Origin: Methanosphaerula subterraneus
GTDB lineage: Archaea; Halobacteriota; Methanomicrobia; Methanomicrobiales; Methanospirillaceae
Direction of reading: 5' to 3'
Assembly: GCF_052055875.1 (NCBI RefSeq)
Contig: NZ_CP170508.1
Location: 1,300,177 to 1,332,176, forward strand
Length of the DNA: 32,000 nucleotides
Shown here: positions 1-32,000 of the stretch, one piece after another
How positions within the stretch are numbered: position 1 is the stretch's first letter
Layout of the letters: each line of letters starts with the position of its first letter
Program-made: the position numbers and the translations under genes
Notes under the pieces: model-generated
Told to the model about the DNA's origin: nothing
Database searches by the model: none
The model's input: only the letters and a program-made list of their open reading frames with translations

Positions 1-351
1 TGCACCCCAGTAGTAGACGCCGAAGTACCAGTCCCGAACCACGATGTTGCGAACACTCACATTGCTCAGTGTGGACGCGCCGTGTACGAGCACACCGCAC
101 GAGTTGCCGGCATCTTTTCCTGAGATCACGTGCCCGTTTCCTTCAAGCGTTACGTCAGAGGACCGGATCTCAATACAGACCGGTTCGCTGGTGCTGGTGA
201 TATCCTTCTGCAGTACATAGGTTCCGGGGCTGTCGATCACAACCGGGCCGGTCACGTCGACCGCCGATACCGGAGAGACGAGGAGCAGCCCGGCAACGAG
301 CAGTCCCAGCACCACGCCAATTGTTATTCTGGTTCTCAAATTCCCGTTCAT
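1..351 (-). CDS. Secreted right-handed parallel beta-helix (NosD-like) repeat protein, N-terminal part only (gene runs off the window start)
   Basis: Absent from the ORF track because it is open at the window edge. My reverse-complement translation from ATG 351..349 gives MNGNLRTRITIGVVLGLLVAGLLLVSPVSA/VDVTGPVVIDSPGTYVLQKDITSTSEPVCIEIRSSDVTLEGNGHVISGKDAGNSCGVLVHGASTLSNVSVRNIVVRDWYFGVYYWGA, with no stop down to base 1. It has a signal peptide ending VSA, then the SPGTYVL..DI / V.L.GNGH.I.G / V.N..V pattern typical of archaeal beta-helix surface proteins. Confidence 0.55.
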   Translation of the reverse strand, partial: MNGNLRTRITIGVVLGLLVAGLLLVSPVSAVDVTGPVVIDSPGTYVLQKDITSTSEPVCIEIRSSDVTLEGNGHVISGKDAGNSCGVLVHGASTLSNVSVRNIVVRDWYFGVYYWGA

Positions 352-568
352 CTTCACTCCAGATGCGCTTGCCTGTACATGAATATAAGAGTCACTGGAA
401 AAACCTCAAAAGAATACCAGTGAGAATATATCAGTATTTGTTACCCGCGCATATTAGTGTTATGATTTTACCAACACCCCAGATCTCATAGAATAGAGCA
501 AAATATTCGATATTTAAAGGAATTATGAGAATATTGACGAGATATGAGACTGAACACTGCGCCAGGAA

Positions 569-1132
569 TCACTGACCGGAGAGGCGACTGCTGATCTCAC
601 GGGTGAGGAGATCCATCGCCTCGAGTTCACGCGGACCGCCACAACGCCGGACGATTGCATGGTGATGATCGATCAACTGCTTCAGCCAGGGATCCCTGGT
701 GACGCAGTACCTGGTCGCGTGCACCGTAGCCTCTATCACGCTGGAGAAACCGCGATTCACCGGATAGACCTGCAGATCGCAGATCTCTTCGGCGATCGGG
801 ATCAGGTTCACCAGCAGCGTCGCCCCGGCCTTCCGGACCACCTCCACCGAGAAGGCTGCCCAGGCCTCGGCATCGGCCAGCCGGCACATGCTGATCCCGC
901 CGGCTGTGAACTGCAGAAACGCCTCAGGCGCCGGATCAGAGAACGCAGTCTGGACATAGAGGACCGGATCATGGGTCAGGTTCGCAACAAGCCAGCGGTC
1001 CCGCTCGACCAGTTCCGCCGTATGGCTCGTCAGGTACAGCGCCGCCTGCAGGGTACCTGCACGTGCAATGACCCCGACCGGAGCGGCGTTCATCGCGGTG
1101 GTCGCAATCACCTCGTTGATCCCCTCCCTCAT
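569..1132 (-). CDS. DUF447-family (FMN-binding split-barrel-like) protein, of the kind genetically linked to tetrahydromethanopterin biosynthesis
   Basis: Track ORF is 569..1225. I prefer the internal ATG at 1132 (MREGINEVIATTAMNAAPVGV...). It overlaps the upstream stop as TGATG (plus strand catca at 1130..1134). The 31 residues upstream are Arg/Gly-rich and would overlap the CitG-like gene. The EGINEVIATT..NAAPVGV motif resembles DUF447. Confidence 0.7.
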   Translation of the reverse strand: MREGINEVIATTAMNAAPVGVIARAGTLQAALYLTSHTAELVERDRWLVANLTHDPVLYVQTAFSDPAPEAFLQFTAGGISMCRLADAEAWAAFSVEVVRKAGATLLVNLIPIAEEICDLQVYPVNRGFSSVIEATVHATRYCVTRDPWLKQLIDHHHAIVRRCGGPRELEAMDLLTREISSRLSGQ

Positions 1133-1935
1133 CAGCCCCACTGCCAGCCCTCCCCGAGCGCCGTATAGATCGCAGCGATCGTGATATCGGCGAGTGAACC
1201 GGGATTGACCTTCTCCTGTATACACCAGGCGTCGAGCGATTCGACGGACTTCTGCCCCCGCAGGACCTCGGCTGCCATCAACCGGGTCTGTTCGGCCTTC
1301 GCCCGCCCGAACTTCTTGACGATGAAGGAGTCCTGCTCGGTGGCGAGCAGGTTCAGAAACGCCGCCGGGATCGCAGAGCGCGCGTCATCCGATGCGAGCA
1401 GGAGGTCTGCGGTGCGCCGGGTCAGGGTGAATCCGTTCACCCACTCGCGGGCGACCATGTCCTTCTCTGCAGAGTAGACCATCAGGTCGTAGAGGGTCAT
1501 CCCCCGGGCATGAATCTGCTCTGTAGCAGCCGGGTCATGCACATCGAGTTCGTCCTCGGCACAGACCCGCACCTCGGTCATCCCGAACGCACGATAGAAC
1601 TCGATCGCGTCCTGGACCGTCGTCGTTCCGATCTCCCGGGCCGCCCCGGGGATATCGCCCCCACAGACCAGCGGCATCAGCAGGATGAACGCACCGAAAT
1701 GGGTATTTCCCCCCCGATGGGAGGAGGTGGCCTGCACGGCCTCGCGGATCAGCGTACCGATCCCGGCAGCCCGCCGCTCCGCCCGCTCGAGGACGGGCCT
1801 GACCATCAGGGTCGACGCGAGGAAGTGTTCCAGCCGGGTGTCAGGATAGTCATGGCAGCGGTCGACATTCCCCGGCTTGGGGGAGGCACAGACCTCGAGC
1901 ATCATCGCCAGCTGCGCCTGCTCAGCCAGGCTCAC
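1132..1935 (-). CDS. CitG/MdcB-family triphosphoribosyl-dephospho-CoA synthase-like protein
   Basis: 267-aa ORF. The N-terminal EVCASPKPGNVDRCHDYPDTRLEHFLAS matches the CitG hallmark (E...pKPGlVd....H.Dm....F..S). Its start lies 3 nt downstream of the preceding gene, and its stop overlaps the next start. Confidence 0.8.
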   Translation of the reverse strand: MSLAEQAQLAMMLEVCASPKPGNVDRCHDYPDTRLEHFLASTLMVRPVLERAERRAAGIGTLIREAVQATSSHRGGNTHFGAFILLMPLVCGGDIPGAAREIGTTTVQDAIEFYRAFGMTEVRVCAEDELDVHDPAATEQIHARGMTLYDLMVYSAEKDMVAREWVNGFTLTRRTADLLLASDDARSAIPAAFLNLLATEQDSFIVKKFGRAKAEQTRLMAAEVLRGQKSVESLDAWCIQEKVNPGSLADITIAAIYTALGEGWQWG

Positions 1936-1938
1936 CCG

Positions 1939-3057
1939 TTACACCTCATCAAAGATCCGGTCCATCAGCCTGTCGGCGAGCCGATGCTTGTAGCGCATAT
2001 AGTCCTTCTTGGTGAGACCGATCTGCTGGATCGTCATGTCCCTGAACATGCAGGGGGATGACGACTTGCAGCACCAGGCCAGCGACCCGAAACAGGTGTG
2101 GTTCCCCTCCTTGAGCGGAGTTGCCTCGACTCCCTGCTGCTTGAATTGCTGGTACTCGTCCCGGGTCATCCCGATCTTCTCCAGCATCGGGAGGAGCGGA
2201 CAGTCCTTGACCGGCATACAGCAGAAGGTCAGGGCACGAATATCCCCGCCCCTGCAGAGCTGCTTGGGGGAGTTGTACCACCCCTCCTCATCGGCGTACC
2301 GGGTGATCGCGGCATCGAGGCCGGCGAGGGTCCGTTCATCGGCCTGCCGTGCCAGCGAGACGAGATCCGCTCCATGGGTGAACATGTCGCGCATCTTGTC
2401 GAAGGTGGTGATGGAGTTGTTGGCGATCAGCGTCAGCGGACAGGAGTTCCTGATCTGCCGGAGCTTGGAGTAGCCGTAGTCCATCAGGTCCACGTGCAGG
2501 ATATCGGCCCCGGCCTTCCAGAGCCGTTTCGCCAGCACACGGTCATCGAGGACGACGCCGGCCCGGATCTTCACTGAGACCACAACCCCGTTCTTCTTCA
2601 GAGCGCGGATGATCGCATCGAGTTTGTCCGGATGTTCGAGCAGGTACTGCCCTGCGCCGGCCTCCATCATCTCCGGCTGGCGACAGTGGGCATCGACCTC
2701 GTAGATCACCCGGGTTCCGAACGCTTCGGCGATGCGCGCGAACGCTTCAGGGGTCGACCCGCGGAGGTTCAGACCGATCACCAGGTCCGATCCTTCCAGC
2801 AGTTTGAGCTCCTCTGACAGTGCCTCCACCGGGTCCAGATAGATGAACTCGGTCCGTCCCTGCGCAACCAGCCTCTCTGATGCCTCCATCGTCGGTTGAT
2901 CGATGGAGAATCCGCCAAGAAATGCAACACCGACATGGGCCGCCCGGGCTGCCGCATATGCACCATCGACCACCCCGGCCATCGATGCCAGGGCCACCGG
3001 AGTCTTGACGACCTGACCATTGATCAGGAGTTCGAATCGCTCATACTGCTCGCTCAT
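1939..3057 (-). CDS. TIM-barrel flavin-oxidoreductase-like protein (DUS/DHOD-like N-domain) with an 8-Cys C-terminal domain; exact function unknown
   Basis: 372-aa ORF. The N-terminal part (VALASMAGVVDG..., SVKIRAG, ADILHVD, IANNSI) resembles FMN-dependent TIM barrels. The C-terminal ~90 aa carry C..CC....C......C....CC....C, which could bind a metal or Fe-S cluster. It is packed tightly in an operon with the CitG-like and DUF447 genes. Confidence 0.7.
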   Translation of the reverse strand: MSEQYERFELLINGQVVKTPVALASMAGVVDGAYAAARAAHVGVAFLGGFSIDQPTMEASERLVAQGRTEFIYLDPVEALSEELKLLEGSDLVIGLNLRGSTPEAFARIAEAFGTRVIYEVDAHCRQPEMMEAGAGQYLLEHPDKLDAIIRALKKNGVVVSVKIRAGVVLDDRVLAKRLWKAGADILHVDLMDYGYSKLRQIRNSCPLTLIANNSITTFDKMRDMFTHGADLVSLARQADERTLAGLDAAITRYADEEGWYNSPKQLCRGGDIRALTFCCMPVKDCPLLPMLEKIGMTRDEYQQFKQQGVEATPLKEGNHTCFGSLAWCCKSSSPCMFRDMTIQQIGLTKKDYMRYKHRLADRLMDRIFDEV

Positions 3058-3099
3058 GTGGTGATACTCATTAGGTTTTTGGTGACATAGTATTTTGGG

Positions 3100-3552
3100 T
3101 CAGAGGGAGAGGAGGGTGTACCCCTCTTTGGACCGCTGCAGCGGTATCTCCGCCCTGCACTCCTCGATGGAGATCCCCGGGCAGGTCCCGTATGCAGAGA
3201 TCACCTTCTCCCAGGGGACCAGGTAGGCCTCGTTCGCCTTTCCCGGCCCTGGTCGGAACTCGACGGCCAGGTATCCCCGTCGGCCGGTCTTCTTCATGAA
3301 CGCGGAGATCCCGTCGACCTGGTGGACATTGTGCTTGTCGGCATGGAAGTGCTGGGAAAAGTAGACCTTCTTCCCCTGCAGGGACTTGCACTCCACCGAG
3401 AGGTAATACTTCGGATCGAGCGAGTCGACCAGCACGTCCACGTACTGCATATTGAATTTCTGCTGCTTGAGCCGGTAGGCAAACCCCTGCAGCCCCTTCT
3501 CGGCGAAGTACCGGTTGAAGCAGTGAACCACCTCCCGCTCGAAGTCTCCCAT
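3100..3552 (-). CDS. Hjc-like PD-(D/E)xK nuclease (archaeal Holliday-junction-resolvase family)
   Basis: 150-aa ORF. FEREVV...AEKGLQGFAYRL...YVDVLVDS...YLSVECKS...GYLAVEFR follows the Hjc pattern ERE..L...GF...R...VDL.A...Y.IEVK...LAVKF, including the D...E-x-K catalytic arrangement. Confidence 0.55.
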   Translation of the reverse strand: MGDFEREVVHCFNRYFAEKGLQGFAYRLKQQKFNMQYVDVLVDSLDPKYYLSVECKSLQGKKVYFSQHFHADKHNVHQVDGISAFMKKTGRRGYLAVEFRPGPGKANEAYLVPWEKVISAYGTCPGISIEECRAEIPLQRSKEGYTLLSL

Positions 3553-3610
3553 ACATAATTATTCGTCCCCTGATCAAAAAAAACGGATTGGTAATATTTT
3601 TTAGATCAGA
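3553..3610. promoter_or_regulatory. AT-rich divergent promoter region between the Hjc-like gene and cfbA
   Basis: A8 run at 3576..3583 (T8 on the minus strand, about 25-30 nt upstream of the minus-strand ATG at 3552). taatatttttta at 3592..3603 lies upstream of the cfbA start candidates at 3611 and 3629. These are TATA-box-like elements in an otherwise GC-rich sequence. Confidence 0.4.
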
Positions 3611-4030
3611 ATGGGTACACAGTACTACATGAGTACCAAAGGATTACTACTGGTCGGACACGGCTCCAAGTTACAATATAATAAAGAACTGATCCTCGAG
3701 ACCGGGAAGATGATCGCTGCAAAGTCCTCAGAGTATATGGTAAAGTGCGGATTCATGTCGATGAACGAGCCGAGCGTCGAGGATATGCTCGAGGAGTTCT
3801 CACACGCATCCATCGACGTCCTCGTCGTGGTACCCCTCTTTCTGGCAAAGGGCATCCATATCGAGAAGGACATTCCCGCCCTGCTCGGCCTCCCCGAGGG
3901 GGGACGGAAGGGAACATTCAAGCTCGACAGCGGGACCGTCCCGCTGGTCTATGCTGAGCCGATCGGGGTCGACCCGCTGCTCGCCGACCTGATGCTGAAG
4001 AATGCCGAGAACGCACTGAAGCTGGTCTGA
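3611..4030 (+). CDS. cfbA: Small CbiX-type sirohydrochlorin chelatase (Ni-chelatase CfbA / CbiXS)
   Basis: About 135 aa. GLLLVGHGSK ... VVPLFLAKGIHIEKDIP is the small CbiX signature, and the gene is first in an operon with cfbE/D/B homologues. An alternative start at ATG 3629 (MSTKGLLLVGHGS) would be leaderless relative to the TATA-like box. Confidence 0.8.
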   Translation: MGTQYYMSTKGLLLVGHGSKLQYNKELILETGKMIAAKSSEYMVKCGFMSMNEPSVEDMLEEFSHASIDVLVVVPLFLAKGIHIEKDIPALLGLPEGGRKGTFKLDSGTVPLVYAEPIGVDPLLADLMLKNAENALKLV

Positions 4031-4037
4031 ACCCGGT

Positions 4038-5243
4038 ATGCGCCTCCTTGTGCTGGATACGATTCACGGCGGCGGAGTGATCGCCGCCTCGCTCGCTGCA
4101 CAGGGGCACCAGGTAGACGCAGTGGACGTGTACCGCGGGGAAGACGGGATCCCGGCAGAGGTGGCGAGGGAACGGCAGTATGACCTGCTGATCGCGCCCG
4201 TCCACCTCGACCCGGCCCACCCCCTGCTCCACCACCATCGGTGTCCGGCGATCACCCACCACCAGGCGGTCAGGTGGATCCTCGGCGACCGGGTGCCTCA
4301 CCCGTTCATCGAGGTGACCGGGGCTCAGGGAAAGACGACGACCGCAACGGCCCTGGCCTCGGTGATGGAGGGTCCGGGGATCCTCCACACCTCGACGGGG
4401 ACCTACCAGTACCCGGAACGGACGCGCCTCTTCCAGTCGAGCATCACCCCGGCCTCAGAGATTGCTGCGGCAGAGGCCGCGCTGGCGATCGGCGGCTGGC
4501 TGATCGCAGAGGTCTCGCTCGGGGTGACCGGGGCCGGCGACCTGGCCGTGCTCACCTCAGGAAATGATTACCGGTGTGCGGCAGGGGCGCGGTCGGCGAT
4601 TGACGAGAAGATCCGGTCTATCGCCGCAGCGCCGGCTGTTGTCGTGCCCCACGAGGTACAGACCGGCCATCGGCACCAGGTCAGCGTCGACCAGGTGGCC
4701 ACGATCAGCAAAGACGAGTGCCGGTTCGCCTACCTGGATGAGGTCGGCCGCTTCAGAAACCCCCTCCTTCTTCTTCCCGCCTACCAGACCCCGCTAGCCC
4801 TGGCGACCACCGCGGCCCTGATCCTCGGCCAGGACCCGTCCCGGCTCGAAGGGTTTGAACCGCTCGCCGGGAGGATGAAGATCAGCAACCGCGGTACGAC
4901 CCTGATCGTGGACAATGCGAACAGCGGGGTCAGCAGGTCCACGACCCGGGAGGCCGTGGACCTGGCCCGCCGCCTGAACCCGGAGAAACCGGTGACCCTG
5001 GTGATCGGGGAGGAAGCCCACGCCGTCTGCGAGGGGTTCCCCCCCGAGGGGATCAGGGCGACGATCAGAGAGACCGGGCCGGCAACGGTGGTGCTGGTCG
5101 GGGAGACGGCCAGAGCGATACAGTCCGGCCTGCCGGAAGGCCGGGTCGGGGTAGCGGAGACGCTCGATGGGGCGATGCCGATGGCAGAGAAACTGACACC
5201 ACAGGGAGGCTCCATCGTCCTCGCTGTGAAGATGTGGAGATGA
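4038..5243 (+). CDS. cfbE: Mur-ligase-like coenzyme F430 synthetase
   Basis: 401 aa. IEVTGAQGKTTTATALA is the Mur-ligase P-loop (TG..GKTT). The gene lies between cfbA and cfbD homologues with gaps of 7 nt and 3 nt. Confidence 0.8.
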   Translation: MRLLVLDTIHGGGVIAASLAAQGHQVDAVDVYRGEDGIPAEVARERQYDLLIAPVHLDPAHPLLHHHRCPAITHHQAVRWILGDRVPHPFIEVTGAQGKTTTATALASVMEGPGILHTSTGTYQYPERTRLFQSSITPASEIAAAEAALAIGGWLIAEVSLGVTGAGDLAVLTSGNDYRCAAGARSAIDEKIRSIAAAPAVVVPHEVQTGHRHQVSVDQVATISKDECRFAYLDEVGRFRNPLLLLPAYQTPLALATTAALILGQDPSRLEGFEPLAGRMKISNRGTTLIVDNANSGVSRSTTREAVDLARRLNPEKPVTLVIGEEAHAVCEGFPPEGIRATIRETGPATVVLVGETARAIQSGLPEGRVGVAETLDGAMPMAEKLTPQGGSIVLAVKMWR

Positions 5244-5246
5244 CCT

Positions 5247-6305
5247 ATGGACTATATCCAACCAAGACCAAGTTCAATCGTAGCGGCGCTCTATACAGCC
5301 AGGGATCTGAAGGTCGATGTCGCGATCCTGCACGGCCCTTCAGGATGCTCATTCAAACACGCCCGGCTGCTGGAGGAGGATGGGATGCGGGTGCTGACCA
5401 CCTCGCTCGCAGACAACGAGTTCATCTTCGGCGGCCAGGAGGCGCTGGAGCGGGTGCTCATCCATGCCGAGAAAACCTTCCACCCGAAGAGGATGGCGGT
5501 GATCGGCACCTGTGTCTCGATGATCATCGGGGAGGACCTCCAGTCTGCGCTGCATGCGACGACGGTCCCCTCGATCGCGGTCGACGTCCATGCCGGGTTC
5601 AAGGAGAACATCGAAGGCGTGATCCTCACCCTGGTCGCCGCCGCAGAGGCCGGGTGGATCAGCGCCGAGGAACTGGCACGGCAGCGGCGACTGCTGGCCG
5701 CGGCCAATGAGGTCGAACGGCTCCGCGGGGCCGCGAGCAGGAGTTATATCGAACCTGAACGCGGGGACCTGAAGCATACGGCGGCACAGCGGCTCCTCGA
5801 ACTGGCCACCAGCGGGGCCCGCGGGATGGCCATCATGAACGCCAAGAAGGAGACGGCCTACATGTTCGCCGATGAACTGCTCGCCCTCCACGAGGTGGCG
5901 CCGGACGCACCCATCCGTTACCTGGCCAACCTCGAACAGCGCGGCCTCCCCAAGGTCCGATTGGATGCGGAGCGGATCCTCCAGGGGCTGGAGGCAGGAG
6001 GGCTGACCCCGGAACTGGTCGGGGCGCTGGATGAGTACGGGGCCCTCGGCGACCAGATCGGGGAGGAGATCGAACGGACGAACCCAGACTTCGTGCTGCT
6101 CGTCGGGGTTCCGCATGCCGTCCCTGCCCGGTATACCGAGGGGCGGGAGGTCTTCTCGATAACGAACGGCCCCCGACAGGTGGCCCCGCTCCGGGAGTTG
6201 GGGCACCAGCACGTGCTCGTCGAGGTGGACCTGCACCCAAAGACTTTAGGCGTCCGCTCCATCGTGGAGAGCGAGTTCGGGGCGGTGCTGAGGTCCCTGG
6301 TATGA
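5247..6305 (+). CDS. cfbD: Nitrogenase NifD/K-like (NflD) component of Ni-sirohydrochlorin a,c-diamide reductive cyclase
   Basis: 352 aa. The N-terminus ILHGPSGCSFKHARLLEEDG...FIFGG...AVIGTCVSMIIGEDL is typical of nitrogenase component-1-type oxidoreductases. Its stop overlaps the cfbB start (ATGA at 6302..6305). Confidence 0.8.
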   Translation: MDYIQPRPSSIVAALYTARDLKVDVAILHGPSGCSFKHARLLEEDGMRVLTTSLADNEFIFGGQEALERVLIHAEKTFHPKRMAVIGTCVSMIIGEDLQSALHATTVPSIAVDVHAGFKENIEGVILTLVAAAEAGWISAEELARQRRLLAAANEVERLRGAASRSYIEPERGDLKHTAAQRLLELATSGARGMAIMNAKKETAYMFADELLALHEVAPDAPIRYLANLEQRGLPKVRLDAERILQGLEAGGLTPELVGALDEYGALGDQIGEEIERTNPDFVLLVGVPHAVPARYTEGREVFSITNGPRQVAPLRELGHQHVLVEVDLHPKTLGVRSIVESEFGAVLRSLV

Positions 6306-7684
6306 AGACGCTGCTGATCGCCGGCGACCGGTCCGGGAGCGGCAAGACCTCGATCACCCTCGCGCTGGCGGCGCTGCTCAGGAAACGATTCGTCGTCCAG
6401 ACCTTCAAGGTCGGGATGGACTACATCGACCCTTCGTACCTGACCGGGGTGACGAGCCGGCCCTGCAGAAACCTGGACGGGTACGTGATGACCGCCGACG
6501 AGATCCAGGGGATCTACAATCACGGCTGCCAGGGGGCCGAGGTGGCCCTGGTCGAGGGGGTCCGGGGGCTCTACGAGGGGGCGGAGGCCCTCTCCAACAA
6601 GGGCTCGACCGCCGAGGTGGCCAGGCTGCTCGACCTGAACGTGGTGCTGGTGATCAATGCCCGCTCGATCACCAGGAGCGCGGCCGCGATCGTCAAGGGG
6701 TTCATGGCCTTCGACCCTGAGGTGAAGATCTGCGGGGTGATCCTCAACAATGTGATGGGGGAGCGGCACCGGGAAAAGGCTGTCGCCGCCATCGAGCACT
6801 ACTGCGGGGTGCCGGTGATCGGAGCGATCCCGAGGCTCGAGGAGATGCATCTCGCCATGCGCCACCTAGGGCTGGTCCCATACCGGGAAGGGCAGGAAGG
6901 AACCGAGTTTTGCGATCGAATCCAGGCGATCACCGATCTGATCGGGCAGTACGTCTCGATCGATCGTCTCCTCGAACTGGCCGGCGACGTCACGCCCGCC
7001 CCGTCTCCGGCGTACCTCCTCCCTGCAACCGAGCAGGACCTGACGATCGGGGTGGCCTACGACGAGGCCTTCAACTTCTACTATGCCGAGCTCTTCGACA
7101 TCCTCGCCGCCGGGGGGGCCGGGGTCGTCCGGTTCAGCCCGATCCACGACGCCCTCCCGAAAGCCGACGGCTACATCTTCGGCGGCGGGTACCCCGAACT
7201 CTTCGGGGCCGAGTTGGAGGCGAACACCCGGATACGGGAGGCTGTCAAAGCCGCGGCTCTGGCCGGGACGCCGATCTATGCCGAGTGCGGAGGGCTGATG
7301 TACCTGACCGAGGCGATCGTGCTGAAGGAGGGGTGGCAGCAGAGCACCAGGGAGCAGGTCTTCCGGATGTGCGGGGTCTATGCCGGCACCACCGCGATGC
7401 CGGCTGCCCGCGTGGTCACCTATGTCGAAGGAAGCAGCGCCGCCGATTCCCCGATGGGAGCGTATCCCTTCAGGGGTCATGCGTTCCACTACTCTGACGT
7501 GGACCTAGCCCCAGAGACCCGGTACGCCTACACCCTGACCAGGGGGGTGGGGATCACCGGGAACGCCGACGGTGCCCTCTCTAACAACACGCTCGGGGCC
7601 TACTGCCATCTGCACCCGGTCAGCAGCAGGGAGATGTTCGCGGCCTTTCTCCGGACCTGCAGGGCCGCCCGGACTGAAGCGTAA
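6302..7684 (+). CDS. cfbB: Cobyrinate/Ni-sirohydrochlorin a,c-diamide synthase (CbiA/CobB family; CfbB by context)
   Basis: 460 aa. It has the P-loop IAGDRSGSGKTSITLALA, a C-terminal glutamine-amidotransferase domain with nucleophile motif YAECGGLMYL, and translational coupling to cfbD. CfbB versus the cobamide paralogue CbiA cannot be told apart by eye; genomic context favours CfbB. Confidence 0.75.
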   Translation: MKTLLIAGDRSGSGKTSITLALAALLRKRFVVQTFKVGMDYIDPSYLTGVTSRPCRNLDGYVMTADEIQGIYNHGCQGAEVALVEGVRGLYEGAEALSNKGSTAEVARLLDLNVVLVINARSITRSAAAIVKGFMAFDPEVKICGVILNNVMGERHREKAVAAIEHYCGVPVIGAIPRLEEMHLAMRHLGLVPYREGQEGTEFCDRIQAITDLIGQYVSIDRLLELAGDVTPAPSPAYLLPATEQDLTIGVAYDEAFNFYYAELFDILAAGGAGVVRFSPIHDALPKADGYIFGGGYPELFGAELEANTRIREAVKAAALAGTPIYAECGGLMYLTEAIVLKEGWQQSTREQVFRMCGVYAGTTAMPAARVVTYVEGSSAADSPMGAYPFRGHAFHYSDVDLAPETRYAYTLTRGVGITGNADGALSNNTLGAYCHLHPVSSREMFAAFLRTCRAARTEA

Positions 7685-7717
7685 AGGATACTAGATCATA
7701 CCCCCAATCCAGTAACT

Positions 7718-8584
7718 ATGATCATCTATCTCAATGGAGCATATGTCCCCAAGGAGGAGGCCACGGTTTCTGTTTTCGATCACGGTCTTCTCTACGGAGA
7801 CGGAGTCTTTGAGGGGATCCGGGCGTACAACGGTCGGATCTTCCGTCTTGAAGAGCACCTTGACCGGCTGTACGACTCGGCCAAGACAATCGACCTGAAG
7901 GTTCCCATCTCTAAGGAAGAGATGGCCGAGGCGATCAAGGAGACGATCCGGAAGAACAACCTCAAGGACTGTTACATCCGCCCGATCGTCACCCGCGGCA
8001 ACGGGGACCTCGGCCTCGACCCCCGCAAGTGCCCGGTTCCGACCGTGATTGTCATTGCGGTCGAATGGGGTGCGATGTACGGCGACCTGTACGAGAAGGG
8101 GCTGACCGCGATCACCGTCTCAGTCCGGCGGAACCCGGCCTCGGCACTCCCACCGAATGTGAAGAGTCTGAACTACCTGAACAATATCCTGGCCAAGATC
8201 GAGGCCAACTACAAGGGCGGCGATGAGGCGATCTTCTTCGACACCAACGGCTACCTGGCCGAGGGGTCGGGGGACAACATCTATGTCATCAAGAACGGCG
8301 TGCTCTTCGTCCCGCCGACCCTGAACAACCTGCGCGGGGTGACCAGGCTCGTCGTGCTGGAGCTGGCCGCGTCCCTCGGGTTCACGGTCAAGGAGCAGAA
8401 CATGGGGTACTTCGACCTGTACACCGCCGACGAGGTCTTCGTCACCGGCACAGCTGCAGAGGTCGCCCCGATTGTGACGATCGACGGCCGTTCGATCGGG
8501 AACGGGCGCCCCGGCCCGGTGACGTCCCAGATGATGAAGGCGTTCACCGCCGTCACTGATAAAGAAGGGACCCCGGTCTACTGA
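7718..8584 (+). CDS. ilvE: Branched-chain-amino-acid aminotransferase (fold-type IV PLP enzyme)
   Basis: 288 aa. [33 protein letters not shown] (PLP lysine region) and [12 protein letters not shown]...TGTAAEV are classic IlvE blocks. Confidence 0.9.
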
Positions 8585-8610
8585 TCCAGGGGGCCGGCAT
8601 CCACAACCTA

Positions 8611-8618
8611 TTTATTTT
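8611..8618 (+). terminator. Oligo-T tract downstream of ilvE
   Basis: tttatttt lies 27 nt after the ilvE stop. Archaeal terminators are oligo-T runs. Confidence 0.3.
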
Positions 8619-8644
8619 CGGGCGTGAGATTAAGTAGAGCAATC

Positions 8645-8719
<75 letters not shown>

Positions 8720-8724
8720 TTCTG

Positions 8725-8743
8725 TTTTTGGGTCAGGGTTTTT
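8725..8743 (+). terminator. Two T5 runs immediately downstream of the tRNA
   Basis: ttttt at 8725..8729 and at 8739..8743. Confidence 0.4.
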
Positions 8744-8812
8744 CTAAAGAGTTGTAACCCGGTTTATCATTCGTGTGGACATTCATCAGCAGGATCGATA
8801 GATAGCGACGAG

Positions 8813-8818
8813 AAAAAA
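8813..8818 (-). terminator. T6 run (minus strand) after the 959-aa gene
   Basis: After the stop, the minus strand reads GGCGGGAGAACCCTCTTCCCCCTTTTTTCTCG. The T6 run corresponds to plus-strand aaaaaa at 8813..8818. Confidence 0.4.
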
Positions 8819-8840
8819 GGGGGAAGAGGGTTCTCCCGCC

Positions 8841-11720
8841 CTACTGGACGATGAACTGTCCGGTCATCGTGGTCGGATGCACGTCGCACCGGAAGAAGTA
8901 TGTCCCCGGCGTGGTCGGTGCGGTGAAGGTATAGGTCGTGGTGACCGGCCCGGTCACGATCGGGCCTTTAAAGAAGCTCGTGCTTGCCGATGAGTCGGTG
9001 TAGACCGCGAAGTTGTGCGGTACCCCGGAGTCCATGTTGTTGAAGGTGACCGTGACCTGCCCCCCGGCCTGAACCGTGATCGTCGACAGGCTGAATGCAA
9101 GGTTCTGGGCCGTGAGATTGACCGATGTGGTGAGGCCGGCAGGCGTCGTCGCCGCGGTGGTGACCGAAGTCGTGGTCACCGGGGCCGTAGTGGTCGCCGT
9201 GGCGGTCACGATTGGCGCCACACTGGCATTGCCGATGGGGACCAGGCCGGAGGTGTTCGCTGAGACCATCTTCCAGACCTCGCCCGAGGTTTGCGGTGTG
9301 ATCCCGGGGCCGCCATTCTGGTTGATCAGGACGAGGACCTCGTGGTCGGCGTTCTCGTACATGCCTCGGACGAAGGCGTTGATCCGTCCGTTCGCGTTAT
9401 TGGCGACAGTCATCTCCGAGGTCGTCCACATCGCGTTCTCAGCCGCGGTCAGGTTCGCCGCGTTGTCGGGCAGGGTCGCCGTGTCCAGGCCGGCGGGCGG
9501 CGTGGCGACGAGGAGGGTCCCGTTGCCCGCGGTAAAGCTGTCGGACCAGGTGCCGAAGATGTACGAGCCCTGCAGCGACGAGAGGGCGCTGCCACGGTAG
9601 ACGACGCCGCCGACGATGACGTTGCCGACATCGTGGCCGAGTTCGACCACCGGGCCGATCAGCGGCTGCCCGTTGTAGCTGGTGATCCTGCTGGTGGTGT
9701 TCGGCACCGCCCTGTCGCTGGCCGGGTCGAAACTGTGCGTCCCCTCGCGGATGTTCCAGGGGTAGGCGCCGCCTTTGTAGATGACCAGCGCAGACTCGAA
9801 GAGATTCTGTCCGGCCATCGCGACGAACATCCGGTTGCTCCCGCCGGAGTCAAACGCCGCGAACGCCGGGTTGCGGAAGCCGTAGGCGTAGATCTCCGGC
9901 AGGACGGTCGCGTTCGAGAGGAACGGGTTGCCCGCCGGGATGCCGTAATCCTTGCCCGCGCTCGTGGTGTCCACGTCGATCCTGATCACCTTGCCGAGGA
10001 GCGTGGTCAGGTCCTGGCCGTTGCCGATGGCCGGCGTGTGGCCCATGCCGGTGTCGTCGGCACGTCCACCGTCGCCGAGGGTCAGGTAGAGGTAATTGTC
10101 CGTCGGCCCGAAGAGGAGGATGCCGCCGTTGTGGTTCATATACGGCTTGTCGATCTCAAGCAGGATCCGCTCTGAGGAGTTGTTCACCTGGTTTTGGCTG
10201 GCGTTCGATACCGTGAACTCGGAGAGGCGGTTGGTGCAGGACCAGTTCGGGTCCGCGCCGGCACGGAGCGGCGCGCTGTAATAGGCATAGACCTTTCCGT
10301 TCGACGAGAAGTTCGGGTGGAACGCGATCGAGAGCAGCCCCCGCTCGTCGTATGCCGAGCTCAGGTTGACCATCCTATCGCGGACGTCGAGGAACGGCTG
10401 GTCGAGGACCGTTCCGTTCATGAAGAAGATCTTCACGTACCCGTTCTGGTCGACGAGGAAGAGCCGGCCGCTCCCGTCACCGGGCTCTGCGACGAAGAGC
10501 GGCGACGTGAAGTTGCCGGCCACGCGCTGGAGGCCGATCGGCATGGCGGACGTCTGCAGCATCGTCGTCGACCGGTTGCCGGCGATCATTGCGGCCAGGG
10601 GCGAGTTCTGGTTCGTGAGGTCGGTGACGTTCGTGACCGGAGTCGGGGTTGGGGTCACGTTACCGGTGGGTGTCGGAGTGACGGTGCCACCGCCCCCGTC
10701 GGACGTCGGCGTCGGGGTCACGTTGCCTGTGGTCGTCGGCGTTGGGGTTCCGGTTGCCGTGACCGTGACGCTGTCGTTCATGATCGGTACGACCGGCGTG
10801 TGGTCGTTATTCACGAGCTGGACTGCGAACCTGTGCTGCCCGGGCGTCACGTTCGTGAACACGTATGTCGTCCCCGAGACATGGTTCCAGACCGCAGTCG
10901 GATCGGTCGGGATTGCCGGCTGACCCGGAGTGTCAGGGATCTGATTCACGTCCATGTAGAAGTGGACGTGCCCTTCGCCCGCGACGTTCGCCTGCCCCTG
11001 CTTGTCGACGACGCTGAAGTTACTGACCATCGCGGTCACCGTTACGTTCCCGGGGGTCACGACCGTCCCGTTCTGCGGAGAGGTGATCATGATCGCGGCC
11101 TCGCCGGCGGTCTGGTTCCCTGTCGGCGTCACGCTCGGGCCACCCGCCATCTCAAAGGTCATGTAGTCGAGGTTTTGGGCGTCCTTCACGAACTGGAGCC
11201 GGATGTAGTGGCTCCCTGCCGGCAGGGTGACGTTGGCGGTCGCGTCCTCGTAGGTGTCGAAGGACTTCGTGTCCGGGACTTTGACCTGCGCCTCTAAGAC
11301 GCCGTCGACCCAGACCCATACCTCACGCTCGGCCCACGGGCTTGAGGCACGGAACGTCGCCAGGTATGTCCCGGCTTCCTGAATATCGACCGTGTAGGTC
11401 AGCCATTCAGAGGACTTGACGAACGCGACCACATGCCCGGACCCGCCGGTCTCGATGTCGACATCATCCTGGCGATAAGCGCCGCCCTCGTTACCGGAGG
11501 TCCGGTCGAACCAGGCGATGCCCTGGCCGCCGGTGTCATAGTCCTCGGCCTCGATCTGGCCGGGGATCGCGGAGGAAGTTCCTGTGAATGGATGGAACTG
11601 ATGCTCCGTTGAGGTTGCGTTCCCGCTGGGGGAACTCGTTCCCGTGGGGATTGCCGCCACGGCCAATGCCACCATTGCCATGCAGAGCACGGCGATGAGG
11701 GCGATCGTAGTTCTATTCAT
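8841..11720 (-). CDS. Secreted multidomain protein: signal peptide, CBM6-like module, DUF4399-like domain, Thr/Pro linker, PQQ-type glucose/sorbosone dehydrogenase (GSDH) beta-propeller, Thr-rich linker, C-terminal type-1 copper (cupredoxin) domain
   Basis: 959-aa ORF; the motifs for each domain are listed in the sub-features below. The signal peptide is MNRTTIALIAVLCMAMVALAVAA. The protein has about 27 N-x-S/T sequons by my count. Confidence 0.9.
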   Translation of the reverse strand: MNRTTIALIAVLCMAMVALAVAAIPTGTSSPSGNATSTEHQFHPFTGTSSAIPGQIEAEDYDTGGQGIAWFDRTSGNEGGAYRQDDVDIETGGSGHVVAFVKSSEWLTYTVDIQEAGTYLATFRASSPWAEREVWVWVDGVLEAQVKVPDTKSFDTYEDATANVTLPAGSHYIRLQFVKDAQNLDYMTFEMAGGPSVTPTGNQTAGEAAIMITSPQNGTVVTPGNVTVTAMVSNFSVVDKQGQANVAGEGHVHFYMDVNQIPDTPGQPAIPTDPTAVWNHVSGTTYVFTNVTPGQHRFAVQLVNNDHTPVVPIMNDSVTVTATGTPTPTTTGNVTPTPTSDGGGGTVTPTPTGNVTPTPTPVTNVTDLTNQNSPLAAMIAGNRSTTMLQTSAMPIGLQRVAGNFTSPLFVAEPGDGSGRLFLVDQNGYVKIFFMNGTVLDQPFLDVRDRMVNLSSAYDERGLLSIAFHPNFSSNGKVYAYYSAPLRAGADPNWSCTNRLSEFTVSNASQNQVNNSSERILLEIDKPYMNHNGGILLFGPTDNYLYLTLGDGGRADDTGMGHTPAIGNGQDLTTLLGKVIRIDVDTTSAGKDYGIPAGNPFLSNATVLPEIYAYGFRNPAFAAFDSGGSNRMFVAMAGQNLFESALVIYKGGAYPWNIREGTHSFDPASDRAVPNTTSRITSYNGQPLIGPVVELGHDVGNVIVGGVVYRGSALSSLQGSYIFGTWSDSFTAGNGTLLVATPPAGLDTATLPDNAANLTAAENAMWTTSEMTVANNANGRINAFVRGMYENADHEVLVLINQNGGPGITPQTSGEVWKMVSANTSGLVPIGNASVAPIVTATATTTAPVTTTSVTTAATTPAGLTTSVNLTAQNLAFSLSTITVQAGGQVTVTFNNMDSGVPHNFAVYTDSSASTSFFKGPIVTGPVTTTYTFTAPTTPGTYFFRCDVHPTTMTGQFIVQ
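8844..9125 (-). other. Type-1 copper cupredoxin domain (aa ~866-959)
   Basis: TVQAGGQVTVTFNNMDSGVPHNFAV ... GTYFFRCDVHPTTMTGQFIV. All four blue-copper ligands are present (H902, C945, H948, M952), with C-x2-H-x3-M spacing. Confidence 0.8.
9276..10538 (-). other. GSDH-family (soluble quinoprotein aldose/sorbosone dehydrogenase-like) beta-propeller (aa ~395-815)
   Basis: SPLFVAEPGDGSGRLFLVDQNG.V, ERGLLSIAFHPNF..NG.VYAYYS, HNGGILLFGP.DNYLYLTLGDGG, GQDLTTLLGKVIRIDVD, YGIPAGNPF and EIYAYGFRNP are the conserved GSDH blocks. They include the HNGG histidine corresponding to the catalytic base. Confidence 0.75.
10620..10760 (-). repeat. Low-complexity Thr/Pro linker with an imperfect direct DNA repeat (TGNVTPTPT units)
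   Basis: The protein reads TATGTPTPTTTGNVTPTPTSDGGGGTVTPTPTGNVTPTPTPVTNVT. On the plus strand, ggggtcacgttaccggtgg at 10651 recurs as ggggtcacgttgcctgtgg at 10714, a period of about 63 nt. Confidence 0.7.
10755..11099 (-). other. DUF4399-like domain (aa ~208-322)
   Basis: ITSPQNGTVV...GEGHVHFYMDV...IPTD...PGQHRFAVQLVNNDHTP fits the DUF4399 pattern I.sP.dG..v...GHhHl.vD...ip.d...pG.H.l.l.l.d..H. Confidence 0.5.
11151..11567 (-). other. CBM6/CBM35-like carbohydrate-binding module (aa ~52-190)
   Basis: IPGQIEAEDYDTGGQGIAWFD ... EWLTYTVDIQEAGTYLATFRAS ... GSHYIRLQF...LDYMTFE. The IEAEDYD opening and the beta-sandwich periodicity are typical of CBM6. Confidence 0.6.
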
Positions 11721-11740
11721 GGGTGGCTCAGACGGCCCCT

Positions 11741-11755
11741 TATTATATATATTTT
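11741..11755 (-). promoter_or_regulatory. TATA-box-like element for the 959-aa gene
   Basis: tattatatatatttt lies 21-35 nt upstream of the minus-strand ATG at 11720. This implies a leaderless or very short-leader mRNA. Confidence 0.5.
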
Positions 11756-12429
11756 CTCAGAATGAAACCCTGCATCACAATCCCGACAGGCGGAGTCAGA
11801 CTGCCACTCTGATGGGGCCGCCCCTGGTGCATACAGGGGCTTTGCTGAAGGCGTGGAACCAGCAGTAGCGAAGATGAAGGAGTCTCGGCGACCGTGATCA
11901 GTGCCATGAGAATCGGCTGTACCCACAACGGGCATTTATGATTATTGAGACGACGAACACCGGCCCTTCGCCTCTGTCGTTCAAGGAGAGCAGGAGGCAT
12001 GACACGGCCGGGGTGCTCGGCATCGGTGCAGTTTTATTCTCCAGTAGCGGTATGAGGGGGAGGTACGGTCCCCCGTCACATCTGCTGTCACATCTGTGAT
12101 GCCGCCGATTCCATCGTCTCAATTGCATGCCTCTGTCTCTGGGACAATTCCCATCGTTTTCGAATAATGTTTATAACCATTGTACCTTATTGTGTCCCCT
12201 TGAGGGTTAGTAGGGGACGACTTCCCCCGCAGCCGTCCCAGATGCCAGCGGGCAAGGACGCGGAGGCAGAAAACAGGGACCGGTCCCGGCAGAGGTGATG
12301 CCGGCACCGCGATCTCATCAGAGACTGCCGCCGGAACAGAGGGCCCCGGGTGCATCTGGCCAGTGATGATGAGAGATGCGAACACCGGGTGTCAGTGACA
12401 TCCGTGCCAAATCTTATGGAGAGAGAAAG

Positions 12430-14370
12430 ATGCATGCAAGCAAACAGTCCCCTCCGACTCAGGAGGGATCGCCATCCCCGTCGAGAGGGAGTCCTGGTGC
12501 AGGTACGATACGAACCTTCGTCATCGTGCTCCTGCTCGGCGCCATCCTGATCGCAATCGTAACGCCCGCCATCGGTGCTCCCCCGGCCCCAGGGCCGGTT
12601 CTGCTGGACCCGATGACGATCCCGAAGTATGTCAACCAGATCGACGGCCCACCGCCGGAGTACGTCCCGGTCTCCGGGAATACGTATGAAGTGAACGCGA
12701 CCGAGTTTACAGAGCAGATCCTCCCCGCCGGGTTCCCCACGACGAAGGTTTGGGGCTACGGGGGTCTGGCCAGGGACACCGTCACCGGCCAGTTCCTCGG
12801 GTTCGTCCGGAACTCGCCCGGCCCCAGTTTCAACGTCACCCGGGGCACGCAGATCACCGTGAAGTGGATCAACGAACTGACCGGAAACCACATGTTCGCG
12901 GTCGACCCGACCCTCCACTGGGCAAACCCGAACAACATGTCCATGATGCCGACCCTGCCCTGGAACCTGTTCCCACCCGGGTTTACCGACGCACAGCGTA
13001 ACGTTCCCCTGGTGACGCATGTCCACGGCGCCGAGGTCCAGTCGACATCCGACGGCCACCCCGACGCCTGGTGGACCGCAAACGGCACGCAGGGTATGGC
13101 ATATAACACGGCCCAGGCCACCGAATCCAACGCCGCCGTCTTCCAGTATCCGAACGCTCAGCAGGCGGCCACGATCTGGTACCACGACCATGCGCTCGGC
13201 ATCACCCGGATCAACGTGATGTCAGGACTGGCAGGCTTCTTCCTCCTCCGCGATCCGTCGAACCCGGTCGACGCGGTTCTGCCGACAGGGAAGTACGACA
13301 TGCCGATCGCGATCCAGGACCGCACCTTCAACGCCGACGGGTCGCTCTACTTCCCGACGGTCGGTCTGAATCCAACGATCCACCCCTACTGGCAGCCCGA
13401 GTTCTTCGGCAACACGATCATGGTGAACGGCAAGGTCTGGCCGAATATGAACGTGGACCAGGGGACCTACCGGCTCCGGCTTCTGGACGGATCGAACGCC
13501 CGGTTCTACACCCTGAGTTTTTCAAACAAGATGGCGTTCACCCAGATCGCATCCGACGGCGGGTACCTCAAAACCCCTGCGACCCTGACTGAACTGACGA
13601 TGGCGCCGGGTGAGCGTGCGGAGATCCTTGTCGACTTCTCGAAGCTCGCGCCAGGCACGAAGGTGATCCTGACGAACACGGCGAAGGCGCCGACACCCCG
13701 CGGAGCACCCGCGGATCCCCAGACGACCGGCCAGATCATGCAGTTCACGGTGACGGCAAATCCCGGCCCCGCGTTCCCAACCCTGCCGGCCACGCTGAAC
13801 CCGACCCTTAACGGAACCTTCCCGAACCTGCCGGCGCCCACGACGACGCGCTTCCTGACACTCCAGGAGGTCATGGGAGCGGCCGGTCCCACCGAGATCC
13901 TCCTCGATGGAAAGAAATGGATGGCCCCGGTCTCCGAGAACCCCACCAACGGCACGACCGAGGACTGGGTGATCATCAATCCGACGGCGGACACACACCC
14001 GATCCACCTGCACCTGGTCCAGTTCCAGCTCGTGAGTCGTCAGGCCTTCCAGGTCAAGAAGTATCAGACCGACTGGATGGCCCTGAACGGGATGCCCCCG
14101 TTGCCGCTCACTGCCACGGTGATCACGCCGAACATTGTACAGTATCTCCAGGGGAAGGCCACCGGGCCGTTACCGAGTGAACTGGGATGGAAGGACACGA
14201 TCCAGATGAAGCCGGGCGAGGTGACCAGGATCCGGGTACGGTTCGCGTCGCAGGACGGGACGTCGTATCCCTTCGATCCGTCCGTGGGGCCCGGGTACGT
14301 CTGGCACTGCCACATCATCGATCACGAGGACAACGAGATGATGCGCCCCTATCTGGTGCAGCCCTCCTGA
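12430..14370 (+). CDS. Multicopper oxidase (CotA/bilirubin-oxidase/laccase-like, three-domain) with an N-terminal hydrophobic anchor or signal
   Basis: All four MCO copper motifs are intact: THVHG (HVH at 13018..13026), WYHDH (13177..13191), HPIHLH (13996..14013) and HCHIIDHEDNEMM (14305..14343). I prefer the start at ATG 12430 (MHASKQ...), which follows ggagag with an 8-nt spacer; the track ORF opens at 12376. The hydrophobic segment is IRTFVIVLLLGAILIAIVTPAIGA, and there is no twin-arginine motif. Confidence 0.9.
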   Translation: MHASKQSPPTQEGSPSPSRGSPGAGTIRTFVIVLLLGAILIAIVTPAIGAPPAPGPVLLDPMTIPKYVNQIDGPPPEYVPVSGNTYEVNATEFTEQILPAGFPTTKVWGYGGLARDTVTGQFLGFVRNSPGPSFNVTRGTQITVKWINELTGNHMFAVDPTLHWANPNNMSMMPTLPWNLFPPGFTDAQRNVPLVTHVHGAEVQSTSDGHPDAWWTANGTQGMAYNTAQATESNAAVFQYPNAQQAATIWYHDHALGITRINVMSGLAGFFLLRDPSNPVDAVLPTGKYDMPIAIQDRTFNADGSLYFPTVGLNPTIHPYWQPEFFGNTIMVNGKVWPNMNVDQGTYRLRLLDGSNARFYTLSFSNKMAFTQIASDGGYLKTPATLTELTMAPGERAEILVDFSKLAPGTKVILTNTAKAPTPRGAPADPQTTGQIMQFTVTANPGPAFPTLPATLNPTLNGTFPNLPAPTTTRFLTLQEVMGAAGPTEILLDGKKWMAPVSENPTNGTTEDWVIINPTADTHPIHLHLVQFQLVSRQAFQVKKYQTDWMALNGMPPLPLTATVITPNIVQYLQGKATGPLPSELGWKDTIQMKPGEVTRIRVRFASQDGTSYPFDPSVGPGYVWHCHIIDHEDNEMMRPYLVQPS

Positions 14371-14377
14371 CCCCCTC

Positions 14378-14382
14378 TTTTT
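14378..14382 (+). terminator. T5 run just after the multicopper oxidase stop
   Basis: ccccctctttttcc begins directly after the TGA at 14368..14370. Confidence 0.35.
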
Positions 14383-14529
14383 CCGGTACATTCCAGGGCC
14401 GGCACCACGGAGATGCGTGTCGACCGGCTGGGCGACCTACGATCGTCACGGATGGGGAACCCATGACCTCAGCCCTGGGGTGTCGACCACAAAAGGATTA
14501 ATTACCAGATCGAAGAAAGAGCGGGAGAT

Positions 14530-15234
14530 ATGGACGATGTCAGGGAGTATGCCACGCGGGTGATCGAGGTGGTACGGCAGTCGGAGCACGCAGTCTCGGT
14601 GCGGTTCGAGCGACCGGAGGGGTTCTCGTACCTCCCCGGGCAGTACATGTTCATCACGCTCGCGAGGGGCGGAGAGAACCTGGTCCGACACCTCACCATC
14701 TCGAGCAGTCCAACCGAACCGGTGCTCGAGGTGACGAAGGAACTGACCGGCCACCCGTTTGCCGAGGCCCTGGCCGCTCTCGTCCCGGGGGACGAGGCGA
14801 CGATCCGGGGGCCGTACGGGGCGTTCACCCTCGCCGGCGAGGAGGATGTGGTCTTCATCTCGGGGGGGATCGGGGTCACCCCACTTCGGAGCATGGCCCG
14901 GTACGCCACCGACACCGGGCTAATGACCCGCATCACGCTGCTGTACTCGGCCCGGAGCGAGGAGGACGTCCTCTTCGGCCCCGAGTTCGTAGAGATGGAG
15001 CGGCAGAACCCCCACCTCACTGCAAGGATCACCCTCACCCGGCCGGGTCCTGGATGGACTGGGCATGTCGGACGGATCGACCGGGCGTTCATCGAGGAAG
15101 CGGTCCCGGATCGGCAGGGCCGGGTCTTCTTCATCTCCGGGCCGGCGGCCATGGTCGACGCGATGACGGCCATTCTGAAAGAGATGGAGGTGCCGGACGA
15201 GCAGATCCGGCATGAATACTTCCCTGGGTATTGA
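14530..15234 (+). CDS. Ferredoxin-NADP reductase-type FAD/NAD(P)-binding oxidoreductase (two-domain, no Fe-S domain)
   Basis: 234 aa. It has the FAD motif RHLTISS (R-x-Y/L-S/T), the NAD(P) motif VFISGGIGVTPLRSM and the C-terminal ...FISGPAAMV...YFPGY. A gggag sequence lies upstream of the ATG. Confidence 0.85.
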   Translation: MDDVREYATRVIEVVRQSEHAVSVRFERPEGFSYLPGQYMFITLARGGENLVRHLTISSSPTEPVLEVTKELTGHPFAEALAALVPGDEATIRGPYGAFTLAGEEDVVFISGGIGVTPLRSMARYATDTGLMTRITLLYSARSEEDVLFGPEFVEMERQNPHLTARITLTRPGPGWTGHVGRIDRAFIEEAVPDRQGRVFFISGPAAMVDAMTAILKEMEVPDEQIRHEYFPGY

Positions 15235-15316
15235 AGCGGTCGAGCCGACCCGATCTGGTGGAGACCGGCATTCAGGGGCCGGGTAAGTCCGGGGGGACGG
15301 GAACGTCATGACCGGA

Positions 15317-15892
15317 CTATACCCGCCGCACCACGCGGCAGGGGTTGCCCACGGCCAGCACGCCGGCAGGGATATCATGGACCACGACGCTGCCCGCACC
15401 GATCGTCGTGCCGGCTCCGATCGTCACGCCGGGACAGACGATCGCCCCGCCTCCGATCCAGACATTCTCCCCGATCGTGACCCGCGAGGCCAGTTCGAGG
15501 CCGCGAAGCCGGTCGACTGGAGAGACCGGGTGGTGAGCGGTATAGATCTGCACCGACGGCCCGAAGAGCACATGGTCCCCGATCCGGACCGTGGTTGAGT
15601 CGAGGATGACGCAGTTGAAGTTGATCGCCACGTCGTCGCCGATATGAATAGTACTGCCGTAATCGCAGGAGAACGACGGTTCGATGAGGACATTCGTACC
15701 CATTGAACCGAGAAGTTCGCGCAGCAGCGAGGCCCGCAGGTCGTCCTCGCCCTCATTCGATCTGTTGAAGAGCCCGGTCAGCCGACGGGCCCGGGCTCGG
15801 GCCTGCGCAAGCCCGGGATCGCCGGCATCGTAGAGCTCCCCTGCGAGCATCTTCTCGTGTTCAGTCCTCTCCGGCGCTATCGTCTTCCGCAC
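15317..15892 (-). CDS. Maltose/galactoside O-acetyltransferase-family enzyme (Mac N-domain plus left-handed beta-helix hexapeptide repeats)
   Basis: 191 aa. The N-terminal EKMLAGELYDAGDPGLAQAR...FN is the Mac domain. It is followed by the hexapeptide repeats IGDDVAINFNCVILD..VRIGDHVLFGPSVQIY...VTIGENVWIGGGAIVCPGVTIGAGTTIGAGSVV. Confidence 0.9.
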   Translation of the reverse strand: MRKTIAPERTEHEKMLAGELYDAGDPGLAQARARARRLTGLFNRSNEGEDDLRASLLRELLGSMGTNVLIEPSFSCDYGSTIHIGDDVAINFNCVILDSTTVRIGDHVLFGPSVQIYTAHHPVSPVDRLRGLELASRVTIGENVWIGGGAIVCPGVTIGAGTTIGAGSVVVHDIPAGVLAVGNPCRVVRRV

Positions 15893-15997
15893 AGTGCTGG
15901 TCCTCCACCAGCATCAGAGGATGCCATCCGGCTTCTCTATTGCGGTGGATGGAAGAAGCCCCGGGCGCTCTCATCTCAGGCAGCTCTTCGGCGAGGT

Positions 15998-18514
15998 TCA
16001 GAGCACCGAATAGATCGCAAACCCGGCCTCCTCCAGGAACCGTGGGATCGTGCGAATGGCGTCCCGGTCCTTCTCCTTAACATCGTCCGAGAGAGATCCC
16101 CAGGGAATGAGGTCGGGATGCACCCTCTCTTCATTGTCAAGCACCTCTCCTCTGACCCAGCCATTCCGCTTCATCTCCTCCATCCAGCGGCCGTGCTCTT
16201 TTTGGGCGAGCAATTCCACCTGAAGATCGGAGAATGCCATCACCACCCGGTCGACGCCCATGGCCTTCGGCATGATCCCGCAGTTCACCACCCGCAGTTT
16301 CTGCCGAATCTCCCGCGCCTGATCACGGGTGGACTCCCTGAACTCCTCCGGAAGCGTCTCCCACGGTAACGCCATCGGCGGTAGTTGACCTGCGGTGCCC
16401 GGCGTCACGTTGGCCAGATACTCCGCGTGGATGGCCAGGGCCATCGGTTCCACCATGCGCTCGAAGAGGATGTCCTGCAGCATCAGCAGCCTGAAGAGAG
16501 CCGCGTCCACATGGAGTGCGAGTTGCTCTATCGGCGGGATCGATGCAGGATCGAAGATCTTCTTATCGGTGAGGGTGCTCATCTCCACAATCGCCTGCAT
16601 CGACCGCACACCGTGGCGATAGGCGGGAACCTTCAGAAACGCCCGGAGAACTCCAGAGTCGATCGGGACCATCCCGGACGCGGTGACAAGGTGTTTCGCC
16701 GTCCGTTCGATGATCGAGCGGAGAAGGAGGGCCCGGCGCACAAGATACCGACCTTCGTCATCCGGACCGGGGTTACAGCCCCGGATGTCGATCCGCCCCC
16801 GAAGCCGGCTGATGAAATCGGGTACCTTCGCATTCTTCAGCGCGGGGCCATCCTGGACACCACCCCCCTTCGCGAACTCATCGAATGAGACGCTCGTTCC
16901 GCCGGCGAAGACGAAGACCGCCCGGCCGATCGGGTGCGACGACTCGCCGTCCTTGAAGACCCCGTCCTGCATCGGGGCGAGGAAGAACCGGAGCCATCCG
17001 AGTGGGTGGTCCCCGAACCGGGCGTCGAACTCGTCGAAGAAGACAAGGGGGATCTTCCCTTCGAGGGCCGCGTCCCGGATGAGGTGAAATGCGCCGACGA
17101 GGTCACGCGTGGACTCGAACTGCGACAGGTTGAAGGTCATGGGCTCGATCTGCTCGGGGGCCATCCCCTTCGAGAGCTCGCTGACCCCAAACGACTTGCC
17201 CGAGCCCGGGGGCCCGAAGACGGCGAACGAGAGCGGTCGACGGATCTGCGTGTTACTGATGTACTCCGCCAGAAGGTTGCGGATGCTCTGGTAACTTTCG
17301 ATCTCGTCCCGGTCGACGACGACCAGGTTATTGAACCGTGCGATCGGAACGGGATTCTGCAGCGCCCCCACGCCTTCCCGCACAATCCGACGGGCAATCT
17401 CCTCGAACTGGGTCCGTTCGAGGTGATGGAGGATGGTCCAGTGGGGATCGTCTTCGAGGGCCTGGAGATCGTCGAAGTCGACACGTTCGATCAGGCCGTC
17501 CTCGGGGACCGACGGCGTGAAGAGTTCGGGGCCGGGATAGGCAGGGGCGCCGGGGTCCGTCCCGTACCCGAGGCGGAAGAGGCGGCGGGAGGCGATGATC
17601 CCCTCCCTGACACCGTCTATTGTCCCGGCCTCACCGTCGCAGGCGAGGCGGCGGGTGAGTGCCGCGACGAAGGCCGGGGTCAGCCCCTGCATATCACCGG
17701 GGTACTGGTACTGGTCCTTATAGGCATCCTCGTACCCCTGGGGATCGAACAGGAACGTTGCAACCGAGCCTTCGCCGGTGCGCCGGAGGACGAGGGCGCC
17801 GTCGATTCCGATCCGGATGACCAGGGTCGAAACCGCGGTCAGCGGGCGGAGGGCAGGGTTGTAGGCGATCTGCCAGGCGAGGTCGGTAACGGTCCGCTCC
17901 CACGAGAGCCGGCGGCTGATGTTCGCCCCGAGGGTCCGGAGGTCGTTGGCCGAGATGACGACGACCAGGCGATCAGCGTGGTCTTTGAGGAGGCGATCCC
18001 AGAGTCCGCCTCTGGCGAGCGGATGGCTCATCTTCAGGACGACGAGAGGGCGGGACTCCGGGTTCTTGATGGCCGAGGGCCAGGCTGTATCGTTATCGCG
18101 GAACCCGTTGCCGGCGTCGTCAAGGACAACGATCGTCGCGTCCGCAGGATCGTCATCGAGTGTTGAGACGGCGCCGGCCCCGTCGGCCGGGCCCGAGTAG
18201 CCGAGATACTGGCGGACGCGGAGTACCGTGCTCTCTTTGTTGCCCTTGTCGGTCCCAATCCGGGCGAGGGAGTGGAGGACGGTGTCGGAGGCAGAACCCT
18301 TCAGATCATCAAAGTTGTAGGTGTGCACCGGGTAATCGACCGCGTCGACGAGCATATGGGCGACGAGCAGGGCGCCGCCAGCGTACTGGTGCCAGCGGTA
18401 ACCGGGGTACTTGCGCCAGTTCCGGGGGTCGTCCTCCTTGAGGGGACAGTCGACCTGCAGCCAGTCGAGGGCGATATCACCGGCGACGACGATCTTCGGG
18501 GATTTCTTGTTCAT
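15998..18514 (-). CDS. Large cytoplasmic fusion protein: ribokinase/pfkB-like N-domain, AAA+ ATPase, two C-terminal RyR-domain repeats; function unknown
   Basis: 838-aa ORF with normal amino-acid composition, whereas the overlapping frames are Arg/Pro/Gly junk. Motifs are listed in the three sub-features below. No signal peptide or TM segment. Confidence 0.9.
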   Translation of the reverse strand: MNKKSPKIVVAGDIALDWLQVDCPLKEDDPRNWRKYPGYRWHQYAGGALLVAHMLVDAVDYPVHTYNFDDLKGSASDTVLHSLARIGTDKGNKESTVLRVRQYLGYSGPADGAGAVSTLDDDPADATIVVLDDAGNGFRDNDTAWPSAIKNPESRPLVVLKMSHPLARGGLWDRLLKDHADRLVVVISANDLRTLGANISRRLSWERTVTDLAWQIAYNPALRPLTAVSTLVIRIGIDGALVLRRTGEGSVATFLFDPQGYEDAYKDQYQYPGDMQGLTPAFVAALTRRLACDGEAGTIDGVREGIIASRRLFRLGYGTDPGAPAYPGPELFTPSVPEDGLIERVDFDDLQALEDDPHWTILHHLERTQFEEIARRIVREGVGALQNPVPIARFNNLVVVDRDEIESYQSIRNLLAEYISNTQIRRPLSFAVFGPPGSGKSFGVSELSKGMAPEQIEPMTFNLSQFESTRDLVGAFHLIRDAALEGKIPLVFFDEFDARFGDHPLGWLRFFLAPMQDGVFKDGESSHPIGRAVFVFAGGTSVSFDEFAKGGGVQDGPALKNAKVPDFISRLRGRIDIRGCNPGPDDEGRYLVRRALLLRSIIERTAKHLVTASGMVPIDSGVLRAFLKVPAYRHGVRSMQAIVEMSTLTDKKIFDPASIPPIEQLALHVDAALFRLLMLQDILFERMVEPMALAIHAEYLANVTPGTAGQLPPMALPWETLPEEFRESTRDQAREIRQKLRVVNCGIMPKAMGVDRVVMAFSDLQVELLAQKEHGRWMEEMKRNGWVRGEVLDNEERVHPDLIPWGSLSDDVKEKDRDAIRTIPRFLEEAGFAIYSVL
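16010..16453 (-). other. Tandem RyR (ryanodine-receptor-type) domain repeats (aa ~688-748 and ~764-835)
   Basis: Repeat 2 is ELLAQKEHGRWMEEMKRNGWVRGEVLDNEERVHPDLIPWGSLSDDVKEKDRDAIRTIPRFLEEAGFAIY. It fits the RyR consensus lA..He.W.....GW.yG......hP.L.p...L....Ke.DR..vr.....l...G..i. Repeat 1 (MALAIHAEYL...LPWETLPEEFRESTRDQAREIRQKL) is a more divergent copy. Confidence 0.75.
16715..17332 (-). other. AAA+ ATPase module (aa ~395-600)
   Basis: Walker A FGPPGSGKSF (17192..17215), Walker B IPLVFFDEFDA (17024..17047), sensor-1-like VFVFAGGTS, and the arginine-bearing segment PDFISRLRGRIDI. Confidence 0.85.
17525..18514 (-). other. Ribokinase/pfkB-like domain, probably degenerate (aa 1-~330)
   Basis: The KIVVAGDIALDWL opening, YAGGALLVAH (GG motif region) and VVLDDAGNGF are present. 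Where pfkB kinases have DTxGAGDxF, the sequence reads YPGDMQGLTPAFVAAL. This assignment is by eye only. Confidence 0.4.
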
Positions 18515-18688
18515 GGTCCTGTGCTCCGTGGGTATGAGTGTCTGTTGAGAGGGAAAGGTGTGTTGTAGAGAGTGGTGGTCGTCAGCAGATCAGCCGATCT
18601 CCGCACCGTGACCTCGCACCCGCCGATCCCGCCTGACGTGTCCCAGGGGATACAAAACGTTGATTGGGACCATCGGCCTGAAGCAGAG

Positions 18689-18700
18689 CATTATTATCCA
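18689..18700 (+). promoter_or_regulatory. TATA-like box upstream of the histidine kinase gene
   Basis: cattattatcca is the only AT-rich patch in the 18515..18730 region. It favours a start at ATG 18731 (leaderless) or at 18704. Confidence 0.35.
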
Positions 18701-18703
18701 TTT

Positions 18704-21520
18704 ATGCCCGAATCTAGAAGGATCATATCCATGGTGAACCCCCGCCCGTCCAGGTCCCCGACGACGAACTTCGATCGGCAAAAGGTCATCAGTCTGCTTA
18801 TCGCTCCGTCATACCTCGTCATCATCGCGGCCCTCTTCCTCCTGAACAGTACGGCTACCTTTGCCGAGCCCATTCTCCTCCTGCTCCTGAACTCGATCTT
18901 CCTCGGCCTGATCCCCCTGTACGTCGCATATGTCTCGTCCATATCGTTTCGGCGCAGCGGCCTCATCAGCGTCCTGATGATGGGCGCCGGCATGCTCTTG
19001 CTGGGTCTGGGGGGGATCACTACCGGGCTGGCCGGACTGCTGCCGCATTCAGCCAATATCAGCATCACCGTCTTCAACCTCAACGTCTGTATCGGTGCTT
19101 TTCTCCAGTTCGCTGGCGCCCTGACTGCGCTGGTCGGCTGGAATTTCGGGCCGGGCCGGCGTCGCACGGTGCTGGCTGTTACAGTGTACGGCGTGGTCAT
19201 CGCCGGGTCCGCCGGACTCGAACTCGCCGCCCTCCTGGGGCTGACCCCGACCTTCTTCATTCCAGGCTCCGGCTCGACGGTCGTACGCGACGTCGTCCTC
19301 GCAGGCGCGATCGAATTCCTCCTGCTCGCGTCAGGGCTGTTCTTTGTACTGCACCGGAAGCGGGACGAGGACTTCTTCTTCTGGTATTCCATCGGCATGG
19401 CGATGATCGGGCTCGGACTCCTCGCCGCGAACATCGTCGTGGTCTTTGACGGCCCGCTCAACTGGGCTGCGCGGGTCGGGGAGTACATCGGAGCCTGCTT
19501 CATTCTCATGGCGTTCCTGGCGCTCCAGCGCCGGGCGTCGACCGGGAATGTCTCTGACCAGGAGATGCTCGCCAGGTTCTTCACCGAGGCTGAAGCCAGG
19601 TACCGACAGCTGGTCCAGACAGCCGCCGACGCCATCGTCGTCCTCGATCCTGCGTTCCGGGTTGTCCTCTGGAATGCTGGTGCTGAGCGCCTGTACGGGT
19701 ATACGTCACACGAAATGAAGGGCACCTCAATATCCATTCTCATCCCACCCACGCAGAAGGAAGAGACATTCCTGCTGCTGGAAAAGATCCGGCAGGGGGA
19801 GATTGTCGAGCGTTTTGAGACCGAACGGATAACAAAAGACGGTACATGCCTGCAGGTCTCCCTTTCGCTCTCTCCAATCCTGAGCAACGCCGGAGAGATC
19901 ATCGGGGTATCGGACATTGCCCACGACATCACCGAGCGTCAGCGGTTCCAGAATGAAATCCTGAAGGCGAAGGACCGGTGGGAACTCACGTTCGACGCGG
20001 TTCCCGATATGATCGCCATCATCGACGACCATTTCCGGGTCGTCCAGGTGAACTCGGCGATGGCCGACTGCCTTGGTGTTTCACCCGAAGAAGCAGTGGG
20101 GCTGACCTGCTATGAAGTTGTTCATCACTCCAGCAACCCCCCTCCCATCTGTCCGCACCAGAGACTCCTCCAGGACCACCAGAGTCATTCAGCGGATATC
20201 CATGAGGATACTCTAAACGGGGACTTCTTCCTGACCGTATCCCCAATTCAGGACTCCGCCGGGAAAGTGCTTGGAAGTGTCCATATCCTCCGGGATGTCA
20301 CCGAGCGGAAGCGCGCTGAACTGACTCTAATCCGTTCAAACGAGGAACTCAACGCACTCAATGAGGAACTCACTGCCACCCAGGAGGAGATGATGATGAA
20401 GAACGAGGAACTCCTGACCGTCGAAAATATGCTCCGTGAGAGCGAGGCACGCCTCGCCCTCGCCCTCGACATCTCCAGGATGGGAACCGTAGACTACGAG
20501 ATGGTCAACCGTACCGCATGGTGGTCCCCCCGCCACGACCAGATCTTCGGGTACGAGACTCCCCCTCCCACCTGGAATATGGAGATCTTCATCGACCACG
20601 TTCTTCCAGAAGACCGGGAGATGGTTAGAAAGGCTTTTGGCGATGCTTTCGCAGACCAGAGGGATTGGCACGTTGAGTGCCGGATACGGCGGGCCGACGG
20701 CGAGATCCGATGGATCGAAAAGATTGGTCAGGGAGAGTACAACGATGCCGGCAATCCGATCAGAGTGCTCGGGTTACTGTGGGACATCACCGAGCGAAAA
20801 CAGTTCGAGGCCACCCAGAAGGAGTATGCCGAAAAGATCATCTCAAGCAACGAAGAACTGCAACGGTACGCCTACGTAGCGAGCCATGACCTCCAGGAGC
20901 CGCTGCGATCGATCGTGGGTTTCAGCCAGCTCCTCGATCGCAAATACCGGGGCCGGCTCGACGCGGACGCCGACGAGTACATCCGGTTCATTGTCGAGGG
21001 CGGCGTGCGGATGCAGAATCTGATCAAAGACCTGCTCCAGGTCTCCCGGATCGAAACACAGGCACAGCCGCTCGTCCCGACCAACGCGGGCACGGCGGTC
21101 GCCGATACCATTCGCTCGCTTGAAACCCTGATCCAGGAGACCGGGGCCGTGGTGACGGTCGACCCGCTGCCGATCGTCATGGCCGACCCGTCGCAGCTCA
21201 AGCAGGTCTTTACGAACCTGATCGGGAATGCGATCAAATATCGGCAGCCTGAGGTGCCGGCAGCCGTCCGGATCTCAGCCACCCAACAGGGCGACAGGTG
21301 GGTGTTCGCAGTCAGGGACAATGGGATCGGGATCAGGTCCGAGTTCTTTGATCGGATCTTCGAGATGTTCCGCCGGCTCCATACGATCGACGAGTACGAG
21401 GGAACCGGGATCGGACTTGCGATCGTCAAGAAGATCGTCGAACGGCATGGTGGGCGGATCCGGGTCGAGTCCACGCCCGGCGAAGGGAGCACGTTCTTCT
21501 TCACCCTGTACGCGGCCTGA
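18704..21520 (+). CDS. Membrane sensor histidine kinase: about 8 TM helices, three PAS domains, coiled coil, HisKA, HATPase_c
   Basis: The track ORF opens at GTG 18572, but the first 44 residues look non-coding. ATG 18704 (MPESRR) or ATG 18731 (MVNPRP) are likelier starts. Eight hydrophobic segments lie between ISLLIAPSYLVIIAALF and ACFILMAFLAL. PAS blocks end in DITERQR, DVTERKR and DITERKQ. The H-box is ASHDLQEPLRSI; the N/G boxes are NLIGNAIKY, DNGIGI and GTGIGLAIVKKIVERHGG. Confidence 0.85.
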   Translation: MPESRRIISMVNPRPSRSPTTNFDRQKVISLLIAPSYLVIIAALFLLNSTATFAEPILLLLLNSIFLGLIPLYVAYVSSISFRRSGLISVLMMGAGMLLLGLGGITTGLAGLLPHSANISITVFNLNVCIGAFLQFAGALTALVGWNFGPGRRRTVLAVTVYGVVIAGSAGLELAALLGLTPTFFIPGSGSTVVRDVVLAGAIEFLLLASGLFFVLHRKRDEDFFFWYSIGMAMIGLGLLAANIVVVFDGPLNWAARVGEYIGACFILMAFLALQRRASTGNVSDQEMLARFFTEAEARYRQLVQTAADAIVVLDPAFRVVLWNAGAERLYGYTSHEMKGTSISILIPPTQKEETFLLLEKIRQGEIVERFETERITKDGTCLQVSLSLSPILSNAGEIIGVSDIAHDITERQRFQNEILKAKDRWELTFDAVPDMIAIIDDHFRVVQVNSAMADCLGVSPEEAVGLTCYEVVHHSSNPPPICPHQRLLQDHQSHSADIHEDTLNGDFFLTVSPIQDSAGKVLGSVHILRDVTERKRAELTLIRSNEELNALNEELTATQEEMMMKNEELLTVENMLRESEARLALALDISRMGTVDYEMVNRTAWWSPRHDQIFGYETPPPTWNMEIFIDHVLPEDREMVRKAFGDAFADQRDWHVECRIRRADGEIRWIEKIGQGEYNDAGNPIRVLGLLWDITERKQFEATQKEYAEKIISSNEELQRYAYVASHDLQEPLRSIVGFSQLLDRKYRGRLDADADEYIRFIVEGGVRMQNLIKDLLQVSRIETQAQPLVPTNAGTAVADTIRSLETLIQETGAVVTVDPLPIVMADPSQLKQVFTNLIGNAIKYRQPEVPAAVRISATQQGDRWVFAVRDNGIGIRSEFFDRIFEMFRRLHTIDEYEGTGIGLAIVKKIVERHGGRIRVESTPGEGSTFFFTLYAA

Positions 21521-21585
21521 ACCCCGTTCTGTCTGCTACCCGGCAGAACACTCTTCACCATAATCAGGGACGCCGCCATTGACCC

Positions 21586-21597
21586 AAAAAATTAAAT
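21586..21597 (+). promoter_or_regulatory. TATA-like box upstream of the cupin gene
   Basis: aaaaaattaaat lies about 65 nt upstream of ATG 21662. A gaggg sequence sits 6 nt before that ATG. Confidence 0.35.
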
Positions 21598-21661
21598 GTG
21601 CACGACGCGTCAAAGGGGGATTGCCATATTGTCCCAGGGACAAACGACACGAGGGTATCAT

Positions 21662-22063
21662 ATGAAGAAAGGATTTGTTGCAGATATTGAGAAGGAAACG
21701 AAGAAGAACACGGACTTTCGCCGGGTACTGTACACTGGGAAATTCTCCCAGCTGGTCCTGATGAGCCTCAAGCCGGGTGAGGAGATAGGGGAGGAGGTGC
21801 ATGACGATGTCGACCAGTTCTTCCGATTCGAAGAGGGGGAGGGCGCAGTCGTGATCGACGACGCCGAGCATAAGGTGAAGGACGGGAGCGCAGTGGTCGT
21901 GCCGAGCGGCGCCAAGCACAACGTGCTGAACACCTCCAAGACCGCAGACCTCAAACTCTACACAATCTACTCGCCGCCCGAGCACCAGGACAAGGTCGTG
22001 CGCAAGACCAGGAAAGAAGCCCTCGACAAAGAGGAGCACTTCGACGGAAAGACGACCGAGTAG
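21662..22063 (+). CDS. Small cupin-domain protein
   Basis: I prefer ATG 21662 (MKKGFVADIEKE...), which is preceded by gaggg; the track ORF starts at 21596. Cupin motif 1 is GEEIGEEVHDDVDQFFRFEEGEG and motif 2 is GSAVVVPSGAKHNVLN. Confidence 0.8.
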   Translation: MKKGFVADIEKETKKNTDFRRVLYTGKFSQLVLMSLKPGEEIGEEVHDDVDQFFRFEEGEGAVVIDDAEHKVKDGSAVVVPSGAKHNVLNTSKTADLKLYTIYSPPEHQDKVVRKTRKEALDKEEHFDGKTTE

Positions 22064-22194
22064 GTCGGTTGAGGCGCAAGTCTCATTCGCGGTCTTTGGA
22101 TGCCGCCGGGAACTCGGTGATCGTCTGCAGTGCAGAAGGGACGAGACTTCTGCCGGAAGGATACGGTGGGGATCTGTTCGATCCCGGGTACCTG

Positions 22195-22206
22195 TTTTTC
22201 TTTTTT
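22195..22206 (+). terminator. T5 + T6 runs downstream of the cupin gene
   Basis: cctgtttttcttttttcc at 22191..22208. Confidence 0.4.
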
Positions 22207-22378
22207 CCATTCGTGAAGAGCCGGGCATGAGCGATATGGGTTTTCCCATGCCGGAGGCCGGAGGCTGCCTCCTATCTCCCTGGATTCCAGATACGCTTAT
22301 ATCCCTCCGACTCGTTAGAACCGACAGCGATCCCGCGGTTGGAGAACTTCGGATCGGGCAGGGAGTTGAAGAGACGGT

Positions 22379-23740
22379 ATGGAAGGAGAGAACGGCGCTG
22401 ACGAGATCAACGACTTCGATCTTGTGGTGATCGGGACCGGGGAGGCCGGACCGGCCATGGCCCGCCGGTGCCGGCGTGAAGGCTGGTCGGTGGCCATCAC
22501 CGACGAACGCCCGTACGGCGGAACCTGTGGTCAGAGGGGATGCGTCCCGAAGAAGGTGCTGAACGGTGCGGCCGAGACGGTCGACCGGGCCCGGCGAATG
22601 CGGGGATACGGGATCGGTGGTGAGTGCCATATCGAGTGGGCGGACCTGATCCGGTTCAAACGCGGATTCACCGAGCCGGTTCCGTCGAGGCGAACAGCAG
22701 CCCTTGCAAAGGACGGTATCGTCTGTCTCCACGGCCCGGCGCGATTCACCGGCAGGAACGAACTCCTGGTCGGGGACGATCCTGTCACTGCACGGTTCAT
22801 CGGCATCGCGACCGGTGCGGTCCCCCTGCCCCTCTCCATTCATGGAGAGGAACTGGTGTCGACGAGCGACGACTTTCTTGCGATGGAATCGATGCCCGGA
22901 CAGATCCTCTTCATCGGCGGAGGGCTCATCTCCTTTGAGTTCGGGTTCATCGCTGCAGCCGCCGGAGCCAGCGTGACCATCCTCCACCGGAGCGAGAGAG
23001 TTCTCAAAGGGTTCGACCCGTTCCTGGTGGATCTCCTGGTCGAGTCCTGCCAGGAGCTGGGGATCCGCATCGAGACGGGTGTGCCGGTCTCGACCGTGGA
23101 GCAGGCCGGCGGACACCTCCGCGTACAGAGCGGAGACCGGACCTTCGAGGCCGAGTTGGTCGTGCACGGGGCCGGCAGGGTGCCGAACACCGCCGGTCTC
23201 GACCTTGCTCGCGGAGAGGTCGCGACCGATGCACGGGGTGGGATCGTGGTGAACCCGTTTCTCCAGAGCGTCTCCAATCCGTCGGTGTACATCGCCGGGG
23301 ACGCAAACCCAGGGGGAAAACCCCTGTCCCCGGTGGCGCACCGCGACGGAACGAGTGTGGCTGAAAACATGCTCCATGGAAACACGGTTGCGCCGGACTA
23401 CTCGGCCGTGCCGACCGCGGTCTTTTCCAACCCGGTGCTTGCAATGGTCGGCCTCGGGGAGGATGAGGCGGCCAGACATGGCATTCCGGTCACCATCTAC
23501 CGAGCAGATACACGGGACTGGTACACCACCCGGAGACTCGGGCTCGCCCGGTCTGGATACACAGTACTGACCGACGGCCCGATGGGCAGGATCCTCGGGG
23601 CCCACCTCCTGGGATACAACGCCGATGAGATGATCAACATATTTGCCCTGGCGATTCGGAAACACCTCACCCTCGCCGACCTGCAGGAGATGGACTGGGC
23701 ATATCCAACAGCGATCCAGGATATCAACCGGATCAGGTGA
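22379..23740 (+). CDS. Class-I pyridine-nucleotide-disulfide oxidoreductase (glutathione reductase / dihydrolipoamide dehydrogenase / MerA-like family)
   Basis: 453 aa. It has the FAD fold DLVVIGTGEAGPAMA, the redox-active disulfide GGTCGQRGCVPKK (C-x4-C), a second dinucleotide fold ILFIGGGLISFEFG, YIAGDAN, and a C-terminal dimerisation domain. Confidence 0.85.
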   Translation: MEGENGADEINDFDLVVIGTGEAGPAMARRCRREGWSVAITDERPYGGTCGQRGCVPKKVLNGAAETVDRARRMRGYGIGGECHIEWADLIRFKRGFTEPVPSRRTAALAKDGIVCLHGPARFTGRNELLVGDDPVTARFIGIATGAVPLPLSIHGEELVSTSDDFLAMESMPGQILFIGGGLISFEFGFIAAAAGASVTILHRSERVLKGFDPFLVDLLVESCQELGIRIETGVPVSTVEQAGGHLRVQSGDRTFEAELVVHGAGRVPNTAGLDLARGEVATDARGGIVVNPFLQSVSNPSVYIAGDANPGGKPLSPVAHRDGTSVAENMLHGNTVAPDYSAVPTAVFSNPVLAMVGLGEDEAARHGIPVTIYRADTRDWYTTRRLGLARSGYTVLTDGPMGRILGAHLLGYNADEMINIFALAIRKHLTLADLQEMDWAYPTAIQDINRIR

Positions 23741-23850
23741 TGCCGGCGATGAACGGGGCGTTGTGGCTCGGGGATGTCCACGCAGAACAAGAATTCATGG
23801 AGGCGCACGTCCTCCAGTCCTGAATATCAAGCCTTAAATTAAATCAACAG

Positions 23851-23862
23851 TTATTTTAATTT
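23851..23862 (+). promoter_or_regulatory. TATA-like box for the TPR gene
   Basis: ttattttaattt lies 20-31 nt upstream of ATG 23882, suggesting a leaderless arrangement. Confidence 0.4.
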
Positions 23863-23881
23863 CAGGTGTTTCAGATTCCTC

Positions 23882-24721
23882 ATGATACAACCGGCCGGCA
23901 CGAGGAAGACGACGGGGATTTATTTCTTCTCCAGGCCCCTAAAACCCATCCTTATCGTACTTCTTCTTGCGACGCTGCTGTGTATCCCGACGATGGGAGT
24001 TCCTCTCTCTGGAGACATCACTGCCACACCCCTCGCCGACAGCCCGCTGAGTGCTGCAGCCTATGAAAGAGAGGGGATGGCCCTGATGGCAGAGGAGAAC
24101 TGGAGCCAGCTGATTGCATCAACCGACGCCGGGCTAGCGCTGTACCCTGACGACCCCGAACTGTACTGCCTGAAGGGATACGCACTCCGCAAAACCGGGC
24201 ATTATACCGAAGCAGTCGATAGTGTCTCCCAGGCAATCCCACTGGACCCGCGGCCGGTCAGGTATGCAAACCGGGGATATGCCCTGCTCGCGCTGGGGCA
24301 CTACGATGACGCCTTGAAGGATGCGAATGCCGCACTCTCCCTCAACGGATCCTATGCGCTGGCGTTTGGCATCAGATCATTCGCCCTTCTTCATACCGGC
24401 AACCTGAGCGGGGCTTTGCAGGAAGTCGACACTGCCAGGTCGCTCGACCCGGAGAACCCTCTGTTCTGGCACCTCAAAGGAAAAATTCTTGCAGCTGCAG
24501 GAGACCGCACTGATGCAATCCAGGCGTTCGAGCGCTCTCTTGCGATCAACCCCAATTACACGCTCCCCTGGCCGGAGTTTAGGAATGCCACGACCGACCT
24601 CGCGGACCTCAACAGAGCACATGTCATGCCCGGCCTGAGGATGGTGCCGGTCGGGGCCGGCTTCACTGCCGCCGTCGACCGTGTGGCGCTGGTCCTTACC
24701 CTCTTCAGCCCGACCCGGTGA
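23882..24721 (+). CDS. Secreted or membrane-anchored tetratricopeptide (TPR) repeat protein
   Basis: 279 aa. The N-terminal hydrophobic segment is ILIVLLLATLLCIPTMGV. At least five 34-residue TPR-like units follow (e.g. YCLKGYALRKTGHYTEAVDSVSQAIPLDP, RYANRGYALLALGHYDDALKDANAALSLN, WHLKGKILAAAGDRTDAIQAFERSLAINP). Confidence 0.8.
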   Translation: MIQPAGTRKTTGIYFFSRPLKPILIVLLLATLLCIPTMGVPLSGDITATPLADSPLSAAAYEREGMALMAEENWSQLIASTDAGLALYPDDPELYCLKGYALRKTGHYTEAVDSVSQAIPLDPRPVRYANRGYALLALGHYDDALKDANAALSLNGSYALAFGIRSFALLHTGNLSGALQEVDTARSLDPENPLFWHLKGKILAAAGDRTDAIQAFERSLAINPNYTLPWPEFRNATTDLADLNRAHVMPGLRMVPVGAGFTAAVDRVALVLTLFSPTR

Positions 24722-24834
24722 GGGTACCCTGCCGGGTTCTTCCCCACCCCCGGTTTCCCAGAGCACCCAATCTGATCGTTCCATCTGCCACAAACGACGG
24801 AGTATCCGATCGGACAACAAACACTTTTGATCCA

Positions 24835-24848
24835 TAATGTATATATTT
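24835..24848 (+). promoter_or_regulatory. TATA box for trpB2
   Basis: taatgtatatattt lies 21-34 nt upstream of ATG 24869, suggesting a leaderless arrangement. Confidence 0.5.
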
Positions 24849-24868
24849 GTACAACACGAGTACCATGT

Positions 24869-26227
24869 ATGCAGACCAAGATCCTCCTCGATGAGGAGCA
24901 GATCCCAAAAAAGTGGTATAATGTCCAGGCAGACCTGCCGTCCCCCCTGGACCCGCCGCTGAATCCACAGACCCAGAAGCCGATCGTCCCTGCAGATCTC
25001 GCGGCCATCTTTCCGGCCGAGTTGATCCGACAGGAGGTCACCACCGACCGGTATGTCGACATCCCTGAGGAGGTGCGGGACGTCTTCCGGCTCTGGAGGC
25101 CGACACCCCTGTACCGTGCTCACCGGCTGGAGAAGTTTCTGAAGACGCCGGCGAAGATCTACTACAAGTGGGAAGGGGTCAGCCCGGCGGGGAGCCACAA
25201 GGTGAACACCGCGATTCCGCAGGCCTACTACAACATGAAGGAGGGGGTCGAACGGATCGCATCCGAGACCGGGGCAGGGCAGTGGGGATCGTCCATTGCA
25301 TTCGCGACGATGCTCTACGAGATGGAATGCACCATCTACATGGTCAGGTCGAGCTATGAACAGAAGCCGTACCGGAAGTCGATGATGCATGTCTGGGGAG
25401 CCGAGTGCATCCCCAGCCCGAGCACCAGGACCGCCTCTGGCCGGGCCGTCCTTGCCAAGGACCCGGACACCCCCGGCAGCCTGGGTATCGCCATCTCCGA
25501 GGCGGTCGAGGACGCGGTCAACCATGAGAAGACCAACTACGCGCTCGGCTCGGTGCTGAACCATGTCTGCCTCCACCAGACCGTGATCGGGCTCGAGTGC
25601 CGCGAGCAGCTGGCGATGGTCGACGACTACCCGGACGTGGTGATCGGGTGTGTCGGCGGAGGGACCAACTTCGCCGGGATAGGGTTCCCGTTCGCAGGGG
25701 ACAAGCTGACCGGGAAGCATCCGGACGTCGACATCATCGGTGCCGAGCCGGCCTCCTGCCCGACCCTGACCAGGGGGCTGTACACCTACGACCTCGCCGA
25801 CGAGGCCGGGTATACCCCGATGCTGAAGATGTTCACCCTCGGGCATGACTTCGTGCCCCCGTCGATGCACGCCGGCGGGCTCCGGTACCACGGGGACTCG
25901 CCGATCGTTTCACGGCTGGTGCACGACGGGGTGATGCGGGCGGTGGCCTACCACCAGAGCGAGGTCTTCGACGCAGCCCAGACCTTCGCCCGCACCGAGG
26001 GGATCATCGTCGCCCCCGAGACCTCCCATGCGGTGAAGGGGGCCATCGACGAGGCGTTGAAGTGCAAACAGAGCGGCGAGTCCAAGACGATCCTCTTCAA
26101 CTGTTCAGGCCACGGCAACTTCGACATGTCGGCGTATGATGCCTACTACGCAGGCACCCTGGTGGACTACGAGTACCCGGACGCCCTGATCAAGGAAGCG
26201 CTGGACCGGATTCCACGGATCGGCTGA
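24869..26227 (+). CDS. trpB2: TrpB2-type tryptophan synthase beta-chain-like PLP enzyme
   Basis: I prefer ATG 24869 ([24 protein letters not shown], the characteristic TrpB2 N-terminus). Also present are [16 protein letters not shown] (PLP lysine), [11 protein letters not shown] and SHA. No trpA or other trp genes lie nearby. Confidence 0.9.
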
Positions 26228-26240
26228 AGGTCCACCGACC

Positions 26241-27380
26241 ATGCGCAGGATCGGCTTTCTCGTCAACCCCGTCGCCGGCATGGGCGGGGCCGTCGGCCTG
26301 AAGGGGACCGATAACCAGGTGGAGGAGGCACGCCGGCGGGGTGCCGTGCCCCAGGCAGAGAGACGGGCCCGGATCCCCCTGGAGATACTGGCCAGGAACC
26401 CGGACCTCCTCTTCTTCACCGCATCCGGGGAGATGGGGGAGTCTCTCCTTGCGGAGGCCGGCGTCACCCGGTTCCAGGTGGTGCACCACTACTCTGGGGA
26501 GAGCACTGCAGGAGACACGAGGACGGCGGCCCGCCGATTCCTGGAGGAGGGCGTGGACCTGATCCTCTTCTGCGGGGGGGACGGCACGGCCCGGGAGATC
26601 TTCGATGTCGCCGGCCGGGAGGTTCCGATCCTCGGAATACCGGCAGGGGTGAAGATGTACTCAGCCCTCTTTGCCATCGACCCGGCCACGGCGGCGGAGA
26701 TCGTCGACGGTCCGACGCAGTACACCCTCCGCGACGCCGAGGTGATGGACGTCGACGAGGAGGCCTACCGGAGGGGCGACCTCCGGACCCGGCTCTACGG
26801 GGTGGCCCGGACGCCGGCCCTCCCCAACCTGACCCAGGTCAGCAAGCAGGTGTACGAGGAGGCGGATGAGGAACGGGCGAAGGAGGAGATCGCCCGGTTC
26901 ATCGGGGAGGTGATCCTCCCGGAGACCGTCTACATCCTCGGCGCCGGGACGACGACCGAAGCCATAGCCCGCCGCATCGGCGTGAAGAAGACGCTGCTGG
27001 GCGTGGACGTGGTGAAGGACGGGGTGGTCATCGCCGCAGATGCGGACGAGAAGACCCTCGTCGACCTCCTCCAAACCGAAGAGAACGCACGGATCGTCAT
27101 CAGCCCGATCGGTGCCCAGGGGTTCATCCTCGGACGGGGAAACCAGCAGATCAGTCCGCGGGTCGTGGAGCGGGTGGGGGTGGACCATATCATCATCGTG
27201 GCCACACCGCACAAACTCCGCGAGACCCCCGTGCTGTATGTGGACTCCGGGGACCCGGCCCTCGACCGGTCATTCGGCCCGTCGGTCCAGGTCGTCTCCG
27301 GCTACCGGATGGCCCAGCGGAAGCGGGTCCACCAGCCCGGACCAGTCGTCACCCCCTCTTCTGAATCAACCCAGTTTTGA
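26241..27380 (+). CDS. ATP-NAD kinase-family protein (COG3199-like predicted polyP/ATP NAD kinase)
   Basis: 379 aa. IGFLVNPVAGMGGAVGLKGTD, ILFCGGDGTAREI and PILGIPAGVKMYS are the diacylglycerol/NAD-kinase-fold motifs. The gene starts 13 nt after the trpB2 stop. Confidence 0.75.
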   Translation: MRRIGFLVNPVAGMGGAVGLKGTDNQVEEARRRGAVPQAERRARIPLEILARNPDLLFFTASGEMGESLLAEAGVTRFQVVHHYSGESTAGDTRTAARRFLEEGVDLILFCGGDGTAREIFDVAGREVPILGIPAGVKMYSALFAIDPATAAEIVDGPTQYTLRDAEVMDVDEEAYRRGDLRTRLYGVARTPALPNLTQVSKQVYEEADEERAKEEIARFIGEVILPETVYILGAGTTTEAIARRIGVKKTLLGVDVVKDGVVIAADADEKTLVDLLQTEENARIVISPIGAQGFILGRGNQQISPRVVERVGVDHIIIVATPHKLRETPVLYVDSGDPALDRSFGPSVQVVSGYRMAQRKRVHQPGPVVTPSSESTQF

Positions 27381-28127
27381 AAGAATAAACGAGGTGATAA
27401 AACCGAGGACCGTCACCAGGCCGGTCAGGTTGTGGGTCTTTGAGAACGCCTCGGGGATCATGGTGTCGACGAGCATCGCGAGGATACCGCCCGCAGCGAG
27501 GGCCAGCACCATGGCGATCGTTGTCGGGCTGAAGTGGCTGAAGACCGAGTACCCTGCCAGCGATGAAATGCCCGAACAGACGGCGATACCGCCCCACATC
27601 AGAAAGACCGGGGCAGCACGCCACCCCCGGGCCTTCAGGCCGGCAGAACTGGAGAGCCCCTCGGGGATGTTGGAGAGGAAGATGGCGATGACGGTGGCCG
27701 TGCTGACCGCTCCGCCCCCGATCATCGTCAGTCCGATGGCGATCGACTCCGGGATCCCGTCGATCACCGAACCGACGGCGATGGCAGCACCCCCGTCCTC
27801 AAACTCTTCCCCAGGGGGCAGACCCGACCGTTTCCGGTGCCGGGCCCCCCTTCTGGCCAGCAATAGATTGGCCGCGGTGAAGATCAGGGCGCCGGCAAGG
27901 AAGCCGGTGATCACCGGTACGATGCCCCCCAGGGTGTAGGCGTCGTCGAGCAGTTCAAGGGAGATGGCAGAGAGGAGGACGCCGGCACCGAAGGCCATGA
28001 CCAGGGCGACGGTCCGCTGCGGGATCTTCAGATAATAGCCCGCGACCGCCCCGATCAGGAGGGCTGACCCTGCCATCGATCCCCAGAGTCCGGCCATCGC
28101 CCATGTTGGAAACACGATATCATCCAC
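27366..28127 (-). CDS. ZIP-family divalent metal (Zn/Fe) transporter
   Basis: 253 aa and multi-TM. It carries the conserved ZIP motifs VIDGIPES, LSNIPEGL and DTMIPEAF. Its 3' end overlaps the convergent NAD-kinase-like gene by 15 nt. Confidence 0.85.
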   Translation of the reverse strand: MDDIVFPTWAMAGLWGSMAGSALLIGAVAGYYLKIPQRTVALVMAFGAGVLLSAISLELLDDAYTLGGIVPVITGFLAGALIFTAANLLLARRGARHRKRSGLPPGEEFEDGGAAIAVGSVIDGIPESIAIGLTMIGGGAVSTATVIAIFLSNIPEGLSSSAGLKARGWRAAPVFLMWGGIAVCSGISSLAGYSVFSHFSPTTIAMVLALAAGGILAMLVDTMIPEAFSKTHNLTGLVTVLGFITSFILSKLG

Positions 28128-28298
28128 GAGACCCGGAACTCTGAAGAGATCCGCGTCTATCTCCAGAATAATTGTGAGCAGGGCATAAGAGCGTTCGGGG
28201 GCGGACCGGATCGATCGTTATCCCAAAGACAGATGAGGATGGAAGATACATGAGGTAGACGTCCCATTTGGGAGAGCCAGGGCCAGGAGGAGATTACT

Positions 28299-28979
28299 GT
28301 GGAGATTATTTCAGGCATCCATCAGGTAGACGGGGTGAACGGGAACAGTTATATCGTCGCACGGGAGTCTCTGACGATCATCGATACCGGTCTGCCCGGC
28401 AGCAGTGCGAAGATCATCAAGTATATTACAGGAGATCTCAGGCGAGATCCTTCTGAGATCAGTACCATCGTGTTGACCCATGCCCACATCGACCATGTCG
28501 GCGGTATCACGAAGATGAAACAGGCAGCCCCCGGTGCAAAGGTCGCTGTTCATACGGCAGAAGCGGCATATATCACGGGAAAAATTCCCATCCCCCCACC
28601 GAAAGGAGTGATGGGGTTCCTGCTGCGTATCATGAGTGTGTTTATAAAACAGAATTTTTTCGAGCCTGATATCCTCCTCGACGATGGCGACCGGATCGAT
28701 GGACTCGTCTGCGTCCATACTCCCGGCCATACCCCGGGAAGCCTGGGCCTGCTCGATGAGGCGACCCGGACCTTTTTTGCCGGAGATACTCTCAGGTATG
28801 ACGGGAAGACACTCACAGAAGGCCCGAAGACGGCCACCCTGGACGTCGACCAGGAGCGGGCATCGATCCGCAGAATCGCCACGCTCGATTTCGACACCCT
28901 CCTCGTCGGCCATGGAGTACCCCTCAGGACAGGGGCAGGGGAGAAAGTCCGCGAGTTTGCCGGGACGTTACCCCGGTGA
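28299..28979 (+). CDS. Metallo-beta-lactamase-fold hydrolase
   Basis: 226 aa. It has VLTHAHIDHVGG (HxHxDH), a later HTPGHTPGS, and GDT...LLVGHG. The GTG start at 28299 is preceded by aggagg with an 8-nt spacer. Confidence 0.85.
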   Translation: MEIISGIHQVDGVNGNSYIVARESLTIIDTGLPGSSAKIIKYITGDLRRDPSEISTIVLTHAHIDHVGGITKMKQAAPGAKVAVHTAEAAYITGKIPIPPPKGVMGFLLRIMSVFIKQNFFEPDILLDDGDRIDGLVCVHTPGHTPGSLGLLDEATRTFFAGDTLRYDGKTLTEGPKTATLDVDQERASIRRIATLDFDTLLVGHGVPLRTGAGEKVREFAGTLPR

Positions 28980-29046
28980 AGGGGCGTACAGGCCTGGCAG
29001 ACCCTCTGCTGTACCCGGACTCCAGAGACCCGCCTTCACCACCCCG

Positions 29047-29898
29047 TCATGCCTTCTTCCTGATGAAGGTCCCCTCCCGGTACTCCCGGAATGCCTGCCG
29101 GAGTTCCTCGTCCGTGTTCATGACGATGGGGCCCTGCCAGGCCACCGGCTCATGGATCGGTCGCCCTGAGAGGAGGAGGAACCGCATCCCCTCCTGAGAA
29201 GACCTGGCTCCAACCGATGTGCCGGCGCCGAACACGACCAGGTCCCGGTTCTTCACCTGGTGCCCCGGCCCGTTTCCAAACGTCCCGCCTCCGCCGATGA
29301 CGTAGGCGAAGACGGAGTACCCTGCCTTCACCGGGTGGGAGAACGAGACATCAGGATCCAGTGTAACATCGAGGTAATCGGGATCGGCGACGATCCCCCG
29401 CACCGGTCCGACGACGCCGGCCACCGAACCGGCGATCACCCGGACCGTAACTCCTTCGGCCGGAGAGACGACCGGGACCTGGTCGGCGGTGATCTCCTGG
29501 TACCGCGGGTCCATCATCTTCTGCGCCCGGGGGAGGTTGACCCAGAGCTGGAACCCGCCCATACGACCGTTCACCGGCGCCGGCATCTCCGAATGAACGA
29601 TACCCGACCCTGCAGTCATCCACTGGACATCCCCGGCATTGATGTTCCCGGCGTTCCCCATGCTGTCCCGGTGCGCCACGGTCCCCTCGAGCATGTAGGT
29701 GACCGTCTCCATCCCCCGGTGCGGATGGGTGGGGAAGCCGGGCAGGTACTCCTCAGGGCGGTCTCCCCGGAAGTCGTCGAGCATCAGAAACGGATCGAAC
29801 GCAGCGCTGCCGAATGCCCGGTGCAGGTGGACACCCGCACCCTCGATGGTCGGGGCCGCCTGGTGGACCAGTTCGACTGCACGGACCTGTGTCGTCAT
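29047..29898 (-). CDS. Pirin-family bicupin protein
   Basis: 283 aa. FPTHPHRGMETVTYMLEGTVAHRDSMGN and WMTAGSGIVHSEMP are the pirin metal-site signatures. Confidence 0.9.
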   Translation of the reverse strand: MTTQVRAVELVHQAAPTIEGAGVHLHRAFGSAAFDPFLMLDDFRGDRPEEYLPGFPTHPHRGMETVTYMLEGTVAHRDSMGNAGNINAGDVQWMTAGSGIVHSEMPAPVNGRMGGFQLWVNLPRAQKMMDPRYQEITADQVPVVSPAEGVTVRVIAGSVAGVVGPVRGIVADPDYLDVTLDPDVSFSHPVKAGYSVFAYVIGGGGTFGNGPGHQVKNRDLVVFGAGTSVGARSSQEGMRFLLLSGRPIHEPVAWQGPIVMNTDEELRQAFREYREGTFIRKKA

Positions 29899-29935
29899 GC
29901 ACGGAACTGGGTCTGCTGGTTTTTGAACCTATGGG

Positions 29936-31105
29936 TCAGAGGAGTCCGAGGAAGACCCAGTAGACCGCCATCTGCAGGAGGGTCAGGGGCACCCCCACCC
30001 TGGCGAACTCGTAGAACGTCAGCGTTTCGCCCTGCTTCTCGGCGTTCTGGACGATGATCACGTTGCTGGCGGCTCCGAGGATGGTGAGGTTGCCGGCCAG
30101 GGTGCTGCCGGCCGCGAGGGCCATCAGCTGATCCGGTCTCCCGCCGGCCTGCAGGACCATCGGCAGGAAGAGGGCGACGAACGGCACATTGGAGATGAAC
30201 TGGCTGAGGAGGACGCTGGTGGCGAGGAGGGCCGGCACCGTGGTGAGGCCGCCGGCCGAGACGAACTGCTGGAAGAAGCCGGTCTGCCAGACGCTCTCCA
30301 TCAGGACGAACATGGCGGTGAAGAAGACGAGCGTCGGCCAGTCGATCGTCCTGAGGATCGCGAAGCGCCGCGGGGAGAGGAGGAGGACCGGGAGGGCGGC
30401 GGCCAGGGCGATCAGCGGGAGCGGGACTGCCATGCCATCGCCCATCGCCGAGGCCGCGATGTTCACCCCGGCGAGGAGGACGATTATGGCGATCGAGGAC
30501 TTCGCGAGCAGGGCCAGATGCCGATCGAAGGCAGGGGGTTCCCCGGCGGAGTCCACGGGGTCGGCCGGCCTGTCGACGGATCTGCCGGGCTGGAACTCCC
30601 CGCGGTACGCGATCCGGAGGACCAGGTAGGCGACCAGGAGGCTGATAAGAGTTGGAACGAGCAGGTAGGTGCCGAAGGTGACGAACGGGGAGGGGATCCC
30701 GCCGTTCACCGCGACGAGCAGGTTCTGGGGGTTGCCGACCGGGCTCGCCAGGCTGCCGGTGGTGATGGCCACCGCGAGGGTCAGCAGCAGCAGCTTCGGG
30801 GAGATCCGGGAGCGGGCGGCGATCCCGAGGACGAGCGGGGTGCCGATGATCGCGAGCGTGTCGTTCATCAGCAGGGCCGAGAGGAAGCCGGCACCGAAGA
30901 GGACTGCCAGGACGACCTGGTCGGGGGTCTTCGTCAGGCGGAAGATCCGGTCCCCGACGGTGAAGAGGTAGCCGCTGGCGACGAGGGCCTCCCCGACGAC
31001 GAACATCCCGAAGAGGAAGAGCATCACGTCAGGGTCGACGGCCTTTGCGGCGTCGACAGGGGCGATCTGGCCGGTGGCGAGGACGGCGACGGCTCCTCCG
31101 AGCAT
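29936..31105 (-). CDS. ArsB/NhaD-superfamily (citrate-transporter-like / SLC13-type) permease; N-terminus anomalous
   Basis: 389-aa polytopic ORF from ATG 31105, 37 nt upstream of the pirin gene. The same frame stays open for 31 more codons upstream (STFIAIIVLAAVFLLIAVRQVGRFNLKIWQI), which look like the family's TM1, back to an in-frame TGA at 31199..31201. See findings. Confidence 0.75.
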   Translation of the reverse strand: MLGGAVAVLATGQIAPVDAAKAVDPDVMLFLFGMFVVGEALVASGYLFTVGDRIFRLTKTPDQVVLAVLFGAGFLSALLMNDTLAIIGTPLVLGIAARSRISPKLLLLTLAVAITTGSLASPVGNPQNLLVAVNGGIPSPFVTFGTYLLVPTLISLLVAYLVLRIAYRGEFQPGRSVDRPADPVDSAGEPPAFDRHLALLAKSSIAIIVLLAGVNIAASAMGDGMAVPLPLIALAAALPVLLLSPRRFAILRTIDWPTLVFFTAMFVLMESVWQTGFFQQFVSAGGLTTVPALLATSVLLSQFISNVPFVALFLPMVLQAGGRPDQLMALAAGSTLAGNLTILGAASNVIIVQNAEKQGETLTFYEFARVGVPLTLLQMAVYWVFLGLL

Positions 31106-31250
31106 GATCTGCCAGATCTTCAGGTTGAACCGGCCGACCTGCCGGACGGCGATCAGCAGGAAGACGGCGGCCAGGACTATGATGGCGATGAACGTGGATC
31201 AGTGTTCGGGGTGCGGGGGGATGAGCGTTGGGATCTGGAGGAAGAGGGAG

Positions 31251-31448
31251 ATGAGATCAGGGCTGCTCGTCATCGGCGCATCGCTCCTGATCGCCGGCTG
31301 CGTACAGAGCAAGCCCGGTGTGAACAGCACGACGCCGGCACATACTGCGGGCACCCCTGGTGCAGTGCCGGATGATCTTTACCGGGCCCGCCGCCGGCGC
31401 CCAAACTCTGCTCGTCAGTCATCACGATCATGGGAATGCTCTGAGTAA
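31251..31448 (+). CDS. Tentative small lipobox-containing ORF (65 aa)
   Basis: MRSGLLVIGASLLIAGCVQSKPG... has an n-region, a hydrophobic core and an L-I-A-G-C lipobox, and is preceded by ggaggaagagggag. The C-terminal half is Arg-rich and looks non-coding. The ORF also overlaps the upstream region of the permease on the opposite strand. Confidence 0.25.
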   Translation: MRSGLLVIGASLLIAGCVQSKPGVNSTTPAHTAGTPGAVPDDLYRARRRRPNSARQSSRSWECSE

Positions 31449-31511
31449 GGACAATTTTTTATATATCCTCGCAGATCCCTTATAAACTTCATAGCAAGGT
31501 GTTGAAGATTT

Positions 31512-31868
31512 TTGACTGAAGAATTACACGATCAGGCCGGCACAGATGTCGATGAAAACAAGATGACTGCAGATCCCGTATCAGATGATGTACAATCCGG
31601 GGACCAGAAGCCGGTACCTGAAAGAACACCGGTCGAACCTCACAACATGGACAGCGAGGTCACCGAATCGATCGACCAGGTGAAGCTGAGATGCCCGCAG
31701 TGCGGAGAGTCGACCCTCCGTGCAGAATTCCCTGATCAATATGAAGCCTGGCTCAAATGTTCGTCATGTAATTTTTTCATGGGGATGAGTAACGAGGACT
31801 GGCACCGGATGGAGAACAGTCCCAATATCAATGAAAAGATCGCAAAGATGGCGAAGAAGAAGGAGTGA
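31512..31868 (+). CDS. Small acidic zinc-ribbon protein
   Basis: CPQCGEST...CSSCNFF forms a CxxC...CxxC ribbon, with a Lys-rich tail. The track start is TTG 31512; ATG 31563 (MTADPV) is the alternative. TATA-like ttttttatatat (31455..31466) and ttataaa (31480..31486) lie upstream. Confidence 0.55.
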   Translation: MTEELHDQAGTDVDENKMTADPVSDDVQSGDQKPVPERTPVEPHNMDSEVTESIDQVKLRCPQCGESTLRAEFPDQYEAWLKCSSCNFFMGMSNEDWHRMENSPNINEKIAKMAKKKE

Positions 31869-32000
31869 ATTCGGGACGAGCGTGATGCTGCCAGGAACGG
31901 ACCGGCTTCGTCCGGTACACGTACCCCAATCCCGCCCACAACTATTCGGTCGAATCCAAACTGAGTTGTGTGGAGAAGGTGGACGATACCTGGTTCCTGG

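Follow-up and report, generated by a model that had tools for sequence, protein, structure and literature searches.

Why should a methanogen export a predicted sugar dehydrogenase that carries its own blue-copper protein, which cofactor would such an enzyme use and where would its electrons go? These questions are raised by one gene in the window (the whole 32,000-nucleotide stretch of DNA analysed here). The original prediction described its product as a secreted fusion of a CBM6 module, a DUF4399 domain, a quinoprotein propeller of the GSDH type and a cupredoxin. From the sequence, we regard as established the domain architecture, the conservation of the catalytic core and of the copper ligands, the secretion features and the repeated fusion of this propeller clade to electron carriers. 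On balance, and with modest confidence, we favour a dehydrogenase of the quinoprotein type that is secreted, N-glycosylated and targeted to glycans and that carries its own one-electron acceptor.

Gene and domain architecture

The open reading frame spans exactly positions 8841-11720 of the minus strand, stop included (stop codon 8841-8843), and in the ORF list encodes 959 amino acids from an ATG start. An AT-rich TATATATAATAA element (11739-11752, minus strand), read from the sequence 20-32 nt upstream of the ATG, is probably an archaeal TATA box; as a promoter it would probably drive a leaderless or short-leader transcript. That the host is a methanogen, as had been assumed, is borne out by the window itself, which contains F430 genes of the cfbD/cfbB type together with a CitG/DUF447 pair. 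The locus shows synteny to Methanosphaerula palustris, in which the orthologous protein has 83% identity, and judged by the F430 genes and this synteny the host is a member of the Methanomicrobiales.

The secretion signal originally proposed was likewise recovered. A signal peptide was assigned to aa 1-24, MNRTTIALIAVLCMAMVALAVAAI (11649-11720, minus strand), in the sole hydrophobic stretch of the protein, which is N-terminal (aa 4-25; Kyte-Doolittle maximum 2.97 at aa 6-24). A C-terminal anchor was sought in the 959-aa protein and none was found. N-x-S/T sequons number 28 as compared to 11.9 +/- 3.1 in shuffles, and this enrichment supports an extracellular location. Together with the Thr/Pro-rich linkers, these features support the prediction that the protein is secreted.

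The predicted domain order was confirmed, with every domain above the curated Pfam gathering threshold against which it was judged. All domains lie on the minus strand. The CBM6 carbohydrate-binding module (aa 55-190; 11151-11558) is matched by CBM_6 at aa 85-190 (E 8.6e-18, 65 bits, cut-off 28.9) and, in a PDB sequence search, by the CBM6 of Clostridium thermocellum CtXyl5A at aa 55-187 (2y8k/5la2, E 1.7e-14). It is followed by the DUF4399 domain (aa 208-325; 10746-11099), matched at aa 238-321 (E 1.6e-7, 32 bits, cut-off 28). This domain has five invariant histidines in the homologue alignment (H251, H253, H280, H296, H307) and is modelled by AF2 as a seven-stranded beta-sandwich (pLDDT 85.8), with fold matches to generic Ig/FN3-like domains only. 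A Thr/Pro-rich linker (aa 326-394; 10539-10745; 45% Thr+Pro) with repeated NVTPTPT sequons leads to the six-bladed GSDH/HHIP-like beta-propeller (aa 395-812; 9285-10538), for which the GSDH match (PF07995) covers aa 418-724 (E 8.5e-26, 91.4 bits, cut-off 25). A Thr-rich linker (aa 813-856; 9153-9284), assigned by composition and of low confidence in the model, tethers the C-terminal type-1 (blue) copper cupredoxin (aa 857-959; 8844-9152). The latter is matched by Cupredoxin_1 at aa 855-958 (E 1.2e-9, 38.6 bits, cut-off 27) and by Copper-bind at aa 866-959 (E 1.3e-6, 29.2 bits, cut-off 21.2).

Auracyanin and plastocyanin match the cupredoxin domain in the PDB sequence search, and this part of the AF2 model has a pLDDT >90. 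All four T1 copper ligands are present as predicted (H902, C945-x2-H948-x3-M952) and are invariant in 37/37 aligned homologues. The domain has one Cys, which excludes a CuA site. Among 120 homologues the ligand set is complete in 91; in 12 the Cys and His ligands of the cupredoxin are missing, and 15 lack the domain altogether. Therefore the copper module is, on the evidence of these homologues, dispensable for the propeller.

The propeller and its probable cofactor

The original prediction assigned the propeller to the soluble GSDH/YliI type. The Pfam family stands, but the propeller is not a member of the YliI/sGDH type: its nearest solved relative in the PDB sequence search is HHIP (E 5e-43, aa 397-625), compared to 3e-13 for sGDH. 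HHIP is also the only solved structure within the propeller clade. An NCBIfam scan at E<=0.01 matched no s-GDH-family model to the protein and gave weak cupredoxin-type matches only. The AF2 model that contains the propeller and the cupredoxin has a pLDDT of 71.9, with most blades >85 and the active-site loop region (model residues 166-230) of low confidence. Foldseek matched it to HHIP with E 5e-25 and to 3A9G and 2ISM with a TM of 0.72; HHIP, 3A9G, sGDH and 2ISM all reached a probability of 1.0 at target-normalised TM values of 0.60-0.72. As modelled, the fold is six-bladed and resembles HHIP and the PQQ sugar dehydrogenases. The AA12 structures 6JWF, 6I1T and 6H7T were absent from the PDB sequence matches at E<=1e-3 and from the top 50 fold matches. 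An identity as NosZ was rejected (Foldseek TM ~0.3, six blades instead of seven, a single Cys in the cupredoxin).

The putative active site comprises H530, R616, N617, G637-Q638, E642 and R785, in addition to the clade-specific invariant H561 and E659. The PQQ-contact core common to sGDH, Asd and fungal AA12 consists of a His, an Arg-Asn dyad and a last-blade Arg. The histidine of the HNGG motif, correctly predicted to be retained, is H530 at the position of sGDH His144 and is found in 118/118 family members. The R616/N617 dyad (YGFRNP), at the position of sGDH Arg228/Asn229, which contact the O4/O5 carbonyls of PQQ, is invariant in the same 118, as is G637. H530, R616, N617 and G637 are all conserved in 31/31 distant bacterial and archaeal relatives. 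HHIP also retains the catalytic His (PMC4133262), so that His alone is no proof of catalysis. At the position of the R616/N617 dyad, HHIP carries His/Asp, and retention of the dyad argues for catalysis by the propeller.

Conservation of the PQQ-binding and catalytic residues is otherwise partial. R785, which aligns with sGDH Arg408, is kept in 102/118 members by alignment and in 72/76 by motif and is variable in the wider clade; R779 is a possible substitute for sGDH Arg406, and Lys377 has no equivalent; in sGDH these three basic residues bind the PQQ carboxylates. The PQQ-stacking Q231 and Q246 of sGDH, Gln/His in Asd, are replaced by A619 and A636, both invariant in the family, and the wider clade has an aromatic residue and Val, respectively, at these positions. 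In the Ca loop G637 is invariant and sGDH P248 is replaced by the invariant Q638; the sGDH ligands there are main-chain carbonyls. Q638, H561 and E659, which are invariant and specific to the clade, have no counterpart in sGDH or YliI and line the same pocket region. The pocket is non-canonical, and PQQ binding is something we infer from the residues that are kept. On this basis the propeller is likely to use PQQ.

Concerning the supply of PQQ, the original prediction noted that methanogens are not known to make it, and within the window we found no sign of its synthesis. The puzzle of a PQQ-type enzyme without its cofactor pathway is real but not special to this locus, since E. coli, Coprinopsis cinerea and CPR bacteria all have PQQ enzymes without PQQ synthesis. 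Scavenging of PQQ is known in E. coli and CPR bacteria, and published work has already considered PQQ enzymes from anoxic habitats. Relatives of the propeller are found in other strict anaerobes (Syntrophomonadaceae, Anaerolineales, Methanomassiliicoccaceae). Since, moreover, PQQ biosynthesis needs O2, the supply of the cofactor is uncertain.

Known counterparts and independent fusions

A close parallel in design is provided by the pyranose dehydrogenase CcPDH/CcSDH of Coprinopsis cinerea, which is also secreted and glycosylated and in which a CBM is combined with a PQQ-type propeller of six blades and a one-electron carrier on a tether. By this analogy the archaeal design corresponds to a fungal enzyme already known, in a version that relies on copper. 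CcPDH (AA8 cytochrome b - AA12 PQQ propeller - CBM1) likewise comes from a host without PQQ synthesis and has a non-canonical pocket in which the His and the Arg-Asn dyad are kept. In contrast to the archaeal protein, it carries a haem b cytochrome instead of blue copper, its CBM family and domain order differ, its host is an aerobic fungus and an LPMO is known as its partner. By the absence of AA12 structures from the PDB sequence matches, its propeller falls into another clade; the likeness is functional and architectural only.

The soluble PQQ glucose/aldose dehydrogenases (A. calcoaceticus sGDH 1C9U, E. coli YliI 2G8S, Pyrobaculum aerophilum 3A9G, Thermus thermophilus 2ISM) are six-bladed PF07995 proteins at 16-21% identity. 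They share with the propeller the His, the Arg-Asn dyad, the Ca-loop Gly, the structural residues Glu and Tyr and a single Arg of the last blade, and differ from it at Q231, Q246, P248 and K377. They are single-domain proteins with neither a fused acceptor nor a CBM. PQQ synthesis is likewise lacking in the source organisms of YliI and 3A9G. HHIP has the ERGLLS, AFHP and HxGG motifs in common with the propeller, but it is a eukaryotic non-enzymatic ligand trap with EGF repeats.

Quinone-cofactor dehydrogenases pass electrons to a dedicated small carrier, either fused, as the cytochrome c of type II ADH, or separate, as amicyanin and azurin. The quinohaemoprotein alcohol dehydrogenases (for example 1YIQ and 1KB0 in the PDB) resemble our protein in joining a dehydrogenase to a small one-electron carrier, whereas their propellers are 8-bladed (PF01011). 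To our knowledge, the cupredoxin acceptors of characterised cupredoxin-dependent quinoproteins are separate proteins, and in the literature searched there was no characterised PQQ enzyme of the six-bladed kind to which a cupredoxin is fused. PQQ enzymes with six blades have a very wide distribution (77 bacterial phyla and archaea): the genomes that encode them often lack pqq genes, and haem carriers are often their partners, whether paired or fused (bioRxiv 10.64898/2026.07.10.737718). That survey, whose set was defined by nine CcPDH-type PQQ ligands and cytochrome partners, mentions neither cupredoxin fusions nor methanogens.

The architecture, whose taxonomic distribution the original prediction had suggested examining, turned out not to be rare. 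Methanomicrobiales commonly possess the propeller-cupredoxin core, full-length homologues occur among them, and NCBI and JGI already name it 'PQQ-dependent sugar dehydrogenase/plastocyanin'; many family members lack DUF4399. Among 70 diverse representatives of the propeller clade, 14 carry Copper-bind, two cytochrome c and one a whole multicopper oxidase. The same propeller clade is joined to an N-terminal cupredoxin in Natrinema and Verrucomicrobiota and to an N-terminal cytochrome c in Trueperaceae; its members from Planctomycetota contain CxxCH motifs. The CBM6...DUF4399-cupredoxin frame also recurs in Methanospirillum, there around an unrelated propeller, the 8-bladed one of quinoprotein alcohol dehydrogenases. 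Independent fusion of the clade to cupredoxin, cytochrome c and multicopper oxidase, as read from these sequences, argues for a redox enzyme.

The electron sink and competing explanations

A three-domain, CotA/PhsA/CueO-like multicopper oxidase (MCO) is encoded on the plus strand at 12376-14370 (likely start 12430; Pfam Cu-oxidase_3, Cu-oxidase and Cu-oxidase_2), divergent from the fusion gene and 655 bp from it. The earlier description of this DNA had left the gene unmentioned. The four Cu motifs are all present in the MCO, as is a single TM segment at the N terminus, and by these features it is complete and outward-facing. It was absent at all 5 other fusion-gene loci examined, adjacency being found at 1 of 6 loci, and in another genome with both genes it was not within 8 kb of the fusion gene. 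CotA-like homologues are common in anaerobic archaea, including the same archaeal families. The neighbouring MCO is, from its sequence, the most concrete candidate for an electron sink, with O2 as acceptor.

In the mechanism that we propose, the CBM6 would anchor the enzyme to polysaccharide, be it of plant or microbial origin or part of the envelope of the cell itself. The propeller would oxidise an aldose or a reducing-end sugar. H530 would act as the general base, and R616/N617 would polarise the carbonyls of a quinone cofactor, most probably PQQ with a divalent metal. Taking the host to be unable to make PQQ, the cofactor would have to be acquired outside the cell, from neighbouring bacteria. 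The two electrons would leave singly to the T1 copper of the cupredoxin, swinging on its linker of ~45 residues, and from there reach a high-potential external acceptor, for which the divergent outward-facing MCO is the best candidate here. Dehydrogenase and MCO would then form an extracellular sugar:O2 oxidoreductase making water, which might plausibly scavenge O2 for an oxygen-sensitive cell. We infer PQQ as the cofactor, a sugar as the substrate, the direction in which electrons move and the oxidase/O2 sink; this last step, taken alone, we consider rather unlikely. A general chain in Methanomicrobiales from a glycan-anchored quinoprotein over tethered blue copper and MCO to O2, or alternatively an O2-independent, non-PQQ cofactor throughout the clade, is a speculative extension that we doubt. 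If true, strict anaerobes would burn environmental sugars and remove O2 at the cell surface, by a chain switched on by PQQ leaked from aerobic neighbours and hence present exactly when oxygen intrudes.

The enzyme might work as described and yet deliver its electrons to extracellular Fe(III), Mn(IV), another high-potential acceptor or surface cupredoxins, which seems to us a little less probable still than the oxidase. The host is strictly anaerobic, the MCO is no conserved neighbour and the Methanoculleus orthologue is flanked by two stand-alone cupredoxin genes with no MCO there. T1 copper potentials, however, are too high for most anaerobic acceptors, one clade member is physically fused to a multicopper oxidase, and a complete oxidase lies next to the gene in the window from a type common in these archaeal families. 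Electrons could also reach the copper domain from a cofactor other than PQQ, such as another quinone, a metal centre or an O2-independent cofactor. This is improbable in our judgement, even though the ring-face and carboxylate half of the PQQ pocket is rebuilt (Q231A, Q246A, P248Q, no K377), H561, Q638 and E659 line it, PQQ synthesis requires O2 and relatives live in several anaerobic lineages. Fungal AA12 enzymes without several canonical ligands bind PQQ with nanomolar affinity, and the His and Arg-Asn kept here are exactly those contacting the reactive quinone carbonyls. Moreover, the fusion gene has no linked genes for making an alternative cofactor. A radical-SAM/SPASM gene by one Methanoculleus paralogue was considered as PqqE and rejected, being AhbD/NirJ-like and not conserved.

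Distinct from these redox schemes is a role in copper handling, in place of carbohydrate oxidation: copper at the cell surface would be the target of DUF4399 and the cupredoxin, for binding or reduction, and the propeller would supply reducing power or no more than a scaffold. The five invariant histidines of DUF4399 and its association with cupredoxins, including a separate DUF4399-cupredoxin protein in Methanoculleus, are consistent with it, as is the position of the propeller-MCO fusion P0294 among DUF305 and Csp copper-storage genes. Nevertheless we hold it to be very unlikely: DUF4399 has no fold match to a known copper chaperone or copper-binding domain, neither transporters nor chaperones for copper are encoded at the query locus, the CBM6 speaks for glycans and DUF4399 is missing from many family members. 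Least credible of all, and barely so, is a non-catalytic propeller that acts as a lectin or as a ligand trap like HHIP, with an unrelated role for the cupredoxin. HHIP is by far the best PDB match in both sequence and fold and has the catalytic His too, but the Arg-Asn dyad that it has lost is invariant here and across distant relatives, and a lectin would hardly be expected to become fused, repeatedly and independently, to cupredoxin, cytochrome c and a multicopper oxidase.

Architecture, copper site and host of the fusion protein

The ORF list exactly confirms the position of the fusion gene given in the original prediction (959 aa; 8841-11720, minus strand), and Pfam detects all proposed domains in the proposed order, every one above its curated cut-off: CBM_6 (aa 85-190, E 8.6e-18), DUF4399 (aa 238-321, E 1.6e-7), the GSDH propeller (aa 418-724, E 8.5e-26) and the cupredoxin (aa 855-959; Cupredoxin_1 and Copper-bind, E 1.2e-9 and 1.3e-6). 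There is a single hydrophobic stretch (aa 4-25) and no C-terminal anchor. The protein carries 28 N-x-S/T sequons as compared to 11.9 +/- 3.1 in shuffled sequences, its linkers are rich in Thr and Pro by composition, and its only three cysteines are distributed one each to signal peptide, propeller and copper site. An AT-rich element, TATATATAATAA, located 20-32 nt 5' of the ATG, would fit an archaeal promoter of the gene's own. A search of the 655-bp divergent intergenic region for shared regulatory repeats yielded nothing beyond short matches in two copies, of a length that chance alone would produce.

The copper ligands H902, C945, H948 and M952 occur without exception in the 37 aligned homologues, in agreement with the complete type 1 (T1) site claimed before; since only a single Cys is available, a T1 site and not CuA is predicted. 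Among 120 homologues the site is complete in 91. Another twelve make up a sub-clade whose ligands are degenerate (FRSDPNxGM) and in which the Cys and the second His are lost (P0014, P0020, P0023, P0041, P0042, P0049, P0053, P0057, P0059, P0078, P0080, P0081), and a further 15 have no cupredoxin domain at all. The acceptor module is therefore frequent, not obligatory. Most members of the degenerate sub-clade end in a Gly-rich GGGGGY tail, which may serve in sorting or anchoring.

The assignment to a methanogen is supported by F430 genes within the window and by an orthologue in M. palustris, which is 83% identical and has the same placement relative to ilvE and cfbB/D/E. The G+C content of the window (~62%) differs from that of M. 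palustris (55.35%). The host is therefore a methanogen of the Methanomicrobiales that is related to M. palustris but distinct from it. Synteny with M. palustris is confined to the ilvE/cfb side of the fusion gene. Five homologous loci examined for conserved operon partners have no neighbours in common with the locus studied here.

Putative active site and likely cofactor of the propeller

The best solved relative of the propeller is that of Hedgehog-interacting protein (HHIP; E 5e-43 in a PDB sequence search), followed by far weaker matches to the soluble glucose dehydrogenase (sGDH) of A. calcoaceticus (3e-13), the aldose dehydrogenase (Asd) of P. aerophilum (2e-10) and E. coli YliI (3e-6). 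The AlphaFold model (pLDDT 71.9 overall, most blades >85, with a poorly predicted loop region at model residues 166-230) ranks the relatives in the same order. HHIP is not an enzyme, yet it keeps the 'HxGG' histidine (PMC4133262). The retained histidine of the original prediction is indeed present (H530), but for this reason it is insufficient as proof of catalysis, and the residues defined in the literature for sGDH were therefore mapped onto the protein, using an sGDH sequence verified as 100% identical to 1C9U and YliI from the K-12 record.

By this mapping H144, R228, N229 and G247 of sGDH correspond to H530, R616, N617 and G637. These four residues show no variation among 118 family members, nor among 31 distant relatives from bacteria and archaea; in HHIP the Arg-Asn positions are His and Asp. 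The PQQ-contact core common to sGDH, Asd and fungal AA12 enzymes is made up of this His and Arg-Asn dyad together with one Arg of the last blade. The last-blade Arg is R785 here, conserved in 102/118 sequences by alignment and in 72/76 by motif. Other PQQ-binding positions differ: the ring-packing Q231 and Q246 of sGDH are replaced by Ala, P248 gives way to an invariant Gln, and no residue corresponds to K377. Three further residues, H561, Q638 and E659, are invariant within the clade and absent from sGDH and YliI. The mapping thus points to strong selection on the reactive half of the pocket and to a different construction of its carboxylate-binding half. PQQ is the likely cofactor. In the fungal AA12 pyranose dehydrogenase of Coprinopsis cinerea (CcPDH) the PQQ pocket likewise differs, yet PQQ is bound at about 1 nM.

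As to supply of the cofactor, the 32-kb window contains no pqq genes. PQQ synthesis requires O2; PQQ enzymes in anoxic habitats have been noted previously, with diffusion or scavenging proposed as the source. As precedents, PQQ enzymes are present in E. coli, C. cinerea and CPR bacteria, none of which synthesises PQQ. An archaeal enzyme that is secreted can acquire its cofactor without a transporter. One candidate for biosynthesis, found 3' of a propeller-only paralogue in Methanoculleus (L091/L092, 8051-9498), combines a 111-aa Cys/Arg-rich ORF with an overlapping radical-SAM/SPASM gene. Its reading as PqqD/PqqE was rejected: the enzyme resembles AhbD/NirJ (280 bits, cut-off 500) rather than PqqE (143 bits, cut-off 381), scores below every NCBIfam cut-off, lies 320 bp off and is absent at the locus of another paralogue.

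Fused electron carriers and a possible electron sink

The propeller-cupredoxin core proved to be widespread in Methanomicrobiales, being found in Methanosphaerula, Methanospirillum, Methanoregulaceae, Methanolinea and Methanoculleus, with accessory modules shuffled among the homologues (CBM6-GSDH-DUF4399-cupredoxin, DUF4399-CBM6-GSDH-cupredoxin, GSDH-SdrD_B-cupredoxin, GSDH-fasciclin, propeller only). Many bacteria and some archaea outside the order have the propeller, at 35-50% identity, and the HHIP-like clade as a whole, which includes the ancestors of the animal signalling protein, counts 25,913 representatives (50% identity, E<=1e-3). Carriers have been acquired independently: an N-terminal cupredoxin on a Natrinema plasmid and in three Verrucomicrobiota, an N-terminal cytochrome c in Trueperaceae, and CxxCH motifs in Planctomycetota. 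Among 70 diverse clade representatives, 14 contain Copper-bind, two cytochrome c and one (P0294) a complete three-domain multicopper oxidase.

A lectin-like propeller without catalysis would agree with HHIP as the closest solved relative. It is made very unlikely by the repeated fusions to electron carriers, by two stand-alone cupredoxin genes flanking the Methanoculleus orthologue, and by a swap in two proteins from Methanospirillum MAGs (P0093, P0103). In these, an 8-bladed propeller of the quinoprotein alcohol-dehydrogenase type (PF01011, E 4e-46; 6ZCW as best PDB match, E 3e-20), unrelated to the GSDH propeller, sits inside the CBM6...DUF4399-cupredoxin frame and would be a second fold of PQQ type joined to a blue-copper domain in methanogens; the Cys-Cys pair is absent from its sequence. 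A NosZ-like arrangement of propeller metal cluster and CuA was likewise considered for the fusion protein, and was rejected on blade number, a TM of ~0.3 and the single Cys.

Divergent from the fusion gene and 655 bp upstream of it, a complete three-domain multicopper oxidase of the CotA/PhsA-like type is encoded at 12376-14370 (plus strand), with the copper motifs HVH215, HDH270, HPIHLH541 and HCHIIDHEDNEM644 and one N-terminal transmembrane segment (membrane or signal segment). P0294 unites a clade propeller with a full multicopper oxidase in one uninterrupted ORF of 1345 aa (L088, 1494-5531), whose neighbours on this one contig are three DUF305 genes and one gene for Csp copper storage. The neighbouring oxidase and P0294 together suggest a chain in which electrons would pass from sugar to the quinone cofactor, the T1 copper, the multicopper oxidase and O2, yielding water and acting as an extracellular oxygen-scavenging system. 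None of five related loci carries an oxidase beside a homologue of the fusion gene, and the link between the two therefore rests on this window and P0294. We regard the final step, with the oxidase and O2 as electron sink, as rather unlikely. Methanoregulaceae, Bathyarchaeota, Asgard archaea and Thermoplasmata commonly encode close homologues of the oxidase (60-77% identity), a notable occurrence of an O2-reducing enzyme in anaerobic archaea.

The closest functional analogue is CcPDH, which joins a CBM and a six-bladed PQQ propeller to a tethered cytochrome; the present protein is a copper-based, archaeal variant with a propeller of a different clade. The original prediction is confirmed in its observation and right in part in its interpretation. 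In the literature searched, neither a cupredoxin-fused six-bladed PQQ enzyme nor a PQQ sugar dehydrogenase in methanogens is described, nor anything relevant on multicopper oxidase/plastocyanin in Methanoregulaceae, and neither such fusions nor such methanogen enzymes are mentioned in bioRxiv 10.64898/2026.07.10.737718, which surveyed six-bladed PQQ propellers in 2026. Public annotation pipelines (NCBI, JGI) already give these proteins the name 'PQQ-dependent sugar dehydrogenase/plastocyanin'. Should the mechanism be true, this would be the first six-bladed-type quinoprotein dehydrogenase with a built-in blue-copper acceptor and the first evidence of extracellular PQQ-type and copper redox chemistry in methanogens. 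It would bear on how methanogens of peat, fens and digesters, being sensitive to oxygen, withstand oxygen pulses, on whether PQQ is a public cofactor shared by organisms on either side of the oxic-anoxic boundary, and on the function of the very large HHIP-like clade. Should it be false, the gene is another auto-annotated 'PQQ-dependent sugar dehydrogenase'. For direct-electron-transfer biosensors, a dehydrogenase that carries its own cupredoxin is of practical interest.

DUF4399 and further features of the window

DUF4399 is modelled with confidence as a seven-stranded beta-sandwich (pLDDT 85.8) and carries five invariant His (window 10746-11099, minus strand, aa 208-325) in GEGHVHFYMD and at H280, H296 and H307. 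The PDB contains no sequence homologue, the fold search returned only weak generic Ig/FN3 matches, and neither search of the PDB supports a known copper chaperone fold; metal binding by this domain would be a guess. In Methanoculleus a separate DUF4399-cupredoxin protein adjoins the propeller gene (L003, 2981-3697).

Within the propeller, a Cys pair (HCF...C) conserved in >90% of the family is Ser/Ser at aa 663 and 677 (window ~9690-9734, minus strand) in both our protein and that of M. palustris. This joint loss suggests that a disulfide has been dispensed with in their lineage.

The cofactor-biosynthesis cluster at 569-7684, syntenic with M. palustris, comprises a methanopterin-linked DUF447 and CitG pair, a Dus-like gene located between this pair and the cfb genes, and the F430 genes cfbE-like (4038-5243), nitrogenase-type cfbD-like (5247-6305) and cfbB-like (6302-7684). 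The sole Rfam or ARAGORN match in the window is a tRNA-Glu (anticodon UUC, 8645-8719, plus strand), which has ilvE on one side and the fusion gene's 3' end on the other. At 15998-18514 (minus strand), adjoining a gene for a multi-PAS histidine kinase of 982 aa (18572-21520), an 838-aa protein combines an AAA ATPase with a C-terminal RyR domain (E 4.8e-13), a pairing unusual for an archaeon.

What the first reader, a model, noticed from the sequence alone, without database searches (positions are those of the whole stretch)
15998..18514. 838-aa ribokinase-like + AAA+ + tandem-RyR fusion protein with no recognisable system assignment
Seen in the sequence: (1) aa 1-~330 open like a pfkB/ribokinase (KIVVAGDIALDWL, YAGGALLVAH, VVLDDAGNGF), but the DTxGAGDxF anion-hole motif reads PGDMQGLTPAFVAAL. 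This suggests a ligand-binding rather than catalytic kinase fold. (2) aa ~395-600 form a complete AAA+ motor (GPPGSGKS, LVFFDEFD, sensor-1 and arginine segments). (3) aa 688-835 are two RyR repeats, the second an excellent match to the RyR-domain consensus. Established knowledge: RyR domains are known mainly from eukaryotic ryanodine-receptor Ca2+ channels. Prokaryotic copies exist but have no assigned function. Inference: a small-molecule-sensing head, an ATP-driven motor and a protein-interaction tail in one soluble polypeptide resembles single-gene NTPase sensors in conflict or signalling systems. I cannot map it to any named defence or regulatory system.
Basis: partly seen in the sequence, partly recalled or inferred. 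Interest (0 to 1): 0.75.

Follow-up and report, generated by a model that had tools for sequence, protein, structure and literature searches.

The report
Orphan RyR-domain nucleotide-sensing ATPase in methanogen
This archaeal gene encodes an uncharacterised three-part protein (a kinase-like head lacking the kinase residues, an ATP-driven motor, and a ryanodine-receptor-type pocket that in phages binds cyclic ADP-ribose immune signals), and its relatives elsewhere sit beside the enzymes that make such signals, pointing to an undescribed branch of microbial nucleotide signalling.

Summary
ORF 15998-18514 (-) is a real, intact 838-aa gene under purifying selection (dN/dS 0.13 against Methanosphaerula palustris).

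All three domain calls hold:
- aa 1-335 fold as a PfkB/ribokinase-like domain. This shows only by structure (Foldseek E 4e-11), not by any HMM. Both phosphotransfer motifs are lost across the family.
- aa ~395-685 are an intact AAA+ ATPase.
- aa 686-838 are a tandem RyR repeat that superposes on the whole Repeat12 domain of animal RyRs.

The interpretation needs revising. Two 2026 preprints show that phage RyR domains bind or cleave cyclic ADP-ribose signals. Five of the six experimentally defined binding residues are identical here. So the tail is most likely a nucleotide-signal pocket, not a protein-interaction module.

The family is large (over 2,000 clusters at 50% identity), patchy, and unnamed in the defence and family libraries searched. 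In 22 of 86 loci it lies in operon-like clusters with TIR enzymes, SLATT pores, 2TM-RCK-RyR and RelA/SpoT-SLOG-RyR proteins, NUDIX and STAND NTPases. These include the window protein's 72-76%-identical relatives. Rare fusions add TIR or NUDIX.

In the window the gene is a solo copy, and the acetyltransferase link is not conserved. Function is inferred, not shown.

The parts
15998..18514 (-). Complete ORF, 838 aa plus stop: PfkB-like head, AAA+ ATPase, tandem RyR (R12-like) domain
   Evidence: ORF. (>=1951 homologues; 88% identity to the M. palustris 'RyR domain-containing protein'). (dN/dS 0.13).
17510..18514 (-). N-terminal PfkB/ribokinase-like domain with beta-lid (aa 1-335); a pseudokinase by motif
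   Evidence: AF2 pLDDT 89.6. Foldseek PDB top hits HldA, ribokinase, ketohexokinase and nucleoside kinase, E 4e-11 to 1e-8. No HMM similarity. The family has 2111 representatives and the domain is always N-terminal.
17657..17701 (-). Degenerate anion-hole segment PGDMQGLTPAFVAAL (aa 272-286), at the position of the PfkB DTxGAGD motif by order of secondary-structure elements; no catalytic Asp
   Evidence: Column counts in 44 sequences: G277 43/44; position 280 is S22/A6/P5/C4/N3/I3; A281 and F282 conserved. The NXXE equivalent reads A-[D/N]-D-L-R with R193 in 44/44. The helix begins at residue 278 in the model.
17333..17509 (-). Helical linker between head and ATPase (aa 336-394); part of the chassis shared with the TIR-headed paralogues
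   Evidence: BLASTP to the L008 TIR-AAA-RyR protein starts at aa 336. Lower pLDDT in the model.
16460..17332 (-). AAA+ ATPase core plus lid (aa 395-685) with a predicted pre-sensor-1 beta-hairpin (aa ~519-528)
   Evidence: PF00004 E 2.7e-4. Invariant motifs. Model secondary structure. Foldseek nearest neighbours are NtrC1, PspF, FleQ, DmpR, ClpB-NBD2, ORC and BrxL.
17192..17215 (-). Walker A, GPPGSGKS (aa 434-441)
   Evidence: G434, P436, G437, G439, K440 and S441 are invariant in 44 sequences.
17024..17047 (-). Walker B, LVFFDEFD (aa 490-497)
   Evidence: F492 through D497 are invariant. The motif is degenerate (FFKNFD, FFKKFD) only in two TIR-headed paralogues.
16250..16459 (-). RyR repeat 1 (aa 686-755), divergent: H696 and Y699 kept, the acid replaced by Asn/Thr (T729 here)
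   Evidence: Cross-repeat alignments. Column counts. Aligned to RyR Tad and repeat 2 in A6. Covered by the R12 superposition.
16001..16249 (-). RyR repeat 2 (aa 756-838), the canonical PF02026 match
   Evidence: Pfam E 4.8e-13. PDB phmmer hits to RyR1-3, bacterial 3NRT/6UAG and 35tm.
16067..16195 (-). Predicted nucleotide (ADPR-type) pocket residues H774, W777, H799, K815 and D816 in repeat 2
   Evidence: Direct alignment to RyR Tad gp68: H129/W132/K147/H154/K170/D171 correspond to H774/W777/L792/H799/K815/D816. Same spacing as RyDEP H75/W78/H100/D117 (PMC13232231). H774 and D816 are 44/44; position 777 is W33/F6/Y5.

Best explanation
The gene encodes a soluble, ring-forming AAA+ ATPase that is probably controlled by an ADP-ribose-type nucleotide.

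**Shown.** The C-terminal tandem RyR repeat forms a Repeat12-like domain. Its second repeat keeps the pocket that phage RyR proteins use to bind or cleave 2'/3'cADPR and cADPR, and that animal RyR3 uses for ATP/ADP.

**Inferred.** Ligand binding there switches assembly or ATP turnover of the AAA+ module, which carries intact Walker A, Walker B and arginine-finger motifs. That in turn drives the N-terminal head.

**The head.** It is a PfkB/ribokinase fold that keeps sugar-pocket-type residues (G12-D13, G46-G47, D132-D133). It has lost the Mg-binding NXXE glutamate (now invariant R193) and the GAGD catalytic aspartate. It is therefore not a conventional kinase. It is most likely an output or second ligand site acting on a ribose-containing, anionic metabolite. 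Its chemistry is unknown.

**Family context.** The family belongs to an undescribed RyR-centred network. The same RyR tail is attached to a 2TM-RCK channel-like protein, to RelA/SpoT-SLOG, to TIR-AAA+ and to this PfkB-like-AAA+ unit. These are clustered with TIR signal-making enzymes, SLATT pores, NUDIX and STAND NTPases, which makes it a Thoeris-like arrangement.

**In this genome.** The gene is an orphan copy. Its signal would have to come from an unlinked enzyme or be an endogenous adenine nucleotide.
For: - **Domains.** (PfkB fold; AAA+ and the whole R12 domain, including ATP-, ADP- and dantrolene-bound RyR3 structures).
- **Pocket.** Five of six RyR Tad gcADPR-binding residues are identical. 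H774 and D816 are invariant and position 777 is always aromatic. The biochemistry of RyDEP and RyR Tad comes from PMC13232231 and 10.64898/2026.06.04.730250.
- **Modular chassis.** A TIR-headed paralogue shares aa 336-837 at 35% identity.
- **Fusions.** A C-terminal TIR (P0267) and a C-terminal NUDIX (P0254).
- **Context.** 20 of 84 loci have RyR, TIR, SLATT or STAND partners within 6 kb, mostly on the same strand with gaps of 3-230 bp. The 72% and 76% identical relatives are flanked by TIR, TrkA_N-RyR, NUDIX, RelA/SpoT-SLOG-RyR and NACHT genes. SLATT_1 matches 5 of 6 neighbours, best E 1.4e-8. TIR plus SLATT is type VII Thoeris, which signals with cADPR (10.64898/2025.12.03.692087).
- **Selection.** All modules are under purifying selection.
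Against: - No biochemical or genetic data exist for any cellular member.
- In the window, in M. palustris and in all ~48 Bacillota-type loci there is no TIR, SLATT or RyR partner.
- PADLOC has no model for it.
- The window protein has Leu at the position of RyR Tad K147, which is Arg in over 90% of the family.
- H799 is Ser in half of the family.
- Animal R12 binds plain ATP/ADP, so the ligand need not be an immune signal.
- The head lacks recognisable catalytic residues, so an 'effector' role has no chemistry behind it.
- Motif equivalences with PfkB rest on the order of secondary-structure elements, not on a residue-level superposition.
Confidence: 0.45

Rival explanations
1. Sensor-head model. 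The PfkB-like pseudokinase head binds a small molecule (nucleoside, sugar phosphate, or a phage-derived or stress metabolite). It licenses the AAA+ ring the way the regulatory domains of DmpR- or FleQ-type activators do. The RyR domain is the output: a RyDEP-like glycosidase or sponge that removes or buffers cADPR-type signals, acting as a self-limiting off-switch for TIR signalling.
For: - The structurally nearest AAA+ modules are ligand-regulated activators: DmpR-phenol, and FleQ and VpsR with c-di-GMP.
- The RyDEP catalytic dyad equivalents H774 and D816 are invariant.
- NUDIX, an ADPR-degrading fold, is fused or adjacent, which fits signal clearance.
- TIR-AAA(-RyR) paralogues occur alongside the target rather than replacing it.
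- About 20 invariant polar residues in the head indicate a specific pocket.
Against: - Six of eight phage RyDEP homologues bind but do not cleave despite conserved residues, so the dyad does not prove catalysis.
- The same RyR tail sits on obvious output modules (2TM-RCK, RelA/SpoT, TIR), which argues it is the common input.
- RyR-less N-domain plus AAA+ variants exist, so the core can work without the proposed output.
Confidence: 0.2
2. Housekeeping metabolic or energy-state regulator unrelated to conflict. The R12-like domain senses ATP/ADP or free ADPR, as proposed for the animal RyR Repeat12 'metabolic sensor'. The AAA+ remodels an unknown cellular target. The conflict-type neighbours in some taxa are incidental.
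For: - Solo gene in the window, in M. palustris and in ~48 Bacillota loci, next to ordinary signalling or metabolic genes.
- Stable synteny and purifying selection in Methanosphaerula.
- RyR3 R12 binds ATP/ADP (PDB 6uhh and 9l9b among the hits).
Against: - Patchy distribution: at least 309 of 185,579 species representatives, a lower bound.
- Occasional plasmid carriage.
- No conserved neighbour in Bacillota.
- Tight operon-like linkage to TIR, SLATT, STAND and NUDIX in 22 of 86 loci across many phyla, including the closest relatives.
- TIR and NUDIX fusions.
Confidence: 0.15
3. STAND-like single-gene immune sensor in which the RyR repeats are a protein-protein interaction (target-recognition) tail.
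For: - Faint nSTAND_NTPase5, AAA_16 and KAP hits around the P-loop.
- Frequent STAND neighbours.
Against: - The ATPase has AAA+ hallmarks: an SRLRG arginine finger, a sensor-1 strand and a lid. It superposes on ring AAA+ proteins, not on STAND/NB-ARC.
- All STAND-type hits are below their curated cut-offs.
- RyR domains now have demonstrated nucleotide-binding function, and the pocket is conserved here.
Confidence: 0.07
4. Active PfkB-type sugar or nucleoside kinase fused to a chaperone-like ATPase.
For: - PfkB fold with a GG dipeptide and an N-terminal GD motif.
Against: - The NXXE glutamate is replaced by an invariant Arg, and the GAGD aspartate is absent in 44 of 44 sequences.
- No PfkB HMM or profile similarity.
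- An exhaustive profile search retrieves no canonical PfkB kinases.
- The C-terminal adenine-binding helices are replaced by one 38-residue helix.
Confidence: 0.03

Closest known systems
Phage RyR-domain anti-Thoeris proteins: RyDEP (mycobacteriophage DyoEdafos) and RyR Tad (Pectobacterium phage CB1 gp68)
   Same: Same PF02026 fold. Five of six gcADPR-binding residues are identical (H, W, H, K, D) with identical spacing. The RyDEP catalytic dyad equivalents are invariant in the family.
   Different: Those are small (139-183 aa) homodimeric phage proteins that counteract defence. This is an 838-aa cellular protein with the two repeats in one chain, fused to an AAA+ ATPase and a PfkB-like head. 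It is absent from phage genomes. Neither binding nor cleavage has been tested.
Repeat12 (R12) domain of animal ryanodine receptors
   Same: The tandem repeat superposes on the full RyR3 848-1055 domain, probability 1.00 and TM on target 0.5-0.67. Sequence E is 1e-14 to RyR2. R12 binds ATP/ADP and dantrolene in the equivalent cleft.
   Different: No channel, no SPRY or other RyR modules; a soluble prokaryotic protein. Repeat 1 is strongly diverged.
Thoeris effectors such as ThsA (SIR2-SLOG) and type VII ThsH (SLATT)
   Same: The logic is proposed to be the same: a nucleotide-signal-binding domain fused to an output, encoded next to TIR enzymes. In related loci the family is in an operon with TIR and SLATT genes.
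   Different: - The receptor domain would be RyR rather than SLOG or Macro.
- The output is an AAA+ plus pseudokinase of unknown activity.
- No TIR is linked in the window.
- No defence phenotype is known.
- It does not appear in the 2025 Thoeris survey or in PADLOC.
PfkB/ribokinase family carbohydrate and nucleoside kinases (PF00294)
   Same: An alpha/beta fold with a four-stranded beta-lid, a GG dipeptide, an Asp after strand 1 and an acidic residue after the central strand.
   Different: No sequence or profile similarity. The NXXE and GAGD catalytic motifs are lost. The C-terminal adenine-binding region is replaced. The domain is always fused to AAA+.
Ligand-regulated ring AAA+ ATPases (sigma-54 activators NtrC1, PspF, FleQ, DmpR; ClpB NBD2; BrxL)
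   Same: Nearest structural neighbours of the ATPase core, including a predicted pre-sensor-1 beta-hairpin, with regulation by flanking sensory domains.
   Different: No GAFTGA loop, no HTH DNA-binding domain, no protease or substrate-threading partner identified. Matches are generic (E ~1e-7 to 1e-5, 11-16% identity).

Membership tests
PfkB/ribokinase kinases (PF00294) | Ribokinase-like alpha/beta fold with beta-lid | tested here: met
   AF2 model pLDDT 89.6. 172 PDB hits at E<=1e-3; the top 50 are all PfkB kinases, near full-length.
PfkB/ribokinase kinases (PF00294) | Significant match to the family HMM or profile | tested here: not met
   No PF00294 hit at E<=1. The family profile finds no PfkB in PDB at E<=10. 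hhalign against E. coli RbsK (sequence recalled from memory) gives 0.7% probability.
PfkB/ribokinase kinases (PF00294) | NXXE motif (Mg2+/phosphate) and DTxGAGD anion hole with catalytic Asp | tested here: not met
   The topologically equivalent segments read A-[D/N]-D-L-R (R193 in 44/44) and G-[LFV]-[TSN]-[S/A/P/C/N/I]-A-F, with no Asp. Equivalence is by order of secondary-structure elements, not by superposition.
AAA+ ATPases | Walker A, Walker B, sensor-1 strand, arginine finger, helical lid; AAA+ fold | tested here: met
   GPPGSGKS, FFDEFD, FVFAGGT and SRLRG are invariant. PF00004 scores 21.8 bits against a 21.2 cut-off. Foldseek matches NtrC1, ClpB and ORC at probability 1.00.
AAA+ ATPases | ATP hydrolysis and ring assembly | not testable with these tools
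   Needs an ATPase assay and SEC-MALS or cryo-EM.
RyR / Repeat12 domain (PF02026) | HMM match above the gathering score | tested here: met
   49.6 bits against 27.4, aa 765-834.
RyR / Repeat12 domain (PF02026) | Two repeats forming one pseudo-symmetric domain | tested here: met
   165-190 aligned columns to the whole RyR3 R12 and to the Bt-hRyR chimera. Cross-repeat BLAST hits. Two Pfam stretches in relatives.
RyDEP / RyR Tad cADPR-binding proteins | Ligand-contact residues (His, Trp, Lys/Arg, His, Lys, Asp) | tested here: met
   Five of six are identical in the window protein. The sixth is Leu here and Arg in over 90% of the family.
RyDEP / RyR Tad cADPR-binding proteins | Demonstrated binding or hydrolysis of 2'/3'cADPR; phage-encoded anti-defence role | not testable with these tools
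The family is cellular and absent from 50,697 phage records, so it is not a member in the functional anti-defence sense.
Thoeris-type TIR signalling systems | TIR-domain gene in the same operon or neighbourhood | tested here: not met
   No TIR in the 32-kb window or the M. palustris locus. The feature is met in related loci L004, L006, L007, L008, L013, L024, L073 and L085.
Thoeris-type TIR signalling systems | Protection against phage; signal-dependent effector activation | not testable with these tools
   Needs phage challenge and biochemistry.
STAND NTPases | NB-ARC/NACHT-type NTPase with winged-helix and repeat sensor arm | tested here: not met
   Only sub-threshold AAA_16, KAP and nSTAND5 hits. 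The fold matches ring AAA+. No repeat arm.
Bacterial enhancer-binding proteins (sigma-54 activators) | GAFTGA loop and C-terminal HTH | tested here: not met
   No Sigma54_activat or HTH_8 Pfam hit. No GAFTGA in the sequence. The resemblance is of the ATPase core only.

The most novel reading that the evidence does not exclude
Cellular RyR-domain proteins are the receptors of TIR-made (cyclic) ADP-ribose signals in a multi-output, Thoeris-like immune network spread across bacteria and archaea. One signal would simultaneously trigger several RyR-tailed devices: a 2TM-RCK channel-like protein, a RelA/SpoT alarmone synthetase, a TIR-AAA+ NADase and this PfkB-like-AAA+ unit. The PfkB-like pseudokinase head would be a new nucleotide-directed effector. 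The animal ryanodine-receptor Repeat12 domain, and the long-debated cADPR-RyR link, would descend from this prokaryotic receptor module.
Probability: 0.3. Interest if true: 0.85.

Novelty: new variant of a known kind. Interest (0 to 1): 0.7.

Why it matters
RyR domains were shown only in 2026 to bind or cleave cADPR immune signals, and only for small phage anti-defence proteins. This finding points to the host-side counterpart. It is a large, uncharacterised cellular family in which the same pocket is wired to an ATPase and a kinase-derived head. In many lineages the family is encoded with TIR signal generators, SLATT pores, NUDIX, and other RyR-tailed outputs, including a channel-like 2TM-RCK protein.

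If confirmed, it would:
- add a new receptor domain and new effector types to TIR/ADPR signalling;
- extend that signalling to methanogenic archaea;

It also supplies defined residues (H774, W777, H799, K815, D816) and defined gene clusters (L013, L085, L086) for direct experiments.

Tried and rejected
1. **Sequence-level link of the head to PfkB.** Pfam at E<=1, NCBIfam, a family profile against PDB at E<=10, and hhalign against E. coli ribokinase all failed. Only the fold search worked. The sole borderline profile hit, an OPRT PRPP loop at 'VVVVDD' with E 0.46, was judged coincidental.
2. **Named defence system.** PADLOC gave no hit.
Rejected, because it is absent next to the 88%-identical M. 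palustris orthologue and from all clustered neighbour families.
4. **Conserved neighbours in Bacillota.** Chemotaxis receptors, histidine kinases and response regulators recur in 10-16 loci, but at about the frequency expected for such abundant families. Not treated as linkage.
5. **Finding RyDEP itself in the phage collection** by tblastn with the RyR segment. DyoEdafos was not retrieved. I used RyR Tad gp68 instead, plus the ungapped 35tm match.
6. **Viral structural homologues of the head.** None in BFVD.
7. **Precise AAA+ clade.** Foldseek hits are spread over bEBP, HCLR, ORC and clamp-loader proteins, so no clade was assigned.
8. **Literature.** Searches for a prior description of cellular RyR-AAA+ proteins found nothing. 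Subscription-only papers are not covered.
9. **Failed look-ups.** Two context look-ups failed for capacity reasons.

Full report
**1. The observation**

It is a real gene. More than 1,951 database proteins match it, and most of the top 120 are full-length at 42-99% identity. One is the annotated 'RyR domain-containing protein' of Methanosphaerula palustris at 88% identity. The window is syntenic with that genome: a divergent PAS histidine kinase, plus TPR, PALP and NAD kinase genes. A codon comparison with the M. palustris orthologue gives dN/dS 0.13 overall, 0.16 for the head, 0.09 for the ATPase and 0.12 for the RyR part.

**2. The three modules**

*Head (aa 1-335).*
- No HMM sees a kinase. 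Pfam at E<=1, NCBIfam, and a 23-sequence family profile against all PDB sequences at E<=10 find no PfkB.
- An AlphaFold2 model built on the family alignment is confident (pLDDT 89.6, pTM 0.92).
- Foldseek returns 172 PDB matches at E<=1e-3. The top 50 are all PfkB-family kinases: HldA, ribokinases, ketohexokinase, M. jannaschii nucleoside kinase and fructokinases. They match at probability 1.00 and near full length, with 11-17% identity.
- Following the order of secondary-structure elements, the PfkB NXXE motif corresponds to A189-[D/N]-D-L-R193, with Arg in 44 of 44 sequences. The DTxGAGD anion hole corresponds to G273-x-M275-x-G277-[LFV]-[TSN]-[S/A/P/C/N/I]-A-F, and no Asp occurs at the catalytic position. 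This equivalence is an inference from topology, not a superposition.
- The usual C-terminal adenine-binding helices are replaced by one 38-residue helix.
- Some twenty polar residues are invariant: D13, D17, N32, G46, G47, R99, D132, D133, N136, R139, K161, R193, S204, W205, E206, E262 and others. The pocket is therefore functional, but not as a canonical kinase.
- An exhaustive profile search of 1.84 billion representatives finds 2,111 members (819 at E<=1e-30). Among the 150 best hits listed, the domain is always at the N-terminus and most are proteins of about 830-1000 aa. With only 2,111 hits in all, the far more numerous canonical PfkB kinases cannot be among them in any number.

*ATPase (aa ~395-685).*
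- Walker A (GPPGSGKS), Walker B (FFDEFD), the FVFAGGT strand and the SRLRG arginines are invariant. PF00004 is just above its threshold.
- The model of aa 346-838 (pLDDT 77.5) predicts a pre-sensor-1 beta-hairpin.
- Its nearest PDB neighbours are ligand-regulated sigma-54 activators (NtrC1, PspF, FlrC, FleQ, DmpR, VpsR), ClpB NBD2, ORC/Cdc6 and BrxL. I did not assign a clade.

*Tail (aa 686-838).*
- Pfam reports one RyR domain (aa 765-834, E 4.8e-13), and phmmer finds RyR1-3 and bacterial RyR-domain structures.
- Repeat 1 is real but diverged. Cross-repeat BLAST alignments appear in the comparison with a TrkA_N-RyR protein (E 0.004 and 0.025). Pfam reports two stretches in several relatives. 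And 165-190 residues of the model superpose on the complete Repeat12 domain of human RyR3 and on the Bacteroides/human chimera, with TM on target 0.5-0.67.

**3. What the RyR tail is likely to do**

Two independent 2026 preprints change the background knowledge.
- RyDEP of mycobacteriophage DyoEdafos is a RyR/R12-fold glycosidase that cleaves 2'/3'cADPR. It uses H75 and D117 as a catalytic dyad, W78 stacks on adenine, and H100 contacts the phosphates. Most homologues tested bind but do not cleave (PMC13232231).
- RyR Tad (gp68 of Pectobacterium phage CB1) sequesters 3'cADPR at Kd 43 nM, and binds 2'cADPR and cADPR below 1 µM. It uses H129/W132, K147/H154 and K170/D171 (10.64898/2026.06.04.730250).

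I fetched gp68 and aligned it. Those six residues correspond to H774, W777, L792, H799, K815 and D816 of the window protein. The spacing is the same as in RyDEP.

Across 44 family members:
- H774 and D816 are invariant.
- Position 777 is W, F or Y.
- Position 799 is S, H or N.
- Position 792 is Arg in over 90%.

Repeat 1 keeps H696, an aromatic at 699 and W718, but has Asn or Thr in place of the acid. The tail is therefore best read as a nucleotide pocket of the ADPR or adenine type, not as a protein-interaction module. Binding itself is untested.

**4. Context and architecture across the family**

A scan of species-representative genomes found at least 309 species with a relative. They include many cultured Clostridium, Sporomusa, Desulfosporosinus and Bacillus/Neobacillus species, several methanogen lineages, Planctomycetota, Chloroflexota, Desulfobacterota and others. 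Three plasmids carry it and no phage does.

All-against-all clustering of ORFs in 84 loci shows no universal neighbour. Local HMMs and Pfam show that 20 of 84 loci carry one or more of the following within 6 kb, mostly on the same strand with gaps of 3-230 bp:
- a 2TM + TrkA_N (RCK) + tandem-RyR membrane protein;
- a RelA/SpoT-SLOG-RyR protein;
- a TIR-AAA+-RyR paralogue that shares aa 336-837 of the target at 35% identity;
- stand-alone TIR genes, TIR-STAND genes or an MshEN-TIR gene;
- SLATT proteins (SLATT_1 in 5 of 6, best E 1.4e-8);
- DUF4062-NACHT or NB-ARC-WD40 STAND NTPases.

An example is L013: SLATT | 2TM-RCK-RyR | target | TIR-STAND-TPR.

The window protein's nearest relatives outside Methanosphaerula are in such clusters:
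- L085 (72% identity): TIR | target | TrkA_N-RyR | TIR | MoxR-like | ... | TIR-NB-ARC.
- L086 (76% identity): NACHT x2 | target | NUDIX | ... | RelA/SpoT-SLOG-RyR.
- L004 (69% identity) is flanked by TIR and TrkA_N-RyR.

Rare fusions add a C-terminal TIR (P0267) or NUDIX (P0254). Some archaeal members lack the RyR tail.

By contrast, the window, M. palustris, and all Bacillota-type loci except L021 (an uncultured Eubacteriales MAG with an adjacent SLATT gene) have no such partner. The acetyltransferase downstream in the window is not conserved.

TIR plus SLATT has just been defined as type VII Thoeris, signalling through canonical cADPR. That survey mentions no RyR, AAA+ or PfkB-like component (10.64898/2025.12.03.692087). 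I found no description of the cellular family in the searchable literature.

**5. Mechanism**

*Shown:* the fold and motif status of the three modules; conservation of the phage-defined ligand residues; the modular reuse of the RyR tail and of the AAA+-RyR chassis; the linkage to TIR, SLATT, NUDIX and STAND genes in a quarter of loci, including close relatives.

*Inferred:*
1. The RyR tail binds an ADPR-type nucleotide.
2. Binding controls AAA+ assembly or turnover.
3. The PfkB-like head is the output or a second ligand site for a ribose-bearing anionic metabolite.

The third point rests on parity. The same tail is attached to a channel-like protein, an alarmone-synthetase-like protein and TIR, all of which are output-type modules.

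The main rival reverses the direction: the head senses, and the RyR domain clears or buffers signal. It is supported by the invariant His/Asp dyad, the NUDIX associations and the resemblance to ligand-gated activator ATPases.

A housekeeping energy-sensor role cannot be excluded for solo copies like this one, because animal R12 binds ATP and ADP.

A true kinase, or a STAND sensor with a protein-binding tail, is unlikely.

**6. Comparison, novelty and verdict**

The protein works most like a Thoeris-type signal-receptor-effector. It is not a member of any defined system. The TIR partner is absent in the window, no phenotype is known, and PADLOC has no model.

It is a structural member of the PfkB fold but fails the catalytic-motif tests. 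It is a bona fide AAA+ and RyR/R12-domain protein. I rate it a new variant of a known kind: nucleotide-signal-responsive conflict or signalling proteins, with a new receptor-effector combination.

Interest is 0.7. The domain calls are solid. The family is large and unstudied. The link to the 2026 RyR-cADPR discoveries makes sharp experiments possible. But the function is inferred, and the copy in this window is an orphan.

Noticed in passing
L004:12780-14645, L013:8573-10474, L025:7869-9902(-), L073:5896-7692, L083:5164-6999(-), L009:2394-4205, L085:12484-14355(-): A recurrent neighbour family of ~600-680 aa. Most members have two or three predicted N-terminal transmembrane helices (none was predicted in L009; L085 was not scanned), followed by a TrkA_N (RCK) domain and a tandem RyR domain. 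The 2TM-RCK layout recalls MthK-type K+ channels, which would make it a prokaryotic RyR-domain channel-like protein. No pore signature was identified.
   Followed up: partly
L001:16277-18847, L015:12895-15621, L020:11646-14225, L086:14686-17214: RelA/SpoT (alarmone-synthetase-like) proteins of ~840-910 aa with a C-terminal RyR domain, next to homologues of the target. A central SLOG (LSDAT_prok) domain is detected in L001 and L020, only faintly in L086, and not in L015.
   Followed up: partly
L008:12715-14697 (P0121); also P0122, P0141: TIR-headed paralogues share the linker, AAA+ and tandem-RyR chassis. P0121 and P0122 have a degenerate Walker B (FFKNFD, FFKKFD), and P0121 also a degenerate arginine finger. 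P0121 sits directly after a full PfkB-like-AAA+-RyR gene, which suggests a mixed active/inactive ring. P0141 keeps the motifs.
   Followed up: partly
P0254 (995 aa), P0267 (1187 aa); L086:12630-13088: Family members with an extra C-terminal NUDIX domain (P0254) or TIR domain (P0267), and a separate 152-aa NUDIX gene immediately downstream of the 76%-identical homologue.
   Followed up: partly
P0191 (Hortaea werneckii, 869 aa, 35 member sequences): A fungal (black yeast) homologue with the same head-AAA+-RyR architecture (hhalign probability 99.9% for the head), but with the DDAGNGFR motif lost. Possible horizontal transfer into a eukaryote, or contamination.
   Followed up: no
L047:4876-6984, L056:8590-10701, L072:10001-12103; P0242, P0260, P0265, P0271, P0295: Natural variants of ~675-745 aa with the PfkB-like head and AAA+ but no RyR tail, in Methanomassiliicoccales and Methanosarcinales MAGs and in metagenomes.
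   Followed up: no
L012:12495-14228, L013:6942-8570, L034:12601-14274, L021:2189-3658: The SLATT neighbours have a ~250-aa soluble N-terminal domain with a conserved 'GGTAEIV' segment that looks LOG/SLOG-like by eye, followed by four to five TM segments. Pfam did not name the N-terminal domain.
   Followed up: partly
window 15317-15892 (-): Maltose-O-acetyltransferase-type (Mac plus hexapeptide) gene 105 bp downstream of the target on the same strand. It is absent from the M. palustris locus, where short ORFs and a TetR gene follow instead.
   Followed up: yes
window 21536-23665 (-): A 709-aa ORF without any Pfam hit overlaps ORF 22379-23740 (+). That ORF was not itself scanned, but its size and position match the Pyr_redox_2 gene of the syntenic M. 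palustris locus. The 709-aa ORF is most likely a high-GC shadow ORF rather than a gene.
   Followed up: partly
window 8645-8719 (+), 8841-11720 (-), 12376-14370 (+): A tRNA-Glu(UUC); a 959-aa CBM6/CBM35-GSDH-cupredoxin protein; and a multicopper oxidase. These are copper and redox genes unrelated to the finding. The first two are shared with M. palustris.
   Followed up: no
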